Shown: one piece after another, positions 1 to 64,000 of the stretch
Layout of the letters: every line of letters begins with the position of its first letter
Position numbering within the stretch: position 1 is the first letter of the stretch
From: Dehalococcoidia bacterium
GTDB lineage: Bacteria > Chloroflexota > Dehalococcoidia > Lucifugimonadales > HRBIN23
DNA length: 64,000 nt
Assembly: GCA_025060295.1 (NCBI GenBank)
Contig: JANXCH010000001.1
Coordinates: 32,896 to 96,895 of the forward strand
Reading direction: 5' to 3'
Program-made: the position numbers and the translations under genes
The notes under the pieces: model-generated
The model's input: only the letters and a program-made list of their open reading frames with translations
Databases searched by the model: none
Told to the model about the DNA's origin: nothing

Positions 1-486
1 GCCCGCCAGGTGTTGGACGATACACGCCGGCGTGGGGTGGAGGTGAGTCTCCCTCAGGATGTGGTAGTGGCTCCCACCCTTGAGGCGGGTGCCCCCTATA
101 CCATTCTCCCTGTAACGGCCATTCCCGCCGACTGGCGGATTGTGGATGTGGGCCCCAGCACCGTGGCCCTTTTTGCCGTGCGCCTCGCACGCTGTAAGAC
201 CGTCGTCTGGAACGGCCCTGTGGGGGTGTTTGAGGTGCCCGCTTTTTCCCACGGCACCCGTGCCCTGGCCTATGCCCTGGCTGATCTGACCCAACGGCAA
301 GGCCTGGTGAGCATTGTGGGGGGCGGGTCTACCGCTGAAGCCGTTACCCAGGTGGGCCTTGTGGAGAAGATGTACCATGTCTCTACGGGCGGGGGGGCAT
401 CCTTGGAGTTCCTGGAGGGTAGGGAACTCCCCGGCGTGAGCGCCTTGTGGACAGTTGAGCAAGTGGCGAGGGGGCGGCGTGATTGA
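1..486 (+). CDS. pgk: phosphoglycerate kinase, C-terminal fragment (5' end outside window)
   Basis: The frame is open to the window edge. The translation carries C-terminal PGK hallmarks VVWNGPVGVFE, IVGGGSTAEAV and STGGGASLEFLEG. Confidence 0.9.
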   Translation, partial: ARQVLDDTRRRGVEVSLPQDVVVAPTLEAGAPYTILPVTAIPADWRIVDVGPSTVALFAVRLARCKTVVWNGPVGVFEVPAFSHGTRALAYALADLTQRQGLVSIVGGGSTAEAVTQVGLVEKMYHVSTGGGASLEFLEGRELPGVSALWTVEQVARGRRD

Positions 487-1684
487 TTTCCCCGGCCTGG
501 CAGACCTCCTCCTGGACTCGCCGAGCAAAATCTTGTTTCTGGTGGTGGACGGGTTGGGGGGGCTTCCCCATCCCGAGACGCGCCGTTCCGAACTGGAGAC
601 AGCCCACATTCCCCATTTGAACGCTTTGGCTAAGCAGAGCGCGTGCGGTCTGACGACTCCTGTCCTGCCCGGCATCACCCCGGGCAGTGGGCCGGGGCAT
701 TTAGCCTTGTTCGGCTATGACCCGCTGAAGTACACCATCGGGCGGGGGGTGTTGGAGGCATTGGGTATTGGCTTGGAGGTGCGCGCGGGTGATCTAGCGG
801 CGAGGGGCAACTTCTGCACGGTGAATGCCCAAGGCATCATCCTGGACCGACGGGCAGGGCGCATCTCTTCCGAGGAGAGCGCCCATTTGGTGCACCGTCT
901 GGCGGGCATCCGCCTCCCCGGGGTATACCTGGAGGTGCATCCCGTCAAGGAGCATCGCTTTGTGGTGCTCCTGCGGGGGGATGGCCTCTCCGAGGAGGTG
1001 TGCGATACAGACCCGGGACGCACCGGTGTTCCCCCTCGGGAGCCGACGGCCCTGTCCCCGCAAGGGGAGCGCACCGCCACCCTCGTGCGCACCTTCGTGC
1101 AGGAGGCGCGCCACCTTCTCCGCCACGAGCCAAAGGGGAATATGGTGCTCCTGCGGGGATGGTCGCGCCTGCCGGCTTTCCCCAACTTTGCCGAGACTTA
1201 TCGCCTGAGAGCGGCGGCGGTGGCAGCTTATCCGATGTATCGGGGTATTGCCCGGGTGTTGGGGATGCAGGTGCTCCCCACGGGAAACACCTTCGCCGAG
1301 GAGGTGGCCACTGTGCGGGAGCATTGGCACGCCTATGATTTCTTCTTCCTCCACTACAAGCCCGCCGATGCTGCGGGCGAGGATGGGGATTTTGCCAGTA
1401 AGGTGCGGGCATTAGAGGCTTTGGACGCCCATATCCCCGACCTTTTGGCGTTGCGTCCCGAGGTGTTGGTGGTGGCGGGCGACCACGCTACGCCGGCCCT
1501 GGTGGGAGGGCACTCGTGGCATCCCGTGCCCTTGCTCATTCACTCCCGCTACACAGTGGGCGAGGGAGTAGAAGGGTTCAATGAGAAGGCGTGTGCCCTG
1601 GGGTCTTTAGGGCGGTTGCCGGCCACAGCCGTTATGCTGCTCGTCTTGGCCCACGCCGGCCGCCTAGCCAAATACGGGGCGTAG
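479..1684 (+). CDS. apgM: cofactor-independent phosphoglycerate mutase, archaeal ApgM type
   Basis: LFLVVDGLGGLP, ETAHIPHLNALA, GITPGSGPGHLALFGYDP and AGDHATPA fit the ApgM/metalloenzyme family. GTG 479 follows GAGGGGG and overlaps the pgk stop by 8 nt; TTG 455 is the alternative start. Confidence 0.8.
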   Translation: MIDFPGLADLLLDSPSKILFLVVDGLGGLPHPETRRSELETAHIPHLNALAKQSACGLTTPVLPGITPGSGPGHLALFGYDPLKYTIGRGVLEALGIGLEVRAGDLAARGNFCTVNAQGIILDRRAGRISSEESAHLVHRLAGIRLPGVYLEVHPVKEHRFVVLLRGDGLSEEVCDTDPGRTGVPPREPTALSPQGERTATLVRTFVQEARHLLRHEPKGNMVLLRGWSRLPAFPNFAETYRLRAAAVAAYPMYRGIARVLGMQVLPTGNTFAEEVATVREHWHAYDFFFLHYKPADAAGEDGDFASKVRALEALDAHIPDLLALRPEVLVVAGDHATPALVGGHSWHPVPLLIHSRYTVGEGVEGFNEKACALGSLGRLPATAVMLLVLAHAGRLAKYGA

Positions 1685-1693
1685 GAGGCAACG

Positions 1694-2455
1694 GTGCCCA
1701 TCCCTATGCTGGTTGGTAATTGGAAGATGCATACCACTGTTGATGAGGCGGTGGCCCTGGCTCAGGCCATCCGCTCTCAACTGCATGACCCTCCCCATGT
1801 GCTGACAGTGCTGTGCCCGCCCTTTATCTCCCTGGTGCCGGTGGCTCAACTGCTCCAAGGCTCCACCATCGCCCTGGGGGCACAAAACATGCACTACGAG
1901 GCCAAAGGGGCTTTTACAGGCGAAATCTCTCCGGCGATGCTGAAAGACTGGTGCCAGTTTGTGATTTTGGGCCATTCGGAGCGTCGCCACATCTTTGGGG
2001 AGAGCGATGAGGTGGTCAATCGCAAGGTGAAGGCGGCTTTGGCGTGGGGGTTACGCCCCATTTTATGCGTGGGGGAGACCTTGCCTGAGCGCCAGGCGGG
2101 GCAGGCGGTGGCGGTGGTGCGCCAACAGGTGGAGCGGGCATTAGAGGGGGTGGCCGATTGTAACGGGCTGGTGGTCGCCTATGAGCCGGTATGGGCCATC
2201 GGCACAGGGATGCCCGCTACCCCCGAGGCGGCTGAGGAGATGATGGTGGAAGGGGTGCTGCGTGGCTTGGCGAGCCTTTTCGGGGAGCACAATGCTGTGA
2301 AGGTGCCGCTCCTCTACGGGGGGAGCGTGACACCGGAGAACCTGGAGGGGTTTGTACGCCAGCCGGCCATTCACGGAGCGTTGGTGGGGGGGGCCAGTCT
2401 GCGGGCCGACGCCTTTTGTGCGATGGTGCGGATCGTGGAGCGGGTGCGGGGGTAA
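1694..2455 (+). CDS. tpiA: triosephosphate isomerase
   Basis: Motifs VGNWKMH, ILGHSERR, AYEPVWAIGTG and LYGGSV. The GTG start lies 5 nt after AGGAGG. Confidence 0.95.
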   Translation: MPIPMLVGNWKMHTTVDEAVALAQAIRSQLHDPPHVLTVLCPPFISLVPVAQLLQGSTIALGAQNMHYEAKGAFTGEISPAMLKDWCQFVILGHSERRHIFGESDEVVNRKVKAALAWGLRPILCVGETLPERQAGQAVAVVRQQVERALEGVADCNGLVVAYEPVWAIGTGMPATPEAAEEMMVEGVLRGLASLFGEHNAVKVPLLYGGSVTPENLEGFVRQPAIHGALVGGASLRADAFCAMVRIVERVRG

Positions 2456-2460
2456 AGGGG

Positions 2461-3399
2461 GTGCCGGCTCCCGCCAGTAAGCCTCCGCTTCTGGCCATCG
2501 TCGGCCCCACGGGCACAGGGAAAAGCGCTCTTGCTGTGGTTTTGGCCCGCCACTTCCGAGGCGAAATTGTTAACGCCGATAGCGGGCAGGTCTATCGGGG
2601 ATTGGACATCGGCACCGCTAAGCCCCCTCCCCAAGTGCGTCAGGAGATTCCCCACCACCTTTACGACCTGGTGAATCCCGACGAGCCCTTCAGCCTGGGC
2701 CTGTATGTGCGCCTGGCGCGGGAGACGATCGCCGATATCCACTCTAGGGGTGCCCTGCCCATTTTAGTGGGGGCGTCGGGGCAGTATGTATGGGCGCTTT
2801 TGGAGGGCTGGGAGGTGCCTGAGGTGCCGCCCCAGCCCTCCCTGCGCGCCGCACTGCTCGCGAAGGCTCAACTGGAGGGCCCCGACGCCCTTTATGCCCT
2901 GCTGCAACGCCTGGATCCCCACGCGGCGCAGCACATTGACTCCCGCAACCTGCGACGCGTCGTTCGTGCCTTGGAGGTGTGCCTCACCTCGGGCAAACCT
3001 TTCTCGGCGTTGCGGCGAAGGGGGGAGGTGCCTTGGCGCTGGCTGGCCCTGGGCTTGACCTATCCGACCCGTCAAGCCCTCTATCAGGCTTTGGACCAGC
3101 GGGTGGAAGCCATGTTGGAGGGGGGCTGGCTGGAGGAAATCAGGGGCCTTCTGGCGCAGGGTTATAGCCCTGACCTCCCCGTATTGGCCCGCCTGGGGTA
3201 TCGCCCTGTTATGTTGGCGGTGCAGGGGCGCATGTCCCTAGAGGAAGCGGTGGCACAGGTGAAACGGCTCCACCGGGTTGTGGCGCGGCGGGCTTACACC
3301 TGGTTCCGCCCTGATGATCCTCGCATCCGTTGGCTTGTGGTGAGCCCTGAGCTAGCCCAGCAGGCCCAGGATGTGGTGAGGACCTTTCTCGGCCAATAG
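2461..3399 (+). CDS. miaA: tRNA dimethylallyltransferase
   Basis: P-loop IVGPTGTGKSALAV followed by NADSGQVYRGLDIGTAKP. The start is ambiguous: GTG 2461, or TTG 2416 which would overlap tpiA. Confidence 0.9.
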   Translation: MPAPASKPPLLAIVGPTGTGKSALAVVLARHFRGEIVNADSGQVYRGLDIGTAKPPPQVRQEIPHHLYDLVNPDEPFSLGLYVRLARETIADIHSRGALPILVGASGQYVWALLEGWEVPEVPPQPSLRAALLAKAQLEGPDALYALLQRLDPHAAQHIDSRNLRRVVRALEVCLTSGKPFSALRRRGEVPWRWLALGLTYPTRQALYQALDQRVEAMLEGGWLEEIRGLLAQGYSPDLPVLARLGYRPVMLAVQGRMSLEEAVAQVKRLHRVVARRAYTWFRPDDPRIRWLVVSPELAQQAQDVVRTFLGQ

Positions 3400-3431
3400 G
3401 TGCATTCGTGTCCGTGCCCCAAGGCGACGGC

Positions 3432-4760
3432 TTAGGGGAGGCGCAGGCGCTCTTCCAGGTGCTTCTCCAGGTCGGCGATGGGCAGGCGCACCTGGGCCAT
3501 ACTGTCCCTATCACGGATGGTAACCTGCTGGTCTTCTAGGGATTGGAAGTCGATGGTGATGCAGTAAGGGGTGCCGATTTCATCAAAACGGCGATAGCGC
3601 CGTCCGATGCTTTGGGCATCGTCGTAGGCCACCGTCCAGCGTCCCAAGCCTTTCAGGGATACATAGATTTGACGGGCCAGGGGCACCAGGCGTTCGTTGC
3701 GACTGAGGGGCAAAACGGCGACCTTGATGGGCGCCAAGGCGGGATGTAAACGCAACACCACTCGTACCTCGTCCTTGTCCGGCTCCTCAGTGTAGGCGTC
3801 GATCAGGAAGGCCAGAGCGGCGCGGTCCACTCCGCCCGAGGGTTCAATGATGTAGGGGACGAGGTGCTGTTTGGTCTCTTCATCAAAGTAGGTGAGGCGT
3901 TCCCCACTGAACTGGGAGTGGCGCTGGAGGTCAAAGTCGGTGCGGTTGGCGATGCCTTCTAGTTCTGCCCAGCCCCAGGGGAAACGGTATTCGATGTCCA
4001 CAGTGGCCTTGGCGTAGTGGGCCAGTTCCCCTTGGGCGTGCTCCCGCAGGCGCAAGTTCTCCCGGCGGATGCCGTAGCGCAGATACCAGTTGTACCGCTC
4101 CTCCACCCACCGCCGGTGCCACACCTCGTCTTCACCTGGCTTCACAAAGTACTCGATCTCCATCTGCTCAAACTCACGGGTGCGGAAGGTGAAGTTGCCC
4201 GGGGTGATTTCGTTGCGAAAGGCCTTACCTATCTGGGCGATGCCGAAGGGGAGGCGCTTCCGAGTGGCATTCAGCACATTCAGGAAGTTTACAAAAATGC
4301 CTTGCGCCGTTTCCGGGCGCAGGTAGACCACATGGGCAGAGTCTTCTACGGGCCCCATGAAGGTCTTGAACATCAAGTTGAACATGCGCGGCTCGGTGAG
4401 GGGGCCACCACAATCGGGGCAGCGCTGCGGGTCGGCCAGGTCAGAGGGACGCCAGCGGGTGTGGCAGGCCTTGCACTCGGCTAGGGGGTCAACGAAACTC
4501 TCTAGGTGGCCACTCGCCTCCCAGACCCTGGGGTGCATCAGGATTGCGGCGTCCAGGCCCACCATGTCGTCCCTTTTGAGCACATTGTCCCGCCACCAGA
4601 GGTCTTTAATGGCCCGCTTCAGTTCCACCCCTAGGGGGCCGTAATCCCATGTGCTTCCCAAGCCCCCGTAAATTTCACTACTGGGGAAGATGATGCCCCG
4701 CCGTTTACACAGGGAGACGATTTTCTCCATGTCCACGGCTGGAGGGGGATGGTGGGTCAT
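3432..4760 (-). CDS. glyQS: glycine--tRNA ligase (homodimeric GlyQS type)
   Basis: N-terminus CKRRGIIFPSSEIYGGLGSTWDYGPLG, a class II core, and a C-terminal anticodon-binding region. ATG 4760 has GGAGG 7 nt upstream. Confidence 0.93.
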   Translation of the reverse strand: MTHHPPPAVDMEKIVSLCKRRGIIFPSSEIYGGLGSTWDYGPLGVELKRAIKDLWWRDNVLKRDDMVGLDAAILMHPRVWEASGHLESFVDPLAECKACHTRWRPSDLADPQRCPDCGGPLTEPRMFNLMFKTFMGPVEDSAHVVYLRPETAQGIFVNFLNVLNATRKRLPFGIAQIGKAFRNEITPGNFTFRTREFEQMEIEYFVKPGEDEVWHRRWVEERYNWYLRYGIRRENLRLREHAQGELAHYAKATVDIEYRFPWGWAELEGIANRTDFDLQRHSQFSGERLTYFDEETKQHLVPYIIEPSGGVDRAALAFLIDAYTEEPDKDEVRVVLRLHPALAPIKVAVLPLSRNERLVPLARQIYVSLKGLGRWTVAYDDAQSIGRRYRRFDEIGTPYCITIDFQSLEDQQVTIRDRDSMAQVRLPIADLEKHLEERLRLP

Positions 4761-4793
4761 CTTCTAGCCTCCGGAGGGAGCACACCTAGGGTG

Positions 4794-4822
4794 AGGGTAG
4801 CAAAGGGCCTCTCCCCTGTCAA
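4794..4822 (-). promoter_or_regulatory. putative sigma-70-type promoter for glyQS (TTGACA-17-TACCCT)
   Basis: On the minus strand TTGACA (4822..4817) is followed by a 17-nt spacer and TACCCT (4799..4794), about 35 nt upstream of the glyQS start. Confidence 0.4.
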
Positions 4823-4863
4823 AAAGTGCGTGTGTGGTGTAGGACACCTGCGCCTGACGCCTT

Positions 4864-5082
4864 TCAGGCCGACGCGGGGCGCCGCTGGCGACGGGCAGGG
4901 GTCTGGGGCGTCTCGGTGCGTTGCTGGGGTGTGGAGGCCGAACAGTCGTCACAGAGGCGATAGGTGGTCTGGCGCTGAAGGCCGGGCAAAAGATATCGTC
5001 CTAGCACCTTGTGGCAGTTGTGGCACACCACCGTCCACCACACCTTGCGGTGGGGGGCGCGCCAACCCGAAATGGCTGGCAT
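4864..5082 (-). CDS. small zinc-ribbon protein (72 aa), hypothetical
   Basis: This is the C-terminal part of the spurious 229-aa ORF 4864..5553. An internal ATG at 5082 is preceded by GAGGAAGGG. The product MPAISGWRAPHRKVWWTVVCHNCHKV...YRLCDDCS has CxxC-x20-CxxC, a basic tail and GC3-rich codons. Confidence 0.45.
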   Translation of the reverse strand: MPAISGWRAPHRKVWWTVVCHNCHKVLGRYLLPGLQRQTTYRLCDDCSASTPQQRTETPQTPARRQRRPASA

Positions 5083-5150
5083 ATCCCTTCCTCGCACGAA
5101 TTTGTCTGGTTTTAGTATATCCCAGGGGGGCCACAGACAGGCAAGGGCTG

Positions 5151-5156
5151 TATAAT
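5151..5156 (+). promoter_or_regulatory. putative -10 element (TATAAT) upstream of the hydrolase gene
   Basis: A perfect TATAAT lies 20 nt upstream of ATG 5176. I found no convincing -35 element. Confidence 0.3.
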
Positions 5157-5175
5157 CCTCTGAAGGGGGTGTGGC

Positions 5176-5952
5176 ATGCCGACGGCGCGGATCAACGGTA
5201 TCCAGCTCTACTATGAAGTGCACGGGCAGGGGCCAGCGGTGGTGTTCGCCCACGGGGCGGGGGGGAACCACCTGAGCTGGTGGCAACAGGTGCCCGTCTT
5301 CTCCCAACGTTATACCTGCATTACCTTTGACCACAGATCCTACGGACAGTCCGTGGATGACCCGGCTGGGGTGGGCATGCGGGGCTTTGTGGACGACCTG
5401 CGGGCGTTGCTGGACCACTTGGGTATTCGGGATGTCTACTTGGTGGCCCAGAGCATGGGGGGCTTCACCTGTTTGGGGTTTGCCGTGCGCTGGCCTGAAC
5501 GGGTGAAGGCCCTCGTGCTGGCTGACACTACCGGGGGGATTGCGGATCTGCAACTCTTGCGTCAGCAGCGGGAGAGGCGGCAGGCCCCCGATTACCCCAA
5601 AGACCTCCTAGCGCGCGTCTTATCGGCTGGGTTTCGCCGGCGCTATCCTGAGCGGGCCTTTCTTTACGCCCAGGTCTCCGCCCTCAATCCGCCGCGACCA
5701 GAGAACTTTTTAGAGCCCCTTTGGAATGGGGAAGGGCCCACGGCTGAGGAGGTGGCCCGCCTCCGGGTGCCCGTGCTCCTGATCGGGGGAGCGGAGGATC
5801 CCCTGACCACACCCGATATCATGCGCCTGGTGCACAAACTTATCCCCTCCTCGCGGTTAGTGCTGGTGCCAGGAGCAGGCCATTCAGTCTACTGGGAGAA
5901 GCCAGGGATATTCAATCGCCTGGTGCAAACCTTTTTTGACCGTGTTACCTAA
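5176..5952 (+). CDS. alpha/beta-fold hydrolase
   Basis: N-terminal HGAGGN oxyanion region, nucleophile elbow AQSMGG, and C-terminal GAGHSVYWEKP. Confidence 0.8.
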   Translation: MPTARINGIQLYYEVHGQGPAVVFAHGAGGNHLSWWQQVPVFSQRYTCITFDHRSYGQSVDDPAGVGMRGFVDDLRALLDHLGIRDVYLVAQSMGGFTCLGFAVRWPERVKALVLADTTGGIADLQLLRQQRERRQAPDYPKDLLARVLSAGFRRRYPERAFLYAQVSALNPPRPENFLEPLWNGEGPTAEEVARLRVPVLLIGGAEDPLTTPDIMRLVHKLIPSSRLVLVPGAGHSVYWEKPGIFNRLVQTFFDRVT

Positions 5953-5964
5953 AAGGAGGCGCCC

Positions 5965-7290
5965 ATGTTGTTTGAGGCGGAAGGGCGGGACTTCGCCTTC
6001 GCCGCTACAGGCGATGCCATGATCACCCGCCCCTTGCGGGTGCACCGCGAAGATCGTTTCTTGGGTTTGGTGAACCTCCTCCGGAGCGCCGACGCAGCCT
6101 TCACCAACTTGGAGATGTTGTTCCACGATTACGAGGGAAGCCCCGGCTTTCAGACGGGCACCTATACTCGCTCCGACCCTGCCAACCTGGAGGAGCTCAA
6201 GTGGATGGGCTTCCAGATGGTCTCCTGCGCCAATAACCACGCCTTTGACTACGGGGAAGTAGGCTTGCTGACGACGCGGGAGCATCTGCGCCGGGTGGGG
6301 CTGGTGGCTGCGGGCACCGGGCGCAACCTGGCGGAAGCCCGCGCTCCTGCCTACTTGGAGACCCCTAAAGGACGCGTCGCCCTCCTTTCGGTTACTTCTA
6401 CCTTCCCCGAGCACGCCCGCGCGGGCGACCAACGCCCCGATATGCAGGGACGGCCCGGGGTCAGCGCCCTCGGCTATCAGGCCATCTACACGGTGGATCG
6501 TGAGGCTATGGCCCACCTTCGGCGTATCAGCCAAGCGCTGGGTTTTGAGGAGGAGAAGGAGTATCAGCGCCAGTTCGGGTTCACGGGGAATATTCCCCAG
6601 GATACGGACACCGACTTCCACTTCCTGGGGCGCAAGTTCCGGGTGGGGCAAGGCTTCGCCGTCCACACCCTGCCCCAAGATGGGGATGTGCAGGACATCC
6701 TGCGCTGGGTGCGCGACGCCCGTCGGATGGCCGACTGGGTGGTGATGAGCCTGCACAGCCACGAGAGCGGGGCCACCCGCGACGAGCCGGCCGAGTTCGT
6801 GCGCACCTTCGCCCGCCTGTGCATCGATAACGGGGTGGACATCTTCGTGGGGCACGGCCCCCACTTTCTGCGGGGTATCGAAATTTACAAGGGTAAGCCT
6901 ATTTTTTACAGCCTGGGCAACTTCATCTTCCAGAACGACACGGTCTATAAACTCCCCCAGGACGCCTACACACGCTTCGGGTTGGGCTACGACGCCACTC
7001 CTGCGGACTTCTTTGAGGCCCGCACCGCCGGCGATACCCGGGGGTTCCCCGCCAATCCTGTCTATTGGGAGACGGTCGTGGCAGTTACCCACTTTAGGGC
7101 GGGGCGGTTGGAAGAGGTGCGCCTGTACCCGTGCGAACTGGGGGTGGGACGCCCCCGCTCCCAACGGGGACGGCCCCTGCTGGCCTCCCCCGAGGCGGGT
7201 GCCCGATGCCTGGAGCGGTTGGCCCGCCTGTGCCAGCCCTTGGGCACCGACCTGCGCCTGGTGGACGGGGTGGGTATCGTGCGCCCCTAG
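5965..7290 (+). CDS. CapA-family (poly-gamma-glutamate synthesis / metallophosphoesterase-like) protein
   Basis: GDAMITRP, SCANNHAFDYG..GL..T...L...G, SLHSHES, GHGPH and YSLGNF match the CapA/PgsA-type metallophosphatase pattern. Confidence 0.7.
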   Translation: MLFEAEGRDFAFAATGDAMITRPLRVHREDRFLGLVNLLRSADAAFTNLEMLFHDYEGSPGFQTGTYTRSDPANLEELKWMGFQMVSCANNHAFDYGEVGLLTTREHLRRVGLVAAGTGRNLAEARAPAYLETPKGRVALLSVTSTFPEHARAGDQRPDMQGRPGVSALGYQAIYTVDREAMAHLRRISQALGFEEEKEYQRQFGFTGNIPQDTDTDFHFLGRKFRVGQGFAVHTLPQDGDVQDILRWVRDARRMADWVVMSLHSHESGATRDEPAEFVRTFARLCIDNGVDIFVGHGPHFLRGIEIYKGKPIFYSLGNFIFQNDTVYKLPQDAYTRFGLGYDATPADFFEARTAGDTRGFPANPVYWETVVAVTHFRAGRLEEVRLYPCELGVGRPRSQRGRPLLASPEAGARCLERLARLCQPLGTDLRLVDGVGIVRP

Positions 7291-7492
7291 ACGGGGAAAT
7301 GGCCCGGCTGAGATCCTCCTAGAAAGGGTTATTGATTGGGACGCGCTTCACACCGCTCAGGGGGAGGTTGTCATCTTTGCTGGCCCTGGGAGCATCCTCA
7401 CCCTCTTCTCTGGGACAAGGGTGAGGGAGAGGCCCTATTAGCGCGTCAGGGCGCAGAAGGCCGGGGCGCTCTGTCCAAGCCTTTGGTGTGTC

Positions 7493-7521
7493 CTTGACCG
7501 TCTCGGGGGGGGCTGGTAGAC
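7493..7521 (+). promoter_or_regulatory. putative promoter (TTGACC-17-TAGACT) for the IMPDH-family gene
   Basis: TTGACC at 7493..7498, a 17-nt spacer, and TAGACT at 7516..7521. It lies inside the 5' end of ORF 7488..8702, which argues for a downstream start codon. Confidence 0.4.
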
Positions 7522-7553
7522 TAGTGGCAATACCATATGCCAGCCCTGACGGA

Positions 7554-8702
7554 ATGGGGGTGGGCATGTTCCAGTTCAAAGAAATCCGTCGTGCCTACGG
7601 GTTTGATGAGGTGGCCATCGTCCCCGGCCAGGTTACCATCAACCCCGACCAGACCAACATTGAGTTCCAGTTGGGCCCCCATCGCTTCGCCATTCCTTTC
7701 CTGGCATCCTCTATGGATGCCGTGGTCAGCCCCTCCTTTGCCATTGCTATGGGCAAGGCGGGGGGACTGGCCGTTTTGAACCTCGAGGGGGTGTGGACCC
7801 GCTACGAGGATGCCGATGCGGTGCTCCAACAGATTGCCGAGGCTCCCCCGGGGGAGGTAACAACCCTCCTCCAGAAGATTTACAGCGCTCCCCTGAAAGA
7901 GCACCTAGTCGGCCAGCGCATCCGAGAGATCAAAGCGGGGGGTGTGGTGTGCGCAGTGGCGGTAACACCCCAAAACACCAAGCGCCTTGCCCCCCTGGCC
8001 GTTGAGGCGGGGGCGGACATCTTGGTGGTGCAGGCCACTGTTACCACGGCCCGCCACATCTCCAAAAGTTATCGGGGGCTTATCTTTTCCGAACTGGTGC
8101 AGCAGGTGAACATCCCTGTCCTGGTGGGCAACTGCGTTACCTACAGTGCTGCCCTGGAACTGATGGAGACGGGGATTCACGGCATCTTGGTGGGGGTGGG
8201 ACCGGGGGCAGCCTGCACCACACGGGAGGTGGTGGGTGTGGGAGTCCCCCAGGTAACGGCCACGATGGATTGCGCTGCTGCCCGGGAGGAATACTATCGC
8301 CAAACGGGGCGGTATGTGGTGGTCATCACCGACGGGGGCATGCGCACGGGTGGGGAGGTGTGTAAGGCCTTTGCGTCGGGGGCCGATGCGGTGATGCTGG
8401 GCACCCCCTTCGCCCAGGCCAAGGAGGCCCCAGGCAGGGGCTATAACTGGGGGATGGCGACTTCTCACCCCGCCCTCCCGCGGGGCACGCGGGTGAAGGT
8501 GGGGACGAAGGGCACCTTGCAGGAGATCCTGTTCGGCCCCTCGCGGGTAACCGACGGCACCATGAACCTGGTGGGGGCGTTGCGGGTGGGCATGGGGATG
8601 GTGGGGGCTTTCACTATTCGCGACTTCCAGAGGGCGGAGCTGGTCTACGCCCCCGACATCAAGACCGAGGGGAAGGCCTACCAGTTGGCCCAGCGTGCCT
8701 AA
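7554..8702 (+). CDS. IMP dehydrogenase-family protein, GuaB3-like (no CBS insert)
   Basis: [14 protein letters not shown], a TIM-barrel IMPDH core ([26 protein letters not shown]), and no CBS pair. The start is ATG 7554 or 7566, chosen downstream of the predicted promoter. Confidence 0.8.
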
Positions 8703-8717
8703 CCCAAGGAGGTGCCT

Positions 8718-9041
8718 GTGCTCTATGAACTGCGCATTTACGAGGCCATGCCCGGCAAACTGCCCGCCTTGAACAATCGCTTCGCCACCATCACCATCCC
8801 CATGTGGAAGAAGCACGGCATTCGCCCTGTGGCCTTCTGGACAGAGGACATCGGCACCAGTAACCAACTGGTCTACCTTCTGGCTTGGGAGAGCCTGGCC
8901 GAGCGGGAGCAGAAGTGGACGGCCTTCCAAAACGACCCCGAATGGCAAGCCCTCCGTGCCCAAACGGAACAAGACGGTCCCCTGGTGGCCCGTATTCATA
9001 ACCGCATCCTGCACCCCACGCCCTATTCCCCCATGCAGTAG
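8718..9041 (+). CDS. NIPSNAP-family protein
   Basis: YELRIYEAMPGK...F....IP.W.KHGI.PV.FW......NQLVYLLAW.S...RE..W..F..DPEW is the dimeric alpha/beta-barrel NIPSNAP pattern. GTG 8718 lies 5 nt after AAGGAGG. Confidence 0.75.
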   Translation: MLYELRIYEAMPGKLPALNNRFATITIPMWKKHGIRPVAFWTEDIGTSNQLVYLLAWESLAEREQKWTAFQNDPEWQALRAQTEQDGPLVARIHNRILHPTPYSPMQ

Positions 9042-9047
9042 GCCCCT

Positions 9048-9911
9048 ATGGAGCCTGCGGAGCGGTGGGTCACCGCCAACGGCTTGCGTGTGCATCTTTT
9101 GGAGTGGGGGCGAGGGCCATCTACGGCCCTCTTGGTGCACGCCACCGGCTTCTGTGCACTGACGTGGGCACCGGTGGCTGAGGTGTTGGCCCAACACAGG
9201 TGGCGTGTGCTGGCCCCCGACCTGCGGGGGCACGGCCTCACCGAGAAAGCCGTCGGCCCCGACCTACGGTGGAGCCTACTGGCTCAAGACCTGGCCTGCT
9301 TGATGGATGTTCTGGACTTGCGGGATGCCTTTCTGGTTGGCCATTCCCGTGGAGGGGGTGTAGTGCTCCTGGCGGGTCCCTGGATAGGGCATCGGGTGCG
9401 GGCTATGGTTCTGGTGGAGCCGTCGGCCATCATGCGGGGCAACGCCTCCCAGGTCAACACCTTTCTGGCAGCCCAGGCGCGTCAGCGGCGGGCGGTGTTT
9501 GGGAGTTTGGCCGAGGCTTTCGCCCACTATAAAGGGCGGGGGGCTTTCCGGCGCTGGCCCGATGCCAGCCTGTGGCTCTACCTGAAGGGAGGATTTGCCC
9601 CTCAAGCGGATGGAAGTGTGGCCCTCTTGTGCACCCCCGACACGGAGGCCAGGTTTTATGAGGCGGTAATGGATGTGGATAAGGATATGGCCTTCCATTC
9701 CATCCGTTGGCCGGTGCTTGTGGTGCGGGGGACTGAGAGCGACCGCTTCCGCTTTGACATGCCCGCCTTCCAACACTTCCTTCAGCAGGTGCACGGCCCT
9801 GTGCGCACGGCCGAAATCCCCGGCGCTGACCACTTCGTCCCTATGGAACAGCCTGAGGTGCTAGCACGGCTCATTCTGGATTTCTTTAAGGAAGTGGGCG
9901 CACCGGTATGA
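9048..9911 (+). CDS. alpha/beta-fold hydrolase
   Basis: HATGFCA oxyanion region, nucleophile elbow GHSRGG, and C-terminal GADHFVPMEQP. Confidence 0.8.
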   Translation: MEPAERWVTANGLRVHLLEWGRGPSTALLVHATGFCALTWAPVAEVLAQHRWRVLAPDLRGHGLTEKAVGPDLRWSLLAQDLACLMDVLDLRDAFLVGHSRGGGVVLLAGPWIGHRVRAMVLVEPSAIMRGNASQVNTFLAAQARQRRAVFGSLAEAFAHYKGRGAFRRWPDASLWLYLKGGFAPQADGSVALLCTPDTEARFYEAVMDVDKDMAFHSIRWPVLVVRGTESDRFRFDMPAFQHFLQQVHGPVRTAEIPGADHFVPMEQPEVLARLILDFFKEVGAPV

Positions 9912-10246
9912 CCATCCTCATCACGAATACCACCATCGTTACCTGCGACCCGGCGCGCACCATCCTCTCTAACGCCGCCCTTGCTGTGGAGAACGACCGT
10001 CTCGTCGCCTTAGGGCCTGCGGGGGAAGTGGCTCGGGCCTTTCCCCAGGCGGAGGTGGTGGACGGACGGGGTAGGGTGGTGTTCCCTGGCCTGATCAACT
10101 GCCATGCCCACCTCCTTCTGACGGTGGGCAGGGGCATTATGGACGACTTCGGTTTCCCCTCGCGCCTGCGCTTCCCCTCCGTCCCCTTTCCCCTACGCCT
10201 ACCCCCTGGCCCCCTCTTAGGGGGGCTTTACCCCTTGAAGGTGTAG
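9908..10246 (+). pseudogene. N-terminal remnant of a metal-dependent amidohydrolase (about 85 of about 430 aa)
   Basis: ILITNTTIVTCDP....L.NAALAVENDRL.ALGP.......P.AEVVDGRGRVVFPGLINCHAHL is the composite-domain plus first HxH metal motif of the amidohydrolase superfamily. The frame then degenerates into Pro/Leu-rich sequence, stops at 112 aa, and overlaps the 3' end of the convergent gene by 19 nt. Its ATG overlaps the upstream stop (ATGA). Confidence 0.6.
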
Positions 10247-11316
10247 GGGATACCCAGTTCCGCACTGATTCGGCGGAAGTAGGCTAGGGTCTTGCGCGGG
10301 ATAGGAATGCCCTTGGCCCGACGCTCTTGCTCCGTTTCCCATTCGGGCAGGCCGGGGTAGAGCACGCGGGAGTAGCCGGGGGCTGGGGGAGTCTCACGCA
10401 ACGTGCGTAAGAAGGTATCCATATCGCGTTTGAACTCGGCCACGGGGCGAAACAGGTCAATACGCCATGCGGCGAAGAAGTGGCCTGCCGCCCCCTGGGG
10501 GTGGAGGGCCACGCTATGGCCCGCGCCGGACAGCACCCCTGTGAGGATGTCCACCATTGCCCCCAAGCCGTAGCCCTTATGGCTGCCGTGCTCGGGCGTT
10601 CCCCCCAGAGGGGTAAGGCGGCGCGCCGCCCGAGCCTTCTGGGGATCGGTGGTGGGGATACCGTTTTCGTCGGTGGCCCACCCCAAAGGGATGGAGCGTC
10701 CCAACGCCTCGGCGATAACCACCTTGCCCATGGCCACCGTGCTGGTGGCTATATCCAACACAAAAGGCGGTTCCTTGCCGGCGGGGACGGCGATGCTGAG
10801 GGGGTTGGTGCCAAGGCGGGGCTCTCGGCCGAAGGTGGGCACCACAATGGGTGAGGCGTTGGTCATGGAGAGGCCGATAAGGTCATGCTCCAAAGCCATA
10901 AGGGCGTGGATTTGGGCGGCACCGTAGTGGCGGCTGTTCTGGACGGCTACCATCCCCACCCCCGCGGCCAGGGCCTTCTGGATTGCTAGGCGCATGGCGA
11001 AGGGGCCGACCACCAGCCCTAGCCCGCCATCGCCGTTCACCAGGGCCGAGACTGGTGTCTCTCTCACTACCCGTATCTGCGGGCGGGGGTTGATGCGTCC
11101 TTGCGTCAGACCCGGCACATAGATGCTCTCTATATAGTGCTGGACGCCGTGCGAGTCGATACCGCGTAGGTCGGCCAGCACCAGCACGTGGGCGGCCGTC
11201 TCGCTATCGGCTTTGGGGACGCCCAAACGCTGAAAAAGGGTGGCGGTAAATTCCAAAAGAGGCTCAGCGGGTATGCGAACACTTTCGTCCTCTCTAACCT
11301 TCAGGAACTCCACCAC
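10228..11316 (-). CDS. Ldh-family (malate/L-lactate dehydrogenase type 2) oxidoreductase
   Basis: LADLRGIDSHGV, NGDGGLG, SRHYGAA, MTNASP, PLSIAVP, DIATS and GSHKGYGL match the Ldh_2 family. GTG 11316 lies 5 nt after AGGAGG, and the upstream 97 codons of the ORF-track entry look non-coding. Confidence 0.8.
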   Translation of the reverse strand: MVEFLKVREDESVRIPAEPLLEFTATLFQRLGVPKADSETAAHVLVLADLRGIDSHGVQHYIESIYVPGLTQGRINPRPQIRVVRETPVSALVNGDGGLGLVVGPFAMRLAIQKALAAGVGMVAVQNSRHYGAAQIHALMALEHDLIGLSMTNASPIVVPTFGREPRLGTNPLSIAVPAGKEPPFVLDIATSTVAMGKVVIAEALGRSIPLGWATDENGIPTTDPQKARAARRLTPLGGTPEHGSHKGYGLGAMVDILTGVLSGAGHSVALHPQGAAGHFFAAWRIDLFRPVAEFKRDMDTFLRTLRETPPAPGYSRVLYPGLPEWETEQERRAKGIPIPRKTLAYFRRISAELGIPYTFKG

Positions 11317-11610
11317 GTCGCCTCCTAGAAGGGGGACTCGTGAACCCCTGATGCTGGTGGTAAGGATACTTTCTGCACAGGTCCCACGCAAGGGGTGAGG
11401 AGGCCAAATATGTGTTCCCTTTGGAAAAGCGGCGGGGTCAACCTCGCGGGTCGGGACTAAAGGCCCGACAGTTCGTCGCCCACTACCGGGGTGGTGATTG
11501 GCCCACCTCGTTTTCTTGAGACCGCCGTCGCGTCTCATCCTGCGCGATGGAGGGAAAGCGTATGGGGGGCGACCTTCGCTCAACGCCTCCGAAAAAGGTG
11601 AGGGCAACCT

Positions 11611-12051
11611 CTAGCCCTCTAGGGTGGCAATGACCTCGGCCACACTGGGGTGCAGACGATAGCCTGGCCCTTCGGGGAGGGACACCTTTTCCACTGGGCG
11701 CGGGAGGCCCGGGAAGCCCCGCATGCGGTGGCCCACAGACGAGAGGGTGCCTCCGATCTCCCGTGCCCGCATGTTCAAAGCCTGTTGGAGGGCTGTCCAC
11801 CCCACACCCTCGGGATGCTTAGCTACCTCCTTGAGGATGCGACGGGCATCGGGGGAGAGGCGCCCCCAGAACCGACGCACTTGCTGTGGAGTCCACCTCT
11901 GCTCGCCCGCAGGCTTGACAGGCGGAGGTGGCGAGACTTCTTTCACCGTGACCGCTGCTGGCGTTTCTTTTGCAGCGCCTTCGGCAAGACGAGCAAGAAT
12001 TGCCTGCACCTCATCCCACTCCCCTTCTAGGGTTACTGTTATACGGGCCAT
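11611..12051 (-). CDS. hypothetical protein (146 aa) with Pro-rich linker
   Basis: ATG 12051 lies 4 nt after GGAGG. The protein has an N-terminal about 30-aa segment (MARITVTLEGEWDEVQAILARL), a PPPPVKP linker, and a C-terminal about 90-aa region that looks helix-rich. I recognise no family. Confidence 0.5.
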   Translation of the reverse strand: MARITVTLEGEWDEVQAILARLAEGAAKETPAAVTVKEVSPPPPVKPAGEQRWTPQQVRRFWGRLSPDARRILKEVAKHPEGVGWTALQQALNMRAREIGGTLSSVGHRMRGFPGLPRPVEKVSLPEGPGYRLHPSVAEVIATLEG

Positions 12052-12489
12052 GTTCCCTCCTTCCCAATTGACACTGACCATAATAAGTGTAACAGTTCGA
12101 ATCCAATGTGTAAAGGGTATAGGAGCAAAAAAGCGGTGTTTTAGGGTTTGCTCTCACACACTCAAAACAGATGGCCGAGGACATGCAGGGTGGCACATGC
12201 CAGCTTTGTCAGGCAGACGGGATGCACCGATGTGGTCAAGATGGGGCACGCAATACAAGGAGGCGAAAATGTGGGGGAGACGCAGGAGGTGTGCGAGTAA
12301 CCACTCCCAGGAGTTTGGCCTGCGAAGCGGGAGCGTTGGCTGCGGATGTGTCCTAGCGGGCAACGGCGCCTGCCCGATCCCTGCATACTGTGTGGCGGCG
12401 CATAACGAGGGTATGGCAACTATGATTACGGTGCTCCCGATGAGCCTCCTTTCCAGTGTAGATGCCGATGCCGAGAGAGGTCTTCCGCT

Positions 12490-14154
12490 TTAGAACCGCC
12501 CACCGTCAATGACCACGTCCACTAAAGCGGGCTTGTCCAAGCTCAGGGCCTTCTCCAGGGTGGGGCGCAAGTGGTTGGGGTCTTCCACGCGGAACCCCGC
12601 CACGCCGTAGGCCTCGGCCTGTTTGCGCAGGTCCACGTCCAGATCCATGCCGATGAACTGGCTCTGGCGCTTCTGACCCAGCAAGGGGTAGTAGTAGCCC
12701 GTGAGGTATTGTTTGAGGATGCGGTAAGAGCGGTTGTTGCAGATGACATAAGTCACGGGGATGTTGTAGCGCGCTGCCGTGTACAGGGCCTGGATGGTGT
12801 ACATGGCCGCTCCATCCCCCACCACGGCGATGACGGGGCGGTCAGGCTTGGCCAGTTTGACGCCCAAGGCGCCGGGCATGCCCCATCCCAAACCTCCTCC
12901 GCGAATGCCGAACAGGCAACCGGGCTCGTCAAAGTCCAGAGCATTGTTCAGAACGGCTCGTGTGGTGATGGACTCGTCGGCCAGGATGGCGTTGCGAGGC
13001 CAGACCGCCTTCAGGTCAAGGGCGAGGCGCTCGGGGGCGATGGGCTTCTGGTCCCACACCTCTTTGGCCCGCTTGAGGAAGGCCTCTTTACGGGCCTGCT
13101 TCTCCTGGGCCAGGGAGCGGGCGCGCAAACGGGCCGCCTCCTGGGCAGAGCCAGGCATCTCCTGCTGCAGGGCGTCGGCCAGGTCGACCAAGCCCTCCCG
13201 TATATCGGCCCATATCCCCACAGCGGTGGGGTACATCTTCTCGATATCCCAGACATTGCTGTCCAAGTGTATCAGGCGATGCTTGCTGGTGAGGAGGGGC
13301 TCGGTGTAAAGGAATTGGGCGTAGACAGGTGCGCCCACCGCCAGAATGACATCGTGCTGGTCGGCCAGGTCGCGGGCCTGGGTGGAGTTGAGGTTGACAC
13401 TACCCTGGTACTGGGGATGGCTGGTGGGGAAGTTCACCTCGGAGAAGGCAAGGGCGTGCACCCGGGCTCCCACCAGTTCCGCCACCCGCACCGCCTCGGC
13501 CACCGCCCCCGACTGGGCGATGCGGTCGCCCACAAGCATTAGAGGGCGTTGAGCGCGGGCGAGCATGTGGGCCGCCTGCTCTACGGCCCGCTTATCGGGG
13601 CGAATACGGAAGTAGGTGGTCTGGGCGGGGGTGATCTCCACCTCTGCCTCCCTGTCCAGGGTGTCCCAGGGGAGGGAGAGGAACACTGGCCCTGTGGGGG
13701 GGGTGGCGGCCACCTTGAAAGCTCGGCGCACGGCCGTGGGGATGTCCTGGGGATGAAGAACTTCGTAACTCCACTTACTGAACTGCCGGCACATTTCAAC
13801 GAGGTTGCCGGAGAGGACAGGTTCCTGGATGAGCATGCGGGTATCGGACTGGCCTGCAGTGAGCACCAGAGGGGTGCCTCCCCGATAGGCGTTGTAAAGG
13901 GCGGAGATGCCGTTGGCCAAGCCGGCGGCGATGTGCAGGTTCACGAAGGCCGGTTTGCCGGTCGCACGGGCGTACCCATCGGCCATGAAGGTGGGCGTGG
14001 CCTCCTGCAGACCTAGGATGTATTTCACCTGGGGGTAGTCCTGCAGGGCGTCCATCAACGGGAGTTCCGTGGTGCCGGGGTTGCCAAAGATGTATTCCAC
14101 GCCGTGCGCCAGGAGCATCTGTAGTAAAGCGTCTCGCCCGCGCAGACGCGCCAT
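12490..14154 (-). CDS. thiamine-diphosphate-dependent enzyme (acetolactate synthase / benzoylformate decarboxylase-like)
   Basis: N-terminal pyrimidine-binding domain (GVEYIFGNPGTTELP, ADGYAR) and C-terminal TPP motif GDGAAMYTIQALYTAARYNIPVTYVICNN. ATG 14154 lies 4 nt after AGGAGG. Confidence 0.85.
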   Translation of the reverse strand: MARLRGRDALLQMLLAHGVEYIFGNPGTTELPLMDALQDYPQVKYILGLQEATPTFMADGYARATGKPAFVNLHIAAGLANGISALYNAYRGGTPLVLTAGQSDTRMLIQEPVLSGNLVEMCRQFSKWSYEVLHPQDIPTAVRRAFKVAATPPTGPVFLSLPWDTLDREAEVEITPAQTTYFRIRPDKRAVEQAAHMLARAQRPLMLVGDRIAQSGAVAEAVRVAELVGARVHALAFSEVNFPTSHPQYQGSVNLNSTQARDLADQHDVILAVGAPVYAQFLYTEPLLTSKHRLIHLDSNVWDIEKMYPTAVGIWADIREGLVDLADALQQEMPGSAQEAARLRARSLAQEKQARKEAFLKRAKEVWDQKPIAPERLALDLKAVWPRNAILADESITTRAVLNNALDFDEPGCLFGIRGGGLGWGMPGALGVKLAKPDRPVIAVVGDGAAMYTIQALYTAARYNIPVTYVICNNRSYRILKQYLTGYYYPLLGQKRQSQFIGMDLDVDLRKQAEAYGVAGFRVEDPNHLRPTLEKALSLDKPALVDVVIDGGRF

Positions 14155-14285
14155 GCTTCCTCCTTTCACGCAGGTGCCCACTGCACCCTGGGGGTATTAT
14201 ACGGAAAAGCCCTCTCCGGCCACCACTCTGGGCGGTCGCACAGGTGGTGCGAGGATCTGAGCATTTCGGCCCCTTACGGGCAAGT

Positions 14286-16607
14286 CTAGGGCAGGAGCAA
14301 GCCCACGCTCCGGAAGGCCCCGACACCCTCCCTTTGAATGGGCAAGCCGAGTACTAATCGACCTTGCATTAGTCCTTCTACCGTCGGATACAGGGCGTCC
14401 CAGCGGGCCAAGTAGCGGCGGGTGTAGGCGTCGGCGTGTTCGGGGGTCAGTGTAACTAGGTACAGAAAGGCACCGCGGAGGTCAGCCACCCCCAACCTCC
14501 CCTCCACGAGCAAACTGGTGCGGGCCTTTCTCAGGTTGTCGTCCGTCAGCAGGGCGCTCCACAGAAGGGCTATGCCACGGGCGTATTCATCGTTTTCCCG
14601 CTGGAGGTGGATGCCGGACAAGGTGTCTTGCAGCCATTGGGCATAAAGGGGCGTGCGGGGGTAAAGGGTAAGGTCTAGGCCCGTGCGCTCCTCCAACAGG
14701 CGCACAAAAAGGGCTTCGTGGAGGAAGCCCTGGGCCTCCCGCACAGCGCGCAGGTTGAGGGTATCAGGGGCCTCGCCCAGGCGGGGGTTCACCACCATCT
14801 GACGGAAGTGGCCCAGTTCATGCCCCAGGTCGCGCACCACCTCGGCGGGAGGGCGTTGCGCCATCACCCCTATCCGCAGACGGCCTCTCCACGAAGTGGT
14901 GAGGGCATGGGCAGACTGCAAGCGCAGGCACGCCGCCACATAGGCTTCTCGCTGAACAGGGGGGAGGAATGCCGCCTGGTCCGCGCAGACCATCCCCACC
15001 CAGCGCACGAACTCTCGGCGGGGAAGGAGGAGAACATCCACCGCCTCGGCCTCCAAAGGTTTCCCATATAGGAGCATGTAAAGGGCTGACGCCAAAGCAA
15101 GGATGTCCCTGCCCATGGCCACGCCGTCTTGACCGTGAGAGCCGTCGGCCTGAAGGAGGGTGGTGATCAAAGCGAGGCGGCGGCGCACCTCCTCGGAGGT
15201 CAAAACGGAGGGGGGCTCCGGCGGGTGTGCGAGCCACTCCACCTGGCGTTCCACCCGGAGCAGCACTTGCCCCATCTCTCCCGAAGTGTCGGCAGCCAGC
15301 CCCACCAGGAGAACCACCTGGTGCACACCCAAAGGTAACAGGGCGAGGGAGGACGGCAGAACCTGATCTAGGAGCACATCCACCTCCCCCGCCCCCAGGG
15401 GCGGGCGTGTCCATCGGGCCACCGGGGAACCGTCTATCAAAAGCACTGCGTGCAGACGCCCTGGGAGGGGAGCATCCCCCTGGTTGGCCACCCCCCAGTG
15501 GGCCCATACCCCTTGTCCCCGCACCACTGCGCTATGGCCGAAATGGCCCTCCTGGGACGAGAGAACCAAAGCGTCTGCCATACCCGGGAAGGCGTAGGGC
15601 ACCAGGCGGGGACCCTCACCAGGAGGGCTCTGGGCAGGGGGCCATGCAAAGGTCAAAAAGTATGCGTTGTTGTCCTCTTCTGCCTCATCTAGCCGATTCG
15701 TGGCGTCGGCTCTCGCCACAACGCGGTGCACACCTGGGCGAAGGGGGAGAACCTCCAATAGGCCATCCCATTCCAAACGCGTCTCCTGCCCCGGGAGGAG
15801 GGGAGGGATGGCCCAGCGGGTTGCGACAACGCCATTCACCTCCAGGTCGGTAACAGTGCGGACAGTAGAGGCCGAACGCCCGCGGTTGCGCAAGGCCACT
15901 TGCACTTTCACACGCCCGTCCATTGTGGGCGACACCGTTACCGGGGCAGACCAGTCGGGCGGTGTGAAAAAGACGAGGTCCGGTAAGTAGGGGTGCTCTT
16001 CCGTGCTTGGACGGGCAGGCGCAGGCCCTGTCCACAGGAAGGAGAGGGAGACGGCGTTGTTAGTTTGACTTGCCTCCTGCAAGAGACCTGTGGGGTCGAT
16101 GCGGAGGGTGAGGGTATGAGGTCCTGGGGTGAGCCTGACGCGCTCCAGCAGTTCCCCCCAGTCGAGGACGCTGAAGCGTTCCCCCGCTCCTAAAGGGGGG
16201 ATACGCCAGCGCTCCACAAGAATGCCGTCCAGGTAAAGGTCTACCAAAGCGGGCGTTGGCAGGGGAGCCGGCCCCAGGTTAAGCACCCACCAACTGATGA
16301 AGGGGGCTTCCGGCCCCAGGAAAGGGGTGTTGGAGCGTGCGTTGCGGAAGGGGCTGGCGATGAGCGCGCTTTCCCAGCCCGGGGGTGCCTGGATGGCCAG
16401 GTCGTAGACTAGGGGCGGTGGAGGCGCCATCGGGGGGTTTGGTGTGGGGCGTGGGACAGGTGTGGGGGTTGGGGTGGGAAGTGGTGTAGGAGTGGGCGGA
16501 CCGGGGGTCAAGGGGGGCGATGGGAGGGGAGGGCGCGGACTGCGGAGCCACTCACACCCCGCGAGCATTATGAGCATGACCAGCACCGCGAGGAGGGAGA
16601 TGCGCAT
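14286..16607 (-). CDS. secreted lipoprotein with three CARDB-like repeats and a C-terminal HExxH domain
   Basis: Signal peptide with lipobox MRISLLAVLVMLIMLAGC, then a Pro/Thr linker. Three about 100-aa repeats follow (..L.LDG..V.RW.IPPL.AG......W......L.PG.H.L......), and a C-terminal about 330 aa carries HELGH (nt 14808..14822). Confidence 0.75.
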   Translation of the reverse strand: MRISLLAVLVMLIMLAGCEWLRSPRPPLPSPPLTPGPPTPTPLPTPTPTPVPRPTPNPPMAPPPPLVYDLAIQAPPGWESALIASPFRNARSNTPFLGPEAPFISWWVLNLGPAPLPTPALVDLYLDGILVERWRIPPLGAGERFSVLDWGELLERVRLTPGPHTLTLRIDPTGLLQEASQTNNAVSLSFLWTGPAPARPSTEEHPYLPDLVFFTPPDWSAPVTVSPTMDGRVKVQVALRNRGRSASTVRTVTDLEVNGVVATRWAIPPLLPGQETRLEWDGLLEVLPLRPGVHRVVARADATNRLDEAEEDNNAYFLTFAWPPAQSPPGEGPRLVPYAFPGMADALVLSSQEGHFGHSAVVRGQGVWAHWGVANQGDAPLPGRLHAVLLIDGSPVARWTRPPLGAGEVDVLLDQVLPSSLALLPLGVHQVVLLVGLAADTSGEMGQVLLRVERQVEWLAHPPEPPSVLTSEEVRRRLALITTLLQADGSHGQDGVAMGRDILALASALYMLLYGKPLEAEAVDVLLLPRREFVRWVGMVCADQAAFLPPVQREAYVAACLRLQSAHALTTSWRGRLRIGVMAQRPPAEVVRDLGHELGHFRQMVVNPRLGEAPDTLNLRAVREAQGFLHEALFVRLLEERTGLDLTLYPRTPLYAQWLQDTLSGIHLQRENDEYARGIALLWSALLTDDNLRKARTSLLVEGRLGVADLRGAFLYLVTLTPEHADAYTRRYLARWDALYPTVEGLMQGRLVLGLPIQREGVGAFRSVGLLLP

Positions 16608-16616
16608 GCCCCACGG

Positions 16617-17057
16617 CTACCCCAAACGCTTCTGCAAACAGGCGAAGAAGGTGTCCAACAGTAGACGAGCGACGCCTCCCGCCACGCGCTGGCCCAGACC
16701 CGCGAGCAACCCCCCCAGGGTTACCCGCCCCTCCACTTCCACCCAGGTGCTCTCCCCCCGCTCGTGGAGGGTGAGAACGCCCTCCCCCCGCACGAACCCC
16801 CCCGCTCCTTTCCCCTCCACCTGCAGGCGATAGCGCTGCAGGGGTTCCACAACAGTCAGCACCACCTTGCCCGTATAGGTGCCCTTAATGGCCGACACCC
16901 CAACCCGCATCACCACATCATACTGATCGGGCACCGCTGAAGGAGTGAGGCGCTCACACCCGGGGATGCACGCCTGCAGGGTGCCTGTGTCCAGCAGGTG
17001 CTCCCACACCCGCTGGCGCGGAGCCTTGAGTTCATACTGTGCCTTTACCTGGAGCAA
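16617..17057 (-). CDS. coxG: CoxG / SRPBCC-family carbon monoxide dehydrogenase subunit G-like protein
   Basis: The profile MLQVKAQYELKAPRQRVWEHLLD...L..CIPGCE.L........Y......VG...IKG.Y.G.V is typical of CoxG. Its stop lies 10 nt upstream of the lipoprotein start. Confidence 0.8.
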   Translation of the reverse strand: MLQVKAQYELKAPRQRVWEHLLDTGTLQACIPGCERLTPSAVPDQYDVVMRVGVSAIKGTYTGKVVLTVVEPLQRYRLQVEGKGAGGFVRGEGVLTLHERGESTWVEVEGRVTLGGLLAGLGQRVAGGVARLLLDTFFACLQKRLG

Positions 17058-17277
17058 CGGCTTCTCCGACCATTAGGTGTCAAGGCGCACGCCTTTGTGC
17101 CCTCTGCGCGCAGGCACAGAGCCTGGAATGGGGCAGGGCCGACGACCCCCAAGGGTCTGGCCTTCACGCCCGTCTCGGGAAGAGGATAAATGTTCTCCCA
17201 TAATCGGGAAAAACGCTCACGTCGTCCGATACTCAGGGCAGCCCCGCCAACATGGGCCGTCCCAGAAACGACTTGGG

Positions 17278-17307
17278 TTGACAAAGCTCTCTTTGCTATT
17301 CTAGCAT
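17278..17307 (+). promoter_or_regulatory. putative promoter (TTGACA-18-TAGCAT) for coxSLM
   Basis: TTGACA at 17278..17283 and TAGCAT at 17302..17307, about 108 nt upstream of the coxS GTG, in the 358-nt divergent intergenic region. Confidence 0.4.
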
Positions 17308-17415
17308 TACCGCAAAGGGCACGGGGCTTACGGGCGCTTTGAGCCCTACGGGCTCTAGAACCTATATCCGGGGGAGGCCCGGCTAGGGGTTTCTCCCAAA
17401 AGGGGAGGTGCACGG

Positions 17416-17931
17416 GTGCTCTACAATATCCAGGTTACTGTCAACGGCAAGAGTTATGCCCACACTGTCGAGCCGCGTCTGCTGTTGGTGCACTACCTCC
17501 GGGATGTGCTGGGCCTCACCGGCACGCACATCGGCTGCGATACCAGCCAATGCGGGGCGTGCACCGTGGTCCTCAACGGCAAGGCCGTCAAGTCCTGCAC
17601 CGTGTTCGCCGTCCAGGCCGACGGAGGCACCGTCCTCACGGTGGAGGGTTTGGCCAAGGACGGGAAACTGCACCCTGTGCAACAGGGCTTCTGGGAGGAA
17701 CATGGGTTGCAGTGCGGCTTCTGCACCCCAGGGATGATTATGGCGTCCTACGCCCTTCTGGAGCGCAACCCCAACCCGACCGAGGCGGAGATCCGCCACG
17801 CTCTGGAGGGTAACTTGTGCCGATGCACAGGATACCAGAACATCGTGCGGGCGGTGCAGTGGGCCGCCCGGCAGATGGCTGAATCCGCTTCCGCCGCCCC
17901 TGTGCGAGGACCGAGGCGGCGGGCCCGCTAA
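17416..17931 (+). CDS. coxS: [2Fe-2S]-binding small subunit of a molybdenum hydroxylase (CoxS-like)
   Basis: Plant-type cluster [12 protein letters not shown] and second cluster CGFCTPGM...CRCTGY. GTG 17416 follows GGGGAGG. Confidence 0.9.
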
Positions 17932-17967
17932 AAGCCACTTGTTACCCAGCCTGGAAAGGGGGAGCAC

Positions 17968-20301
17968 ATGGTCATCTCCAAAATGGTCGGGGCACGCATA
18001 AAGCGTAAGGAGGACCCGCGCCTGATTACCGGCAAAGGCACCTACACCGACGATGTGCGCCTCCCGGGCACCCTCTATATGGCCGTCCTGCGCAGCCCCC
18101 ATGCCCACGCCCGCATCCGCAAGCTGGATGTGAGCAAGGCTTTGGGGCATCCGGGGGTTGTCGCGGTCCTCACAGGTGCCGAGGTGAAGCAGATGTGCGG
18201 CCCCCTCCCAGCCCAGGGGCCGCTGGAGGGGATGAAACTAGCCCTCCGCTACCCTCTGGCCGTGAACAAGGTTACGCATGTGGGGGAGGGGGTAGCCGCG
18301 GTGGTAGCGGAGAGCCGTTACTTGGCCCGGGATGCCCTGGACCTCATTGAGGTGGACTACGAGCCGCTCCCCGCCGTTGTGGACCCCGAGCAGGGCATGA
18401 AGCGCACCGCCCCTGTGATCCACGAACATTTGAAGACCAACTTGGCTTATTCCATTAAACAGTCGGTGGGGGATGTGGAGGGGGCCTTCCGGCAGGCGGC
18501 AGGGACGGTGAAGGCTCGCTGGGTGGAGCAACGCCTTATCCCCCTGGCGATGGAGTGTCGGGCTGTGGTGGCCCACTACGAGCCAGGCCCTGGTACCTTG
18601 ACCATCTGGAACACCACCCAGAACCCCCACATTCTGCGGGGGGTGCTGGCGGGGATGTTGCGTCTGGCGGAGAACCGCATCCGTGTCATCGCCCCCGATG
18701 TAGGCGGGGGGTTTGGGAGCAAGATAGACGTCTACCCCGAAGAGGCCTTAGCTGCCCTGTTCTCTCTGCGCTTGGGGCGTCCCGTCCAATGGGCTGAGGA
18801 GCGCACGGAGAACTTTGTGGCCACTATCCACGGGCGGGGGCAACTCCAAGAGGTGGAGGCGGCCTACGACGCCGAAGGCCACATCCTCGCCCTGCGGGTG
18901 CGTATCTGGGCCGACCTGGGAGCCTATTGCCAACTGTTCACCCACGCTATACCCACCCTGACCCTCACCATGCTCAACGGCACCTACCGCTTCGCCAACG
19001 CCGCATGGGAGCTCTACGGCGTGTACACCAACAAGACCCCCACCGATGCCTACCGAGGGGCAGGGCGCCCCGAGGCCACCTATCTCTTGGAGCGCACGAT
19101 GGACTTGGTGGCCCACCGTTTGGGATTGGACCCCGCCGAGGTACGCCGCCGGAACTTTATCCCTAAAGAGGTTTTTCCCTATCAGACGGCGGTGGGGACA
19201 GTGTATGACAGCGGGGATTACGAAGGGGCGCTGGATAAGGTTCTTGCCCTGGCCAACTACAAACACCTGCGTCAGGAACAGCAGGAGCGCCTCAAGCGGG
19301 GTGACCGTCAACTCCTGGGTATTGGCTTCTCCACCTTTGTAGAAATTTGTGGGTTCGCCCCCAATATGCCCGAAAACGCCACCGTGCGGGTGGAACCTAG
19401 TGGAGCCGTTACCGTGTTCACCGGCACCTCTCCCCACGGGCAAGGGGAGGAGACCACCTTCGCCCAAATCGTGGCGGAGGAGTTGGGCGTCCCCATAGAT
19501 GATATTACGGTGGTGCACGGGGATACCCTGGCCATCCCCCACGGCAACGGGACGCTGGGGAGCCGCACCCTGGCCCTGGGGGGGACAGCTGTGCTCCAGG
19601 CGGCGCGCCAGGTCAAGGAGAAGGCCCGCACCCTCGCTGCCCACCTGCTCAAAATGCCCCCCGACAAGGTCAGCGTGGCGGGGGGACACTTCTTCGTGGA
19701 GGACATCCCAGATAAGAAGATCTCCTGGAAGGAGGTAGCCGAAAAGGCCTACACCCCTCCGCCCGACCTCCCCGCCGAGTGGGAGCCGGGCTTGGTGGCC
19801 ACCTCCTACTTCAAGCCCCCCAACTTTACCTTCCCCTTCGGTGCCCATATCGCTGTCGTAGAGGTGGATCGGGAGACAGGGGATGTGCGCCTGCGGGACT
19901 ACTTCGCCGTGGACGATTGTGGGCACCGCATCAACCCGCTCCTAGTGGAGGGCCAACTGCACGGGGGTCTTGCCCAGGGCATCGCCCAAGCCCTCTATGA
20001 GGAGGTGATCTACGACGAGAACGGGCAACTGCTCACCAACAACCTCATGAACTACGCTGCCCCCAACGCGGCCATGCTTCCCTCGTTCACTCTGGAGGCT
20101 ATGGTGACCCCCACACCCACCAACCCCTTGGGAGCTAAGGGGGTAGGGGAACTGGGCACTATCGGGGCCACCCCGGCCGTAGTCAACGCCGTAGCCGATG
20201 CCCTGCGCCATATCGGGGTTGACCCGGCCCAGGTGCAAATGCCCACCACCCCCGAGCGGGTGTGGCGTCTCATCCGGCAGGCCGAGCGCCGAAGGAGGTA
20301 G
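17968..20301 (+). CDS. coxL: molybdopterin-binding large subunit, form II CoxL-like (AYRGAGR active-site loop)
   Basis: 777 aa of the xanthine dehydrogenase/aldehyde oxidase family. The active-site loop reads TPTDAYRGAGRPEA rather than the AYxCSFR of bona fide form I CO dehydrogenases. Confidence 0.9.
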   Translation: MVISKMVGARIKRKEDPRLITGKGTYTDDVRLPGTLYMAVLRSPHAHARIRKLDVSKALGHPGVVAVLTGAEVKQMCGPLPAQGPLEGMKLALRYPLAVNKVTHVGEGVAAVVAESRYLARDALDLIEVDYEPLPAVVDPEQGMKRTAPVIHEHLKTNLAYSIKQSVGDVEGAFRQAAGTVKARWVEQRLIPLAMECRAVVAHYEPGPGTLTIWNTTQNPHILRGVLAGMLRLAENRIRVIAPDVGGGFGSKIDVYPEEALAALFSLRLGRPVQWAEERTENFVATIHGRGQLQEVEAAYDAEGHILALRVRIWADLGAYCQLFTHAIPTLTLTMLNGTYRFANAAWELYGVYTNKTPTDAYRGAGRPEATYLLERTMDLVAHRLGLDPAEVRRRNFIPKEVFPYQTAVGTVYDSGDYEGALDKVLALANYKHLRQEQQERLKRGDRQLLGIGFSTFVEICGFAPNMPENATVRVEPSGAVTVFTGTSPHGQGEETTFAQIVAEELGVPIDDITVVHGDTLAIPHGNGTLGSRTLALGGTAVLQAARQVKEKARTLAAHLLKMPPDKVSVAGGHFFVEDIPDKKISWKEVAEKAYTPPPDLPAEWEPGLVATSYFKPPNFTFPFGAHIAVVEVDRETGDVRLRDYFAVDDCGHRINPLLVEGQLHGGLAQGIAQALYEEVIYDENGQLLTNNLMNYAAPNAAMLPSFTLEAMVTPTPTNPLGAKGVGELGTIGATPAVVNAVADALRHIGVDPAQVQMPTTPERVWRLIRQAERRRR

Positions 20302-20304
20302 GGT

Positions 20305-21174
20305 ATGGTGTGTGCCCCCTTCACCTATCACCGACCCGCTTCTGTGCGCCAGGCGGTCGCCTTACTGCAACGCCTGGGCGACGATGCCAAAGTGTTGGCG
20401 GGCGGACAAAGCCTCATCCCTACGATGAAACTGCGCCTGGCCCAGCCCCAGCACCTCATTGACCTGGCGGGTATCCCCAGCCTGTCCTATGTGAAGGAGG
20501 GCAGAGGGATTATCCGCATCGGGGCCCTTACCACTCACGCCGAGGTGGAGTCCTCGGAGGTGCTCAAGAGGCGCCTGCCCGTGCTCGCGGAGACGGCCAG
20601 CCTCATCGGCGATATGCAGGTGCGCAATCGGGGCACCATCGGCGGAAGCGTTGCCCACGCCGACCCCGCTGCCGATTACCCCGCGACCCTGCTGGCCTTG
20701 GATGCCCGTTTTAGGGTGGTGGGGCCGCAGGGCACCCGGTTCATCCCCGCTAGCGCTTTCTTCAAGGCACCCTTCACCACCGCCCTGGAGGCGGGGGAAA
20801 TCCTCACGGAGGTGCAGGTGCCCGTGCCTGCTCCTCGCACTGGGGCATCCTATCAGAAGTTCGCCAACAAGGCCTCGCGTTTTGCGGTGGTGGGCGTCTG
20901 CGCTTTCCTGGCTCTGACGGCGCGGGGCACCATTCGCCAGGTGCGCATCGGTGTAACGGGTGCCGCCGACCACGCTTTCCGTGCTACCGCCGCCGAGGGG
21001 TCTTTGGTGGGCCAGCGCCCTACGGGGCGCGCCTTTCAGCAGGCCGCCCGCGTGGCAACCGAAGGCGTGGAGTGTATCAGTGACGTGCACGGCTCAGCGG
21101 AGTACCGGGCGTGGTTGTGCCAAGTATTGACCCGCCGAGCCCTGGAGACTGCCCTTGCACGGGCCAGCGCCTAA
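20305..21174 (+). CDS. coxM: FAD-binding medium subunit (CoxM-like)
   Basis: FAD-binding PCMH-type domain (AGGQSLIPTMKLR, RNRGTIGGSVAHADP) and a C-terminal CO-dehydrogenase flavoprotein domain ending GSAEYR. Confidence 0.9.
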   Translation: MVCAPFTYHRPASVRQAVALLQRLGDDAKVLAGGQSLIPTMKLRLAQPQHLIDLAGIPSLSYVKEGRGIIRIGALTTHAEVESSEVLKRRLPVLAETASLIGDMQVRNRGTIGGSVAHADPAADYPATLLALDARFRVVGPQGTRFIPASAFFKAPFTTALEAGEILTEVQVPVPAPRTGASYQKFANKASRFAVVGVCAFLALTARGTIRQVRIGVTGAADHAFRATAAEGSLVGQRPTGRAFQQAARVATEGVECISDVHGSAEYRAWLCQVLTRRALETALARASA

Positions 21175-21185
21175 CCCCGAAGCCT

Positions 21186-21497
21186 ATGGCCTGGACGGAG
21201 GATGTGGCTCATCTGTTCGGAGGTGCTTTCCTGGCCAATGCTATACCCCATTTGGCGAAGGGCCTAGCGGGCGAGCGGTTCCCCACTCCCTTCGCCCGTT
21301 CCCCAGGGGTGGGGACATCCCCGCCGTGGGTGAATGCCCTGTGGGGTCTGGTCAATCTGGGAGTGGGGTACTTGCTGGCCTGTGGGATGGGGACTGTCTC
21401 TCTCGGCTTGACCCGCTGGACGATAATGGTAGGCGTGGGATTCTGGATTACGGCCTTGGGCCTGGCCCTGTGGTTCGGCCGTGTGCGCAAACGGTAA
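21186..21497 (+). CDS. small integral membrane protein (103 aa), hypothetical
   Basis: The ATG 21186 frame gives three hydrophobic segments (HLFGGAFLANAIPHL; ALWGLVNLGVGYLLACGMG; IMVGVGFWITALGLALWF). The competing overlapping frame 21155..21508 is not protein-like. Confidence 0.5.
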   Translation: MAWTEDVAHLFGGAFLANAIPHLAKGLAGERFPTPFARSPGVGTSPPWVNALWGLVNLGVGYLLACGMGTVSLGLTRWTIMVGVGFWITALGLALWFGRVRKR

Positions 21498-21518
21498 GAG
21501 CAAGGTAGGAGTGTCGGT

Positions 21519-22340
21519 ATGGTAGGGACCCTTCCCACACGCAGTCATCCCATTTATGCCGAGCGCGACCCGCGACGGGTGCGGGCCTACATTCGGCGTA
21601 AGGAATGGCGGTGGGGCACATCGGGGTTAGTGCCGGGATATACCCAGGCCAACCTGGTGCTCATCCCGAAGGCAGATGCCTTTGACTTCCTCCTGTTCTG
21701 CCTGCGCAACCCCAAGCCGTGCCCGCTTCTGGAAGTAACGGAGCCCGGCAACCCCGAGCCGGTCCTGATGGCCCCGGGGGCTGACCTGCGCACCGATGTG
21801 CCTCGCTATCGGGTCTTCCGCAACGGGAAGGTGGTGGATGAGCCCTACGACATCCGCTCCTGGTGGCGGGACGACTTGGTGGGGTTTCTGCTGGGGTGCA
21901 GTTTTACCTTTGAGCACGCTCTCCAGCAGGCGGGCGTGCCCGTGCGAGGAATAGAGGGCGACTGCCCCACCTTCACCGCTTATATCACGGGCGTCCCTTG
22001 CACCCCCGCAGGCAAGTTTCACGGGCGGATGGTGGTAACCATGCGCCCCATGACACCCGCCCACGCCATTCAAGCAGTGCAGGTAACGAGCCGTTTCCCC
22101 AAAGCCCACGGCGCCCCCGTCCACATTGGCGACCCCTCCGTTATCGGCATTCCCGACTTAGGTCGGCCCGACTTCGGCTCCCCTGTGGAGGTGCGGGCGG
22201 GGGAGGTGCCCGTGTTCTGGGCGTGTGGTATCACCCCCCAGGTGGTGGCCCTGGAGTCTGGTGTGGAGTTCATGATCACCCACTATCCCGGCCATATGTT
22301 CATTACCGACAAACGGGACGAGGAGATTGCCCTATCCTAG
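21519..22340 (+). CDS. UPF0317/DUF1445 putative hydro-lyase (D-glutamate cyclase-like)
   Basis: GYTQANLVLIPKADAFDFLLFCLRNPKPCPLLEV and the later HGAPVHIGDP and WACGITPQ match the DUF1445 family. Confidence 0.8.
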   Translation: MVGTLPTRSHPIYAERDPRRVRAYIRRKEWRWGTSGLVPGYTQANLVLIPKADAFDFLLFCLRNPKPCPLLEVTEPGNPEPVLMAPGADLRTDVPRYRVFRNGKVVDEPYDIRSWWRDDLVGFLLGCSFTFEHALQQAGVPVRGIEGDCPTFTAYITGVPCTPAGKFHGRMVVTMRPMTPAHAIQAVQVTSRFPKAHGAPVHIGDPSVIGIPDLGRPDFGSPVEVRAGEVPVFWACGITPQVVALESGVEFMITHYPGHMFITDKRDEEIALS

Positions 22341-22366
22341 TAGGGCCCCAGCCACCTGACATAAAT

Positions 22367-22396
22367 GGGGGGCACAGGCTTTGGCCCGTGCCCCCC
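22367..22396. terminator. GC-rich hairpin between convergent genes (candidate bidirectional terminator)
   Basis: GGGGGGCAC (22367..22375) pairs perfectly with GTGCCCCCC (22388..22396) around a 12-nt loop. It is flanked by ATAAAT on one side and a TTT-containing tail on the other, between the DUF1445 gene and hppA. Confidence 0.5.
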
Positions 22397-22418
22397 GTGC
22401 CTTTGTGCCCCCCGCTCC

Positions 22419-24620
22419 CTAGATGAAGATGGGAGCCATGACCAGGGTGATGGTGCTGAGCAGTTTGACCAGCACATGGAGGGACGGGCCCGCTGTGTCC
22501 TTGAAGGGGTCGCCCACTGTGTCGCCCACTACGGCGGCAGCGTGTACCGGGGTGCCCTTGCCCATTTTCTCGCCCGTGGGGTTGGTCAGGGCACCCGACT
22601 CGATCAGTTTTTTGGCGTTGTCCCAGGCGCCGCCGGCATTGTTCATATAGGTGGCCAGCAGGATGCCCCCGATGGTTCCGATCATCAGGAGGGCGGCCAC
22701 CGCCTCAGCCCGCAGGATGACCCCCACAATAATGGGCACGCCTACCGCCAACAAACCCGGAGCCACCATGCCCCGCTGGCCGGCACGGGTGGTGATGTCC
22801 ACAGCACGGGCGTAGTCGGGGCGGGCCTGACCGGTCATAATTCCCGGGTTGGTGCGGAACTGGCGACGCACCTCCTCAATCACACTGCTAGCGGCCGTCT
22901 GAACAGCGCGGATGGCCCAGGCGCTGAACAGGAACACTAGCATCGCCCCGATCAGCCCTCCCACGAACACCTCGGGCTTCGCCAGGTTAACGGCCTCCAG
23001 GGGAGCGCCCCGCACCTTGGCCACTTCATCCAGGTAGGCGCTGAACAACAGGAAGGCTGCCAGCCCCGCCGAACCCATGGCGTAGCCCTTGGTCAAGGCC
23101 TTCGTCGTGTTGCCCACGGCGTCCAGACGGTCGGTAACACTGCGCACCTTATCCCCGGCCCCTGCCATCTCCACGATGCCGTTGGCGTTATCGGTGATGG
23201 GGCCAAAGGTATCCATCGCCAGCACATAGGCGGCGGTCATGAGCATCCCCATAGTGGCCACGGCAGTGCCGAACAGTCCCCCGTGGGGAATTTCCGAGCC
23301 GTCGGGCAGGCGCAGTTGGTCGCCCATCCAATAGGCCAGTAGGATGGCGACGCCGATAGCCACGGCGGTGGAGAAGGTGGTCTCGAAGCCCACCGAGGTG
23401 CCCGCCACGATGTTGGTGGCCGGCCCTGTGCGGGACGCCTCGGCGATGGACTTGACAGGGCGGTAATAGACCTCGGTGTAGTACTGGGTGATGAACACGA
23501 AGGCCACGCTGGTGGCGATGCCCACCAGCCCCGCCAGGAACAGCCAGATGGGGTTAGCCACCGCATCGCCCATCATGCCCCAGGTGGCAATGGCCAGGAA
23601 CACCACCGACAAACCAATGGAAAGGAAGTAGCCCCGGTTCAGGGCGCGCATGGGGTTCTCGTCCTCCCTGCCCCGCACCGCCAGCACGCCGAGGGCGGTG
23701 GCGATGAGACCGAAGGCGCGAATCACCAGCGGAAATAGCACCCACACCTCGGGGCGGGGCAGGTTGGCACGGGCGGCGGCGGCATAGGCCGCAACGCCGA
23801 GGATCATCGCCCCGATGTTCTCGGCGGCGGTGGACTCAAAGAGGTCGGCACCGCGCCCGGCGCAGTCCCCCACATTGTCTCCCACCAAGTCGGCGATGAC
23901 GGCGGGGTTACGGGGGTCGTCCTCGGGAATCCCCGCCTCTACTTTCCCTACCAGGTCGGCCCCCATATCCGCCGCTTTGGTGTAGATGCCCCCGCCCAAC
24001 TGGGCGAACAGGGCCACGAAACTAGCCCCAAACCCGAAGCCCACGATGAGGAAGGGGGCAATGGGCACCTCGGCGCGATAGACGGGGTCAAAGACCAAGC
24101 GGGAGGAGCCCCCATAGGCATAAAAGATGGCCAGGATACCCAACAGGCTCAGGGCGACGATGAGGAATCCCGACACTGCTCCACCCCGCAGCGCCACGGT
24201 AACAGCCTCCCTCAGTCCGCCACGGGCGGCAGCTGCGGCGGCGCGCACATTGCTCTTCACAGAGATGTACATACCGATGAAGCCCGCCAGGCCCGAGCAG
24301 AAGGCCCCTAACAGGAACGCCACGGCGGTGCGCCAACCCAATCCCAAGGTGTCGGCCAGGTCCACACGGCGGTCGCCGGTGATGTCGGTGCGCCCCAGGA
24401 AGGCCAGGAGCAGACCCATCAGCAAAGCCACCGCCACTGATAAATAGGCGATGGTGCCATATTGACGGCGCAAAAAGGCCATAGCCCCTTCTAAGATGCG
24501 GTTGGCGATGTCCTGCATCTCGGGGGGGCCGGGGTCACGACGCAAGACATCCCGGGCGAGCCAGAAAGCGAAGAGGACGGCTGCTACGCCCGCAATGGGG
24601 ACCAGCCAGAATAAAGCCAT
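22419..24620 (-). CDS. hppA: membrane-bound proton/sodium-translocating pyrophosphatase
   Basis: Multi-TM protein with [45 protein letters not shown] and [20 protein letters not shown] 24620 lies 5 nt after AGGAGG. Confidence 0.93.
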
Positions 24621-24756
24621 GCACGCCTCCTGAGCAGTTGTGGCTGGGCGCTTGTGGCCCGCATCACTAGCAAGATATGATAGCACACCCGCTACGGCCC
24701 CCTCCCGTGCGTGCCCGCGCCCTCCCTATTCCAATCGATGCCCCCAACCTGGCAGA

Positions 24757-24786
24757 TTGACAGAGGGTGAAGGGGTCTGGTATGGT
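24757..24786 (+). promoter_or_regulatory. putative promoter (TTGACA-18-TATGGT) for the nuo operon
   Basis: TTGACA at 24757..24762 and TATGGT at 24781..24786, 52 nt upstream of the nuoA ATG. Confidence 0.45.
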
Positions 24787-24838
24787 GAGGAGTAGCACAC
24801 ACCCCCGCAATGTCCCCCCGGGAGGGTAGGGGTGCTCG

Positions 24839-25207
24839 ATGCCCCAGGCTTATGCCATCAACTACACGGTGGTCGTCCTGGCGGCCATCGTGGGGGCCAT
24901 TGCCATTGGCATCCTGTTCCTCCTCAACGCCCTTTTAGCCCCGCGGCGTGCCTCCCCCCTGAAGGCTGATCCCTTCGAGTGTGGCATCCCCCCTGCCCCC
25001 TTCTCGTGGTCGCAAATCCATATCCGCTACTATGTGTTCGCTATCCTGTTCTTGGTTTTTGATGTGGAGGCGGTGTTCCTGTTCCCCTGGGCTGTAGTGT
25101 TCCTGCAGAGTGCGCCCTTTGTGTTCTATGAGATGCTGGTGTTCATCGCCATCCTTTTGTTCGGTCTGCTGTATGGCTGGCGTAAGGGGGCGTTGCAATG
25201 GCAATAA
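24839..25207 (+). CDS. nuoA: NADH-quinone oxidoreductase subunit A
   Basis: 122 aa with three TM segments, PFECG motif, and FLVFDVE..FLFPWA. Confidence 0.9.
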
Positions 25208-25839
25208 TCGTGCGGCCCAAGCGGAGTGAGCAACCCCAGCCCAATCCGCGCCACCCCTTCCACGCCCAACCGTGGACGCCCGCCTCGGGTATAGAGCGGG
25301 CGGAGCCGGTTCCCGTTGCCAAAGGGAACCTGCACCCGCCTCCTCCGCTCCTTAAAGGTGCACCGGGGGTGGTGCTGGCCCGTTCCGAGGAACTGTTCGC
25401 TTTGGCGCGCAAGAACTCTTTGTGGCCCCTCACCTTCGGCTTGGCCTGTTGCGCCATTGAGATGATCTCCACCTATATGGCCAACCACGACTTTGACCGC
25501 TTTGGTGTGGTCACGTGGCCCTCGCCCCGCCAATCGGATGTGATGATCGTAGCAGGCACGGTGGTCAAGAAGATGGCCGAGCCGATACGGCGTCTTTACG
25601 AGCAGATGCCCGAGCCGAAGTGGGTGATTGCTATGGGCTCCTGCGCCACCAATGGAGGCCCCTACTATCGCTCCTACTCGGTGGTGATGGGGGTGGACCA
25701 CATCATCCCGGTGGATGTGTATGTGCCGGGGTGTCCACCCCGTCCCGAGGCGCTGTTGGACGGTATCCTGCGCCTGCAGGAGAAGATCACCCAGGACGCA
25801 CGCAACCGTGTCCGACGCTCGCCCGACGCCTCCGCCTAG
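25198..25839 (+). CDS. nuoB: NADH-quinone oxidoreductase subunit B (with about 45-aa Pro-rich N-terminal extension if ATG 25198 is used)
   Basis: [26 protein letters not shown] and [10 protein letters not shown] carry the N2 cluster ligands. ATG 25198 overlaps the nuoA stop; an internal GTG near 25369 would give a conventional length. Confidence 0.9.
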
Positions 25840-25909
25840 CCACTCCCCTGGGGCTGGGGGTGGGCATGCCCCCAGTGCCCCCCAGCGCCTGGACGCCCGC
25901 GCCCAGGCC

Positions 25910-26353
25910 TTGCAGGCTATCCTTCCTGAAGTATTGCGCCCCTTCTCCATCGCGTTGTCTGTGGCCTTGGACGAAGTGGTGGCCCTGGTGCCCGCGGAGC
26001 AGGTTGTGGAGGTGTGCCGCTCTCTGCGGGATGACCCCCGCACCCGCATGGACTTTTTGCGCTGTCTGTCGGTGGTGGACTACGGCGACATCCTGGAGGT
26101 GGTCTACCACCTGTGGTCTATGGAGAAGCGCCACAAGATGGTGGTGAAGGTGCGGGTGCCTGCCGATAAGCCCGAGGTGCCCTCGGTTACCGGCGTGTGG
26201 AAGGGGGCCGACTGGTTTGAGCGGGAGGGGCGCGACCTCTACGGGGTGGTGTTCATCGGTCATCCGAACCTGGCTCCCCTGCTCCTGTGGGAGGGCTTCC
26301 CCGGCTTCCCCGGACGGAAGAGTTACCCTTTCTACGACTACAAGGAGTGGTGA
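25910..26353 (+). CDS. nuoC: NADH-quinone oxidoreductase subunit C
   Basis: DFLRCLSVVDY, P.VTGVWKGADWFEREGRDLYGV.F.GHPN and LL. The start is uncertain: there is no in-frame ATG after the nuoB stop, and TTG 25910 was chosen. Confidence 0.8.
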   Translation: MQAILPEVLRPFSIALSVALDEVVALVPAEQVVEVCRSLRDDPRTRMDFLRCLSVVDYGDILEVVYHLWSMEKRHKMVVKVRVPADKPEVPSVTGVWKGADWFEREGRDLYGVVFIGHPNLAPLLLWEGFPGFPGRKSYPFYDYKEW

Positions 26354-26357
26354 GGAT

Positions 26358-27476
26358 ATGGCCGAGGCCCATCCCCTTGAGGTGCGAGAACTCCTGATCA
26401 ATATGGGGCCGCAACATCCGAGCACCCACGGCGTGTTCCGCATGGTGCTGTGGGTGGATGGGGAGCGCATCGTACGGGTGGAGCCCCATATTGGTTACCT
26501 GCATCGGGGGTCGGAGAAGCTGTGCGAAGGGGAGACCTATCTGCAAATCCCCACCCTCTTCGACCGCCTGGATTACCTGTCCAACTTCAATAATGAGCTG
26601 ACCTTCTGCATGGCCGTGGAGAAATTGATGGGCCTGGAGGTGCCCGAGCGGGCGCAGTATGTGCGCATCATTCTGTGCGAACTCAATCGCATCACCAGCC
26701 ACCTGATGTTTTACGCCGCTTTCGGCTTGGATGTGGGGGCCATGACTCCCAGTATGTATGCGTTCCGGGAGCGCGAGCGCGTTCAGCAGGTCTTTGAGGC
26801 GGTATCGGGGGCACGGATGATGCACGACTACTTCCGGGTGGGCGGTCTGCGCCAACCGCCGCCCGACAACTTCCGGCAGAAGGTGCAAGATATCTTGCCC
26901 ATTGTAGAGAAGGGCATTCACGAGTGCGACACCCTGTTGAGCCGTAACGAAATCTTTCTGGCTCGCACCCGCGGCATCGGCATCATCAGCGCCCAAGAGG
27001 CCATCGCTTGGGGGATGACCGGCCCTTGCCTGCGGGCGTGTGGGATCCCTTACGATATCCGCGTGGTGGAGCCGTATTCCCTGTATGACCGCTTTGATTT
27101 TGACATCCCCGTGGGGAGCCGGGGGGATTGCTGGGACCGGTATATGGTGCGGGTGGAGGAGATGCGCCAGTCCTTGCGCATTATCCGTCAGGCCCTGCAG
27201 CAAATGCCCGACGAGGGGCCGGTGCTGGCGCAAGGGGCTCGGCGCCTCCCCCGTCCACCCAAGGGGGAGGTCTATATGCGCACCGAAAACCCCCGGGGCG
27301 AGTTCGGGGTGTATCTTGTCAGCGACGGCTCGGAGCGCCCCTACCGGGTAAAAATCCGCGCCCCATCCTTCGCCAACTTGCAAGCCTTGCCCGTTTTGAT
27401 GCGGGATTGCTATGTGGCCGATGCCGTGGTGATATTGGGGTCGTTGGATATTGTGTTAGGCGATGTGGACCGTTGA
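26358..27476 (+). CDS. nuoD: NADH-quinone oxidoreductase subunit D
   Basis: LINMGPQHPSTHGVFR, EPHIGYLHRG.EK, and the C-terminal IRAPSFANLQALP...DIVLGDVDR. Confidence 0.93.
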   Translation: MAEAHPLEVRELLINMGPQHPSTHGVFRMVLWVDGERIVRVEPHIGYLHRGSEKLCEGETYLQIPTLFDRLDYLSNFNNELTFCMAVEKLMGLEVPERAQYVRIILCELNRITSHLMFYAAFGLDVGAMTPSMYAFRERERVQQVFEAVSGARMMHDYFRVGGLRQPPPDNFRQKVQDILPIVEKGIHECDTLLSRNEIFLARTRGIGIISAQEAIAWGMTGPCLRACGIPYDIRVVEPYSLYDRFDFDIPVGSRGDCWDRYMVRVEEMRQSLRIIRQALQQMPDEGPVLAQGARRLPRPPKGEVYMRTENPRGEFGVYLVSDGSERPYRVKIRAPSFANLQALPVLMRDCYVADAVVILGSLDIVLGDVDR

Positions 27477-27489
27477 AGCGAGGGGGAGT

Positions 27490-28749
27490 ATGCCTGAGCT
27501 GGCTGTTCTTGCATTCGTGGCGGGGGTAGTTGTGGCGCTGGGGATGAGCGCCTGGCTGGCCGTCTCCCTGGTGCCGGTGGTGGGTGCCGATTGGGCGTGG
27601 GGGGTGGGGATAGGGGTGGCAGCCCTGGTGGGGGTGGGGGTTATCCTTATCCTTGCTTTGGTGGGCTTGGGCTGGCCGGCGTTGGCCTATATTGGTGGGT
27701 TATTGGCTTTAGTAACCTTCCTCTCCCTGGTAACCTTCGCCCAGGTGTGGCTGGAACGCAAGTACCTCGGGCGGCTGCAGCAAAGGCTCGGCCCGACGCG
27801 TGTGGGCCCCTTCGGCTTGCTCCAACCCGTTGCCGATGCCGTCAAACTCCTCCTCAAGGAGGACATCCTCCCCTCTTGGGCTGATAAGGTAGTCTATTGG
27901 ACTGCGCCCCTGATCGCTTTCGTGCCCGCCTTCATGGTTTGGGTAACCATCCCCTTCAGCCCTACCCTTGTCCTGCGCAATCTGGACTTGGGGTTGCTCT
28001 ACGTCATTGCCTTCTCAGTGCTGGGCATAACGGGGTTATTGGTAGCGGGTTGGGGGTCTGCCAATAAATATGGTGTGCTGGGGAGCCTACGCTCGGCCGC
28101 CCAACTAATCAGCTACGAAATCCCTATCGTGGTGGTGGCTTTGACGGTGGCCATGCTGGCGGGCTCGCTGAACTTGGTGGAGATAGTGGAGAGGCAGAGT
28201 CCTATCTACGCCCTGGTGCAACCGTTGGGTCTGGTGCTGTTCCTGTTGGCAGGCCTGGCCGAGGTGGGGCGCACGCCTTTTGATATTTATCACGCCGAGT
28301 CGGAGATTGTGGGGGGGCCCTTTGTGGAATACAGCGGTGCCCACTGGGCTGCGTTCTACCTGGCAGAGTATGTGAACACCTTCCTTGTGGGGGCTATGAC
28401 CACCCTGCTCTTCCTCGGTGGGTGGAAGGGGCCTGTGCTTCCGCCGGTGGTCTGGTTCCTCCTGAAGACCTTTGCGGTGGTGCTGGTGATGTTTTGGTTC
28501 CGGGGCACCTTTCCGCGTTTGCGCATTGACCAGCTGATGGCTTTGGGGTGGCAGGTGCTGGTGCCCCTCAGTTTCCTGACCATGGTGCTGACGGGCGCGG
28601 CGTTGTACTGGGGCTGGCCGTGGTGGGTGCTATCCCTGGTATCCCTGGCGATGATGGGGGGTGTGGGGTGGGCTTGGCACTGGCAGGTCCACCGGCACCG
28701 CCCGTCCATCCGTCTTGTGCCCGCGCGGGAGGTGCGCCGTGCTATCTAG
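27490..28749 (+). CDS. nuoH: NADH-quinone oxidoreductase subunit H (about 65-aa N-terminal extension)
   Basis: WLERKYLGRLQQRLGPTRVGPFGLLQP and GLAEVGRTPFD..E.ESE.V.G. The ERK motif starts about 95 aa from ATG 27490, after two extra hydrophobic segments. Confidence 0.9.
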   Translation: MPELAVLAFVAGVVVALGMSAWLAVSLVPVVGADWAWGVGIGVAALVGVGVILILALVGLGWPALAYIGGLLALVTFLSLVTFAQVWLERKYLGRLQQRLGPTRVGPFGLLQPVADAVKLLLKEDILPSWADKVVYWTAPLIAFVPAFMVWVTIPFSPTLVLRNLDLGLLYVIAFSVLGITGLLVAGWGSANKYGVLGSLRSAAQLISYEIPIVVVALTVAMLAGSLNLVEIVERQSPIYALVQPLGLVLFLLAGLAEVGRTPFDIYHAESEIVGGPFVEYSGAHWAAFYLAEYVNTFLVGAMTTLLFLGGWKGPVLPPVVWFLLKTFAVVLVMFWFRGTFPRLRIDQLMALGWQVLVPLSFLTMVLTGAALYWGWPWWVLSLVSLAMMGGVGWAWHWQVHRHRPSIRLVPAREVRRAI

Positions 28750-29266
28750 TTTGAAAGGTCTGTGGCTCACGCTGCGCACTACTTTTCGGCGTCCTGTCAC
28801 AGCTCAGTACCCTAAGGAGCACCTCCCTATCCAGCCCCGCTATATGGGCTTTCCCGCCCTTACTTGGGATGAGAAGGTGGGGGAGCCCTATTGCACGGCG
28901 TGCATGGTCTGTGTCCGCATGTGTCCCACACAATGTATGAAGGCGACCATGAAGGACAATCCCCTCTACAAAGAGGGGAAAAGCCCCCGTCGCAAGATTG
29001 TGGACACTTTTGAGATCAACCTCAATCGGTGCATCCTGTGTGGGATTTGCGTGGAGGTATGCAACTTTGACGCCATAGTGATGAGTTACGAGCACGAGTT
29101 GAGCACCTACCAGCGCAACGGGCGGCGGGTGAACCTGCAGCAATTGCTGGAGATGGGGAAGCGCTACCAGGCTCTGACGGGGTGGCGTCCGGAGTCGGAA
29201 CTGAAGGCGGAACAGGAGAAGGGGCGTTTGCCTGCCTCCTCCTCCGCATCGGCACCGGAGCGATAG
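28739..29266 (+). CDS. nuoI: NADH-quinone oxidoreductase subunit I
   Basis: Two 4Fe-4S motifs, CTACMVCVRMCP and CILCGICVEVCN. GTG 28739 overlaps the nuoH stop. Confidence 0.9.
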   Translation: MLSSLKGLWLTLRTTFRRPVTAQYPKEHLPIQPRYMGFPALTWDEKVGEPYCTACMVCVRMCPTQCMKATMKDNPLYKEGKSPRRKIVDTFEINLNRCILCGICVEVCNFDAIVMSYEHELSTYQRNGRRVNLQQLLEMGKRYQALTGWRPESELKAEQEKGRLPASSSASAPER

Positions 29267-29271
29267 AAGCC

Positions 29272-29772
29272 GTGAGCATCCCGCTCCTTGCCCTGGCCCT
29301 ATTGGCGGCGGTGGTGCTGGGAGGCGGGATAGGCGTGGTGGTGGCGCGCAATGTGGTGCACGCCGCTCTCTTTCTTCTGCTGACCTTGGCGGGTGTGGCG
29401 GGGGTGTTTGTGCTCTTGTTGGCCGAGTTCCTGGCCCTGGTGCAGGTGCTCATTTACGGGGGGGCGGTGGTCATCGTTCTGGTGTTTGCTCTGATGCTCA
29501 CCCGCGCCCAGGACTTCGCCGGCGTCCAAGACAACCCCCAGTGGGCCCTCGGGTTGATGGCGGCCATAGCGGTGCTGGGGGTGCTGACAACGGCTTTTGT
29601 GGCCTGGAGGCCTCCTACCCAACCGCTGGAGCGCGTGGGGTTTGAGGCGTTGGGGCGGGAACTGTTCCTGCGGTGGGCTATCCCCTTTGAGATCATTTCC
29701 CTGGTGCTTCTGTTAGCCCTGATCGGGGCCATGCTCATCGCCCGCGAGCGCAACGGCGGGGGGCGCCGATGA
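29272..29772 (+). CDS. nuoJ: NADH-quinone oxidoreductase subunit J
   Basis: ARNVVHAALFLLLTL.GVAG.F.LL.AEFLA.VQVLIYGGAV.I...F..M is typical of NuoJ. The GTG 29272 start lies just after the nuoI stop. Confidence 0.88.
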   Translation: MSIPLLALALLAAVVLGGGIGVVVARNVVHAALFLLLTLAGVAGVFVLLLAEFLALVQVLIYGGAVVIVLVFALMLTRAQDFAGVQDNPQWALGLMAAIAVLGVLTTAFVAWRPPTQPLERVGFEALGRELFLRWAIPFEIISLVLLLALIGAMLIARERNGGGRR

Positions 29773-30074
29773 ACCTGCTCCACCTGGAACTGCTGAGCGC
29801 AGCGCTTTTTGTCATTGGCCTGTATGGGGTGTTGGCCCGGCGCAACGCCGTGATGGTGCTGATGGCCATTGAACTGATGCTTAACGCTGTCAACATCAAC
29901 TTGGTGGCCTATGCGCTGTTCTTAGACCCGTCCCGCGTGGTGGGGCAGGTGTTGACGGTGTTTGTCATCACGCTGGCGGCGGCCGAGGTGGGTTTGGCAT
30001 TGGCCATCATTTTGCGGATTTACCGCAACCGCGGCACAGCCAACCTGGATGAGATCAACTTGATGAAGTGGTAG
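29769..30074 (+). CDS. nuoK: NADH-quinone oxidoreductase subunit K
   Basis: 101 aa with three TM segments, and MAIELMLNAVNINLVA with AAAEVGLALAII. Its ATGA overlaps nuoJ. Confidence 0.92.
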   Translation: MNLLHLELLSAALFVIGLYGVLARRNAVMVLMAIELMLNAVNINLVAYALFLDPSRVVGQVLTVFVITLAAAEVGLALAIILRIYRNRGTANLDEINLMKW

Positions 30075-30076
30075 GT

Positions 30077-30481
30077 ATGGCTCAAAGGGCGATGGACTGG
30101 TTCCGCCAGGCGCAGCGGGACTTGGAGCACGCTGAGGAGTCCCGTCGGCTGGGCCGGCACGAGTGGGCGTGCTTCGCTGCTCATCAGGCGGCCGAGAAGG
30201 CGGTGAAGGCTTTGCATTTAGCCCTGGGACAGGAGGCGTGGGGGCATGTGATCGCACGGCTTTTGAGCCAGTTGCCCAGCACGGTGCCCGTCCCGTCGGA
30301 CCTGGTGGATAAGGCGCATGTGTTAGACGCGTTCTACATCTCCCCCCGGTATCCCAACGCCTATAGCGAAGGTGCACCCTTTGAGCACTTTGGGCCTCTG
30401 CAGAGTGAGGAGGCGGTGCGCTATGCCCGTGAGACCCTTGAGTTCGTCCGTGCTCGTTTGGCCCAAGCGGCAGGAGGTTGA
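30077..30481 (+). CDS. HEPN-domain protein (putative toxin partner of a HEPN/MNT pair)
   Basis: The four-helix pattern W...A..DL..AE......H.WACF.AHQAAEKAVKALHL...........H.I..L......YISPRYPN.......F....A..A...A is typical of small HEPN proteins paired with minimal nucleotidyltransferases. ATG 30077 lies 2 nt after the nuoK stop; GTG 30068 is an alternative start. Confidence 0.75.
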   Translation: MAQRAMDWFRQAQRDLEHAEESRRLGRHEWACFAAHQAAEKAVKALHLALGQEAWGHVIARLLSQLPSTVPVPSDLVDKAHVLDAFYISPRYPNAYSEGAPFEHFGPLQSEEAVRYARETLEFVRARLAQAAGG

Positions 30482-30794
30482 CCGCGCGGTGCGCGTATGG
30501 GCGCATAGGGTGGCCCAACAGCGTTCCGATGTGCTGCGTATCGGGTATTTCGGCTCTTATGCCCGAGGGGATTGGGGTGTGGGCAGCGACCTGGACGTGG
30601 TGGTCGTGGTGGAGAGCACCACCATACCCCCGGAGCGCCGGGCAGCCGAATGGGATACCACCTCCCTGCCCGTGCCTGCCGATGTGGTGGTTCTGACACG
30701 GGAGGAGTGGGACGCCCTGCAGGGGCGGGGGGGGCGGTTCGCCCAAACCCTTGCACAGGAGACGGTCTGGGTGTATCAGAGGGGGGTGTGGTGA
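30423..30794 (+). CDS. minimal nucleotidyltransferase (MNT) domain protein (putative antitoxin partner)
   Basis: The GS-x10-DxD signature reads GSYARGDWGVGSDLDVVVVV. The protein is small (about 115-123 aa) and overlaps the HEPN ORF by 32-59 nt, depending on whether the start is ATG 30423 or GTG 30450. Confidence 0.75.
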   Translation: MPVRPLSSSVLVWPKRQEVDRAVRVWAHRVAQQRSDVLRIGYFGSYARGDWGVGSDLDVVVVVESTTIPPERRAAEWDTTSLPVPADVVVLTREEWDALQGRGGRFAQTLAQETVWVYQRGVW

Positions 30795-30830
30795 AGACCT
30801 GGGAGGGGGGGCTGCACCGAGGGGACTGGA

Positions 30831-30852
30831 GGGGCCGGGGGTTCTCGGCCCC
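30831..30852 (+). other. perfect 7-bp GC hairpin in the MNT-nuoL spacer
   Basis: GGGGCCG (30831..30837) and CGGCCCC (30846..30852) with an 8-nt loop, followed by a U-poor tail TTCCGTTG. It could be a weak terminator or an RNA processing/stability element. Confidence 0.4.
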
Positions 30853-30891
30853 TTCCGTTGAAACAGCGTGCCTATGCAGGAGGGTTAGTGT

Positions 30892-32751
30892 ATGCAGTGG
30901 GCTTGGCTTGCACCAGCCCTAAGCGCTATCGCCTTCCTGGTCATTGTCCTTTTTCGTCGTCTACTGCCCCGTGAGGGCGCGTGGCTGGCACCCTTGGCCA
31001 TCGCGGGCGGGTTTGGGGTGTTTTGGGTGGTGCTGGGGGATTGGGTGGGGGCGGGTGGTGGCCTCCACACCTTCGGTGTACCTTGGCTGGAGGCGGGGGA
31101 TATCCGCATCAGTTGGGGGATGATGGTAGACCCCCTTTCCCTAGTGCTGATGGGGCTGGTTACCTTCGTGGCCCTGCTGGTGCAGGTGTATTCCTGGGCA
31201 TATATGGCCCACGAGCCTCGCTTCGGATGGTATTTCGCCGCCCACGCCCTGTTCGCCGCCTCCATGCTAGCCCTGGTGTTGGCCGACAGTTTTCTGCTCC
31301 TCTACATTGCCTGGGAACTGGTGGGCTTGTGCTCCTACCTGCTCATAGGCTTCTGGTATGAGAGGCGGCCGGCGGCTGAGGCGGCGAAGAAGGCTTTCAT
31401 CACCACCCGTATAGGGGATGTGGGGATGTTGGTGGGCATCCTGCTCCTTTTCCAGCAGACGGGAACTTTTGACATGCCGACCATTTTGGCCCTGGTGGAG
31501 CAGGGCGGTCTGTCGTCGGGAGTGGTTACCTCGGCGGCGCTGTTGCTGTTCATGGGTGCGATGGGCAAGTCGGCGCAGTTCCCCTTGCATGTGTGGCTCC
31601 CCGATGCCATGGAAGGCCCTACCCCTGTGAGCGCTCTTATTCACGCCGCCACGATGGTGGCGGCAGGGGTGTATCTCGTGGCGCGGGTGTTTCCTCTCTT
31701 TGAGGCTTCGGGGTTAGCGCTACTTGTGGTAGCCATCATCGCCATCATCACAGCGCTGATGGCGGGTAGCATGGCCCTGGTGATGACCGATTTGAAGCGG
31801 GTACTGGCTTATTCCACCATCACCGACCTGGCGCTCATGATGCTTGCTCTGGGAGCGGGGAGCGTCACGGCGGCCATCTTCCACTTGGTGGTGCACGGTT
31901 TGAGCAAGGCCTTGTTGTTCCTGGGGGCAGGGTCGGTGAGCCACGCCACGGGGAAAACGGACATCCGGGATATGGGCGGTTTGGCTCGCCAGATGCCTCT
32001 CACGGCGTTCACCTTCGCCCTGGGGGCTTTTTCCCTGGGGGGGATTCCGCCCTTGGCCGGGTGGTTCAGCAAGGATGAGGTGTTGGTGGCTGTGGGGAAT
32101 GGACGGGGTGCCCTGTGGCTGGGATTGGCGTTTGTGGTTTCTTTGCTTAAGGCCCTGTATATGGGGCGTCTGGTGTGGATGGTCTTTTTCGGCAAGCGCA
32201 AGGTTGCCCATGTGCACGAATCGCCCCTGCTTATGACCCTGCCTCTGGTGATGTTGGGGGTCGGGGCTTTGGGGGCGGGTATCCTCCTTCTGCCGTTGGG
32301 GGATGTGTTTGGCGGATTTGGCACCTTCCTCTACACGCACAAGCCCGAGAAGTTCCACTTTGTCCCCGGGATCGCTTTGCCGTCCGCGCTGGTGGCGCTG
32401 GCGGGATTCGGATTCACCTGGATGGCCTACCATGCAGGGCGCATACCTGTGGACGCTTTGCGGGAGCGTTGGGCGGGGGTGCATCGCCTCCTAGTGCGCA
32501 AGTTTTTCCTGGATGACCTTTACCAATGGGGTGTGAACAGTATCGTGCTGGGGATGGGGCAGGCTATCGCTGTGTTTGACCGGGTGGTGGTCAACGATGC
32601 GGGGGTCAATGGCACTGGGGTGTCGGTGCTCTTGACGGGGCGGGCGCTGCGCTGGCATGTCACGGGGTTTGTGTATACCTATGCCCTGGGGATGGTGCTG
32701 GGGTTTTTGGTGGTGGCGGTGGTGTGGTGGACGGTTCTGGCACGCCTGTAG
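30892..32751 (+). CDS. nuoL: NADH-quinone oxidoreductase subunit L
   Basis: 619-aa antiporter-like subunit with WELVGLCSYLLIGFW, KSAQFPLHVWLPDAMEGPTPVSALIHAATMV, and a C-terminal lateral-helix region. ATG lies 7 nt after AGGAGGG. Confidence 0.93.
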   Translation: MQWAWLAPALSAIAFLVIVLFRRLLPREGAWLAPLAIAGGFGVFWVVLGDWVGAGGGLHTFGVPWLEAGDIRISWGMMVDPLSLVLMGLVTFVALLVQVYSWAYMAHEPRFGWYFAAHALFAASMLALVLADSFLLLYIAWELVGLCSYLLIGFWYERRPAAEAAKKAFITTRIGDVGMLVGILLLFQQTGTFDMPTILALVEQGGLSSGVVTSAALLLFMGAMGKSAQFPLHVWLPDAMEGPTPVSALIHAATMVAAGVYLVARVFPLFEASGLALLVVAIIAIITALMAGSMALVMTDLKRVLAYSTITDLALMMLALGAGSVTAAIFHLVVHGLSKALLFLGAGSVSHATGKTDIRDMGGLARQMPLTAFTFALGAFSLGGIPPLAGWFSKDEVLVAVGNGRGALWLGLAFVVSLLKALYMGRLVWMVFFGKRKVAHVHESPLLMTLPLVMLGVGALGAGILLLPLGDVFGGFGTFLYTHKPEKFHFVPGIALPSALVALAGFGFTWMAYHAGRIPVDALRERWAGVHRLLVRKFFLDDLYQWGVNSIVLGMGQAIAVFDRVVVNDAGVNGTGVSVLLTGRALRWHVTGFVYTYALGMVLGFLVVAVVWWTVLARL

Positions 32752-32763
32752 GGGGGTGGTCCG

Positions 32764-34260
32764 ATGGACTGGCTGCGCGAGAACATTTTGCTGTTGGTCG
32801 TGCTGGTGCCCTTTGGGGGGGCATTGGCATTGGCCCTGATACCCAATGAGCGGGTGGGGGTGGTGCACTGGGGGGCGCGTTGTTTGGCGACAGTCGGGTT
32901 GGTGCTGGCGGGTCTGGCCTTCATCCTCTACGACCGGGGGCAAGGGGGGTTCCAAATGGAGCGCCAGTTCCCTTGGCTTCCGTCGTTGGGTGCTTCGTTC
33001 CATGTGGGAGTGGACGGCATCGGGGTTGCGCTCATTCTTTTGAACGGCATCGTGATGTTCACGGGAACGCTGGTGTCGTGGAACATTCGGAACCGCCCCA
33101 AGGACTTTTTCGTGCTTTTCTTCCTTCTGGGGACGGGGGTATATGGCGTGTTTGCCTCTTTAGACCTGTTTTTCCTGTTCTTCTTTTACGAATTGGCCGT
33201 TCTGCCCATGTTTTTGCTTATTGGGGTGTGGGGATCCAGCACCGACTTTGGCACCTTCATTCGGACCAAGGAATACGGCGCGCTGAAGTTGACTTTATAT
33301 CTGGTGGCGGGGAGCATCCTGGTGTGGGTGGGGTTGTTGGGGCTGTGGGTGGAGGCGGGGCGCACCTCCTTTGACCTGGTGGTTCTCCAAGAGGTGTCCT
33401 TCGCCCGCACCTTCCAGCTGGTCTTTTACCCGATGCTGATGGTGGGCTTTGGGGTGCTGGCGGGACTGTGGCCGTTCCACACCTGGTCGCCTGACGGGCA
33501 TGTGGCCGCTCCTACGGCGGTGAGTATGCTTCACGCCGGGGTGCTGATGAAACTAGGGGCGTTCGGCATCCTGCAAGTGGGGATGCGCCTCTTGCCCGAG
33601 GGAGCACAGGCATGGGCACCTGTGCTGATTGCGCTGGGGACGGTGAACGTGCTCTATGGGGCGGTGAGTGCTTTGGCTCAACAAGACTTGAAGTATGTGG
33701 TGGGCTACTCGAGTGTGAGCCATATGGGATATGTGCTGATGGGGTTGGCCACCCTGGACCCGCTGGGCATCAATGGAGCCGTGCTGCAGATGTTTTCTCA
33801 CGGGATTATGACGGCCCTGTTCTTTGCCTTGGTGGGGGTGATTTACGACAGGGCCCATATACGGGATATCGGGGTGTTGGAGGGGTTAGCGAAGCGCATG
33901 GGAACCACAGCGAGTTTCTTCGCCGTGGCGGGATTGACCTCTCTGGGGCTCCCGGGGCTCAGTGGGTTTGTGGCTGAGTTGCTGGTGTTTCTCGGAGCGT
34001 TTCGCACCTACCCCGCGTTGGCGGTGTTAGGGGTGATCGGGGCGGCGGTAACGGCGGTGTATATCTTGCGCCTGTTGGGCAAGGTGTTTTTCGGTCCTCT
34101 GGGTGAGCGATGGAGGGACTTGCCCGACGCCAGCCCCCTTGAGGTGGGGGCCACGGCCCTGTTGGTGGCGGTGCTGGTGATCGTGGGGCTTGCTCCCTTT
34201 ACCCTTCTGGACACCATAGATGTGGGGGTTACAGAAGTGCTCCAGCGAGTGTTCGGCTAG
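32764..34260 (+). CDS. nuoM: NADH-quinone oxidoreductase subunit M
   Basis: FFYELAVLPMFLLIG.WG, FHTWSPDGHVAAPTAVSMLHAGVLMKLG and YSSVSHMGY. Confidence 0.93.
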   Translation: MDWLRENILLLVVLVPFGGALALALIPNERVGVVHWGARCLATVGLVLAGLAFILYDRGQGGFQMERQFPWLPSLGASFHVGVDGIGVALILLNGIVMFTGTLVSWNIRNRPKDFFVLFFLLGTGVYGVFASLDLFFLFFFYELAVLPMFLLIGVWGSSTDFGTFIRTKEYGALKLTLYLVAGSILVWVGLLGLWVEAGRTSFDLVVLQEVSFARTFQLVFYPMLMVGFGVLAGLWPFHTWSPDGHVAAPTAVSMLHAGVLMKLGAFGILQVGMRLLPEGAQAWAPVLIALGTVNVLYGAVSALAQQDLKYVVGYSSVSHMGYVLMGLATLDPLGINGAVLQMFSHGIMTALFFALVGVIYDRAHIRDIGVLEGLAKRMGTTASFFAVAGLTSLGLPGLSGFVAELLVFLGAFRTYPALAVLGVIGAAVTAVYILRLLGKVFFGPLGERWRDLPDASPLEVGATALLVAVLVIVGLAPFTLLDTIDVGVTEVLQRVFG

Positions 34261-34269
34261 GGGGGTCGC

Positions 34270-35706
34270 ATGCCTAGCGTGAACTGGAGCCTGCTGTGGC
34301 CGGAAGGTTTGGCTACCGCTTTGGCCTTTGTCATCTTTCTGGTGGATCTCTTTTTGCCTCCAGCACGCAAGCGGGCATTGCCGTGGCTGACGGCTTTGGG
34401 TCTCGGGGGTGTGCTGGCCTTCACGCTGGTGTTCCTGTGGGGGCGGCAGGAGACCCTGTTTGACGGGCTATACCGTGTGGATGCGTATGCACTGCTGTTC
34501 AAGGTGGTTTTCCTGGGGGTGGGGCTTCTGGTGGCGTTAGCCTCGATGGAATATGTGCAGAAGTACTTGGAACATCCGGGGGAATATTACGCCATTTTGG
34601 TGTTGGCGGTGGTGGGGATGATGGGCATGGCCTCGGCGGGGGAGTTACTCACGGGCATCATCGCTTTGGAGCTAGAAAGTTTTGCTCTGTATGTGCTGGT
34701 GGCGTATGCGCGAGGGGACGCCAAGTCCAACGAGGCGGCTATGAAGTTTATCCTGTTGGGTGCGTTCGCCTCGGCCCTGATGCTGTATGGAGTAAGTCTG
34801 GTGTATGGAGCCGTAGGGACGACCTTTTTTGCCGAGATGGCCCAACGCCTGCCCCAGGTGGAGCAGACGCCTGTGCTGGCTCTGGGGTTGGGGCTGGTGC
34901 TGGTGGGGTTCGGGTTCAAACTGGCGGCCGTGCCTTTCCATATGTGGGCTCCCGATGTTTATGAGGGGGCCCCTCTGCCCGTAACGGCCTTTATTGCGGT
35001 GGCCTCCAAGGCGGCGGTGGTGGCGCTTCTCTTACGGTTTCTGGCGGAGGGGGTGCTGCCCACCCAGGGGCAATGGGAGTGGGTTTTGGCAATCCTTGCG
35101 GCCCTGACCATGACGCTGGGGAACCTGGTAGCCCTGGCGCAACGCAATCTTAAGCGTCTGCTGGCCTATTCCAGTATCGGTCAGGTGGGTTACCTGTTGG
35201 CGGGGCTGACCGCGCTGTCTCCGATGGCATCCACGGGGGTGGTGTATCACCTGATCGGATATGCGGTTACCAATTTGGCGGCTTTTGGGGCCCTTATCTT
35301 CTTCTACAATCGCACGCAAGGGGATGATATCGCCTCCCTGGCGGGTGCGGCCCAGCGGGAGCCGTTCGTCGCGATGGCGATGGCGGTGGCGTTGTTCTCT
35401 CTGGCTGGATTGCCATTCTTTGTGGGTTTCTCCAGCAAGTTCTACCTGTTTACGGCAGCGGCCCAGGGGGGCTGGCTGTGGCTGGCGGCATTGGGAGTGG
35501 TGAACAGTGTAATCTCCCTCTACTACTATTTGGTGATTATTCGGCAGATGTATATCGAGCGTCCCCGAGAGGAGGGGCGTTTCTCGCTGTCGCCCCTCTG
35601 GGGAGCCACTTTAAGCCTCCTCGTGGCGGGTATCTGTGTCCTGGGGGTGTATCCGGGGCCGCTGGTGCGAGTAGTGGAGATGGCCACTCAAGCCATTTTG
35701 CCCTAG
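34270..35706 (+). CDS. nuoN: NADH-quinone oxidoreductase subunit N
   Basis: ALELESFALYVLVA, FKLAAVPFHMWAPDVYEGAP.PVTAF and LLAYSSIGQVGY. Confidence 0.93.
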   Translation: MPSVNWSLLWPEGLATALAFVIFLVDLFLPPARKRALPWLTALGLGGVLAFTLVFLWGRQETLFDGLYRVDAYALLFKVVFLGVGLLVALASMEYVQKYLEHPGEYYAILVLAVVGMMGMASAGELLTGIIALELESFALYVLVAYARGDAKSNEAAMKFILLGAFASALMLYGVSLVYGAVGTTFFAEMAQRLPQVEQTPVLALGLGLVLVGFGFKLAAVPFHMWAPDVYEGAPLPVTAFIAVASKAAVVALLLRFLAEGVLPTQGQWEWVLAILAALTMTLGNLVALAQRNLKRLLAYSSIGQVGYLLAGLTALSPMASTGVVYHLIGYAVTNLAAFGALIFFYNRTQGDDIASLAGAAQREPFVAMAMAVALFSLAGLPFFVGFSSKFYLFTAAAQGGWLWLAALGVVNSVISLYYYLVIIRQMYIERPREEGRFSLSPLWGATLSLLVAGICVLGVYPGPLVRVVEMATQAILP

Positions 35707-35719
35707 CAAGGAAGGGTGT

Positions 35720-35755
35720 GTGCGCGGGCCAGCACAGATTTCGTGGCCGGCGCAC
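35720..35755 (+). terminator. 12-bp stem-loop after nuoN (candidate operon terminator, no U-tract)
   Basis: GTGCGCGGGCCA (35720..35731) pairs with TGGCCGGCGCAC (35744..35755) with one central G-G mismatch and a 12-nt loop, 14 nt after the nuoN stop. Confidence 0.4.
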
Positions 35756-35819
35756 CATGAGACGATTTTCGTCAACATTTCGTTTCCTGCGATTGCACAA
35801 GATTATGCTTGTAAGGCCC

Positions 35820-35848
35820 TTGACAAAATGAAAGGTAGTATGTATGGT
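35820..35848 (+). promoter_or_regulatory. putative promoter (TTGACA-17-TATGGT, with TG extension) for the ABC transporter genes
   Basis: TTGACA at 35820..35825 and tgTATGGT at 35841..35848, 78 nt upstream of the ATG at 35927. Confidence 0.45.
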
Positions 35849-35926
35849 CTTGGCGAGGGGTCGCCCTTCCTTATCCCGTCTCACGGGGGCTGTGGCCCTC
35901 TCACACACTCGGCGTAAGGAGGAAGC

Positions 35927-37711
35927 ATGGCGGTGGGACGGCTCTGTGCATTCGGGTTAGTAATGGTTTTGCTGGGTTTTGCCACAGCCTGTCGAGCGGC
36001 GCCGGCGCCGACGGGCCCTACCCCCACCCCAACCTCTGTGGTCCGCCCTGCCCCCCAGCCCACGCCCACGCCCTTCCCCACTCCCACACCTTTGCCCCTT
36101 GCCACTCCTGGCGCGGGCGTCCTCCCCACGCCCACACCTATCCCTACGCCCACCCCTGGGGTGGAGGGCAAATACGGGGGCATCCTCATTTGGGCGCAGG
36201 AGCGGGATGTGGTGTCAGCCGAGATCTCCATGTATGAGGGCCTCAGTTACTTGAGCCAGCACCCCACACGCCCCCTGTATAGCCAGATCGTCATGAACGA
36301 CCCTCAAGACGCTTATAAGGTCATCCCTGACTTGGCGGAGCGCTGGGAGATGCGCCCGGACGGGATGCAGTGGACTTTCTACCTGCGGCGCAATGCGGTG
36401 TGGCACGACGGCAAGCCCGTGACCGCCCACGATGTGAAGTTCACCTTTGACCGCATGTTCAACCCGCCCCCCGGCCAGGTGCGGGGACGCGCCGCACCCG
36501 TCCTTGACTATATGGACGGCCCCGCTTCCGTGGTGGTGAAGGACGACTACACCGTCCAGTTCAATTTAAAGTTTCCGGCTGCCTCCTTCCTTGCTCTGAT
36601 GAACAATCCCTACCTGGTAGTGATGCCCAAGCACTATGTGGAGGCTCGCCCGGACAAGCAGGTGCGGGTGTGGAAGGATGTCATCGGGAGTGGGGCGTTC
36701 CGAGTGAAAAGCATGACCCCCGGCTCGTCCTATGAGATGGTGAAGTTTGACAAGTTCTACATTCCGGGACGGCCGTATCTGGATGGCATGCGTGTGCTGG
36801 TGATGCCAGACCCGGCGACCCGTTTCGCAGCCCTGCGGGCGCGTCGTCTGCACATCATCCCCCAGAGCGTTACCTATGCCCAGGCCGAGGTCATCGCCAA
36901 GGAGATGCCCCACATCGTCCTCCAGCGGGTGCCCCGCATCGCCGGCGATACCATTCAGTTGAATGTCAAACAACCGCCTTTCACCGACCCGCGTGTGCGG
37001 AGGGCGGTGTCCTTGGCTTTGCCGCGTGCGTGTCTGAAGGACGGGCCGTGCTATGCTGTGGAGCCTGATGGCTACATGGGTGGGGTGCTGTTCCCCTATG
37101 GCCCCTGGGCATTGCGCCCGGAGGATTTGGCCGACAAAGTGCCCGGCTATGCCTCTACGGTGGCGGGCAAGGAGCGGGAGCGGCAGGAGGCGCGCCGCCT
37201 TCTGGCAGAGGCCGGATTCCCCAACGGGTTCAAGATCGTTATGGACACCCGCGAGCTGCGCTCATACATTGACTGCGCCCAGTGGGCCATTGAAGAACTG
37301 CGCAAGGTGGGTATAGAAGTTACCGACCTGAAGATTCACGACTCTGCCTCTTACTACGAACTAACCCTGGAGGGACGGCATAAGATCATCGCCCACGGGC
37401 ACGCCTTTGCCCTGGACGACCCCGACCTGGTCATTCCCGACCACTACCTGTGTGGTGGGGCGGAGAACCACCCCAAGTTGTGCATGAAGGAGATTGAGGA
37501 TCTCTTTGCCAAGCAACAGCGCACCCTGGATGTGGGCGAGCGCATCCGCCTCCTGAAGGACCTCCAGCGCCTCATTCTGGACCAGGACGCCAAAATTTGG
37601 ATCGCTTGGGAGGTGTCGCGCGTGCCCCACTGGCCTGAGGTGAAGGGCTGGTATGCCGTCAACAGCCTTTATATGAGCCAGCACTTCTGGGATGTGTGGC
37701 TCGAGCGGTAG
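35927..37711 (+). CDS. ABC transporter substrate-binding lipoprotein, peptide/nickel (family 5) type
   Basis: Signal plus lipobox LLGFATAC, a long Pro/Thr linker, then a family-5 SBP core (WHDGKPVTAHDVKFTF, GSGAFR). Confidence 0.85.
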   Translation: MAVGRLCAFGLVMVLLGFATACRAAPAPTGPTPTPTSVVRPAPQPTPTPFPTPTPLPLATPGAGVLPTPTPIPTPTPGVEGKYGGILIWAQERDVVSAEISMYEGLSYLSQHPTRPLYSQIVMNDPQDAYKVIPDLAERWEMRPDGMQWTFYLRRNAVWHDGKPVTAHDVKFTFDRMFNPPPGQVRGRAAPVLDYMDGPASVVVKDDYTVQFNLKFPAASFLALMNNPYLVVMPKHYVEARPDKQVRVWKDVIGSGAFRVKSMTPGSSYEMVKFDKFYIPGRPYLDGMRVLVMPDPATRFAALRARRLHIIPQSVTYAQAEVIAKEMPHIVLQRVPRIAGDTIQLNVKQPPFTDPRVRRAVSLALPRACLKDGPCYAVEPDGYMGGVLFPYGPWALRPEDLADKVPGYASTVAGKERERQEARRLLAEAGFPNGFKIVMDTRELRSYIDCAQWAIEELRKVGIEVTDLKIHDSASYYELTLEGRHKIIAHGHAFALDDPDLVIPDHYLCGGAENHPKLCMKEIEDLFAKQQRTLDVGERIRLLKDLQRLILDQDAKIWIAWEVSRVPHWPEVKGWYAVNSLYMSQHFWDVWLER

Positions 37712-37738
37712 GGGAGCCGACAGGCGCGGAGAAGGGGG

Positions 37739-38686
37739 ATGCGCGACTACTTGATTCGGCGGTTCCTGCTCCTCATCCTCACGGTCTGGGGGGTGAGTGT
37801 CGTCATCTTCCTCATTATGCGGGTGGTGCCCGGGGATCCCATTATGGCCCTTATGGGCGAGGGGGGGGCCACCAAGGAGCAGATCGCCAAAATTCGCCGG
37901 GACCTGGGGTTGGACCGCCCCCTGGTGGTGCAGTACTTTGATTGGCTCTGGGATACAGTGCGCCTAGACCTGGGGAAGTCCCTATGGAAAGGGACGGAAA
38001 TATCCTATGAACTCAAGACGCGTCTGCCCGTAACCCTGCAACTGGCCATTATGAGCCTTATCCTCTCGGTGGTAATCGCCCTGGTAACGGGGATTGTGTC
38101 GGCCCTCAAGCAGGATACCTGGTGGGACTATGCCTTCCGAGTGTTCACCATTGCGGGGCTAGCCCTGCCCGCCTTTTGGGTGGGCATCCTCGTGATCTTG
38201 ATGCTGGCTTTGTGGTTTAACTGGCTGCCCACCATCGAGTATGTCCCGTTCTTTGAAAACCCGCGGGAGAATTTACTGCAGTTCATCTTCCCCGCCCTGG
38301 TGATCGGATGGCGTCAGGCGGCGGTTACAGGGCGTATGGTGCGCTCCTCCATGCTGGAGGTGCTGCGGGAGGATTATATCCGCACGGCGCGGGCGAAGGG
38401 GTTGGCGGAGCGTATCGTTATCTTCCGCCACGCCCTAAAAAACGCCTCTTTGCCTGTGGTAACGGTCATCGGCATTGAGGCGACCCTGCTCCTGGGTGGG
38501 GTGGTGGTGATAGAGCAGGTGTTCAGCATGCCGGGCCTGGGACGGGCGCTGGTGAGCGCCATCTATTATCGGGACTATCCCATGGTGCAGTTCCTGGTTA
38601 CCTTTTTCGCCTTTGTAACAGTAGTGATCAACCTGATTGTGGACTTGACCTACGGCTGGCTGGACCCGCGCATTCGCTACGAGTAG
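37739..38686 (+). CDS. ABC transporter permease (DppB/OppB-like)
   Basis: N-terminus MRDYLIRRFLLLILTVWGVSVVIFLIMRVVPGDP, and the EAA loop region DYIRTARAKGL.E..V...HALKNA. Confidence 0.88.
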   Translation: MRDYLIRRFLLLILTVWGVSVVIFLIMRVVPGDPIMALMGEGGATKEQIAKIRRDLGLDRPLVVQYFDWLWDTVRLDLGKSLWKGTEISYELKTRLPVTLQLAIMSLILSVVIALVTGIVSALKQDTWWDYAFRVFTIAGLALPAFWVGILVILMLALWFNWLPTIEYVPFFENPRENLLQFIFPALVIGWRQAAVTGRMVRSSMLEVLREDYIRTARAKGLAERIVIFRHALKNASLPVVTVIGIEATLLLGGVVVIEQVFSMPGLGRALVSAIYYRDYPMVQFLVTFFAFVTVVINLIVDLTYGWLDPRIRYE

Positions 38687-38708
38687 GACGGAACACGAGG
38701 AGGCATAG

Positions 38709-39626
38709 GTGGCGCTGGGCTCCTCTTCCCCGGTTGGCGCGGTGCACACTTCCACCGAGGTACGGGCTCTGCGGCGCAGTCCTTGGAAGGGTGTGGTGCG
38801 TTTCATCGTCCGCAAGCCCCTGGGAGCAGTGGGGGCGGGGATGATCCTCTTTTTGGTGCTGTTCGCCTATGTCGGGGTGTTTTTTATGCCCTACGGCAAA
38901 CTGGAGCAGAACGTCTTGGAGGCCCTGAACGCCCCTTCGCTGCGCCACCCCCTGGGCACCGACCAGTTTGGGCGCGACATGCTCACCCGCATTATGTACG
39001 CCTCCCAAGTCTCTCTGTTCATCGGTTTTGCCACCGTTCTGGTGAGTGGCGTGGTGGGTGGGATTATCGGGGTAGTCAGCGGATACTTGGGGGGGAAGGT
39101 GGATCTGTTGTTCCAGCGTGTGGTTGATGTGCTCATGTCCTTCCCCTTGCTGATTTTAGCCATGGCCATCGTGGCAATGCTGGGGGCGTCCACCTACAAT
39201 GTCATCATCGCCATCGCCATCTCCTACGCCCCCCGTTTGGCGCGGGTGGTGCGATCGGTAGCCTTATCGGTGCGGGAGAAGCAGTATGTGGAGGCGGCAC
39301 GGGCGATCGGGTGCTCCGATGTGCGGGTGATGGTCTACCATGTTGCCCCTCAGTGCGTGGCTCCCACTTTAGTGCTTGTTACTGCCCAGTTGGGGGCTGC
39401 CATTCTGGTGGAGTCGTCCTTAAGTTTCTTGGGCCTGGGCACGCAAGAGCCCAATCCCTCGTTGGGCAATATGCTCAGCGGAGCAGCGGCGGGCTACTTC
39501 GAGTTGGCCCCGTGGATGGCCATCTTCCCCGGCTTGGCCATCGCTCTCGCCGTGTTTGGATTCAATGTGTTTGGCGATGCCTTGCGGGATGTGCTGGACC
39601 CCCGCCTGCGGGGTGCAGGACGCTAA
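38709..39626 (+). CDS. ABC transporter permease (DppC/OppC-like)
   Basis: PLGTDQFGRDMLTRI, the EAA region YVEAARAIGCSD..V...HV.P, and the C-terminal GDALRDVLDPRLR. Confidence 0.88.
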   Translation: MALGSSSPVGAVHTSTEVRALRRSPWKGVVRFIVRKPLGAVGAGMILFLVLFAYVGVFFMPYGKLEQNVLEALNAPSLRHPLGTDQFGRDMLTRIMYASQVSLFIGFATVLVSGVVGGIIGVVSGYLGGKVDLLFQRVVDVLMSFPLLILAMAIVAMLGASTYNVIIAIAISYAPRLARVVRSVALSVREKQYVEAARAIGCSDVRVMVYHVAPQCVAPTLVLVTAQLGAAILVESSLSFLGLGTQEPNPSLGNMLSGAAAGYFELAPWMAIFPGLAIALAVFGFNVFGDALRDVLDPRLRGAGR

Positions 39627-39631
39627 AGGGC

Positions 39632-39661
39632 TTGACACACCCCTCCCCTTGTGGCTATCAT
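39632..39661 (+). promoter_or_regulatory. putative promoter (TTGACA-18-TATCAT) driving the T-box leader
   Basis: TTGACA at 39632..39637 and TATCAT at 39656..39661, 6 nt after the permease stop codon. Confidence 0.5.
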
Positions 39662-39667
39662 AAAAGC

Positions 39668-39972
39668 CAACAATAAAGCGGAAAAGGCGACGACCGGGAC
39701 GAGTAGCCCCCCAGCGAGGCTCCAGAGAGCCGGGGCAGGTGGAAGCCGGCGCTAGCGCAGGGGGTGAATGGCCCCGCGAGCCGCACCCCGAACGGGTCAG
39801 TGCCCTAGTAGGCGGTGCCGGGCAGGCCCCGTTACCACGGCCTGGGTGGCTCTGTGGCGTGCCTGCCACGCCACCCGAGAAGATGAGGCCTGCCCAGAGG
39901 ATAGGGCAGGCGAAGAAGGGTGGCACCGCGGTGTGCCTGTGTGCCCCGCCCCTTTATGGCGGGGCTTTTTTG
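39668..39972 (+). promoter_or_regulatory. T-box riboswitch leader, predicted tRNA-Trp responsive
   Basis: The elements occur in the canonical order. AGAGAG box at 39724..39729; distal-loop GGTGGAA at 39738..39744; specifier-loop GAA-TGG at 39766..39771; Stem III GCCTGCCC/GGGCAGGC at 39888..39911. The T-box sequence AAGGGTGGCACCGCG follows at 39916..39930, then a terminator. GGCAC (39922..39926) can alternatively pair with GTGCC (39941..39945) to form the antiterminator. Confidence 0.8.
39943..39972 (+). terminator. intrinsic terminator of the T-box leader
   Basis: GCCCCGCC (39943..39950) and GGCGGGGC (39958..39965) with a 7-nt loop, followed by TTTTTTG. Confidence 0.8.
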
Positions 39973-40022
39973 TTGGAGGCGACGACGGGGAGTGGTTACA
40001 CGCCCCTCAGGAGGAGGTGCCT

Positions 40023-41381
40023 ATGGCCGAGGAGACCAAAATCATCCTGTCAGAGAAGGAAATTCCCACCCAGTGGTACAATGTGCAGGCGGACCTGCCC
40101 AAACCCCTTCCGCCGGTAATTCACCCCGCCACCAAACAGCCCATCGGGCCCCAGGATTTGGCCCCCATCTTCCCCCAAGCCCTGATTCTGCAGGAGGTAA
40201 CACGGGAGCGCTGGGTGCCCATCCCCGAAGAGGTGCGCCGGGTGTATGCCCTGTGGCGTCCCACGCCCCTGTACCGTGCGCACCGATTGGAGAAGGCTCT
40301 GAATACCCCCGCCCACATCTACTACAAGTATGAGGGCGTCTCCCCGCCAGGAAGCCATAAGCCCAACACGGCTGTGGCCCAAGCCTACTATAACAAGGTG
40401 GAGGGGGTGCGCCGCCTCACCACCGAGACAGGAGCCGGCCAGTGGGGCAGTGCTTTGGCCTTCGCCTGTCGCCTGTTCGGACTGGAGTGCAAGGTGTATA
40501 TGGTGAAGGTCTCTTACTTCCAGAAGCCCTACCGCCGGGTGATGATGGAGACATGGGGTGCGAAGGTGGTGCCCAGCCCCAGCCCGGACACCAACGCCGG
40601 GCGGAGCATTCTGAGCAAGGATCCCGAAAACCCTGGCTCCCTGGGCATCGCCATCAGCGAGGCGGTGGAGGACGCCGCCACCCACGAGGATACCAAGTAC
40701 TCCCTGGGCTCGGTGCTCAACCATGTGCTCCTGCACCAGACGGTCATTGGGGAGGAGGCACGCCTGCAGATGGAAAAGGCAGGGGAGTATCCCGATATCG
40801 TTATCGGGTGCATCGGGGGAGGTTCTAACTTCGCTGGCTTGGCGTTGCCATTCGTGCGCGACCGCCTGCAGGGGCGCACCAAGACCCGCTTCATCGCTGT
40901 GGAGCCAGAGGCCTGCCCCTCGGTAACTCGGGGGGTATACACCTACGACTTTGGCGATACCGCTGGCATGACGCCCCTTCTGAAGATGCACACCTTGGGG
41001 CATACCTTTATGCCTCCACGCATTCACGCTGGGGGCCTGCGCTACCACGGAATGGCTCCCATTATCTCCCTGTTGGTGGAGGAGAAGGTGGTGGAGGCGG
41101 TAGCAGTGCACCAGAACCCCACCTTTGAAGCCGCCGTAACCTTCGCCCGTGCGGAGGGCATCATCCCCGCCCCTGAATCGGCCCATGCTATTCGTGTGGC
41201 CATTGACGAGGCGCTAAAGGCGCGGGAGGCGGGTCAACGGCGGGTAATTCTGTTCAACTTGTCGGGGCACGGCCACTTTGATATGCAGGCCTACGACGAA
41301 TACCTGTCGGGACGCCTGCAGGATTACGCCTATCCGCGGGAGGCGGTGGAGCGGGCGATGGCCCAGCTTCCCAAGGTGTAG
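40023..41381 (+). CDS. trpB: tryptophan synthase beta chain, TrpB2 (long) type
   Basis: TrpB2-specific N-terminus [17 protein letters not shown] lysine region [16 protein letters not shown], and [11 protein letters not shown] 40023 lies 6 nt after GGAGGAGG. The upstream 85 codons of the ORF-track entry are the T-box leader. Confidence 0.88.
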
Positions 41382-41492
41382 AGTGTAGGGGAAGGCTCGG
41401 TATGGCGGGGCGGGTGCCTCTTCCCGGGAAGCGGTGGCGCAGGGGTTGGGTGTTGCCACCCCCCGTTTCCCCACTGGCCCGAGGAGGAGAGC

Positions 41493-43004
41493 ATGTATTA
41501 CCCCACCTTAGACGAAGTGAAGAGCCTCGCCCATCACGGCAACCTGGTCCCTATTTATCGGGAACTGAACGCCGACCTGGAGACGCCCGTCTCGGCTTTT
41601 CTCAAAGTGGCGCGCCCTCCGTACGCCTTTCTTTTGGAGAGTGTGGAGGGGGGCGAGCGCCTAGCTCGGTATAGTTTCCTGGGGACCGAGCCCCGCCGTG
41701 TCATCCGCACCGGCCCCAACCAACCCGACGGCGCCCGCGACCCCCTGCAGGTGATTCAGGCCGAACTGTCCCGCTATCGGCTCGTGCCCGTGGCGGGGTT
41801 GCCCCGCTTCCACGGGGGGGCAGTGGGCTACCTTGCCTATGAGGTGGTGCGCTACTTTGAGCCGCGCGTCCCGCCGCCAAAAGCGGATGTGCTGGGCCTG
41901 CCTGAAGCGGTGTTCATGCTGTGCGATACCCTCCTCGTGTTTGATCACCTGCGCCACACCATCAAGGTGGTGAGCCACGCCTACCTGGACGGCTCGGTGG
42001 AGCGGGCCTATGCCCACGCGGTGATGCGCATTGAGCGCGTGGTGCGTCGTCTGGGGCGCCCTCTTTCCCTCCCCCGCCGTCCCACCAGCCCCTGGGCACC
42101 CACCCGACGGGAAAGCATCGTCTCCCCTGCGGGGGGCCTGGATTATGGCTCATCCGCCCGCGGCGAAGGCCCCCGCTGGACCTCCAACATCCCCAAGCCC
42201 CAATATTTAGATATGGTGCGCAAAGCCCAGGAGTACATCCGCGCGGGAGACATTATCCAGGTCGTCCTCTCCCAGCGGTTCTCGTGCCCCACCACAGCCC
42301 GCCCCCTAGACCTCTACCGTGCTTTGCGGGCCATCAACCCCTCGCCTTATATGTTCTTCCTGGCTTTGGACGGCTTTTACCTCATTGGGGCGTCGCCCGA
42401 ATTACTAGTGCGGGTGGAGGGGGATGAAGTGGCCACCCATCCCATCGCCGGCACCCGCCCTCGCGGGCGCACTCCCGAGGAGGACCAGGCCCTGGAGGAG
42501 GAACTGAAGTCCAGTGAGAAGGAGCGTGCCGAACACTTGATGCTCCTGGACCTGGGGCGCAACGATATTGGACGGGTGAGCCGGCCGGGCACGGTGCGGG
42601 TTACCCAGATGATGGAGGTGGAGCGCTATAGCCACGTCATGCACCTTGTCTCTCACGTGATGGGGCGGTTGCGCCCCGACCTGACCTGTTACGATGCTTT
42701 GCGGGCCTGCTTCCCCGCCGGCACCGTGTCCGGAGCCCCCAAGGTCCGCGCTATGGAGATCATCGCCGAACTGGAGCCCGATGCCCGCGGCCCCTACGCC
42801 GGCGCAGTGGGCTATTTCAGTTTCTCGGGCAACATGGATACCTGCATCACTCTGCGCACCATCCTGCTGAAGGATGGCGTTGCCCATGTGCAGGCGGGCG
42901 GGGGCATCGTATACGATTCCACGCCCGAAGGGGAATACGAGGAGTGCCACCATAAGGCCCGTGCCCTTCTGCGCGCCATCCAGGAGGCCGAGGTGGGGCG
43001 GTAA
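41493..43004 (+). CDS. trpE: anthranilate synthase component I
   Basis: N-terminal LESVEGGERLARYSF (Trp feedback region), SPELLVRV, AGTRPRG, EHLMLLDLGRNDIGRV and GAPKVRAMEII. ATG follows GAGGAGGAG. Confidence 0.92.
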   Translation: MYYPTLDEVKSLAHHGNLVPIYRELNADLETPVSAFLKVARPPYAFLLESVEGGERLARYSFLGTEPRRVIRTGPNQPDGARDPLQVIQAELSRYRLVPVAGLPRFHGGAVGYLAYEVVRYFEPRVPPPKADVLGLPEAVFMLCDTLLVFDHLRHTIKVVSHAYLDGSVERAYAHAVMRIERVVRRLGRPLSLPRRPTSPWAPTRRESIVSPAGGLDYGSSARGEGPRWTSNIPKPQYLDMVRKAQEYIRAGDIIQVVLSQRFSCPTTARPLDLYRALRAINPSPYMFFLALDGFYLIGASPELLVRVEGDEVATHPIAGTRPRGRTPEEDQALEEELKSSEKERAEHLMLLDLGRNDIGRVSRPGTVRVTQMMEVERYSHVMHLVSHVMGRLRPDLTCYDALRACFPAGTVSGAPKVRAMEIIAELEPDARGPYAGAVGYFSFSGNMDTCITLRTILLKDGVAHVQAGGGIVYDSTPEGEYEECHHKARALLRAIQEAEVGR

Positions 43005-43016
43005 AAGGAGCGCACG

Positions 43017-43613
43017 ATGTTGGTGCTCATAGACAACTACGACAGTTTCACCTACAACCTGTATCAGTACCTGTGTGAGCTGGGAGCCGAGGTGCGCGTG
43101 GTGCGCAACGACCAGGCCACCTTGGAGGACCTAGAGGCCACGCAGCCCCATGGGCTTGTAATCTCCCCTGGCCCGTGCACCCCGCGGGAGGCGGGCATCT
43201 CCAATGACGTCATTCGCCATTTCGGGCAGCGCATCCCCGTGCTAGGGGTATGCCTGGGGCACCAGTGCATTGGGCATGTGTTCGGAGCGCGGGTGGGGCG
43301 GGCTCCGGAGATTGTGCACGGCAAGACCTCCCTCATTTATCACGATGGTAAAGGGGTCTTTCGTGGTTTGCTCAATCCCTTCCCTGCCACCCGTTATCAC
43401 TCCTTGGTTGTCTACGAGGAGGGCCTGCCGGAGTGTCTGGAGGTGAGCGCCCGCACCGCCTCCGGGCTTATCATGGGCCTGCGCCACCGCACCTGGCCCA
43501 TTGAAGGGGTGCAGTTCCATCCCGAATCCATCGCTACTCCCGCGGGGAAGGACCTGCTGCGCAATTTCCTGGATATGGTATACTCTAGGCAGGGAGGCCG
43601 GGGAAAGCCATGA
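43017..43613 (+). CDS. trpG: anthranilate synthase component II / glutamine amidotransferase
   Basis: [26 protein letters not shown] with the catalytic Cys, and VQFHPES. Confidence 0.92.
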
Positions 43614-43867
43614 ACCTGAAAGAACTGGTCTCTGCCCACCGAGCCCACAGCCCCCGTTTGTCCGGGAAACCGCTGGAGGCGGTGCTCTTGTGGTATGCGG
43701 ACTTGGGGCTAGAGGTGTGGGACGAGGAGGTGCGCTACCATTGTCCCTCCTGTGGCATCGTGCTCACGGTCCCCGTGGAGGAGTTTGTGGTCCGCGATTC
43801 CAACGAAGACTTGCGGTGCGACGCCTGCCGAGGGGAGTTGGAGGAGCGGGGTGGCCCAATGGCGTAG
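43610..43867 (+). CDS. small zinc-ribbon protein (85 aa), hypothetical
   Basis: The ATG overlaps the trpG stop (ATGA). CPSC-x25-CDAC gives a four-Cys ribbon ([12 protein letters not shown]...[10 protein letters not shown]), with GC3-rich codons. Confidence 0.55.
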
Positions 43868-43885
43868 CCCGGAAAGGAGCCGGCG

Positions 43886-44122
43886 TTGGCAGTGAAAGCC
43901 TACATCCTCATCACGGTGGACACCGCTCTGACAAAGCAAATCGTCGCTACGCTGCGACGCAACCCACGCCTCAAAGAGGTGAACGAGGTACTGGGGCCGT
44001 TTGACATTATCGTGGAGATGGAGGCCCCCGATTTGGATGGGGTCACAGCTACCCTGAGGGAGGAAGTGCGCCCCATTCCCGGCATCCGCAATACCCTCAC
44101 CTGTGTGGTGATGCACTCCTGA
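43886..44122 (+). CDS. stand-alone Lrp/AsnC ligand-binding (RAM) domain protein, copy 1
   Basis: 78 aa. The pattern KAYILITVD......IV..L...P.L.EV.EV.GPFDIIVEMEAPDL......L.E.V..IPGI..T.T..V is the beta-alpha-beta-beta-alpha-beta RAM pattern with no HTH. TTG 43886 lies 6 nt after AAGGAG. Confidence 0.7.
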   Translation: MAVKAYILITVDTALTKQIVATLRRNPRLKEVNEVLGPFDIIVEMEAPDLDGVTATLREEVRPIPGIRNTLTCVVMHS

Positions 44123-44128
44123 TCACGC

Positions 44129-44581
44129 ATGCCCTTCCTCTGCACCCCAATCGGGGTGGTGCGCAATGGCATCAGCGAGCCGCAAGGGGTCATCTGGGAG
44201 CAGGTGACCTCGGAAGTTGTGGTTGATGCCCAGTGGGAACCCGCCCTGGAGGGCATAGAGGCCTTCTCCCATATTTGGGTTATCTTTTGGCTCCATCGTT
44301 CCGAACCACCCGCTTCTCTGCACATCCACCCCATGGGGCGGGAGGACTTGCCGGAGGTGGGGCTGTTTGCCACCCGCTCGCCACGCCGCCCCAACCCCAT
44401 CGCCATCACCGCAGTGCGCCTGCTGGAGCGGCGCGGGCGCGCCCTGGTGGTGCGGGGCCTGGACGCTTTGGATGGCACGCCTGTGTTAGATATCAAGCCG
44501 TACCTCCGTGGTGATAAAGTGGTTCACTTGCGGGTGCCCTCTTGGCCCTCCAAACTTGGCGATCGGGTCAAGACCATTTAA
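44129..44581 (+). CDS. trmO: tRNA (t6A37-N6)-methyltransferase TrmO / TsaA-like protein
   Basis: PIGVVRNG, F.HIWVIFWLH, GLFATRSPRRPNPIAIT.VRL and LD.LDGTPVLDIKPY. Confidence 0.8.
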   Translation: MPFLCTPIGVVRNGISEPQGVIWEQVTSEVVVDAQWEPALEGIEAFSHIWVIFWLHRSEPPASLHIHPMGREDLPEVGLFATRSPRRPNPIAITAVRLLERRGRALVVRGLDALDGTPVLDIKPYLRGDKVVHLRVPSWPSKLGDRVKTI

Positions 44582-44693
44582 CTTTCCGAACCTCGGTTGC
44601 CAGCCCGGCGGGAGCGTGGGGGTATATCCCTGGTGAGGGTGGCTTGGCTGTTCAATCCCGCCACCTGTTCCGAGCATTGAGCCCATCGTCCTA

Positions 44694-44722
44694 TTGACAG
44701 CCCCCTCCTTGGCGCCTAGCAT
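44694..44722 (+). promoter_or_regulatory. putative promoter (TTGACA-17-TAGCAT)
   Basis: TTGACA at 44694..44699 and TAGCAT at 44717..44722, 47 nt upstream of the ATG at 44770. Confidence 0.45.
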
Positions 44723-44769
44723 GGGGTTACCCCTCGCACCGGCGACGCAGTGGGCAACGGAGGTAAGCC

Positions 44770-45006
44770 ATGACCAAGGCGTACATCCTCATTGAGACCG
44801 CCGTGGGGAAGACCCGGGATGTGGTACAGGCTCTGCGCACCATTTCAGGGATGCGCTCCGTGGACGCCGTGACGGGCCCCTACGATGTCATTGCGGTTTT
44901 GGAGGCGGATGACCTCAACACCATCGGCCAGACCGTTACGGAGAAGATTCACACCGTCAGTGGGGTCTTGCGCACCGTTACCTGCCTTTCGGTAACCGTC
45001 CGTTAG
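44770..45006 (+). CDS. stand-alone Lrp/AsnC ligand-binding (RAM) domain protein, copy 2
   Basis: 78 aa (MTKAYILIETAVGKTRDVVQALR...VTGPYDVIAVLEADDL...VSGVLRTVTC). It is colinear with copy 1, and by eye roughly a third of positions are identical. Confidence 0.7.
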   Translation: MTKAYILIETAVGKTRDVVQALRTISGMRSVDAVTGPYDVIAVLEADDLNTIGQTVTEKIHTVSGVLRTVTCLSVTVR

Positions 45007-45037
45007 GGCGCCAGCAGGCAAGTAACAGGGAGGGGGG

Positions 45038-46207
45038 ATGGAGTATCGTTTCACTCCACAGGAAGAGGCGTTTCGCCAGGAGGTTCGTGCCTTTCTGCAG
45101 AGGGAACTGCCCCCTGGGTACACCGGCCCTGTCACGCTGGGGGACGAAGAGGATGAGGCCCTACATCGGCGCATGCAGCGCCTCCTGGCCCAAAAGGGCT
45201 GGCTTACTATCGGCTGGCCTAAGGAATACGGGGGACAGGCTGCCTCCCAAATCACCCAGACCATTTTTGCCGAGGAGGTGGCCTACTTCCGCGCCCCGGG
45301 GGTGGACACCAGCGGGATCAAGATGCTGGGGCCGACCCTGATGCTTTGGGGGACCGAGGAACAGAAGCGGGAGTTTTTGCCCCCCATCGCCCGTGGCGAG
45401 GTGAACTGGTGCCAAGGGTACTCGGAGCCGGGCTCGGGCTCCGACCTTGCGTCTCTGCAAACCCGCGCTGTAGCCGACGGTGATGACTTCATCATCAATG
45501 GCTCCAAAATCTGGACGAGCCGTGCCCACCGCGCCGATTGGATGTTCCTGCTGGCCCGCACCAATCCCGATGCCCCTAAACATCGGGGCATCACCTTCTT
45601 CCTGGTGAGTATGCGGAGTCCCGGCGTTCAGGTGCGTCCCATTGTGAATATGGCCGGGGTGCATCACTTCAATCAGGTGTTCTTTGACAATGTGCGCGTG
45701 CCCAAGCGCCAAGTGGTGGGGGAGGTGGACCGAGGGTGGTATGTGGCGGTAACTCTCCTGGACTTTGAGCGTTCGGGTGTGGAATATCCCACCCAAGCCC
45801 GCAAATACACGGAGGACCTGGCACAGTTCGCCCGGGAGGCCGATGGGGGCCGGTTGGCCAAGGACCCCCGCTGGCGCGCCCGCCTGGCCGAGTTGTACTT
45901 AGAGGCCCAGGTGGGGCGCCTGCTGGCCTACCACGTGGCATACCTGCAGAGCCAAAAGCAGGTGCCCAACAAAGAGGCATCTATCAGCAAGGTGTTTGGC
46001 ACCGAATTGCTCCAGAGGGTGGCCCACACAGGGATGGAGATGCTGGGGGTGTACGGCCTGCTGGATAAAGGCGCGCCCAAAGCACCTTTGGGGGGTGTGA
46101 TCAGTCGTCTGTGGCTATGTGCGCGTTCCACCAGTATCGGTGCCGGCACCAGCGAAATCCAGCGCAATATCATCGCTCTGCGAGGATTGGGTCTGCCCAG
46201 GGGGTAA
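45038..46207 (+). CDS. acyl-CoA dehydrogenase
   Basis: GWPKEYGG, the C.GYSEPGSGSDLASL motif, INGSKIWTS, and C-terminal GTSEIQRNIIA. Confidence 0.88.
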   Translation: MEYRFTPQEEAFRQEVRAFLQRELPPGYTGPVTLGDEEDEALHRRMQRLLAQKGWLTIGWPKEYGGQAASQITQTIFAEEVAYFRAPGVDTSGIKMLGPTLMLWGTEEQKREFLPPIARGEVNWCQGYSEPGSGSDLASLQTRAVADGDDFIINGSKIWTSRAHRADWMFLLARTNPDAPKHRGITFFLVSMRSPGVQVRPIVNMAGVHHFNQVFFDNVRVPKRQVVGEVDRGWYVAVTLLDFERSGVEYPTQARKYTEDLAQFAREADGGRLAKDPRWRARLAELYLEAQVGRLLAYHVAYLQSQKQVPNKEASISKVFGTELLQRVAHTGMEMLGVYGLLDKGAPKAPLGGVISRLWLCARSTSIGAGTSEIQRNIIALRGLGLPRG

Positions 46208-46215
46208 GGGTCGCC

Positions 46216-46734
46216 TTGCGCCTGGCTTGGGGGGCTGCGCCTCTGGGGAGACGGGTTGGGTTGGTGGTGGGGGTCGCCCTCCTGGCCCTTGTCGTAGGAC
46301 TCGGCTGGGGCTGTCGAGCTGTCCAGGAGCGGGTGGAGGCGGCCAAACCCCGGGTGGAGGTATCCGGGGCACGCCTGCGGAGCATTAGCCCCACCAGCAT
46401 GCTGGTAGAGGCCCAGGCCACGGTGGATAACCCTAACCCCATCGGGGCGCACATTGAGAGTGTTACCTACGATATCTTTTTCCGGCGGGGGGAAGTCTGG
46501 GTTGTGCTCGGCCGAGGGGAGAAGCGAGACTTTCAGATACGCCCGCAGGGGAGCACCGCCTTGGAGTTACCTGTAACGGTGGATAACCTTGCTCTGGTGC
46601 AAGCCCTCGCTACCGCCCTCGCCCAAGGGGGGGTGGTGCCGATAAAGATAAGCGGAACGGTGCGGGTGAAGGTTGGCCCCACTGCCTTCACCATCCCTTT
46701 TGAGCAGGAGCGGACGGCCTTCCTGCTGCGCTAA
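46216..46734 (+). CDS. membrane-anchored LEA_2 / WHy-domain (LEA14-like) protein
   Basis: N-terminal TM VGLVVGVALLALVVGLGWG, then P.VEVSGARLRSISPTSMLVEAQATVDNPNPIGAHIESVTYDIFF and LELPVTV, typical of bacterial LEA_2 beta-sandwiches. The start is uncertain (TTG 46216). Confidence 0.65.
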   Translation: MRLAWGAAPLGRRVGLVVGVALLALVVGLGWGCRAVQERVEAAKPRVEVSGARLRSISPTSMLVEAQATVDNPNPIGAHIESVTYDIFFRRGEVWVVLGRGEKRDFQIRPQGSTALELPVTVDNLALVQALATALAQGGVVPIKISGTVRVKVGPTAFTIPFEQERTAFLLR

Positions 46735-46761
46735 CCGCAGCACATTTGGGGTTGTCTCTTC

Positions 46762-46789
46762 TTGACACCTGTTCGCCACTTGCTAGGAT
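46762..46789 (+). promoter_or_regulatory. putative promoter (TTGACA-16-TAGGAT)
   Basis: TTGACA at 46762..46767 and TAGGAT at 46784..46789, 29 nt upstream of GTG 46819. Confidence 0.4.
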
Positions 46790-46818
46790 GAGGCTGAACC
46801 GCGCCCCAGGAGGGAGCC

Positions 46819-47829
46819 GTGCTGGAGATCACCAAAGAGCGTTTGCTGTGGATGTACCGCACCATGTGCACCATCCGTGAGTTTGAGGAGCGGGCCATGG
46901 CCGAGGTCAGCGCCCGCCGCACCTTCGGGGGGATGCACTCCTCGGCAGGGCAGGAGGCGGTGCCGACCGGTATCTGCGCCCACCTGGGGCCCCGCGATGC
47001 CATCGCCAGCACCCACCGGGGGCACGGTCACTGCATCGCCAAGGGGGTGGATCCCCGCCTTATGATGGCCGAACTGTTCGGGCGCAGCACAGGAACGAAT
47101 AAGGGCAAGGGCGGTTCCATGCACATCGCCGATATGGGCAAGGGGATGTTGGGGGCCAATGGCGTTGTGGGGGCCAGTGTGCCCCTGGCTGTGGGGGCGG
47201 CTCTGGCCGCCCGCCTGCGGGGGGAGGACAGGGTGGCCGTGGCGTTCTTCGGGGACGGTGCGGCCAATCAGGGTGTGATTCACGAGAGTATGAACTTGGC
47301 CGCCATTTGGAGGTTACCTGTCATCTTCGTCTGCGAAAACAACCTGTATGCCGAGTCGACCCCGGTGGAGTACTCCTCGGCAGTGCCTGACCTGGCACGC
47401 CGTGCGGCCGCCTACAACATGCCGGGTGTCATCGTTGACGGGATGGATGTGCTAGATGTGTACGACAAGGCGGGCGTGGCCATCGGTCGGGCACGGGCCG
47501 GGCAGGGGCCAACCTTCCTAGAATGCAAGACCTATCGCTTCTACGGCCACTTCAGTGGCGATAACCCACGCACCTACCGCACCGAGGAGGAGGAGCGCGC
47601 CTACCGCGCCCGCGACCCCATCCCGACCTTTCGGCGACGCCTCCTGGAGGAGAAGGTCTGCACCCCCGAGGAACTGGACTCTATCCAGAAGCAGGTGGTG
47701 GACCTGATTGAGGAGGCGGTGCGCTTTGCTGACCAAAGTCCCTTACCGCCCCCCGAAGAGGTGCTGACGGATGTCTATGTAACTATCCCGCGGGACTGGC
47801 TAGTACGGGGCACGGGTTTGACCATATAA
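46819..47829 (+). CDS. thiamine-diphosphate-dependent 2-oxoacid dehydrogenase E1 component, alpha subunit
   Basis: STHRGHGHCIAKG, and the TPP motif FFGDGAANQGVIHESMNLAAIWRLPVIFVCENNLYA. GTG lies 3 nt after the GGAGGGAG tract. Confidence 0.85.
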   Translation: MLEITKERLLWMYRTMCTIREFEERAMAEVSARRTFGGMHSSAGQEAVPTGICAHLGPRDAIASTHRGHGHCIAKGVDPRLMMAELFGRSTGTNKGKGGSMHIADMGKGMLGANGVVGASVPLAVGAALAARLRGEDRVAVAFFGDGAANQGVIHESMNLAAIWRLPVIFVCENNLYAESTPVEYSSAVPDLARRAAAYNMPGVIVDGMDVLDVYDKAGVAIGRARAGQGPTFLECKTYRFYGHFSGDNPRTYRTEEEERAYRARDPIPTFRRRLLEEKVCTPEELDSIQKQVVDLIEEAVRFADQSPLPPPEEVLTDVYVTIPRDWLVRGTGLTI

Positions 47830-47863
47830 GAGGGGAGCTGATAGCGCCCCCAGGGAGGGTGCG

Positions 47864-48682
47864 ATGCCCAACATCCTCGCCAACGGCATACGCATCTTTT
47901 ACCAAGAGTGGGGTGGAGGTCCGTTCATCGTGTGGCATCACGGTTTGTTCGGCACCTCTGACCAGTGGCGCGAGGTGGCCGACCATCTGCAGGGCAGGTA
48001 TCGTTCCGTGGCCTATGATGCACGTGCCCACGGGCGCTCCGAGGTGCCCTCCCGACCGGAAGACTACGCGCAAGACCTGCTGGTGGAGGATGTGCGGGGT
48101 GTCTTGGACGCCCTGGGCGTTCCACAAGCCGTTGTGGGGGGCCACTCTATGGGGAGCAATGTGGCCTTGCACTTCGCCTTCCGCTACCCTACGCGGTGTC
48201 GTGCCCTTGTGCTCGTAGGTATAGGCTCCGGCTCCACCGACACCGAGGGGTGGCGCGCCCGCATGGGTCTCTTGGCCGACCTGGCCGAGAAAGAAGGGAT
48301 GGAACGGGTGCTGAGGGAGATTCAGACTCTCCCTGCGTGGAAACCCGCTTTTTCCCATCCCCAGTTGGGGCCACGCCTCGCCCGAGAGGTGCTGGCCTGT
48401 TCCCCCCAGGGCATCGCCCGCACCATTCGGGGTGTGCAGATGCGCCGTCCCACCATCTTCCAACTCGAGCCCTTCCTGGTGCGGTTGACGGTGCCCACAC
48501 TAGTAGTCTATGGCGAGTTGGACGAGCCCGTGGTGGAGGCATCGCGCTTCATCGGGCAAAAGGTTCCCAAGGCCCAGGTGGTGGCGGTGCCCGGTGTGGG
48601 GCATTGGACGCATCTGGAGGCCCTACCCACATTCCTGCACACTCTGGACGCCTTCCTGGAGCGGGTGGAGCGGGGCCAATAG
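47864..48682 (+). CDS. alpha/beta-fold hydrolase
   Basis: HHGLFG oxyanion region, nucleophile elbow GHSMGS, and C-terminal GVGHWTHLE. Confidence 0.8.
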   Translation: MPNILANGIRIFYQEWGGGPFIVWHHGLFGTSDQWREVADHLQGRYRSVAYDARAHGRSEVPSRPEDYAQDLLVEDVRGVLDALGVPQAVVGGHSMGSNVALHFAFRYPTRCRALVLVGIGSGSTDTEGWRARMGLLADLAEKEGMERVLREIQTLPAWKPAFSHPQLGPRLAREVLACSPQGIARTIRGVQMRRPTIFQLEPFLVRLTVPTLVVYGELDEPVVEASRFIGQKVPKAQVVAVPGVGHWTHLEALPTFLHTLDAFLERVERGQ

Positions 48683-48685
48683 GGG

Positions 48686-49453
48686 ATGACACCTATGCCA
48701 TACCCCGCTGTCCATCTAATTGGGATTAGCGGAATCCCGGAAGTGCGCCCCGGGGACGACCTGGCGTATCTTATCGTTCAGGCCAGCCACGCGCAAGGCA
48801 CCCCCCTCCACAACGGGGATGTGGTGGTCATCACCCAAAAGATCGTTTCCAAAGCTGAGGGGCGGCTAGTGGACTTGGGGACGGTGGAACCCTCTCCCTT
48901 CGCGCGCCATATTGCCCAGCAGTGGGACAAAGACCCCCGCCATGTGGAGGTGGTGCTGCGGGAGAGCAGACGCATCGTGCGCATGGATCGGGGCGTTATC
49001 ATCTGCGAAACCCATCACGGCTTTATCTGCGCCAATGCGGGGGTGGATGCATCCAACATTCCTGGGGAGGGAGTGGTCTCCTTATTACCCCAAGACCCTG
49101 ACGCCTCGGCACGACGGGTGCGTCAGGGTATCCGCGCGCGCGCTGGGGTAACGGTGGCGGTCATCATCAGCGATACCTTTGGGCGTCCGTGGCGGGAGGG
49201 CACCACCAATGTGGCCATTGGGGTAGCGGGGATGGAGCCTCTGGTGGACTACCGCGGGCGCAAGGATACCTATGGCAAGGAACTGCGGGTGAGCATCGCT
49301 GCTGTGGCTGATGAGATCGCCAGTGCTGCGGATCTGGTCATGGGCAAGACAGGGTTGGTGCCGGTGGTCATCGTGCGGGGATACCCGTACCAGCCCACAG
49401 AGGGGTCGGCCAGGGCCCTTCTACGGGAGCCGTCCCAGGATATGTTTCGCTGA
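48686..49453 (+). CDS. cofE: coenzyme F420-0:L-glutamate ligase
   Basis: PEVRPGDDLA, VVVITQKIVSKAEGR, CANAGVDASN, ISDTFGRPWREG and AIG.AG match the CofE/FbiB N-terminal domain family. Confidence 0.8.
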   Translation: MTPMPYPAVHLIGISGIPEVRPGDDLAYLIVQASHAQGTPLHNGDVVVITQKIVSKAEGRLVDLGTVEPSPFARHIAQQWDKDPRHVEVVLRESRRIVRMDRGVIICETHHGFICANAGVDASNIPGEGVVSLLPQDPDASARRVRQGIRARAGVTVAVIISDTFGRPWREGTTNVAIGVAGMEPLVDYRGRKDTYGKELRVSIAAVADEIASAADLVMGKTGLVPVVIVRGYPYQPTEGSARALLREPSQDMFR

Positions 49454-49466
49454 ACCTGGAACGCCC

Positions 49467-49495
49467 TTGTGGGCGTAGCGTCTTTACGCTATGAT
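49467..49495 (+). promoter_or_regulatory. putative promoter (TTGTGG-17-TATGAT) for tRNA-Pro
   Basis: TTGTGG at 49467..49472 and TATGAT at 49490..49495, 10 nt upstream of the mature tRNA 5' end. Confidence 0.45.
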
Positions 49496-49505
49496 AAAAA
49501 TGCGT

Positions 49506-49577
49506 CGGGGAGTGGCGCAGGGGGAGCGCGCACGGTTCGGGTCCGTGAGGTCGCGGGTTCAAATCCCGCCTCCCCGA
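49506..49577 (+). tRNA. tRNA-Pro (anticodon CGG)
   Basis: Hand-folded cloverleaf: acceptor CGGGGAG/CTCCCCG, D stem GCGC/GCGC, anticodon stem CACGG/CCGTG with loop TTCGGGT, T arm GCGGG-TTCAAAT-CCCGC, discriminator A. CCA is not encoded. Confidence 0.9.
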
Positions 49578-49601
49578 GAGGCCGGTGTGGGAGAGGGTCG
49601 G

Positions 49602-49934
49602 ATGCCTCCCCGTCGACAGGATCCCCTGTATGCCCAGGCCCGCCAGTTGGCCAAGGACTGGGCGGAGTTGTATCAGCAGTTCCAGCAGGTGCAGAAGCAG
49701 GCCGAAGCCCTCAACGCCCTCCTGAACGCCCGTATAGAAGACATCCAAGCTTTGCGCCGACAAAGCGAGGAGGCCGAAAGCGCCTATCGCTTTGTGCGTC
49801 AACGCCTCGAAGGCCTGCTGGAGGCTCTGGAAAAGGTGTTGGCCCGCCCCTGGCCGCCGGAGGCGTCTTTTCTACGGGAGGAGGTGGCGCGGGCCGTCGC
49901 CACCGCGCGCCAAGACCTGCCCACCCTCGGCTAA
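49602..49934 (+). CDS. hypothetical coiled-coil protein (110 aa)
   Basis: ATG 49602 follows the tRNA; the longer ORF-track entry 49491..49934 would read through the tRNA. The sequence is heptad-like and rich in Q/E/A/L (LYQQFQQVQKQAEALNALLNARIEDIQALRRQSEEAE). Confidence 0.5.
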   Translation: MPPRRQDPLYAQARQLAKDWAELYQQFQQVQKQAEALNALLNARIEDIQALRRQSEEAESAYRFVRQRLEGLLEALEKVLARPWPPEASFLREEVARAVATARQDLPTLG

Positions 49935-49937
49935 CCC

Positions 49938-51062
49938 TTATCCCAACGCCGGTTGCCCCTCCATAGGAATATGCACTATGCGGCCGTCTGCACCTGCCCA
50001 GACGCCTGGAATGGGCCGTCCGCAGGAGGGGCAGGTGCCGTGGGGAGTAAGGGCATATTCTAGAACAGTGAAGCCCCAGCGGGCGATTAGGCGTCGCCCA
50101 CAGCTGGGGCAGAAGGTGTGCTCATAAGGTCCCACGCGGCCGGGCAAGTTCCCCGCATACACGAAGCGCAAGCCGTGCTGCCGTGCGATGCCACACGCCC
50201 ACACGAGACGGTGAGTAGGAGTGGCTGCGGTATCTTGCATCTTATAATCTGGGTGGAAGGCGGTGATATGCCAGGGTATGTCCGGGGAGATGGACGCCAG
50301 GAAACGGGCGGCGCTATGCAGCTCCTCCTCCCCGTCGTTGAAGCCGGGCACCAAAAGAGTAACCACTTCCACCCAGTACCCCATCTGGAAGGTGCGACGG
50401 ATAGTGTCCAGCACCCGCTCCAACACGCCCCCCAGTCTGCGATAGGAGCGGTCGTTGAAGGACTTCAGGTCAATCTTATAGGCGTCCAGGTGAGGGCGCA
50501 GATAGGCCAGCACCTCCGGGGTTGAGTTGCCGTTAGAGATATAGGCGGTGCGGAGGCTGCGTTGACGCGCCTCCTTGAACACGGCTACTGCCCATTCGCT
50601 GGTGATCAGGGGCTCGTTGTAGGAACTGGCCACCACCCGGGCCCCTTCGTGAACGGCTATCCGCACCAGAGTGGCTGGGGAGACCTCGTAGGGCTGGGCG
50701 CGTGCGGCAGGGTCGCGCAGGGCTTGAGAAGTGATCCAGTTCTGGCAGTAGGGGCAGTGATAGTCACAGCCGAGCATACCGAAGGTGAGGGCGACGGAGC
50801 CGGGAAGGAAGTGGAACAAGGGCTTTTTTTCAATGGGATCGGCCTGCAAGGCTGCCACATACCCCCATGGCACCCGGAGGCGTCCATCCTTATTAAAGCG
50901 CACCTGGCAGATTCCCCGATGCCCCGGCAGGATGAGGCACCGGTGCCCGCACGCCCAGCAGCGAACTTTGTTCTCCTCCAGACGCTCGTAGCATTCCCCC
51001 TCACGGGTGAGGGTGTCCAACACCTCCGCCAGCGGGCGCACCTCGGCCTTGAGCAACGGCAT
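49938..51062 (-). CDS. AmmeMemoRadiSam-system radical SAM enzyme (AmrS-like)
   Basis: N-terminal Zn-ribbon-like CWACGHRCLI..G..G.C, the radical SAM motif CDYHCPYCQNW, and a C-terminal CPSCG...CPSCG. Confidence 0.8.
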   Translation of the reverse strand: MPLLKAEVRPLAEVLDTLTREGECYERLEENKVRCWACGHRCLILPGHRGICQVRFNKDGRLRVPWGYVAALQADPIEKKPLFHFLPGSVALTFGMLGCDYHCPYCQNWITSQALRDPAARAQPYEVSPATLVRIAVHEGARVVASSYNEPLITSEWAVAVFKEARQRSLRTAYISNGNSTPEVLAYLRPHLDAYKIDLKSFNDRSYRRLGGVLERVLDTIRRTFQMGYWVEVVTLLVPGFNDGEEELHSAARFLASISPDIPWHITAFHPDYKMQDTAATPTHRLVWACGIARQHGLRFVYAGNLPGRVGPYEHTFCPSCGRRLIARWGFTVLEYALTPHGTCPSCGRPIPGVWAGADGRIVHIPMEGQPALG

Positions 51063-51112
51063 ACCCCACCTCCCCTTTTTCAGTGTAGCATGGGGGGAAA
51101 GGAGAGATATCC

Positions 51113-52624
51113 ATGCGTGCTTTGGTGAGCGTCTCCGACAAACGGGGGGTAGTGGACTTGGCGCGCCGTCTACATCAGGCGGGGGTGAGCCTCATCAGCA
51201 CGGGGGGCACGGCGCGCCTCCTGTCCCAAGAGGGTATCCCTGTTCAGCAGGTCTCGGACCTCACCCGCTTCCCTGAACTTTTGGACGGACGGGTGAAGAC
51301 TCTGCATCCCGTCATTCACGCCGGCATTTTGGCCCGTCGGGACAAGCCTGAGCACATGGCCGAACTAGGGCGGCGCAATCTCGTCCCCATTGACATCGTC
51401 GTTGTCAACCTATACCCCTTTGAGGCGACCATCCAGCGCCCGGATGTGCCACTGGACGAGGCCCTGGAGCAGATAGACATCGGCGGGCCGACTCTGCTGC
51501 GGGCCGCCGCTAAGAACTTCCCCGCCGTCGTGCCCTTGTGCGACCCCACCGACTACTCCTGGGTGGGCGAGAAGGTCGTTGCCCGCACCCTGACCCTTGC
51601 CGAACGGCGCGCCCTCGCAGCCAAGGCGTTTCAGCATGTGGCTCTTTACGATACAATCATCGCCCGTTGGCTGCGCGGGGATACCGAACTGTTTCCCGCA
51701 GAGATGACCTTTGGAGGGCGTCTTGTGCAGCGTCTGCGTTACGGTGAAAACCCCCACCAGCAGGGTGCTTTGTATGCGTGGGCACCCGTTCGGGGAGGCA
51801 TCGCCCAGGCTCGCCAATTGCACGGAAAGGAACTTTCGTATAACAACATTCTGGACGCTTCGGCCGCCTGGGAGGCGGTCAATGAATGGACCGAGCCGGC
51901 GTGTGTCATCGTCAAGCATACCAATCCCTGTGGTTTGGCCGTGCACGCGGACCTGGTTGAAGCCTATCGGCGGGCTTATGCGGGCGACCCCGTCTCCGCC
52001 TATGGAGGGATTGTGGGGTTCAACAGGGTTGTGTCCAGTGCGGTTGCCGACGCAATGCGAGGGGTGTTCTATGAGGTGGTGGTGGCTCCCGGCTACACCT
52101 CCGAAGCCCTCGCCATTCTTACCAAACGGCGCGACCTACGCATCCTGGAGGTGCCTACGGGAGGCGAAGGCTTGGAGGTGCGCACCGTAAGCGGGGGATT
52201 CCTCGTCCAAACTGCCGATACCCTCCGGGAAGACACGGCCACCTGGAAAGTGGTAACTCAACGCCCTCCCACCCCGGCCGAATGGGAGGACTTGACCTTT
52301 GCCTGGGGAGTGGTCAAGCACGTCAAGTCTAACGCCATCGTTCTCGTCAAGGACAAAGCTCTCGTGGGCATGGGGGCGGGCCAGCCCAACCGGGTCACCA
52401 GCGTGCGTCTGGCGGTGCAGGTGGCGGGGGCGCGTGCGCGGGGGAGTGTTCTCGCCAGCGACGCTTTTTTCCCTTTCCCCGACGGTGTGGAGGCGGCAGC
52501 CGAGGGAGGTGTAACGGCCATCATTCAGCCGGGTGGCTCTATTCGGGATGCCGACGTCATCGCCGCCGCCGACCGATTAGGTTTAGCTATGGTATGCACA
52601 GGCGTCCGCCACTTCCGTCATTGA
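51113..52624 (+). CDS. purH: bifunctional AICAR transformylase / IMP cyclohydrolase
   Basis: MRALVSVSDKRG, GRVKTLHP.IHAGIL, VVVNLYPF, IDIGGPTLLRAAAKN, and the C-terminal FFPFPDG and RHFRH. Confidence 0.95.
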   Translation: MRALVSVSDKRGVVDLARRLHQAGVSLISTGGTARLLSQEGIPVQQVSDLTRFPELLDGRVKTLHPVIHAGILARRDKPEHMAELGRRNLVPIDIVVVNLYPFEATIQRPDVPLDEALEQIDIGGPTLLRAAAKNFPAVVPLCDPTDYSWVGEKVVARTLTLAERRALAAKAFQHVALYDTIIARWLRGDTELFPAEMTFGGRLVQRLRYGENPHQQGALYAWAPVRGGIAQARQLHGKELSYNNILDASAAWEAVNEWTEPACVIVKHTNPCGLAVHADLVEAYRRAYAGDPVSAYGGIVGFNRVVSSAVADAMRGVFYEVVVAPGYTSEALAILTKRRDLRILEVPTGGEGLEVRTVSGGFLVQTADTLREDTATWKVVTQRPPTPAEWEDLTFAWGVVKHVKSNAIVLVKDKALVGMGAGQPNRVTSVRLAVQVAGARARGSVLASDAFFPFPDGVEAAAEGGVTAIIQPGGSIRDADVIAAADRLGLAMVCTGVRHFRH

Positions 52625-52775
52625 CAAGACTGCCACAAAAAGGAGAACGGGGTCTAAAGGGACTGGAGAATGGCTGGGGGAGAATTTCCCCTTGCGCATA
52701 GGTCTTCGCTGCGTATCTGGATGCCAATGCGTTGCCCGCCACGCAAGGGCGTGCGGCAAGAGGAGTAGATGCTCT

Positions 52776-54206
52776 ATGGTTTCTGAAATCCTCCACGACG
52801 GGCAACAGTACCCCCTTATTCCCTCCCCACGCTATCCGCGCCGCATTTATCCCCTCGATGAAAGAGATCTTACTCCTGAACAGCTAGCCGTCGTTTTTGC
52901 TATGACTTCGCGGCGCCCCGAGGCCTTTGACGAGATCGCCCGGCAAGTGAGCGAGACCAAAGCCAGCGAGTTCCACGAGAAGTGGGTGCTGGGATATGGT
53001 CATGCCTCAGTAGCCGAGCATGCCGTTTTGCATTTCGCTGTAGAGAACATCTCCCGTTTGGCTTGCGATGCGTTAGAGGACAATCGTTTGGCGTCCTATA
53101 CCGAGAAGTCGTCCCGCTTCCAGGTCATGCCTTCGGATGCCTTTTTTATTCCGCCCGAGTTGGACACGCACCCCGCCTTGCGGCGGGCCTATGTGGAGGC
53201 GTGCCAGGCTTTGTTCGGGGCCTACGAGCGCATGCTCCCTGCCTGTGTGGACTATCTGAAGAGCGTCCGCCCCCCAAAGCCTCAGGAGAAGGAGACTGCC
53301 TATGCCCTTCGCTTGCGGCGGGAGGCCATCGATGCCTGCCGGTTCGTTTTGCCCGCTGCCACCCTTACCAATGTCGGCGTTACGATGAATGCCCGCACCC
53401 TGGAACACGCTATAACAAAACTCTTATCGTCCGACCTTCAGGAGGAGCGGGACATCGGTCAGACCCTAAAAGAGCAGGGGCGCCGCATCACGCCCACTCT
53501 GGTGAAGTATGCCGAGGCCTCCAAGTATCTGCAGGGTCTGCGCCAGGTAGGTGCCGAATGGCCTGCGGGCGTGGGGACGGTGGAAACCTCTAGCACGGTG
53601 CGCCTGGTGTGGGCCGATCCTAACGGCGAGGAGCGCATCTTAGCGGCGTTCCTTTACCCCGCCCTGGGCCAATCCTATCACCAGGTGGCTGAAACGGTGC
53701 GACGCCTCTCGGCCGAGGAGCGTCAGGCTCTTTTCGCCCGCGTGCTGGGCACTTTGGGCGACTTTGACAGCCCACCCCGCGCTTTGGAGATGGCCTCGGT
53801 AACCCTGGAGGTGGTTCTGGACTATGGAGCGTATCGGGAGTTCAAACGCCACCGCATGCAGACCTACATCGCTCAGCCCCTGCGCGCGGATTTGGGGTAT
53901 GTGGTCCCCGAACTCCTGTGGCAGGCGGGGTTAGAGGGGGTGTATCATCAGGCCTTGCACACCGCGGAACGGGTGTGGCGGGAGGTGGTCCAGTGGAACC
54001 CCCGTGTGGCGGAATACCTGGTTACCCACGCCCACCGGCGACGGGTTCTGGCCCATATGAACCTGCGGGAGGCGTGGCATATCCTGCGCCTGCGCACCGG
54101 CCCCCAGGCCCACTTCTCCCTGCGAGAGGTGATGGAGCAGGCATTAGCCCTCCTCCACCAGCAGTATCCGAGCATTTTCCGCTGGTTCCGTCGGCGCACA
54201 CGGTGA
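52776..54206 (+). CDS. thyX: tandem-domain FAD-dependent thymidylate synthase (ThyX-like, about 477 aa)
   Basis: The first half carries GHASVAEHAVLHF and SYTEKSSRF (a degenerate RHR..S....S.RY, with RHR replaced by DNR). The second half carries FKRHRMQTY. ATG 52776 was chosen; the ORF-track start is 52692. Confidence 0.7.
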   Translation: MVSEILHDGQQYPLIPSPRYPRRIYPLDERDLTPEQLAVVFAMTSRRPEAFDEIARQVSETKASEFHEKWVLGYGHASVAEHAVLHFAVENISRLACDALEDNRLASYTEKSSRFQVMPSDAFFIPPELDTHPALRRAYVEACQALFGAYERMLPACVDYLKSVRPPKPQEKETAYALRLRREAIDACRFVLPAATLTNVGVTMNARTLEHAITKLLSSDLQEERDIGQTLKEQGRRITPTLVKYAEASKYLQGLRQVGAEWPAGVGTVETSSTVRLVWADPNGEERILAAFLYPALGQSYHQVAETVRRLSAEERQALFARVLGTLGDFDSPPRALEMASVTLEVVLDYGAYREFKRHRMQTYIAQPLRADLGYVVPELLWQAGLEGVYHQALHTAERVWREVVQWNPRVAEYLVTHAHRRRVLAHMNLREAWHILRLRTGPQAHFSLREVMEQALALLHQQYPSIFRWFRRRTR

Positions 54207-54233
54207 GAGGGGTGCCTGTGCCTTCTTGAGAGG

Positions 54234-55514
54234 CTACAATCGGCGCACACTGGGCAGGGCAACCGCAGCTGCTAACCCCAGAAGCAACAGGCACCCGCCC
54301 ATGCTCACCACAGCCCACGGTGCGGTAATGTAGGTCGCCAACACACCGGCCAACAGGCTCCCCAAAGGCACCAGCCCCTGGTCAAGACTGTAGATACTCA
54401 TCACCCGCCCCCGATAGTGGTCGGATACCACCATTTGGATCAGAGTGTTGTTGCTGGCCATAAAGGTCATTTGCCCCGCGCCTACAGTAATCAACAGCGC
54501 AATGGACAGGGGGAGCCAGCGGGAGAAGCCGAACAGCACCAACCCTGCCCCCATCATCGCCAGGCCAAGGAAGGCCACTAACCCCTTACGACGCACATTC
54601 CCCATCGTCGCCAGCATCAGGGAGCCTAACAGCGCTCCCCCCCCGAGGGAACTTAACAGTAGTCCTAAGCCCTCTGGCCCCATCCCCAGCACATCCTTGG
54701 CGAAGATCGGCATCAGGCTGTTCACGGGCATAGCCAATAGGAAGGGGAGCAGGCCGATCACGATAAGGGAAAGAAGCTGCTTATCCCGTTGCACATACCG
54801 CACGCCTTCCAAGAAGGAGCGATGGATGGGCTGGGTGCGCCCCTCTCCGCCGGGAGGCAAGGGGGTACGGATGCTAGCCATGCTCACTGCCGACCAGACA
54901 TAACATCCCGCTTGGATGAAGAAGTTGCCGGCCATCCCCACCAGGGCGATGAGGGCGCCCCCCACGGCCGGCCCCAAGATACGGGTGAAGTTGAAGGCCG
55001 CCGAACTGAGGGCGATAGCGTTCATCAGGTCAACGCGGGGAACGGTGCTCGGCACGGCGGCCTGACGGAGGGTCTGGTAGAAAGAGGTGCCACACCCCAT
55101 CAAAAAGGCAAAGGTATATACATGCCACACCTGCACCCACCCCCGCGCCACATCCAACGCGAATAGGAACGCTCCCACTGCCAAGATGGCCTCCACACCG
55201 ATGAGCAAAGGCCGGCGGTTCCAGCGGTCGGCCAACACCCCGGCCAAAGGGGCCATGAACCACACCGGCAGGGTACGCATGCCGTTGATAAGCCCCAACT
55301 GAATGGCCGAGCCAGTAAGGGTGTAGACCAGCCACCCCAGGGTCACTTGTTGGATCCATAAGGCTGCCCCAGCCGAGAGGGTGCCCATCCACAGGAACCG
55401 AAAGTCCCGATGGCGCAGGGAAAGGAAGGTGCGGGCGAGGCCTGCGGTGCGTGCACCTTCAGGGTGGGTCGACGAGGGTGCGGAGTCAACCGCTTTGTCT
55501 GTCGCTTTATCCAT
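54234..55514 (-). CDS. MFS transporter
   Basis: About 12 predicted hydrophobic segments, the loop 2-3 motif GVLADRWNRRPLL, and a length of 426 aa. Confidence 0.8.
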   Translation of the reverse strand: MDKATDKAVDSAPSSTHPEGARTAGLARTFLSLRHRDFRFLWMGTLSAGAALWIQQVTLGWLVYTLTGSAIQLGLINGMRTLPVWFMAPLAGVLADRWNRRPLLIGVEAILAVGAFLFALDVARGWVQVWHVYTFAFLMGCGTSFYQTLRQAAVPSTVPRVDLMNAIALSSAAFNFTRILGPAVGGALIALVGMAGNFFIQAGCYVWSAVSMASIRTPLPPGGEGRTQPIHRSFLEGVRYVQRDKQLLSLIVIGLLPFLLAMPVNSLMPIFAKDVLGMGPEGLGLLLSSLGGGALLGSLMLATMGNVRRKGLVAFLGLAMMGAGLVLFGFSRWLPLSIALLITVGAGQMTFMASNNTLIQMVVSDHYRGRVMSIYSLDQGLVPLGSLLAGVLATYITAPWAVVSMGGCLLLLGLAAAVALPSVRRL

Positions 55515-55557
55515 AATGCTAACGCCCTCTATTGTAATCCTGTCCTAGTGGGTGCAC

Positions 55558-55597
55558 CAGAGGATGAGCTTGCGCTGGGTGTGCTGGTCATCCTCTG
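55558..55597. repeat. perfect 10-bp inverted repeat with 20-nt loop between priA and the MFS gene
   Basis: CAGAGGATGA (55558..55567) and TCATCCTCTG (55588..55597). No flanking U-tract on either strand. Confidence 0.6.
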
Positions 55598-55615
55598 TTC
55601 ACACATCGGCAAACA

Positions 55616-58018
55616 TCACATCAAAGCGACAGGGTCTATGTCCACGCTCCATCCCAGGGGGATGGGGACATCCCGCAGGATGGGCACAGGGTCAGGGGCA
55701 CGGACGAGAATGTGCCAGCGGTAGTGCCCCTTCTCCCTCGGGGGATAGGCGGGTGCAGGCCCCACAATGTCCACCTGGCTCAGGCCCTGCGACGCTTTGG
55801 CCTCCCGCAGCACAGTAGCCAAACGGTAAGCCTCTCTTTGAGCCCGCTGGGGATTAGTGTGGCGGAAGCGGAGAAGGGCTAGGCGGCGGAAAGGAGGATC
55901 CAGCCACCGTTGCCGTCGGGCTATCTCCTGTGTATAGAACGCCAAAAAGTCTTGCCGTGTGGCTGCCGCCAGGGCGTAGTGGTCGGGGCGGTATGTCTGA
56001 ATGATGACCCGTCCCGGCTCCTCTTCCCGCCCGGCTCTGCCAGCGACTTGGCAGAGCACCTGGAAAACCCGCTCCCCTGCAAAGGGATCGGGGAGGGTTA
56101 GGCCGACATCGGCCAAGATAACTCCCACCAGCGCCACCCGGGGCAGATGCAGCCCTTTGGCCACCATCTGGGTTCCCACCAAAATGGGGGACTCCCCCCT
56201 TTCCATACGTGCCAAAATGTCCCAATGTTCTTGAAAACGGTGGGCCACATCCCGGTCCCAGCGTAAGGGGCGGACGCCAAAGCGGGCTTCCACTTCGCTG
56301 GCAACCCTCTGAACGCCTATGCCCAAGTGGCGCACACGGGTGCTCCCACAGGCGGGGCACTGCTCTATCACCCTGCGACGCCGTCCGCAATGGTGACACA
56401 CCAGCGCGGGGGTCGGCTGATGGTGCAAGGTAAAAGGGAAGTCGCAGGACGGGCAACGCACGGTTTCCCCACACTCCCGACACTGGACCACGGGCACCGC
56501 CCCCCGCCGGTTCAAGAATAGGATGGCCTGTAAGCCTTTGGCCAGGGTCTCTTCCAGGGCCGTCTGCAGCGCGCGGCTAAAGATGCTTTTATTCCCGGCC
56601 TTGAGTTCCTCCCGCATATCCACCACCTCCACCCTGGGGAGGGGGCCGGGGCGGGCTTCGCCCCCTGCTCCTGTGCGGATACGATAGGGCAGGGTGAGGA
56701 ACCCCCAGTCACCCCGTTGCGCCTGATAGGTGGATGTAACGCTGGGGGTAGCACTTCCCATTAGCACCACTGCTCCAGTCAGGCGTGCCAACTGCAGGGC
56801 TACTTCCCGTGTGTGGTAACGCGGGGGGAGGTCGTCCTGCTTGTAGGAGGGGTCGTGTTCCTCGTCCAGCACGATGAGGCCTAGGTGGGGCAGAGGGGCG
56901 AACACAGCGCTGCGCGCCCCCAGCAGGAGGCGCACCTGCCCCTGACGGGCGCGCCACCAGGTATCAAACCGTTGGCCCAGGGACAGACCGCTGTGAAGCA
57001 GTCCCAACCCTTCGGGGAAACGGCTCCCTACCCGCTCCACCAATTGAGGCGTCAACGAGATTTCGGGGACGAGGTAGATGGCTCTTTTGCCCAGGGCGAG
57101 GCAGTGCTCCAGGGCACGCAGGTAGACCTCGGTCTTTCCGCTCCCCGTAACCCCGTAGAGGAGAAAAACCCTTCGAGGTGAGCGCCCCTCCAAAGCCTCA
57201 GCCACCGCCATATACGCCTGTTGTTGTTCCGCCGTCAGGGAAGGCCGAGGATGCACTGCAAAGGTCAGCCCCGCCAAAGGGTCGCGCACCACAGGGGAGT
57301 ATTCCACCGAGGCCAGTCCCCGGCGCAGCAAACCGTGCACCGCAGAGGCTCCGAACTCTTTGCGAGCAGATGCCAGGGGAAGGGGGCTGTGAGCACGCAG
57401 GTGCTCCAGCAGGGCTTGCTGGCGTGCGGAGAGGGTGTGGGTGGGTGGTTGGGTGGAGGCCAGGTGCAGAAGGGCGATATTTTTGTGCCGAACGCGGGGG
57501 CGCTCCATACACCACGCGCTTGCAACCAAACCGTGGGCCAACAGCCAGCGCAGGCCACGCACTCCCGCCCGCCCCAATCGCTCTTGTATCTGGGCCGTGG
57601 TGAAAGGGTGAGCGGCCGAAAGGAGGTTCCACACTTTGTGAGCCTCTTCGGGCATCTTTGGTGGAGTCGGAGTCTGCGTGGGGGCGAAGACTCTCCGCAC
57701 ACGCCGCCGATATCCCGGGGGCAGGCAGAGGGCCACCGCATCCATCAGTGGGGAAAGTGTGGTCTCGCTGAGCCACTGGGCCAAAGAGAGATAGGGTGGG
57801 GGCAAAAGGGGTTCAGGGTCTACCAGGCCAGCGATGGGCCGTGTGGGGAAGGGGGGAGGGCTGTCCAAGACCTCCATCGCCACACCGAAGGCCAGGCGCG
57901 CCCCCAAAGGCACCCACAGGGCGTGGCCCGGCTGGACATCCAAAGTTGCTGGCACAGAATAGGTGAGGCAACGCCCTGGTGCCAAAGGGGCGTCCACAGC
58001 CACTGACACAAACCGCAC
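55616..58018 (-). CDS. priA: primosomal protein N' (replication restart helicase PriA)
   Basis: Walker A GVTGSGKTEVY, DEEH box VLDEEHD, and the Cys-rich Zn module CRECG..VRCPSC....HH......CHHCG.......CPACGS. GTG 58018 lies 10 nt after AAGGAG. Confidence 0.92.
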   Translation of the reverse strand: MRFVSVAVDAPLAPGRCLTYSVPATLDVQPGHALWVPLGARLAFGVAMEVLDSPPPFPTRPIAGLVDPEPLLPPPYLSLAQWLSETTLSPLMDAVALCLPPGYRRRVRRVFAPTQTPTPPKMPEEAHKVWNLLSAAHPFTTAQIQERLGRAGVRGLRWLLAHGLVASAWCMERPRVRHKNIALLHLASTQPPTHTLSARQQALLEHLRAHSPLPLASARKEFGASAVHGLLRRGLASVEYSPVVRDPLAGLTFAVHPRPSLTAEQQQAYMAVAEALEGRSPRRVFLLYGVTGSGKTEVYLRALEHCLALGKRAIYLVPEISLTPQLVERVGSRFPEGLGLLHSGLSLGQRFDTWWRARQGQVRLLLGARSAVFAPLPHLGLIVLDEEHDPSYKQDDLPPRYHTREVALQLARLTGAVVLMGSATPSVTSTYQAQRGDWGFLTLPYRIRTGAGGEARPGPLPRVEVVDMREELKAGNKSIFSRALQTALEETLAKGLQAILFLNRRGAVPVVQCRECGETVRCPSCDFPFTLHHQPTPALVCHHCGRRRRVIEQCPACGSTRVRHLGIGVQRVASEVEARFGVRPLRWDRDVAHRFQEHWDILARMERGESPILVGTQMVAKGLHLPRVALVGVILADVGLTLPDPFAGERVFQVLCQVAGRAGREEEPGRVIIQTYRPDHYALAAATRQDFLAFYTQEIARRQRWLDPPFRRLALLRFRHTNPQRAQREAYRLATVLREAKASQGLSQVDIVGPAPAYPPREKGHYRWHILVRAPDPVPILRDVPIPLGWSVDIDPVALM

Positions 58019-58032
58019 CCGGCACCGGCTCC

Positions 58033-58440
58033 TTAGGAGGAGGACGAAGGCGCAGGGGAGGGGGCGGGAGAAGTAACTTCAGCAGAAGTGGGGGAACGGC
58101 GCGCCCCTTCTTTAATGCGCGCCGCCTTACCCGTGAGGTTGCGAAGGTAGTACAGACGGGCCCGGCGTACGCTCCCCCTGCGCACCACATCTACCCCCGC
58201 AATCATGGGAGAGGCAACGGGGAAGGTGCGCTCAATCCCTGTGCCGTAAGCCATGCGGCGAACGGTAAATGTCGCCCCGGGTCCTGTCCCCCGTTTGCGT
58301 ATCACCACCCCCTCAAAGGCCTGCACCCGCTCCCTGTCCCCTTCCTTGATGCGGAACAGGACACGCACCGTATCCCCGGGGCGAAAATCGGGCAGACTGG
58401 GAGCACCCTCCAAACGAACCAAGTGGTGGGCTTCAGGCAT
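58033..58440 (-). CDS. rplS: 50S ribosomal protein L19 (with about 20-aa Ser/Pro-rich C-terminal tail)
   Basis: FRPGDTVRV...I.EG.RERVQ.FEGVVI...G.G...TFTVRR...G.G.ER.FP..SP.I..V.VVRRG.VRRA.LYYLR. Confidence 0.93.
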
Positions 58441-58782
58441 GGAACCGGCCTCGCTGTGTACACTCTCTGGGACTATATGCTATCACGCCACCTAAGAATG
58501 CGCAACGGGAGAAGAAGGGGACCTTTCGGCTCTAGCCTCCCCCTTGACGACTCACCCAATCCTCCAGGCGCAAGCCACCAATCCCCCCCAGCGGGAGCAC
58601 CACCAGGGCCGGCTACCACTTCGCCTGTGGAATTCTCGTGTACCCCTTGTGCAAGAACCACTCGGCAGTGGGCCTGGGAATGCTCTCCTGCGAACAGGCC
58701 GATGGGCAGGCCAATGGAGCAAACAGACACGGCTCACACCAGCACCATTCCTCTGACCACCTTACCGTGGCCTCGGAACCGG

Positions 58783-59022
58783 TTACTCCTCCCCACATAG
58801 GATTCCCACCAATCCCACGGCCACATTGAACACGACGGCGAAGGTCATGCCGGTGAGTAATGCGCTCCACACCCGCAGCCCCATCCTCTGCTCCAGGGAC
58901 CCCGAGGCGATGTCCAAAAGTACCAGAGTGGCCGCCCCCAGGGCGAAAGCCCCCACCGACAGCACACCTATGATAACGGGGTAATTAGGGTTGCGTTTTA
59001 GGCGGCGGTAGAATTGGCACAT
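58783..59022 (-). CDS. small membrane protein (79 aa), hypothetical
   Basis: Two hydrophobic segments (YPVIIGVLSVGAFALGAATLVLL; LLTGMTFAVVFNVAVGLVGIL). The start is uncertain (ATG 59022 versus TTG 59088). Confidence 0.4.
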   Translation of the reverse strand: MCQFYRRLKRNPNYPVIIGVLSVGAFALGAATLVLLDIASGSLEQRMGLRVWSALLTGMTFAVVFNVAVGLVGILCGEE

Positions 59023-59189
59023 AATCCCCAGCGACCTCCTCTGCGGGCTATCGGTGCCAAAGGTAACCCGTTGCGCCCAGGATGTCAAGAGCGGAAAAAT
59101 CTGAAAAAGCCTATGGGAGTGCGTCCCCCACTTTGTGTGTCACATTGGATTCGTCCCCTTGCGGAGGGGGCATCCCCTACCGAAGGCGA

Positions 59190-59198
59190 TGCTATAAT
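59190..59198 (+). promoter_or_regulatory. putative extended -10 promoter element (TGcTATAAT)
   Basis: TGCTATAAT at 59190..59198, 21 nt upstream of ATG 59219, with the SD GGAAGGAGGGGG in between. I found no clear -35 element. Confidence 0.4.
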
Positions 59199-59218
59199 GG
59201 CCTGCGGAAGGAGGGGGC

Positions 59219-60028
59219 ATGCCTTACGAGACCATCGTGCTCGACACATGGGGTGATGAGCGCATCGCCCGCATTACCCTAAACCGTCCCGATCGCTTGA
59301 ACGCCATTAACAGCACGATGCTGGAGGAACTGGCGGATGCAGTAGAGCGGGTCGCCAACGATGACCGGGTGCGGGTGGTAGTGCTCACGGGGGCAGGGCG
59401 TGCCTTCTGCTCGGGTGCTGATGTGAGTGGCATGGCTGGTGGGGGAGGCCCTCACGACAGCCCCAGCGCCGAGGAACTCCGCCGGGGTTTCCGCTACCCC
59501 CAGCGTATTATGCTGGGGATACACAGGATGGAGAAACCCGTCATCGGGATGATCAACGGTCTGGCAGCGGGGGCGGGCTTTGACCTGGCTTGCGCCTGCG
59601 ACCTGCGGGTGGGCTGTCCCGATAGTCGTTTCATGGTAGCCTTCGTGCGTATTGGCCTCTTCCCGGGGTATGGGGGCACATGGCTCTACCCCCGCGCTTT
59701 GGGGAGCATCCCCAAGGCGGCGGAACTCCTGTTCACCGGCGACTGGTTAGAGGCCGAGGAGGCCTTTCGCTTCGGCCTGCTCAACCGCCTGGTTCCGAAA
59801 GAGCGCCTAGAGGAGGAGACCTTGGCTCTGGCTACCCGTATCGCCGAAGGCCCGCCTATTGCAATTCGCCTGGCCAAGATGATGCTCTACCGGGGATTGG
59901 AGGTGGACCTGGAGACGGCAATGCTGATGGCCGCTGCCGCCGAGACCATCACCCTCACCTCCGAAGACCACCGCGAGGGTGTGGCCGCTTTCCGTGAGAA
60001 GCGGAAGCCGGTCTATAAGGGGCGCTGA
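59219..60028 (+). CDS. enoyl-CoA hydratase/isomerase family protein
   Basis: ITLNRPDRLNA, LTGAGRAFCSGADV, PVIGMINGLAAGAG.DLA.ACD and EG..AF.EKR.P. Confidence 0.88.
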   Translation: MPYETIVLDTWGDERIARITLNRPDRLNAINSTMLEELADAVERVANDDRVRVVVLTGAGRAFCSGADVSGMAGGGGPHDSPSAEELRRGFRYPQRIMLGIHRMEKPVIGMINGLAAGAGFDLACACDLRVGCPDSRFMVAFVRIGLFPGYGGTWLYPRALGSIPKAAELLFTGDWLEAEEAFRFGLLNRLVPKERLEEETLALATRIAEGPPIAIRLAKMMLYRGLEVDLETAMLMAAAAETITLTSEDHREGVAAFREKRKPVYKGR

Positions 60029-60079
60029 GGGGCCTGTGCACAGACCCCAGAGGCATTACTCCTTGGAGTGAGGTCTTCT

Positions 60080-61030
60080 ATGCCCATCTATGAGCCTCTC
60101 AGGGTGTTTAGTGGGCGTGCCCATCCCGAACTGGCCAAGGGCATCTGTGCCTATTTAGGCATCCCCCTGGGCCAAGCCACGGTGTTCAAGTTCAGTAACG
60201 ATAACACCTTTGTCCAATACCTCGAGAACATCCGCGGGCGGGACGTGTTCCTCGTCCAACCTTTCGCCTACCCCGTGAACGATACGATTATGGAACTGCT
60301 TATCATGATCGACGCCGCCAAACGGGCGTCGGCGGGGCGCATCACCGCTGTCATCCCCTACTATGCCTATGGCCGCACCGATAAAAAAGACCAGCCCCGT
60401 GTCCCCATTACCGCACGCCTGATAGCCGACTTGGTTAGCACTGCAGGTGCTCACCGAGTGCTTACCATAGACCTCCACTCGGAGCAGATTCAGGGCTTTT
60501 TCAACATCCCGGTGGACGAGTTATCCGCCCGCCCTCTGCTGACGCGTTACATCGCCGACAAGGGTCTCACCAATATGGTGGTCGTCGCGGTGGACATTGG
60601 TATCAGCAAGGCGGCCCGCAATATGGCTCAGCGGTTAGGAGTCCCCCTGGCCATTATTGAGAAGCGACGGTTAGGTAACCTAGAGCGCACCGAGTCCCTG
60701 AACATCATCGGGGATGTGCGGGGGAAGATAGCCGTTACCCTGGATGATGAGATAGACACGGCAGGGTCGCTGCTGGCTGCCACAGAGGCTTTGCGTCGTG
60801 CCGGGGCGGTGGAGATTTACGCCTGCGCCACCCACGGGGTGTTTTCGGGACCGGCTTTGGAGCGCATCGCCGCCAGCCCTATCAAAGAGGTGGTCATTAC
60901 CGATACCCTGCCCCTTCCGCCCGACAAGCGTAACCCGAAGATCACCGTGCTTTCGGTGGCGCCCTTGCTTGGTGAGGCTATACGCCGTATTCACGAGGGG
61001 CTCTCGGTGGGGGCTATGTTCGCCGAGTAA
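60080..61030 (+). CDS. prs: ribose-phosphate diphosphokinase
   Basis: FSG..HPELA..I, the PRPP motif VIPYYAYGRTDKK, DLHS.QIQGFF, and DDEIDTAGS. Confidence 0.93.
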   Translation: MPIYEPLRVFSGRAHPELAKGICAYLGIPLGQATVFKFSNDNTFVQYLENIRGRDVFLVQPFAYPVNDTIMELLIMIDAAKRASAGRITAVIPYYAYGRTDKKDQPRVPITARLIADLVSTAGAHRVLTIDLHSEQIQGFFNIPVDELSARPLLTRYIADKGLTNMVVVAVDIGISKAARNMAQRLGVPLAIIEKRRLGNLERTESLNIIGDVRGKIAVTLDDEIDTAGSLLAATEALRRAGAVEIYACATHGVFSGPALERIAASPIKEVVITDTLPLPPDKRNPKITVLSVAPLLGEAIRRIHEGLSVGAMFAE

Positions 61031-61132
61031 CAAGGTGCCTCAAATGGTAGCCAGGGGGTATGCATGCAGGGGCCGACACTGGTGTAGCGCTGTCCTGGAC
61101 GATGGCGTCACCCCCGCCCCTTTTCACGACCG

Positions 61133-61160
61133 AAAAGCCCGCCCACCGTCAGAAGCGGGC
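61133..61160 (-). terminator. weak candidate terminator downstream of the HD-domain gene
   Basis: On the minus strand GCCCGC (61160..61155) and GCGGGC (61142..61137) with a 12-nt loop, followed by TTTTCG. Confidence 0.3.
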
Positions 61161-61236
61161 ATCGCCTGCCTGGGAGCGGCGCCTGTGCGAAAGCCCGTGG
61201 CCCCTAGCCGCCCCCTGGCCTGGGGTTTTCCGCCAG

Positions 61237-61836
61237 TCAGAGCACAGGTGCGCTGGGCGCAATGCCTTGTGCCTGCAGGAGGGCGTTCCAGGCGTCCACC
61301 GTTGCGGGATGTAGGAGGTTGCCCTGCTCTACCAGGCGGACAATCTGCCGACGCAAATAGACTCGCATGGCCGTGTCCAGGTTGTGGCGGGCCAGACTGG
61401 CCACCTCGTCTAGGAAGGGGACGGCCTGGGCATATTTGCCCTCATCCAGTTTGTCGGCGAGGAAAACCACCTTGCCTAGAGGCGTCAAGAGGGGGTGGGC
61501 TGTGGTGTGCCAACGCACGGCGTCCAGCACCTCTGGGTGGGTGATACCCATCCCTTGCAAGCGCAGAGCCGCTACAGGGCCGTGCAGGAGAAGGGGGACG
61601 GCCTCCTCTACGGGATGCACTGTTAGCCCCTGCTGGCGCGCCTCCTGCAGCAACAGGTGGGGAGGTTCAGCACGGCATAAGTCGTGGGCGAGGGCAGCCA
61701 GGGAGGCCGTGTCCTCGTCCAGGCCGTGGTGGCGGGCCAGCTCCCGAGCCAGGGCTTGCGTGCGCCAGAGATGAGCCTGCAGACCGTCGGGGAGACGGCG
61801 CAGCGCTTCTTCCAGAAGGGGTGGGATGGCGCGCAC
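61237..61836 (-). CDS. HD-domain phosphohydrolase, YqeK-like
   Basis: HD motif LAALAHDL, a later H..AH pair, and a size (about 199 aa) and layout resembling YqeK-type bis(5'-nucleosyl)-tetraphosphatases. The GTG start lies 2 nt after the HIT gene stop. Confidence 0.65.
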   Translation of the reverse strand: MRAIPPLLEEALRRLPDGLQAHLWRTQALARELARHHGLDEDTASLAALAHDLCRAEPPHLLLQEARQQGLTVHPVEEAVPLLLHGPVAALRLQGMGITHPEVLDAVRWHTTAHPLLTPLGKVVFLADKLDEGKYAQAVPFLDEVASLARHNLDTAMRVYLRRQIVRLVEQGNLLHPATVDAWNALLQAQGIAPSAPVL

Positions 61837-61838
61837 GG

Positions 61839-62183
61839 TTAGCCCAAAGGCCCCAGGCGTTTGCCCCCCAAAAGGTGCAGGTGTAGGTGGGAAATCTCCT
61901 GCCCGGAGTTGGGCCCCTGGTTCACAATCAGACGGTAACCCGTCGCCCCCAGGCCCTCCCGTTTGGCCATCTCCTCAGCCACTGTGAAGAGGTGGCCCAC
62001 CATCGGCTCTAAGCTTTCCGTGAGGTAGGTGAGGTAGGTGAAGTGGCGGGTGGGGATAATCAGGAGGTGCACCGGTGCCCTAGGGCGAATATCACGAATG
62101 ACAAAGGCCTGACCGTCGTCATAGAGGATGGTGCTGGGAACCTGGCGGCGATAGATCTTGCAGAAGATGCAATCTTGGGGCAT
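61839..62183 (-). CDS. HIT-family (histidine triad) protein
   Basis: N-terminal CIFCKI and the histidine triad HLHLHLLGG. ATG 62183 lies 9 nt after AGGAGG. Confidence 0.88.
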   Translation of the reverse strand: MPQDCIFCKIYRRQVPSTILYDDGQAFVIRDIRPRAPVHLLIIPTRHFTYLTYLTESLEPMVGHLFTVAEEMAKREGLGATGYRLIVNQGPNSGQEISHLHLHLLGGKRLGPLG

Positions 62184-62262
62184 ACGCCTTTGCCTCCTGG
62201 GCACTGGTGGGGATTATTGTAGCATAGACGGGGAGGAGCAGATGCCCCATGGCGGACTGGGC

Positions 62263-62339
62263 TGGCGACCCGGAGGGGATTCGAACCCCCGATCTCCGCC
62301 GTGACAGGGCGGTATGTTAGGCCGCTACACCACCGGGCC
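62263..62339 (-). tRNA. tRNA-Asp (anticodon GTC), CCA encoded
   Basis: Hand-folded on the minus strand: acceptor GGCCCGG/CCGGGTC (one G-U pair), anticodon stem CCGCC/GGCGG with loop CTGTCAC, T arm GGGGG-TTCGAAT-CCCCT, discriminator G, terminal CCA. Confidence 0.9.
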
Positions 62340-62383
62340 GGTCATGTCCTATCTTATGGGAGAGCAGGCCAGGTGTCAACAAG

Positions 62384-63349
62384 CTACACGGGCACACTCG
62401 GGGCGGAGCGTCGGGACAGGGTCTCCCAGATTCCCAGGCGCGCCCCCGCAAACAGGAGCACCGCCGCATACCCCTTCCAAGGGCCCCAGCGTTGGGCCAG
62501 TGCCTGTGCCCCCTCTGCGTCTAGGGGGGCGCCCCCCGTATACAGGCGTGCCAACAGGCGCTGAAGGGCTAAGTCGCCCGCGGGGAACACCCCCGGGTGC
62601 CCCAAGCCCCGCAGAAACACCCACTCCACTGTCCATTGGCCCACACCCCTCAGGCGGAGAAGGCGCTCCCGCATCTGCTGGGGATGCCCCAAGCCCATAT
62701 CCTCCAGGGGCAGAAGGCCTTCAACCGCCTGGCGCGCGCACTCTAGGATGTACTCCACTTTGCGCTCGCTGAGGCCCACGCTGCGCAAGCCCCCTCTTCT
62801 GGCTTTCAGGATGCGCTCTGGGCTGGGGAAGGCTCTTCTCACCTGCCCGTTCCATTCCAGGCTCTCCCCGAACTGCTCCACCAGGCGGGTGCGAATGTGG
62901 CGCGCCACCCCAGCAGACACCTGTTGGCCACAGATGGCAAACACCAGGCTCTCAAAGAGGCTGGGCATGCGCGGGGGATGGAGGCCATACAGAAGGCCCA
63001 GGGCAGGCCCCAGCACGGGGTCGCTCCGGATGTGGGCATAGAAGGGCTTGAGGTCGGCGGAAGTGTTAAGAATCCATTCGGCCCGCTCCATAGCCCAGGC
63101 GGTATCCTGGGGGGAAAGGGTCGGCCCCACGACCTGGATGCCCAGGGAGGGGTGGTCGGGGTCTTCGGGGTGGGACAGGGTGGTGATGCGCACCAGGAGG
63201 GGGCGTGTGTGGCGCACCAGCAGGCGGGAGAAGACCCCGTTCTGGAAGGTATCGGCCCCCACCTGGCCCTGGAAGGCGGTTTGGTAGCCGGCGGTGAGGG
63301 CCAGGCTGAAGGGTGGGGTGGGGGAGATACACCCCTCCCAGTGCTCCAC
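62384..63349 (-). CDS. HhH-GPD superfamily DNA glycosylase (AlkA / 3-methyladenine glycosylase II-like)
   Basis: Helix-hairpin-helix LLRLRGVGQWTVEWV followed by the Gly/Pro loop and catalytic Asp (GHPGVFPAGDLAL), with an N-terminal AlkA-like domain. Confidence 0.8.
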   Translation of the reverse strand: MEHWEGCISPTPPFSLALTAGYQTAFQGQVGADTFQNGVFSRLLVRHTRPLLVRITTLSHPEDPDHPSLGIQVVGPTLSPQDTAWAMERAEWILNTSADLKPFYAHIRSDPVLGPALGLLYGLHPPRMPSLFESLVFAICGQQVSAGVARHIRTRLVEQFGESLEWNGQVRRAFPSPERILKARRGGLRSVGLSERKVEYILECARQAVEGLLPLEDMGLGHPQQMRERLLRLRGVGQWTVEWVFLRGLGHPGVFPAGDLALQRLLARLYTGGAPLDAEGAQALAQRWGPWKGYAAVLLFAGARLGIWETLSRRSAPSVPV

Positions 63350-63354
63350 AGCCC

Positions 63355-64000
<646 letters not shown>

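Follow-up and report, generated by a model that had tools for sequence, protein, structure and literature searches.

A predicted surface lipoprotein of Dehalococcoidia with a putative gluzincin-type metallopeptidase domain of a previously unnamed family

The product of a 773-codon gene in a Dehalococcoidia genome is likely to be a surface-exposed, lipid-anchored zinc metallopeptidase, representing a previously unnamed gluzincin family that is confined to the Chloroflexota as far as its members are named. This reading draws on sequence comparison and structure prediction. The C-terminal domain is a probable gluzincin-type zinc peptidase because its HExxH motif and a downstream Glu, E624, are invariant family-wide and because the predicted fold has the element order of zincins. 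The gene directly follows coxG, an arrangement shared, among the lineages examined, only by a 62%-identical orthologue; the neighbor that recurs across relatives is hppA, encoding a membrane H+-pyrophosphatase.

Domain architecture

The gene, as given by the open reading frame call and its translation, occupies 14286..16607, stop codon included, of the window (the whole 64-kb stretch of DNA analyzed); it and all of its parts described below lie on the minus strand. A sequence-only reading of this DNA had proposed the same 773-aa reading frame and was right in nearly every detail. The protein is identical to MCS7206371.1 and MDW8119083.1, both labelled 'hypothetical protein [Dehalococcoidia bacterium]', and no paralogue of it occurs elsewhere in the window. 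A contig scan with this single protein as query returned an unrelated CARDB protein from an Anaerolineae MAG (L002) as the sole match. AlphaFold models the full-length protein with a pLDDT of 91.3.

The N-terminus, MRISLLAVLVMLIMLAGC (aa 1-18, 16554..16607), reads as a signal peptide with a lipobox. It has an Arg at position 2, a hydrophobic core (mean Kyte-Doolittle value 2.84) and the sequence L-A-G-C, which satisfies the lipobox rule [LVI][ASTVI][GAS]C, with Cys18 as the predicted lipidated residue. Lipobox or signal-anchor N-termini are found in many family members, and in at least 24 representatives a hydrophobic N-terminal stretch leads into [GAS]C. Next comes a Pro/Thr-rich tether (aa 19-63, 16419..16553), predicted from composition and pLDDT to be disordered. 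Residues 19-66 (n = 48) include 24 Pro and 7 Thr, and pLDDT falls below 50 at residues 1-8 and 14-48. Both the lipobox and the tether had been recognized in the sequence-only reading, and our own reading of the sequence agrees.

The tether leads into three repeats, all of which are modelled by AlphaFold as beta-sandwiches: repeat 1 (aa 64-203, 15999..16418) and repeat 3 (aa 333-467, 15207..15611) are CARDB-like, as delimited by repeat comparison and the model, and repeat 2 (aa 205-332, 15612..15995) holds the best Pfam CARDB stretch at aa 230-316. Identity to repeat 1 is 36% for repeat 2 and 34% for repeat 3. The Pfam CARDB model (PF07705) scores 62.9 bits (E 3.6e-17), above its gathering cut-off of 22.7. 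The number and kind of the repeats were therefore correctly anticipated, but they are about 130 aa long rather than about 100, and the trailing NN motif ascribed to all three is present in repeats 1 and 2 and missing from repeat 3. Fold searches with the full-length model match generic Ig-like arrays only, including RbmA, integrins and alpha-2-macroglobulin. The protein thus resembles CARDB-domain surface proteins and peptidases in having three tandem CARDB/Ig-like beta-sandwiches N-terminal to a predicted catalytic domain in an exported protein, but CARDB is a generic accessory module and does not define the catalytic family.

A previously unnamed family of C-terminal domains

The remainder of the protein is an alpha/beta domain of about 306 residues (aa 468-773, 14289..15206), a putative gluzincin metallopeptidase. 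Within its 8000 candidates, a word-indexed search with this domain gave no match, and one with its profile gave a single fragment; the family was revealed by an exhaustive HMMER search of 1.84 billion proteins, which returned 106 cluster representatives at E<=1e-3, of which 25 reach E<=1e-30, the family size of about 106 being counted in clusters at 50% identity. In full-length members the domain always sits at the C-terminus. All members whose source is named derive from MAGs of Chloroflexota or Dehalococcoidia, and their annotations read either hypothetical or CARDB protein. The same domain is also found fused to PQQ/BamB-like beta-propellers and to PKD or Big_1 domains. Fusion to such varied extracytoplasmic modules implies that, on exported proteins, it acts as a catalytic module in its own right.

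No match at threshold was obtained for the domain in Pfam, NCBIfam or PDB sequences, in keeping with the earlier remark that it was not recognizable as any named peptidase family. Sequence and profile searches of the PDB gave chance-level matches only (E>0.1), such as 4-oxalocrotonate tautomerase and, at the HExxH motif, a snake-venom metalloproteinase. Literature searches found nothing on DUF6782, on SAR202 CARDB proteins or on HExxH lipoprotein metalloproteases of Dehalococcoidia, and the titles and abstracts returned for CARDB metallopeptidases in Chloroflexi contained nothing that appeared relevant. Judged by sequence, the C-terminal domain is a previously unnamed family, restricted to the Chloroflexota as far as its members are named.

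Conserved residues and the putative active site

Conservation was counted over 112-116 aligned homologues that are otherwise only 25-45% identical. H596, E597, H600, E624 and W683 are invariant among them, and R750 and the terminal P773 are listed with W683 as further invariant residues. The HELGH sequence (aa 596-600), placed by the sequence-only reading at exactly 14808..14822, lies within predicted helix 587-606. Its two His residues, H596 and H600, would coordinate the zinc ion, with E597 as the putative general base. All three are present in 112 of 112 homologues, G599 in 111/112 and Q603 in 105/113, giving the family motif HExGHxxQ. An HExxH arises by chance in 1.7% of shuffles of the 773-aa protein, so that the motif by itself is weak evidence and derives its significance from invariance in 112/112.

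The predicted third zinc ligand is E624 (14736..14738), which is Glu in 115/115 homologues within the family motif E-A-x-A. It lies 24 residues past H600, in this protein as in most members, and in the AlphaFold model it is carried by helix 617-642, which directly follows the HExxH helix. Two downstream Glu residues, at 12 and 25 positions, had been put forward as possible gluzincin ligands. The first is E612, correctly spaced, and the second is E624, at 24 positions rather than 25. As a ligand candidate only E624 stands; the position of E612 is variable (Glu in 23/114) and we rejected it.

Two further sites are conserved in the family. Position 675 (14583..14585) is His in 113 of 116 homologues (97%), in the motif E-H-x-x-G, and is a candidate transition-state-stabilizing residue. 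Tyr replaces His in P0106 as well as in the 773-aa protein and its orthologue L007. Replacement of this near-invariant His could alter or weaken activity in the 773-aa protein and its orthologue. The second site is the very last residue, P773 (14289..14291), which closes the tail motif R-x-x-[GA]-L-L-x-P-COOH. Pro is terminal in 81/81 sequences, counting aligned complete C-termini only, and the pLDDT at the tail is about 98.

Another reading, which the Tyr at 675 would favor, is that the lipoprotein is a non-catalytic adhesin or binding protein, with adhesive CARDB repeats and a C-terminal domain that is a pseudo-peptidase or a structural helical domain. CARDB/Ig-like arrays are typical of adhesins, the fold matches (RbmA, integrins and alpha-2-macroglobulin) would accord with such a role, and neither PDB sequence, Pfam nor fold searches gave a significant match to any characterized peptidase. 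We nevertheless consider this very unlikely. Across more than 110 such divergent sequences the H, E, H and E positions never vary, which marks a metal or catalytic site that has been maintained, and the C-terminal domain is kept while the N-terminal modules are swapped. Tyr, moreover, is itself a common transition-state stabilizer in zincins.

Predicted fold and relation to known metallopeptidases

The AF2 model of the C-terminal domain has a pLDDT of 94.5 and a pTM of 0.92. Strands 523-528, 568-573 and 576-582 precede the HExxH helix, which is followed by the E624 helix. In the model, this succession of beta-sheet, HExxH helix and Glu helix is the zincin/gluzincin order, and together with the invariant H/E/H and E624 it supports the zinc-peptidase domain tentatively proposed in the sequence-only reading.

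The family was compared with established gluzincins (MEROPS clan MA, subclan MA(E); thermolysin M4, ACE M2, M3 and M32). As in these enzymes, a conserved HExxH helix is followed by a Glu-bearing helix, the invariant Glu lying on the next predicted helix, within the limits of about 18-60 residues downstream expected for the clan; the 24-residue spacing from His to Glu is within the range of M2, M3 and M32. In the model the active-site helix comes after a beta-sheet, and the C-terminal subdomain beyond it is helical. The E-A-x-A context of E624 resembles the Glu-helix motifs of known gluzincins, which read EAIGD in ACE and NEAISD in thermolysin. The family differs from them in having no profile match at threshold (M3 and M32 are hit in 1-2 of 36 members, with E 0.02-0.1) and in its extra conserved positions, namely Q603, H675, W683, R750 and the terminal Pro.

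Foldseek against the PDB returned MATCAP chains (7z5g) as all of its top matches, with E 0.013, probability 0.89 and TM-scores of 0.27-0.29, and no match at E<=1e-3; a search of viral folds in BFVD gave no significant match. MATCAP/TMCP (KIAA0895L) enzymes are tubulin carboxypeptidases of the gluzincin clan that were unannotated until recently (PMC10499314). No PDB structure matches better than MATCAP, but the match is weak, at about 15% identity and without sequence-level similarity. MATCAP is also a eukaryotic cytosolic enzyme, whereas the lipoprotein is bacterial and predicted to be exported, and it has an extended HExxxH (PMC10499314) in place of the strict HExxH seen here. Membership in the MATCAP/DUF1704-type carboxypeptidases, for which HExxxH is required, was rejected on that ground.

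Sub-threshold Pfam matches recur in the HExxH region and go to metallopeptidase families, to DUF6782 (a putative metallopeptidase) in 23 of 36 members, to M78 in 19 of 36, and also to M48, M3 and M32. The similarity to DUF6782 and Peptidase_M78 (ImmA/IrrE) is short and local, covering the strand and the HExxH helix. It reaches at most about 18 bits (ten members scored individually), the cut-offs being 27 and 22 bits, and spans about 60-80 of about 306 residues. NCBIfam NF038145, the model of the Hvo_1808 family of surface proteins (predicted haloarchaeal lipoproteins), weakly matches 12 of 36 members in a region that includes HExxH, at 13-24.5 bits (members scored individually) against a cut-off of 200. 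HVO_1808 is Sec-exported, bears an LAGC lipobox and is cell-associated (PMC2945643), although its lipidation is doubtful (PMC13631571). The lipobox LAGC and predicted Sec export are shared by the 773-aa protein, which is itself matched neither by this model nor by DUF6782 or M78. Membership in M78, M48, M3, M32, DUF6782, Peptidase_MA_2 or Hvo_1808_fam was rejected, since curated thresholds were not reached and the 773-aa protein was unmatched. Kinship to a neighboring Peptidase_MA_2 protein was likewise discarded, as hhalign gave a probability of 0.3% and aligned only an 11-residue stretch around HExxH.

Gene neighborhood

The gene upstream is coxG (SRPBCC family; PF06240, 7.5e-22), at 16617..17057 on the minus strand. 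The lipoprotein ATG begins at the 10th nucleotide after the coxG stop codon, as the sequence-only reading had it, leaving a 9-nt spacer, and this junction, TAGCCGTnGGGCATG, is kept in the 62%-identical orthologue L007. No terminator is predicted between the two genes. Given this layout, the earlier suggestion of co-transcription is plausible, and coxG and the lipoprotein gene are probably co-transcribed in this genome. The coxS/L/M genes (17416..21174, plus strand) are divergent from the lipoprotein gene, as previously described. CoxL carries AYRGAGR, the form II motif, and so does not qualify as a bona fide CO dehydrogenase.

The close junction invites the idea, implied in the sequence-only reading, that the lipoprotein serves the coxSLM/coxG molybdenum-hydroxylase locus, for instance by partnering CoxG at the cell surface or by being required for the enzyme. 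That reading had itself named a lack of conservation of the coxG linkage as evidence to the contrary. When the relatives' loci, gathered with an alignment of eight sequences, were compared, the coxG/coxSLM linkage was confined to the window, with which L001 is identical in sequence, and to L007; 14 other lineages lack it. The Cox enzyme, in addition, is cytoplasmic or at the inner membrane face whereas the lipoprotein is predicted to be exported, and the form II character of CoxL adds to the case against. A functional tie to the cox genes is therefore highly improbable and, at the level of gene order, largely refuted by the non-conserved linkage.

A different gene recurs. In the window, hppA (22419..24620, minus strand; start probably the ATG at 24620), whose product is a membrane H+-pyrophosphatase of the GNTTKA (K+-independent) type, is separated from the lipoprotein gene by a D-Glu cyclase gene, coxMLS and coxG. 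It is the upstream same-strand gene in 11 of the 16 lineages examined. In seven of these (L004, L005/L008, L006/L010, L012, L016, L020 and L022) it is directly upstream, at gaps of 38-410 nt; the target proteins of these lineages are at most 67% identical pairwise, L020 and L022 lying outside that comparison. In two (L013 and L021) only the D-Glu cyclase gene intervenes, and in the window and L007 the D-Glu cyclase gene plus cox genes. The intermediate arrangement of L013 and L021, hppA-D-Glu cyclase-target, shows that the cox block entered an older neighborhood, and that the present coxG-lipoprotein arrangement arose because the D-Glu cyclase gene, coxSLM and coxG came between hppA and the lipoprotein gene. 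By this comparison of loci, the gene came to adjoin coxG recently and by local chance; hppA is the partner conserved among its relatives. L007 holds a second family member upstream of its hppA.

The lipoprotein might then be a functional partner of HppA, the two genes forming a conserved envelope module in which a peptidase-like ectodomain would act on or with the pump or a coupled process, and the cox genes being irrelevant passengers. This would be compatible with a gluzincin identity and concerns the biological role. The pairing spans K+-dependent (GNTTAA) and K+-independent (GNTTKA) pyrophosphatases that are only about 43% identical to each other, and the genes around the pair vary from lineage to lineage. 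Nevertheless, neither hppA nor cox genes are nearby in five lineages, including that of the beta-propeller-fused member. Wider gene order is also shared, as RecJ-MFS-hppA-target in L016 and L022 and as OAD_beta downstream in five loci, so that part of the hppA signal may be gene order inherited within one class. The insertion of three to six genes between the pair in some lineages argues against obligatory co-transcription, and no known mechanism joins a cytoplasm-facing pyrophosphatase to an external peptidase. We therefore regard the partnership as unlikely. Somewhat less probable still is a fuller version, in which a new gluzincin family, to date seen in Chloroflexota only (signature HExGHxxQ ... 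EAxA ... EHxxG ... W ... R ... LLxP-COOH), and the H+-pyrophosphatase would form a conserved two-gene module, with the external peptidase functionally coupled to the pump or to envelope energetics in monoderm Dehalococcoidia. The carboxylate of the invariant C-terminal Pro would then act at the active site in some specific way, either structural or autoregulatory.

In L013 and L021 the D-Glu cyclase gene lies immediately upstream in divergent orientation, and in the window and L007 it belongs to the same block; its presence may bear on the choice of substrate. Zincin folds are known in non-peptidase hydrolases too, and the lipoprotein could be a zincin-fold hydrolase whose substrate is either not a protein or an uncommon amide, examples being envelope glycopeptide, S-layer linkages and peptides containing D-amino acids, the last worth noting because D-glutamate cyclase recurs as a neighbor. 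The divergence of the fold from all solved peptidases (TM 0.28) and the family's extra conserved residues (Q603, W683, R750 and P773) would fit. D-Glu cyclase is absent, however, from the seven lineages with directly adjacent hppA, and nothing specific indicates a non-peptide substrate; the chance that this is correct seems slight.

Proposed mechanism and significance

Taking the lipoprotein as a gluzincin-type peptidase, we propose that its Sec signal peptide would be cut at the lipobox and Cys18 lipidated, fixing the protein to the external side of the cytoplasmic membrane; Chloroflexota, Dehalococcoidia included, are generally held to be monoderm. The disordered Pro/Thr stalk of about 45 residues and the three CARDB Ig-like modules would keep the catalytic domain off the membrane, and the CARDB modules may bind substrate too. 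Zn2+ would be bound by H596 and H600 of the HExxH helix and by E624 of the next helix, with E597 activating the water molecule. The beta-strand directly before the active-site helix (aa 576-582) would line the substrate cleft, and residue 675, whether His or, as here, Tyr, may stabilize the transition state. Likely substrates are extracellular or envelope peptides or proteins.

Dehalococcoidia, including marine lineages, are abundant and poorly cultured, and their surface proteome is mostly unannotated. The present analysis removes a tempting but mistaken guilt by association with the coxG/molybdenum-hydroxylase locus and puts in its place a conserved neighbor, the H+-pyrophosphatase gene. It also brings together, as one compact family, exported proteins that annotation pipelines call either 'hypothetical' or 'CARDB domain-containing'. 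With a clear catalytic signature and a confident predicted fold that lacks a close solved relative, the family is a candidate new MEROPS family and a candidate for an extracellular peptide-processing activity in Dehalococcoidia.

Architecture of the predicted lipoprotein

The open reading frame at 14286..16607 on the reverse strand encodes a protein of 773 residues, which is found unchanged in two public assemblies (MCS7206371.1 and MDW8119083.1) under the name 'hypothetical protein [Dehalococcoidia bacterium]', which assigns the window to a MAG of the Dehalococcoidia (Chloroflexota). In its N-terminus, MRISLLAVLVMLIMLAGC, a basic residue precedes a hydrophobic core with a mean Kyte-Doolittle value of 2.84, and the L-A-G-C lipobox places its Cys at position 18 (Cys18). 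Pro makes up 50% and Thr 15% of residues 19-66, and disorder is predicted for residues 1-8 and 14-48 (pLDDT <50) in a full-length model that otherwise scores well (pLDDT 91.3, pTM 0.86). Three repeats follow, at residues 64-203, 205-332 and 333-467, the second and third being 36% and 34% identical to the first. The overall observation of an earlier sequence-only reading, a lipobox lipoprotein with CARDB repeats and an HELGH motif adjacent to coxG, is borne out by the ORF, by Pfam and by the sequence itself. The three repeats are of CARDB type (Pfam, 3.6e-17), although about 130 rather than about 100 residues long, and the HELGH motif (residues 596-600) lies exactly where that reading placed it, at nt 14808..14822. 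The repeats are modelled as beta-sandwiches, and the PDB matches of the full-length model are generic Ig-like arrays only: alpha-2-macroglobulin, factor XIII, C5a peptidase and RbmA.

The C-terminal domain defines a family

The region C-terminal to the repeats (residues 468-773) has no Pfam or NCBIfam match, and sequence and profile searches against the PDB returned matches at chance level only. When 1.84 billion cluster representatives were searched exhaustively with phmmer, 106 homologues nevertheless emerged at E<=1e-3, including 25 at E<=1e-30, and in almost all of the 106 the domain occupies the extreme C-terminus. All members with a source name come from Chloroflexota or Dehalococcoidia MAGs, where they are annotated 'hypothetical', 'CARDB domain-containing' or 'PKD repeat protein'. 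Among distant members, the domain is joined to PQQ/BamB-like beta-propellers that replace the CARDB repeats, or is accompanied, beside such repeats, by PKD and Big_1 domains or by an N-terminal zinc ribbon. Since the same domain is carried on such varied N-terminal modules, it acts as a self-contained unit of exported proteins.

Individual scans of 36 family members gave sub-threshold matches at the HExxH region, in Pfam to DUF6782 ('putative metallopeptidase', 23/36) and Peptidase_M78 (19/36), as well as to M48, M3 and M32, and in NCBIfam to Hvo_1808_fam (12/36), with no more than 24.5 bits in the individually examined members vs a cut-off of 200. HVO_1808 is a haloarchaeal lipobox protein, itself uncharacterised (PMC2945643, PMC13631571). 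The window protein reaches the cut-off of none of the named families tested, in agreement with the earlier reading, which did not recognise the C-terminal domain as any named peptidase family.

Conserved residues and predicted fold

Conservation was counted in an alignment of 112-116 domain sequences, the denominators differing by position. H596, E597 and H600 are invariant (112/112), as are E624 (115/115) and W683 (114/114), while G599 (111/112), Q603 (105/113), A625 (107/115), G678 (109/115) and R750 (100/102) are nearly so. At position 627, Ala is found in 112 of 115 sequences and Gly in the window protein; at position 675, His is found in 113 of 116, and Tyr in the window protein and in its 62%-identical orthologue from contig L007. 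Besides this Tyr675 copy 3' of coxG, contig L007 holds the C-terminal part of a second family member (1..624, forward strand), which has the canonical His and lies immediately 5' of hppA, the gene for a membrane H+-pyrophosphatase; a paralogue is absent from the equivalent place upstream of hppA in the window. Of the two downstream Glu residues that had been proposed as a third ligand, one is the conserved E624, at a spacing of 24 rather than 25 after the second His. The other candidate put forward, E612, is ruled out as an alternative zinc ligand because Glu, present there in the window protein, occurs in only 23 of 114 homologues.

The final residue, P773 (window 14289..14291), is matched by Pro in all 81 aligned complete C-termini, which share the tail motif R-x-x-[GA]-L-L-x-P-COOH, and model confidence over the tail is high (pLDDT about 98). 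The strict conservation of this terminal residue suggests a structural or autoregulatory role for the free carboxylate or for Pro itself.

An AlphaFold2 model of the C-terminal domain, built on a 36-sequence alignment, reached pLDDT 94.5 and pTM 0.92. Its predicted elements run from strands 523-528, 568-573 and 576-582 to the HExxH helix (587-606), then to a helix bearing E624 (617-642) and a helical bundle, an order that, in the model, is the zincin/gluzincin arrangement. A Foldseek search of this model against the PDB gave no match at E<=1e-3. The five best matches are chains of human MATCAP (E 0.013-0.06, probability up to 0.89, TM about 0.28), with clostridial collagenase T lower in the same list. 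MATCAP is a gluzincin carboxypeptidase, and the MATCAP/TMCP motif is HExxxH (PMC10499314), whereas the present family has HExxH; the match is therefore best read as a sign of clan-level architecture in common, not of family membership.

At sequence level, gluzincins are defined by an HExxH conserved among homologues and by a Glu carried on the helix after it. The protein has both, and it probably works like a gluzincin. That it is instead a non-catalytic adhesin, for which its Ig-like repeats might speak, is very improbable beside the invariance of H596, E597, H600 and E624. It is equally improbable that the protein is a hydrolase of non-peptide amides.

Gene neighbourhood

Genomic context was available for 16 lineages, from metagenome loci L003-L012 and contig look-ups L013-L023. 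In the window (to which L001 is identical) and in L007, coxG lies directly upstream of the lipoprotein gene, followed by coxSLM, a D-glutamate cyclase gene and then hppA (window 22419..24620, reverse strand, as is the lipoprotein gene). In L013 (member P0002) and L021 (P0012), the order is hppA, a reverse-strand cyclase gene and the family gene, without cox genes. In seven further lineages, hppA is immediately upstream on the same strand, with gaps of 38-410 nt (L004, L005/L008, L006/L010, L012, L016, L020 and L022), and the order RecJ-MFS-hppA-family gene recurs in two loci. Five lineages (L014, L017, L018, L019 and L023) lack hppA nearby, their upstream genes including lepA and an MFS transporter. 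Thus, hppA precedes the family gene on the same strand directly in seven lineages and with inserted genes in four more, while genes outside the pair differ among lineages. Among the 16 lineages sampled the association is real, but inherited synteny may be part of its source. It extends to both K+-dependent (GNTTAA) and K+-independent (GNTTKA) pumps, two types that share about 43% identity. A role coupled to HppA, to which this pairing could point, we consider unlikely.

The D-glutamate cyclase gene (PF07286; window 21519..22340, forward; L013 5573..6424, L021 3887..4726 and L007 3394..4269, all reverse) lies between hppA and the family gene in four lineages and is always divergent from the latter. 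In the two loci compared, L013 and L007, the cyclase is 74-84% identical to the window copy, even where identity between the lipoproteins falls to about 37%. In the simplest history, hppA and the family gene were neighbours ancestrally and came to be separated first by the cyclase gene and later by the divergent coxSLM/coxG block.

A reverse-strand gene for OAD_beta, the Na+-translocating oxaloacetate decarboxylase beta subunit, is found just 3' of the family gene in L004, L005, L008, L021 and L022. These five loci are all marine, and ion pumps thus lie on both sides of the lipoprotein gene. A mechanical start call places the window hppA at a GTG at 24686 (reverse strand) vs the ATG at 24620. 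Conservation with L007 begins at a GGAGG-type ribosome-binding site and this ATG (MALFWLV...), so the GTG is probably too far upstream, which is why the longer translation is missing from the protein collection.

The cox locus

Only 9 nt separate the end of coxG (PF06240, 7.5e-22) from the ATG of the lipoprotein gene, and coxS, coxL and coxM are divergent from both. The junction, TAGCCGTnGGGCATG, is conserved in the window/L007 lineage, and no terminator-like site was found between the two genes in the window; co-transcription, which had been judged probable, is likely in this genome. The suggested check on co-occurrence in relatives had a different outcome: being restricted to the window/L001 and L007 among the arrangements of 16 lineages, the coxG linkage is lineage-specific. 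The sequence-only interpretation therefore holds in part: it stands for a protease-like lipoprotein whose family has no name, and fails for a meaningful connection with the cox genes. Of all the readings, a role in the Mo-hydroxylase system, for which coxG adjacency would be the argument, is the least probable.

CoxL (window 17968..20301, forward) has AYRGAGR at residues 361-367, which is form II, or xanthine-dehydrogenase-like, in contrast to the AYXCSFR of true CO dehydrogenases, and its NCBI name is xanthine dehydrogenase family protein; the 'cox' genes therefore encode a Mo-hydroxylase other than a true CO dehydrogenase. Between coxG and coxS, a promoter-like element (window 17278..17307, forward; TTGACA, 18 nt, TAGCAT) sits in a more extended block, GGGTTGACAAA...TGCTATTCTAGCATTA, which the window shares with L007 (about 8000-8060); the element is presumably the coxSLM promoter. 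A comparable block, TGTCAATCTGC, is conserved 5' of hppA. A 156-residue ORF (11611..12081, reverse strand) between the Ldh_2-family dehydrogenase and TPP-enzyme genes is conserved in L001; a Pfam search gave it no significant match (best DUF6416, E 0.095).

Proposed role and significance

The best explanation, which we hold to be reasonably probable, is a Sec-exported lipoprotein, lipidated at Cys18, that presents a C-terminal gluzincin domain. It would be anchored to the outside of the cytoplasmic membrane, and the domain would be held out by the disordered stalk, rich in Pro and Thr, together with the three CARDB beta-sandwiches. H596, H600 and E624 would bind Zn2+, and E597 would act as general base. 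Transition-state stabilisation by His or Tyr is known from thermolysin-like and other zincins, and by analogy a candidate for that role is residue 675, the family's His that is Tyr in the window protein. Anatomy, conservation pattern and predicted topology are matters of observation; we infer the lipidation, metal binding, catalysis and class of substrate.

No counterpart was found of the signature HExGHxxQ ... EAxA ... EHxxG ... W ... R ... LLxP-COOH, to which the strictly terminal Pro belongs, and literature searches retrieved no description of the family, which we rate as new within a known kind, the zincins/gluzincins. Uncharacterised HExxH families are commonplace, and this one leaves established concepts unchallenged. 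Alongside the conserved pairing with hppA, it nevertheless gives a phylum that has received little study a new family of probable zincins, one that is cleanly delimited and open to test.

Follow-up and report, generated by a model that had tools for sequence, protein, structure and literature searches.

How has a toxin-antitoxin-type gene pair come to lie inside the operon for an essential respiratory complex, and does its position there tie RNA targeting to respiration? The window, by which we mean the whole 64,000-nt stretch of DNA analyzed here, poses this question in a compact form. Within a complex I (nuo) operon, two overlapping same-strand genes, encoding a HEPN protein and a minimal nucleotidyltransferase (MNT), separate an intact nuoK from an intact nuoL. 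The relevant features are as follows.

24757..24786, + strand: sigma-70-like promoter match TTGACA-18-TATGGT, 52 nt 5' of nuoA, the sole such match upstream of the operon
24839..35706, + strand: 11-gene complex I operon, nuoA-B-C-D-H-I-J-K-(insert)-L-M-N, read from ORFs, Pfam matches and gene calls on the identical or orthologous contigs L001, L002 and L175
29769..30074, + strand: nuoK, intact, 101 aa ending in ...NLMKW, stop TAG at 30072-30074 (PF00420, E=1e-28, full profile)
30077..30481, + strand: HEPN gene; ATG 30077, 2 nt past the nuoK stop, gives 134 aa; stop TGA at 30479-30481
30347..30364, + strand: canonical active-site position of HEPN; reads RYPNAY against a subfamily consensus of RYPN[SG]H (Rx4H), with Tyr in place of the His
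30407..30413, + strand: internal Shine-Dalgarno sequence GAGGAGG in the 3' end of the HEPN gene, 9 nt 5' of the MNT start, conserved across the subfamily
30423..30794, + strand: MNT gene, 123 aa, in another frame than HEPN; ATG 30423, stop TGA at 30792-30794
30552-30596, + strand: GSx10DxD motif of MNT, GSYARGDWGVGSDLD (G44-S45-x10-D56-L-D58)
30795..30891, + strand: MNT-nuoL spacer, 97 nt, MFE -46.7 kcal/mol, z=-2.2
30830..30853, + strand: perfect G+C-rich hairpin AGGGGCCG-GGGGTTCT-CGGCCCCT, 8 bp including one A-T pair, its 7-bp G+C part at 30831-30852
30878..30884, + strand: Shine-Dalgarno sequence AGGAGGG for nuoL, 7 nt 5' of ATG 30892, conserved in L003 and L004 of the sister lineage
30892..32751, + strand: nuoL, intact, 619 aa (PF00662 and PF00361, full length)

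The original prediction of a HEPN/MNT gene pair between nuoK and nuoL is well founded. Both products exceed the cut-offs of their families, the HEPN protein matching PF05168 at E=2.1e-30 and 105.7 bits (cut-off 22; residues 6-125 align with profile positions 2-115 of 117) and the MNT matching PF01909 (NTP_transf_2) at E=6.8e-10 and 39.7 bits (cut-off 21). ORF and gene-call coordinates likewise agree with its description of a tightly packed nuoA-K, the genes being near-abutting or overlapping, and of a pair that splits a same-strand operon; nuoEFG are absent from 24839..35706 by ORF and Pfam reading. Its finer points hold equally: the 134-aa ORF from ATG 30077, the overlap of 32-59 nt, the 97-nt spacer, the 7-bp GC hairpin at 30831..30852 and the AGGAGGG before nuoL. 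Of the possible overlaps, ATG 30423, the family-conserved start (MPVRSL...), gives 59 nt (30423-30481) and GTG 30450 would give 32 nt; in almost every locus the tblastn alignment of MNT starts from its first residue, and the NCBI annotation of MNT is 101 aa only. For HEPN, NCBI annotates the 134-aa form (MCS7206387.1/MDW8119099.1), and the in-frame ATG 30092 yields 129 aa, the length of nearly all homologs. Depending on the HEPN start, 2-17 nt separate it from nuoK; the gap from MNT to nuoL is 97 nt.

By its sequence features the pair is a "Class II HEPN/MNT" module, a known kind of which the nuo site is a new instance. Class II combines PF05168 with PF01909, that is, COG2250 'HEPN_T' with a COG1708 MNT (Yao et al., 2020, PMC7641770; Makarova et al., 2009, PMC2701414), and is a separately named, functionally untested group. 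In the window a PF05168 HEPN gene adjoins and overlaps a PF01909 MNT gene on the same strand, the stretch RYPNAYSE contains neither RX4H nor HXY, and the MNT keeps GSX10DXD. With the Class II representatives TT1696 (1UFB), TM0613 (1O3U) and 1WOL the pair shares both Pfam families, the arrangement as adjacent small genes, the GSx10DxD of MNT, the absence of RX4HXY and a patchy, thermophile-rich distribution that includes plasmids; nothing essential differs. The HEPN protein matches 1UFB (E=9e-36, approximately 50% identity to this Thermus protein), 1O3U (E=3e-24) and 1WOL (E=4e-21), each over about its full length, and by homology is assigned to their four-helix HEPN structure family. The AF2 model of MNT (pLDDT 87.7, pTM 0.80) has a polymerase-beta-type alpha/beta fold, whose top Foldseek matches are 2RFF (TM 0.61/0.67), 8XEO, 7BXO, 1NO5 and 1WOT, with ANT(4') also represented; the GSx10DxD residues do not vary across a 45-sequence alignment, and conservation extends to a set of 73 sequences.

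The broader assignment to a toxin-antitoxin or defence-type class stands, whereas the type VII label originally attached to it does not. Type VII HepT/MntA systems (Shewanella SO_3166/SO_3165; the Aphanizomenon HEPN/MNT pair) are Class I, with a DUF86 (PF01934) HEPN carrying RX4HXY, an RNase toxin that MNT neutralizes through oligo-AMPylation. They resemble the window pair in consisting of two small genes, a HEPN and a GSx10DxD MNT, and in the fold of MNT, which is like that of MntA (7BXO, 7AE9); by analogy, they would probably also share the logic by which MNT neutralizes HEPN. They differ in that the window HEPN matches PF05168 only, not DUF86 or PF08780, lacks RX4HXY and is encoded by the first rather than the second gene. 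Consistent with this distinction, the NCBIfam HEPN/HepT models do not match the window HEPN, and the MntA equivalog NF047752 reaches 21.2 bits on the window MNT against a cut-off of 60, over residues 49-88 only.

Nor is the HEPN-then-MNT order a departure from the norm, as had been supposed: it is invariant in this subfamily, holding for 80 of 80 metagenome loci as well as for L011-L014 and plasmid pTSC8, which corrects the common generalization of an invariable MNT-first order. Within Class II, this fixed order sets the subfamily apart, as do an overlap of 41-59 nt and a Shine-Dalgarno site inside the HEPN gene, both found in all 80 metagenomic relatives; around the latter site, the window and L003/L004 are 100% identical. 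The Legionella pneumophila HEPN-MNT pair (lpg2920/lpg2921; PMC11586414) likewise has HEPN first and MNT second, with an 8-bp overlap, and the structure of its MNT, 8XEO, is the second-best fold match of the window MNT. The Legionella MNT is devoid of a C-terminal helix, whereas residues 93-113 of the window MNT form helices in its model; RX4HXY marks the Legionella HEPN as Class I, and its similarity to the window HEPN is undetectable by sequence even at E<=10.

A peculiarity of the window copy concerns the presumptive active site. As originally noted, Rx4-6H is missing from the expected C-terminal position, the helix-3/helix-4 junction, which reads R91-Y-P-N-A-Y96, with R91 retained and Tyr, not the Asp of the D-for-H variant, in place of the His. 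The N-terminal RRLGRH that had been offered as the only string of fitting spacing is not Rx4-6H in a shifted place: GRHE is an invariant subfamily feature elsewhere in the protein, and the real Rx4H is RYPN[SG]H. Most of the subfamily carries this Rx4H, which is absent according to the general description of Class II. The active-site column holds His in 97, Phe in 13 and Tyr in 10 of 120 homologs (72, 13 and 9, respectively, among the cassette loci), and TT1696 also has His. Tyr occupies it in the window, in L001 and in all of L002-L007; the nearest non-nuo relatives have His. As read from these alignments, the nuo-embedded lineage no longer has the canonical catalytic His, and Phe or Tyr is also seen at this position in non-nuo contexts. 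The invariant residues H28, H57 and H104 are present elsewhere in the protein. Of the tyrosines that might serve as the nucleotide acceptor described for Class II, Y87 and Y92 are retained, and the 90%-conserved Y105 is Phe. Loss of the His is not proof of inactivity, because R98A and H103A mutants of the Legionella HEPN remain active RNases, a Mg2+ site on helix 2 being catalytic (PMC11586414). The natural His-to-Tyr variant offers a handle on what Class II HEPN proteins do, in a class abundant in archaea and thermophiles. Helix 2 of the window HEPN bears a Q37-x-x-E40 pattern, not to be equated with Legionella Q44/E47. An association of His loss with tight embedding behind a co-directional gene was considered and set aside: the counts, approximately 8/13 versus approximately 11/40 loci, show a suggestive trend among loci that are not independent (several share the R3H-AAA|tmk site) and whose ORFs were called heuristically.

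The relatives of the pair indicate how it travels. A protein search returned more than 5,600 HEPN homologs; at 70-80% identity their source names span several phyla, with NC10, Acidobacteria, Limnochordaceae and Chloroflexi among them. The neighbours of the cassette are diverse, spanning dozens of unrelated contexts and other mid-operon positions; it lies between co-directional genes at R3H-AAA gene|tmk, ABC-2 permease|ABC ATPase, Fe-S|NAD-binding oxidoreductase subunits and glycosyltransferase|rmlD. No nuo genes surround any of the 80 sampled metagenome loci, and no paralogous HEPN or MNT copies occur within the window. All 34 plasmid matches come from thermophiles and include the 8.4-kb Thermus plasmid pTSC8. 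An MNT-HEPN insertion inside the lysine operon of Thermus HB8 has already been described (PMC2701414), and the insertions reported there resemble that of the window in placing a HEPN/MNT cassette within a housekeeping cluster and in that the syntenic position in a close relative is empty. They are recent polymorphisms at strain or species level, whereas the nuo insertion is older (dS ~1) and common to two diverged lineages; it also differs in affecting a respiratory-complex operon, whose downstream genes would depend on read-through.

When the junction is aligned across related genomes, the sister lineage L002-L007 has the HEPN/MNT insert with the same junctions, while L175 presents an empty site in which nuoK and nuoL are 4 nt apart, with no spacer (L175-L177, closer relatives, came from the protein search). 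On this comparison the nuo insertion is lineage-specific; both a gain in the ancestor of the window and L004 and a loss in L175 can be read from it, the three lineages lying at about equal distances from one another. Of the flanking genes, nuoK is 95% identical to its L004 ortholog and 89% to that of L175, and nuoL 80% and 76%, respectively. Between the window and the sister lineage, the insert has a dS of 0.84-1.35 and the nuo genes one of 1.1-1.3, and dN/dS is 0.09-0.13 for HEPN, 0.17-0.21 for MNT and 0.02-0.13 for nuo genes. The pair has co-diverged with the nuo genes under purifying selection and has been long retained. Selection as strong as that on nuoJ and nuoL exceeds what a neutral passenger needs and is compatible with a host-beneficial role. 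The G+C content of the insert is the host's and its composition is not distinct from that of the nuo genes, so that there is no sign of recent transfer.

The junction itself appears to be receptive. Among the 79 genomes listed, the K-L gap has a median of approximately 10 nt; Dehalococcoidia relatives have gaps of 73-128, 498 and 1603 nt. Judged from these spacers, the K-L junction of the clade is a loose, hairpin-bearing one that repeatedly accepts foreign DNA. A candidate target-site duplication, suggested by a visual likeness of the left junction (nuoK end to ATG 30077, TAG-GT-ATG) and the right one (Shine-Dalgarno sequence to nuoL ATG, TAG-TGT-ATG), was rejected, as 708 of 5000 shuffles reach its score in the window, and local alignment gave no such signal in L003. 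The hairpin at 30830..30853 has no T-run after its stem, and the spacer 30795..30891 has no match in Rfam. The stem is kept in the sister lineage, where the flanking spacer has diverged, and the K-L spacers of related Dehalococcoidia also bear G+C-rich hairpins, unrelated in sequence. That the hairpin is part of the cassette or a repeated REP-like element was considered and rejected: it is unique in the window, and a perfect G+C-rich downstream hairpin accompanies just 8 of 69 other cassette loci, none of them similar. More probably it belongs to the local spacer, as do the hairpins between nuoK and nuoL in relatives.

With respect to expression, a motif scan of 24000-37000 gave two promoter-like matches, the one 5' of nuoA and another 3' of nuoN, and consensus motifs of promoter-like or terminator-like sites were absent from the sequence of 29807-31423. 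Since the pair is devoid of such motifs of its own, co-transcription with the nuo genes is the most economical reading, and we infer it from their absence; a promoter of unconventional sequence within the pair is possible, as is some termination or processing at the 30830-30853 hairpin.

Taken together, these observations make it rather probable that a mobile Class II HEPN/MNT cassette landed in the K-L junction of a Chloroflexota (Dehalococcoidia-affiliated) ancestor and has been a passenger since. An nuoA-N mRNA started at the promoter 5' of nuoA would carry the pair, and transcription of nuoLMN would have to cross it. HEPN would be translated by re-initiation 2-17 nt past the nuoK stop, and MNT would be translationally coupled to HEPN through the 59-nt overlap and the internal Shine-Dalgarno sequence, both visible in the DNA, in a manner that may set the ratio of the two proteins. 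By analogy, MNT would bind a HEPN dimer and nucleotidylate HEPN by means of its GSx10DxD motif, holding a potentially RNA-targeting HEPN inert. This mechanistic core is modelled on Class I, to which the toxicity and neutralization assays of PMC7641770 were confined. The module would be kept by addiction-like or stress- or defence-related selection and not for complex I. The observed His-to-Tyr substitution predicts an attenuated or altered HEPN activity, with which constitutive expression alongside housekeeping genes would be tolerated.

Our verdict is that the pair is a passenger module in a permissive junction. The coupling of its activity to respiration that had been envisaged gains no support, given the many unrelated contexts of the cassette and the in-operon precedent of PMC2701414, and a new regulatory link between RNA targeting and respiration is not revealed on present evidence. 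What the locus does provide is a clean, datable case in which an essential respiratory operon has stayed unbroken while harbouring a two-gene module of selfish or mobile character. The filled and empty sites in sister lineages amount to a natural experiment on how operons tolerate insertions, the features of tolerance here being a fresh Shine-Dalgarno sequence for nuoL, a retained hairpin and, putatively, translational coupling.

The strongest competing explanation, which we regard as unlikely, is that the pair is a two-subunit nucleotidyltransferase and not a toxin-antitoxin system, with a catalytic MNT, a HEPN that serves as the nucleotide- or substrate-binding subunit, much as the C-terminal domain of kanamycin nucleotidyltransferase does, and an incidental nuo site. 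Its substrate could be a small molecule (e.g., an antibiotic), a protein or an RNA, and the whole a mobile stress response. The possibility was explicitly left open by Makarova et al. (2009, PMC2701414). Conservation of 70-80% identity across phyla, unlike that of fast-evolving toxins, and a toxin-first gene order are unusual for toxin-antitoxin pairs and count against that view; the canonical His, replaced by Phe or Tyr in 19-23% of members, would be dispensable; and the nearest eukaryotic relative of the HEPN by sequence is the HEPN domain of sacsin (3O10). In KNTase (1KNY) and ANT(4')-II (4EBJ), an N-terminal polymerase-beta-type nucleotidyltransferase is joined to a C-terminal HEPN-like four-helix domain, the same two parts as in the window, although these enzymes are single-chain fusions of approximately 250 aa and the window encodes two genes. 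The MNT also weakly resembles the ANT(4') aminoglycoside nucleotidyltransferases in sequence and fold (15-17 bits with the aminoglycoside nucleotidyltransferase models, against a cut-off of 350), but its model lies equally near the MNT antitoxins 8XEO and 7BXO in the Foldseek comparison, and sequence and fold comparison gave no evidence for an antibiotic substrate. Moreover, approximately 80% of close homologs keep Rx4H (RYPN[SG]H), which argues for an RNase ancestry and function, and carriage on a small plasmid with a patchy distribution fits addiction or defence.

That the pair is instead an abortive-infection or antiviral module seems doubtful. The HEPN would be freed upon phage infection, for instance by depletion of MNT upon a shut-off of host transcription or translation, and the operon would merely supply constitutive expression. 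HEPN RNases are common defence effectors (PMC3710099) and the distribution is mobile and patchy; however, the cassette has no matches among 50,697 phage records, its neighbours are housekeeping genes rather than defence islands, and the catalytic His is lost in the window copy. In PADLOC-DB v2, no two-component system was recovered: the HEPN has no match, and the MNT has only weak matches, to the single-gene candidate PDC-S09 (27 bits, E ~1e-6) and to PDC-M05A.

Still less probable is domestication by the host, in which the pair would act on complex I expression and tune the ratio of nuoA-K to nuoL-M-N products, e.g., through a HEPN that binds or cleaves nuo mRNA near the K-L junction or hairpin, or an MNT that tags a transcript or protein. 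Retention in two lineages over dS ~1, at a dN/dS like that of nuoJ and nuoL, would fit such a role but is explicable by addiction alone. Lineage-specific changes fall at sites conserved at 90% or more (P89S and Y105F in HEPN, Y91L and S5P in MNT), the 81%-conserved His96 has also become Tyr, and the nuo-lineage HEPNs rank 3 and 4 in divergence among 120 homologs; against this, Phe or Tyr replaces the His outside nuo contexts too, and the divergence of MNT is not unusual among its homologs. A conserved hairpin stem lies directly 3' of the pair, but the same cassette architecture recurs at many unrelated loci and on plasmids, with 0 of 80 sampled relatives in a nuo operon, and the L175 lineage operates the same operon with neither pair nor spacer. 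One specific form of the idea we hold to be very unlikely, namely that a His-less, RNA-binding HEPN, toxic no more, has been co-opted together with MNT to regulate complex I post-transcriptionally from within the operon, on the polycistronic nuo mRNA, either where nuoK meets nuoL or at the conserved hairpin; it would represent a toxin-antitoxin-type module domesticated within an operon under its own regulation, setting the nuoA-K/nuoL-M-N ratio.

Finally, the notion that the ORFs are a decaying remnant or functionless products of a G+C-rich window, where spurious long ORFs are indeed numerous on both strands and the canonical His is lost, is hardly credible: strong profile and PDB matches together with a dN/dS of 0.09-0.21 mark HEPN and MNT as far more than chance ORFs, both frames are intact in two lineages at dS ~1, which effectively refutes it, and the invariant family residues are all kept apart from P89S, Y105F, Y91L, S5P and the His96-to-Tyr replacement.

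The two genes that separate nuoK from nuoL are best read, with moderate confidence, as a mobile cassette of the Class II HEPN/MNT type, carried over the long term as a passenger at a permissive junction of the operon, with a HEPN protein that is probably attenuated. The main value of the locus lies in its filled and empty sites in related lineages, and in a natural His-to-Tyr variant of a very abundant, still uncharacterised module class. Re-examination of the ORFs and sequence confirmed the coordinates of the original prediction, and the 817-nt nuoK-nuoL interval holds two same-strand ORFs, both of which match the profiles expected of a HEPN/MNT module:

29769-30074, + strand: nuoK (PF00420, E=1e-28, full length)
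30077-30481, + strand: HEPN gene (PF05168, E=2e-30; 134 aa from ATG 30077)
30423-30794, + strand: MNT (minimal nucleotidyltransferase) gene (123 aa; NTP_transf_2, PF01909, E=7e-10; GS-x10-DxD present)
97 nt, after 30794 and before 30892: MNT-nuoL spacer
30830-30853: hairpin in the spacer (8 bp, no T-run)
7 nt 5′ of nuoL: nuoL Shine-Dalgarno (SD) sequence, AGGAGGG
30892-32751, + strand: nuoL (PF00662 and PF00361, full length)

Three founding HEPN structures, TT1696/1UFB (E=9e-36), TM0613/1O3U and 1WOL, align with the whole length of the HEPN protein. Its ATG at 30077 lies 2 nt past the nuoK stop; an alternative in-frame start, ATG 30092, yields 129 aa, the length of nearly all homologs. Read from ATG 30423, the MNT gene overlaps the HEPN gene by 59 nt. 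In NCBI entries from Dehalococcoidia MAGs the two products appear as a "HEPN domain-containing protein" (MCS7206387.1/MDW8119099.1) and a "nucleotidyltransferase domain-containing protein" (MCS7206388.1/MDW8119100.1), the latter (MCS7206388.1) at 101 aa, or 82% of the 123-aa form.

With its PF05168/PF01909 composition, its GSX10DXD motif retained and RX4HXY absent, the pair fits, by these sequence features, "Class II HEPN/MNT", a catalogue entry not experimentally tested in the study that defined it (Yao et al. 2020, PMC7641770). It corresponds to COG2250 "HEPN_T", the thermophile-associated subfamily of Makarova et al. 2009 (PMC2701414). The type VII HepT/MntA identity originally proposed is rejected, since the HEPN belongs to PF05168 and not DUF86, RX4HXY is lacking, the gene order is reversed, and the MNT scores 21 bits against the NCBIfam MntA equivalog cut-off of 60.

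This architecture is a family trait and not a local oddity. There are more than 5,600 HEPN homologs, the best 120 of which share 69-82% identity; those with a named source are spread over several phyla, with NC10, Acidobacteria, Limnochordaceae and Chloroflexi among them. At all 80 metagenomic loci retrieved with HEPN, an MNT gene lies 3′ of HEPN, the two sharing about 41-56 nt, and in nearly all of them the MNT alignment starts with the residue that ATG 30423 specifies. The MNT N-terminus MPVRSL is conserved across the subfamily, as is a GAGGAGG-like SD inside the HEPN coding sequence, 9 nt 5′ of the MNT start, which indicates that the annotated NCBI start is too far downstream. The 8.4-kb Thermus scotoductus plasmid pTSC8 shows this arrangement in its annotation too (NC_014975.1, positions 3986-4694), its HEPN being 68% identical and its nucleotidyltransferase gene likewise overlapping; this pair diverges from its upstream neighbour and so must have its own promoter there. 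HEPN-first is thus the rule in this subfamily, against the general statement that the MNT gene comes first "almost always" (PMC3710099), and the order is not the anomaly it had been taken for.

The subfamily has a true Rx4H at the canonical HEPN site, with the consensus R-Y-P-N-[S/G]-H (RYPDAH in TT1696), and the His is present in 97 of 120 homologs and at 72 of 94 loci. The window and the sister-lineage contigs L002-L007 carry RYPNAY instead. As the nearest non-nuo relatives (P0003, P0004, P0006, P0012) retain the His, the simplest point at which to place the change is the nuo-embedded lineage or the donor from which it directly came; it is not unique to that lineage, since F or Y is found repeatedly at this site in other contexts. 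The nuo-lineage HEPNs rank third and fourth in divergence among the 120, and the MNT is not unusually divergent; further departures from the consensus of at least 90% are P89S and Y105F in HEPN and Y91L and S5P in MNT. Loss of the His is no proof of inactivity, given that R98A and H103A mutants of a Legionella HEPN are still active and its helix-2 Mg2+ site is catalytic (PMC11586414). Alternative His residues have been described in PF05168 proteins (Anantharaman et al., PMC3710099), and H28, H57 and H104, invariant in the alignment, are present in the window protein. That the pair is a non-toxin two-subunit nucleotidyltransferase is possible, if rather improbable; the best structural matches of the MNT AlphaFold model (pLDDT 87.7) are minimal nucleotidyltransferases that include both ANT(4′) enzymes and the MNT antitoxins 8XEO and 7BXO, besides 2RFF and HI0073.

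Elsewhere, the cassette keeps diverse company: AsnS/AspS-type tRNA synthetase, R3H/AAA protein, phosphodiesterase, patatin, argC and MoxR ATPase genes, with nuo genes at none of the 80 metagenomic loci. A rough ORF heuristic gives a co-directional upstream gene for about 80% of loci, in many cases within 12-60 nt, and among 43 other distinct contexts about 6 have close co-directional genes on both flanks. Flank pairs identified by Pfam are R3H-AAA gene and thymidylate kinase, ABC-2 permease and ABC ATPase, Fe-S subunit and NAD-binding oxidoreductase subunit, and glycosyltransferase and rmlD. Together with an MNT-HEPN module within the lysine operon of Thermus thermophilus HB8 (Makarova et al., PMC2701414), these pairs make residence in a housekeeping operon a known behaviour of such cassettes, of which the window pair is a further case. 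At two loci the cassette, as in the window, splits a multi-subunit operon:

L103:749-3296: cassette between ABC-2 permease and ABC ATPase genes
L131:2736-5565: cassette between Fe-S subunit and NAD-binding/Fe-S subunit genes

In five metagenome contigs (L097, L099, L101, L113, L116) it lies 17-22 nt 3′ of a 520-530-aa AAA/PTPase/R3H-domain gene, with thymidylate kinase directly 3′ in L097 and L099; the His is absent from all five copies (RYPNSF in four, RDPNSY in L116). Plasmid matches number 34, thermophiles without exception, and a search of phage records returned none; a defence module appears unlikely.

Between positions 24000 and 37000, sigma-70-like matches occur only 5′ of nuoA (24757-24786) and 3′ of nuoN, and a motif scan detected no terminator-like site between 29807 and 31423. 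Complex I requires nuoLMN. Given these scans, this requirement and gaps of only 2-17 nt (nuoK to HEPN) and 97 nt (MNT to nuoL), a single nuoA-N transcript that includes the pair would be the economical reading, and the co-transcription originally predicted holds as probable. Ribosomes re-initiating after nuoK would translate HEPN, the overlap and the internal SD would couple MNT to HEPN, and nuoL would rely on its own strong SD. Domestication for complex I regulation is quite unlikely, and the functional coupling to respiration once suggested is unsupported.

The spacer hairpin, without a T-run, is rejected as an intrinsic terminator. Its stem is conserved in both lineages that have the insert, within a spacer that has otherwise diverged; the hairpin occurs only once in the window, has no Rfam match and was not found 3′ of the cassette in other contexts. 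We take it for sequence local to the spacer, possibly an element that stabilises or attenuates the mRNA. In 79 genomes the median nuoK-nuoL gap is about 10 nt and most gaps do not exceed 30 nt, the exceptions falling mainly in Dehalococcoidia relatives, where spacers measure 73-130 nt and several (L016, L019, L020, L176, L177) bear unrelated G+C-rich hairpins. At such spacers the operon may have a conserved point of processing or attenuation, where its nuoA-K half meets nuoL-N. The junction is permissive in this clade:

L176:1939-2068 and L177:4885-5000: spacers with G+C-rich hairpins of unrelated sequence
L015:6503-6976 (Dehalococcoidia MAG DAOUAM010000094.1): spacer of 474 nt between listed ORF ends (~498 nt from tblastn alignments), extensive secondary structure predicted, no convincing ORF
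L017:5389-6991 (Dehalococcoidia MAG OZ241923.1): a different insert, 1.6 kb, low G+C, with two unrelated same-strand ORFs (117 aa, no Pfam match; 257 aa, sub-threshold DUF4417 match only)

The insert proved lineage-specific. A second population (Logan contigs L002-L007) has the identical arrangement and junctions, with 95% identity to the window in nuoK, 80% in nuoL, 82% in HEPN and 70% in MNT. A third, roughly equidistant lineage (L175, JGI 3300058332; nuoL 76% identical to the window) has the same 11-gene operon without the insert, its nuoK TAA lying 4 nt from the nuoL GTG (L175:5862-5871), and serves as the empty site. Because L175 also lacks the ~100-nt hairpin spacer of more distant relatives, one deletion may have taken spacer and cassette together; either gain in the ancestor of the window and L004 or precise loss in L175 would account for the pattern. 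Between window and L004, HEPN and MNT have dS values of 0.84-1.35 and nuoJ/K/L/M of 1.1-1.3; HEPN has a dN/dS of 0.13 and MNT of 0.21, falling to 0.09 and 0.17 when the overlap is left out, compared with 0.13, 0.02, 0.11 and 0.07 for nuoJ, nuoK, nuoL and nuoM. The pair has thus co-diverged with the operon under purifying selection, and no G+C difference distinguishes insert from flanks. These dN/dS values of 0.09-0.21 reject a pseudogene pair and leave decay highly improbable.

Over a very short stretch, the 5-codon N-terminal extension of HEPN, ATGGCTCAAAGGGCGATGG (window 30075-30095), bears a loose resemblance to the start of nuoL in the empty-site relative, GTGGAGTGGGCGTGG (L175:5866-5886); the extension might be left over from the 5′ end of the original nuoL.

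The operon itself is of the 11-gene form nuoABCDHIJKLMN (24839-35706); nuoE, F and G are absent between nuoD and nuoH, and none of ten other large window ORFs checked against Pfam is an N-module gene. A membrane H+-translocating pyrophosphatase gene (22419-24686, - strand, PF03030, E=2e-248) is the divergent neighbour immediately 5′ of nuoA, so that two ion pumps have one common intergenic control region (24687-24838). Upstream of the pyrophosphatase gene lie xanthine-dehydrogenase/CO-dehydrogenase-type genes (17968-21174; molybdopterin large and FAD-binding subunits) and a D-glutamate cyclase gene (21519-22340).

Follow-up and report, generated by a model that had tools for sequence, protein, structure and literature searches.

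T-box leaders in front of tryptophan genes have been described in the Chloroflexi. Of the three T-boxes that Wels et al. (2008) found in the genomes of Dehalococcoides, one precedes trpE and another a 'trpB-like' gene (PMC2494555), and later surveys count the Chloroflexi among the T-box-bearing phyla. The archetype with which such leaders can be compared is the tyrS type of Bacillus subtilis (RF00230; PMC7583486). In this type, a long Stem I with a K-turn, an AGUA/GAA loop, an AG bulge and a distal loop is followed by a Stem II with an S-turn, a Stem IIA/B element with CCGUUA, Stem III, and the sequence UGGNACC between the helices A1 and A2, with a competing terminator.

Other arrangements are found in more distant systems. 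In the translational T-boxes of actinobacterial ileS genes, Stem I is short and the element that becomes sequestered is the Shine-Dalgarno sequence. In Bacillus subtilis, the T-box of the anti-TRAP (rtpA-ycbK) operon reportedly reads the charging of tRNA-Trp via UGG, as Sarsero and colleagues are said to have found in 2000; the gene behind this T-box encodes a regulator, anti-TRAP, whereas TRAP controls the trp operon.

The window analysed here is a stretch of 64,000 nucleotides from a Dehalococcoidia bacterium (GCA_025060295.1, JANXCH010000001.1:32896-96895), in which positions are counted from the first letter. It contains an intergenic leader, ahead of trpB2-trpE-trpG, that is very probably a functional transcriptional attenuator of the T-box type responding to tRNA-Trp. 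Read from the sequence, this leader appears to be a complete, class-typical T-box, with a long Stem I, Stem II, a IIA/B element, Stem III and an antiterminator/terminator switch (Table 1).

The leader resembles those of the Dehalococcoides trpE and 'trpB-like' genes in its phylum-level lineage, RNA family, Trp specificity and the kinds of genes regulated, a likeness drawn via the published report (PMC2494555). Dehalococcoides is reported to have separate T-boxes for trpE and the trpB-like gene, whereas in the window one leader apparently serves trpB2-trpE-trpG. The elements listed above for the tyrS type have counterparts in the window, those of Stem II and of IIA/B by alignment to the family model. 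The window differs from that archetype in its 71% G+C, an additional hairpin of 35 nt that separates IIA/B from Stem III, an A2 loop of 14 nt, a C after the specifier, a G-C pair at the base of A2, UGGC where the consensus is UGGU, and a score below the family cut-off. As with the anti-TRAP T-box, tRNA-Trp charging read through UGG would tune tryptophan biosynthesis, with the difference that here the T-box is placed directly on biosynthetic genes. The T-box discriminator core and a high-G+C, non-Firmicute lineage are shared with the actinobacterial ileS leaders; unlike those, the window has a long Stem I, a free Shine-Dalgarno sequence, and a terminator whose U6 tract lies 50 nt upstream of the start codon. 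The only features of its own are the placing of trpB2, trpE and trpG together behind one leader and structural idiosyncrasies that are typical of the clade. The leader fits what has been known of the Chloroflexi since 2008 and opens no new question, and its value lies mainly in annotation.

Table 1. Features of the leader and of the genes that follow it, in window coordinates
Feature	Position	Strand	Elements	Basis
Promoter, sigma-70 type	39632..39661	+	TTGACA 39632-39637, 18-nt spacer, TATCAT 39656-39661	
Stem I	39687..39781	+		RF00230 alignment; MFE fold agrees on helices; covariation
Stem I K-turn strands	39689-39694 and 39777-39779	+		RF00230 alignment
Specifier loop	39699-39705 and 39766-39772	+	5' strand ACGAGUA; 3' strand GAAUGGC	RF00230 alignment
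AG bulge	39721-39728	+	UCCAGAGA	RF00230 alignment
Stem I distal loop	39734-39744	+		RF00230 alignment
Specifier triplet (Trp)	39769..39771	+	UGG, directly after GAA	GAAUGG invariant in 19/19 aligned leaders
Stem II	39784..39817	+	S-turn elements GAA 39790-39792 and AGUA 39807-39810	RF00230 alignment, homology only
Stem IIA/B element	39819..39841	+	CGG 39819-39821 pairs with CCG 39829-39831; F-box-like CCGUUA 39829-39834	RF00230 (pairing)
Extra linker hairpin, between Stem IIA/B and Stem III	39843..39877	+	13 bp with 3-nt bulge	Fold; insertion in Rfam model
Stem III	39888..39911	+	8 bp, 8-nt loop; GCCTGCCC 39888-39895 pairs with GGGCAGGC 39904-39911	
T-box sequence	39916..39930	+	DNA AAGGGTGGCACCGCG; RNA AAGGGUGGCACCGCG	Direct reading, RF00230
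7-nt bulge	39921-39927	+	UGGCACC; UGGC 39921-39924, variable base C39924	
Antiterminator	39917..39953	+	A1: AGGG 39917-39920 with CCCU 39950-39953; A2: GCGG 39928-39931 with CCGC 39946-39949	
Intrinsic terminator	39943..39971	+	GCCCCGCC 39943-39950 pairs with GGCGGGGC 39958-39965; 7-nt loop; U6 39966-39971	
Shine-Dalgarno sequence and trpB2 start	40010..40025	+	GGAGGAGG 40010-40017; ATG 40023-40025	
trpB2	40023..41381	+	TrpB-like PLP enzyme, 452 aa	NF009057, 768.5 bits (cut-off 366); TIGR01415, 686.5 bits; PALP domain
trpE	41493..43004	+	Anthranilate synthase component I, 503 aa	TIGR00564, 561 bits
trpG	43017..43613	+	Glutamine amidotransferase component II, 198 aa	TIGR00566, 255 bits

Genomic context of the leader

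The leader is contained in the 396-nt intergenic region (39627-40022) upstream of trpB2-trpE-trpG on the plus strand. On the other side of this region lies an Opp-type ABC transporter, consisting of a solute-binding protein and two permeases and ending at 39626. The initial annotation had read this region as a tRNA-Trp T-box attenuator acting on the three genes, and had listed a TTGACA-18-TATCAT promoter, the Stem I motifs AGAGAG (39724-39729), GGTGGAA (39738-39744) and GAATGG (39766-39771), a perfect 8-bp Stem III, the T-box sequence, and an 8-bp GC terminator with TTTTTTG. Direct reading of positions 39400-40400 recovered every one of these motifs in its place, and the core reading is supported by the covariation of Stem I, the UGGC bulge and the identities of the genes. 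The promoter agrees with the consensus at 11 of 12 positions and is the sole promoter-like site in 39400-40200, compared with a mean of 0.1 in shuffled sequences; transcription would be expected to start about 7 nt past TATCAT, near 39668-39670. A search of both strands of the window for the 13-nt T-box core gave this single occurrence and no second one.

The assignment of the downstream genes to TrpB2, TrpE and TrpG, also made in the initial annotation, is upheld by family-model scores (Table 1). TrpB2 enzymes have been described in other papers as indole-scavenging. The 111-nt gap between trpB2 and trpE (41382-41492) holds neither a promoter nor a terminator, so the three genes are likely to be co-transcribed as a single trpB2-trpE-trpG message. 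Further trp genes were not found among the 28 larger ORFs scanned, which lie between 22 and 63 kb of the window.

A mechanical ORF call in this region spans 39768-41381 (537 aa) and lengthens trpB2 by 85 codons, in a frame that is open from an ATG at 39768. The initial annotation had regarded this extension as false, a view that comparison with other genomes confirms: the 85 residues have no match among 80 trpB2 loci at E < 1e-3, whereas a query of 40 residues counted from 40023 finds 77 of the 80. Since GGAGGAGG stands before the ATG at 40023, homology begins only there, and the intrinsic terminator sits inside the supposed coding extension, the 85-codon 'N-terminal extension' is non-coding and the true start is ATG 40023. 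A call of this kind swallows the leader, with the result that the start of the gene and its regulation would both be mis-annotated.

Leaders in related genomes

Eighty loci were obtained by scanning genomes with TrpB2. The closest relative of the protein, with 79% identity, is found in a Chloroflexi MAG (L001) and is without the leader. The exact TrpB2 sequence has no database record in its 452-aa or its 537-aa form, and that of TrpE was located solely on a Logan contig of SRR15826900. In 19 loci the T-box core is present on the coding strand upstream of trpB2, and in one of these (L021) the end of the contig removes the rest of the leader. A profile of Stem I used with nhmmer recovers 20 leaders and adds two loci, L065 and L077 (Thermanaerothrix), bringing the total to 21 of the 80. 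Twenty leaders that precede trpB2 in MAGs and genomes can be aligned with that of the window. The leader-bearing loci are almost all labelled as Chloroflexota lineages, with host labels that include Dehalococcoidia, Anaerolineae, Caldilineae, Ktedonobacterales, Tepidiformaceae, Chloroflexia and Thermanaerothrix. Among the loci fetched, trpE follows directly after trpB2 only in L070.

Match to the T-box family model

A narrow, permissive scan with RF00230 (39550-40100), which the initial annotation had proposed as a check, aligned the complete model (positions 1-219 of 219) with 39681-39956 on the plus strand, at 74.2 bits and E = 2.9e-16. The match is thus statistically overwhelming, but it falls below the curated gathering score of 93 bits, which is an annotation cut-off. 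The shortfall can be traced to a composition ('bias') term of 22.9 bits at 71% G+C, together with two long insertions. Five orthologous leaders pass the same cut-off with 99.6-108.8 bits, and they share the pattern seen in the window, namely GAA-UGG-N, UGGC and an insertion of 35-41 nt after CCGUUA. Other sub-threshold Rfam matches nearby (anti-hemB, Hrs1 and others) were rejected as fitting the terminator hairpin alone.

Because 74.2 bits lies under the cut-off, Rfam at its default settings gave two tRNAs for the complete window and no T-box. The warning in the initial annotation that automated annotation may miss the riboswitch was therefore justified, and the locus provides a concrete case of a real T-box in G+C-rich DNA that remains under the Rfam gathering score.

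Stem I and the specifier

The Rfam structure of Stem I was mapped onto an alignment of 19 leaders, the window included. Its 20 pairs in five helices are standard pairs in 90.4% of cases, against 28-44% in slid controls, and compensatory changes on both sides are found in 17 of the 20; the observed values were reached in none of 500 shuffles. This covariation fixes the helix formed by 39695-39698 with 39773-39776. The unpaired strand of the loop then ends at C39772, and UGG falls in the canonical frame. The GAA-TGG that the initial annotation had proposed as the specifier is therefore found where a T-box specifier is expected.

In 17 of the 19 leaders UGG is followed on its 3' side by a purine, A or G. 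The purine at this position is conserved in the family without being defining, and it is absent from the window, where C39772 takes its place. The only other leader with a C there is L011, which scores 104 bits, above the Rfam cut-off. This purine has been termed 'functionally critical' in a review, which also points out that the ribosomal C1400 occupies the equivalent stacking position (PMC7583486). By analogy with the ribosome, a pyrimidine at the position of C39772 is conceivable.

The second element bearing on specificity is the bulge of the T-box sequence, for which 19 of the 21 leaders have UGGC and the remaining two UGGU; C and U are both able to pair with G73. According to TBDB, the cognate tRNA-Trp has a G at the discriminator position, and 46% of Trp T-boxes carry UGGU, which pairs with it as a G:U wobble. 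Given this frequency of UGGU, the UGGC of the window supports Trp but is no independent proof. It is consistent with the predicted G73 of tRNA-Trp, and is best regarded as supportive, not diagnostic. The initial annotation had held that two determinants point to tRNA-Trp; the UGG specifier stands, and UGGC does not have the weight of a strong, separate determinant. A gene for tRNA-Trp was found neither in the window nor in loci L001-L060.

Stem II and Stem III

The segment of Stem II, when folded alone, is no better than shuffled sequences (z = 0.09). In the IIA/B element, a IIB pseudoknot may be formed between GCC (39826-39828) and GGC (39839-39841), as suggested by the sequence and by a conserved YCAGRGC in the relatives. 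The thermodynamic signal of Stem III is strong, with -18.5 kcal/mol and z = -5.1 relative to shuffles, in agreement with the perfect 8-bp helix of the initial annotation. It is preceded by the purine-rich GAGAAGAUGAG and followed by the likewise purine-rich GAAGAA; the match to the RRRxG motif is imperfect and ambiguous, being either 2 nt out of register or interrupted by one U.

Antiterminator and terminator

Helix A1 of the antiterminator is paired at all four of its positions in the window and helix A2 at four of five, with a loop of 14 nt. Both helices covary across the 21 leaders. In A1, AGGG/CCCU, AAGG/CCUU and GGAG/CUCC are all represented; at the bulge-proximal pair of A2, 7 leaders have G-C, 8 have A-U and 6 have G-U. 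In the window this pair is G39928-C39949, so that the G-U wobble sensor, which is conserved in the family but not invariant, is absent. According to PMC11404447, which cites Li et al. 2019, a G-C pair can also act as a steric filter, less frequently than G-U.

The terminator stem consists of eight G-C pairs (-18.4 kcal/mol, z = -3.9) and is followed by T6 and then a G, at 39972. Bases 39946-39950 are common to the 3' strand of the antiterminator and the 5' arm of the terminator, and the two structures are therefore mutually exclusive. The antiterminator with an open bulge has -15.2 kcal/mol, compared with -18.4 for the terminator alone and -26.0 for the full segment. Since the terminator is the more stable of the two, termination is the default, in keeping with T-box behaviour. 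In the relatives that were checked, a terminator-like hairpin overlaps the 3' strand of the antiterminator, mostly with a U-run after it.

The antiterminator had been drawn differently in the initial annotation, as a pairing of GGCAC in the T-box sequence with the 5' arm of the terminator. This pairing is seen in an unconstrained MFE fold, and was rejected. It would use up the bulge to which the tRNA binds, and it is not seen in the relatives, in which the conserved helices are A1 and A2; because the bulge must stay free for the 3' end of the tRNA, GGCAC does not provide a functional antiterminator. The same bases (39922-39926) can form a hairpin with GUGCC (39933-39937) at -6.4 kcal/mol. It is confined to the window, the relatives being without it, and from its modelled stability it could mask the tRNA-binding bulge.

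Proposed mechanism of regulation

Binding of the tRNA and the response to its charging would proceed as in other members of the family. Stem I would present UGG (39769-39771) to the CCA anticodon of tRNA-Trp, with its distal loop docking on the elbow of this tRNA. An uncharged tRNA would pair through its 3' end, G73-C-C-A, with UGGC (39921-39924) and stabilize A1 and A2, which would then take up 39946-39953. Formation of these helices would block the terminator (39943-39965, with U6), allowing RNA polymerase to read into trpB2-trpE-trpG. With a charged tRNA, or with none, the terminator would form as the more stable structure and transcription would stop near 39971. Such a switch would put anthranilate synthase, which carries out the first step of the pathway, and a stand-alone TrpB2 under one sensor of tRNA-Trp charging.

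Alternative explanations

Because the covarying helix 39695-39698 with 39773-39776 sets UGG in frame 0, it is highly improbable that the T-box reads another tRNA through a shifted frame, either AUG (Met, -1, 39768-39770) or GGC (Gly, +1, 39770-39772). Such a shift would have some appeal in that GGC is the classic glycyl specifier, that C39772 stands where a purine is expected, making the register of the loop questionable, and that TBDB weighs the -1 and +1 frames in ambiguous cases. Across the leaders, however, UGG is invariant and GGC is not conserved, A or G being the usual base after UGG, and the three regulated genes all belong to the tryptophan pathway. Bacterial tRNA-Gly has U73 and bacterial tRNA-Met A73, and a UGGC bulge, which pairs with G73, argues against both frames. 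Still further from being credible is the suggestion that the region is not a T-box at all, and that it is instead the coding extension of trpB2, a leader-peptide attenuator or a TRAP binding site. The frame open from ATG 39768 into trpB2 could be taken as coding, and classical attenuators control trp operons in Actinobacteria according to the literature; these points are outweighed by an extension that lacks homologs in the 80 loci where the N-terminus from 40023 is widely matched, by the strong Shine-Dalgarno sequence before 40023, by the terminator inside the extension, and by the covariance-model and covariation evidence. Leader-peptide attenuation and TRAP control were also excluded directly, as the leader contains no start of a short ORF that carries tandem Trp codons, and as it holds no TRAP-type triplet array, its longest (G/U)AG chain having two members.

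It might also be proposed that the leader is a relic, decaying or constitutively off or on, and no longer sensing tRNA. This would account for the sub-threshold Rfam score, the C in place of the conserved purine after the specifier, the G-C in place of G-U at the base of A2, the imperfect purine string and the possible bulge-masking hairpin, and it would be in keeping with the absence of the leader from the closest relative of TrpB2 (L001). Such decay is nevertheless very unlikely. Every module is present, in order and over the full length of the model, and the shortfall in score corresponds to the composition correction at 71% G+C and to insertion penalties. The leader also keeps an intact promoter, an intact terminator with its U6 tract and an intact Shine-Dalgarno sequence. 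A C after UGG is also found in L011, which scores above the cut-off, and the G-C pair at the base of A2, shared by 7 of the 21 leaders, is a known working variant. Taken together, the deviations of the window (C39772, the G-C sensor pair, the RRRxG flank, the linker hairpin and the masking hairpin) remove no module, and a working tRNA-Trp T-box remains the preferred reading.

The linker hairpin

The hairpin between Stem IIA/B and Stem III lies within a segment (39826-39886) that folds at -26.5 kcal/mol, with z = -2.4. The relatives have a hairpin at the equivalent place, in which four of six outer pairs covary; the version in the window is in a different register. One may ask on this basis whether the Chloroflexota trpB2 T-boxes are a structurally distinct sub-class, in which a further, conserved hairpin placed between the IIA/B pseudoknot and Stem III goes together with a relaxed post-specifier purine and a relaxed G-U sensor, and acts as a compensating functional module; we consider this unlikely. 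Under the sub-class reading, the hairpin may, for example, offer an added contact with the tRNA or a protein, or may aid co-transcriptional folding in G+C-rich or thermophilic hosts. The outer arms of the conserved hairpin are GGGYAU and GURCCY, and the G-U sensor is canonical in only 6 of the 21 leaders.

Distribution of the leader and its target genes

Across the 80 trpB2 loci returned by the genome scan, the leader has a patchy distribution: it is present in 21 of them, and the closest TrpB2 relative (L001, 79% identity) is without it. Direct adjacency of trpB2 and trpE is common to the window and only one of these loci (L070), and because of this, the genes placed under this T-box seem, from the gene orders compared, to change readily within the phylum.

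Structural elements of the leaders

The trpB2 leaders contain an additional hairpin that separates the IIA/B element from Stem III. In the relatives its outer stem approximates to GGGYAU/GURCCY, with four of the six pairs covarying, and the window has a 13 bp hairpin at the same place, in a register unlike that of the relatives. The T-box family model (RF00230) treats this entire stretch as an insertion. In a subset of relatives, labelled mostly as Anaerolineae or Thermanaerothrix, the Stem III region itself is enlarged and encloses a G + C-rich hairpin followed by a U-run, for example CGCGCC...GGCGCGTTTTTG, which looks like an additional intrinsic terminator that precedes the T-box sequence. 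The window has no such terminator-like hairpin.

In the window, the bulge that binds the tRNA contains GGCAC, which could pair with either of two copies of GUGCC further downstream, and this pairing is present in the unconstrained minimum free energy fold. In the terminated state, it would hide the UGGC bulge. The complementarity was not found in the relatives, and so it may have arisen by chance in a G + C-rich sequence.

Locations of additional features in the window and related loci
Feature	Location	Strand	Remark
Linker hairpin	window 39843-39877; L002 2819-2856; L011 2810-2851; L037 2858-2886		related loci are examples
Enlarged Stem III region	L015 ~1815-1880; L065 ~2835-2900; also L018, L026, L059, L061, L070, L077		upstream of T-box cores
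GGCAC-GUGCC complementarity	39922-39937; 39922-39926 with 39941-39945		window
Housekeeping genes	22419-39626		upstream of leader
85-aa ORF	43610-43867	+	gene call on L081 (Logan contig carrying TrpE)
AsnC_trans_reg ligand-binding domain ORF, 78 aa	43886-44122	+	stand-alone; gene call on L081
TrmO-like tRNA methyltransferase	44129-44581		gene call on L081
AsnC_trans_reg ligand-binding domain ORF, 78 aa	~44770-45006	+	stand-alone; gene call on L081
ThyX (Thy1) homolog, 504 aa	52692-54206	+

Gene neighbourhood

The start codon of the 85-aa ORF overlaps the trpG stop codon (ATGA), and this ORF may be the fourth gene of the T-box-controlled transcript. Its product looks like a zinc ribbon because of two CxxC pairs; it has no Pfam match and no counterpart in the 80 related loci. 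Further downstream, the TrmO-like gene is flanked on both sides by the AsnC_trans_reg ORFs. The housekeeping genes upstream include those for H+-pyrophosphatase, NADH dehydrogenase (nuo) subunits, and an Opp-type ABC transporter. A scan of 28 larger ORFs between 22 and 63 kb found no trpD, trpC, trpF, trpA, or canonical trpB, which indicates that the tryptophan pathway genes are scattered over the genome. Typical ThyX proteins are about half the length of the homolog encoded here, in which two stretches match Thy1, and it could represent a tandem duplication or fusion.
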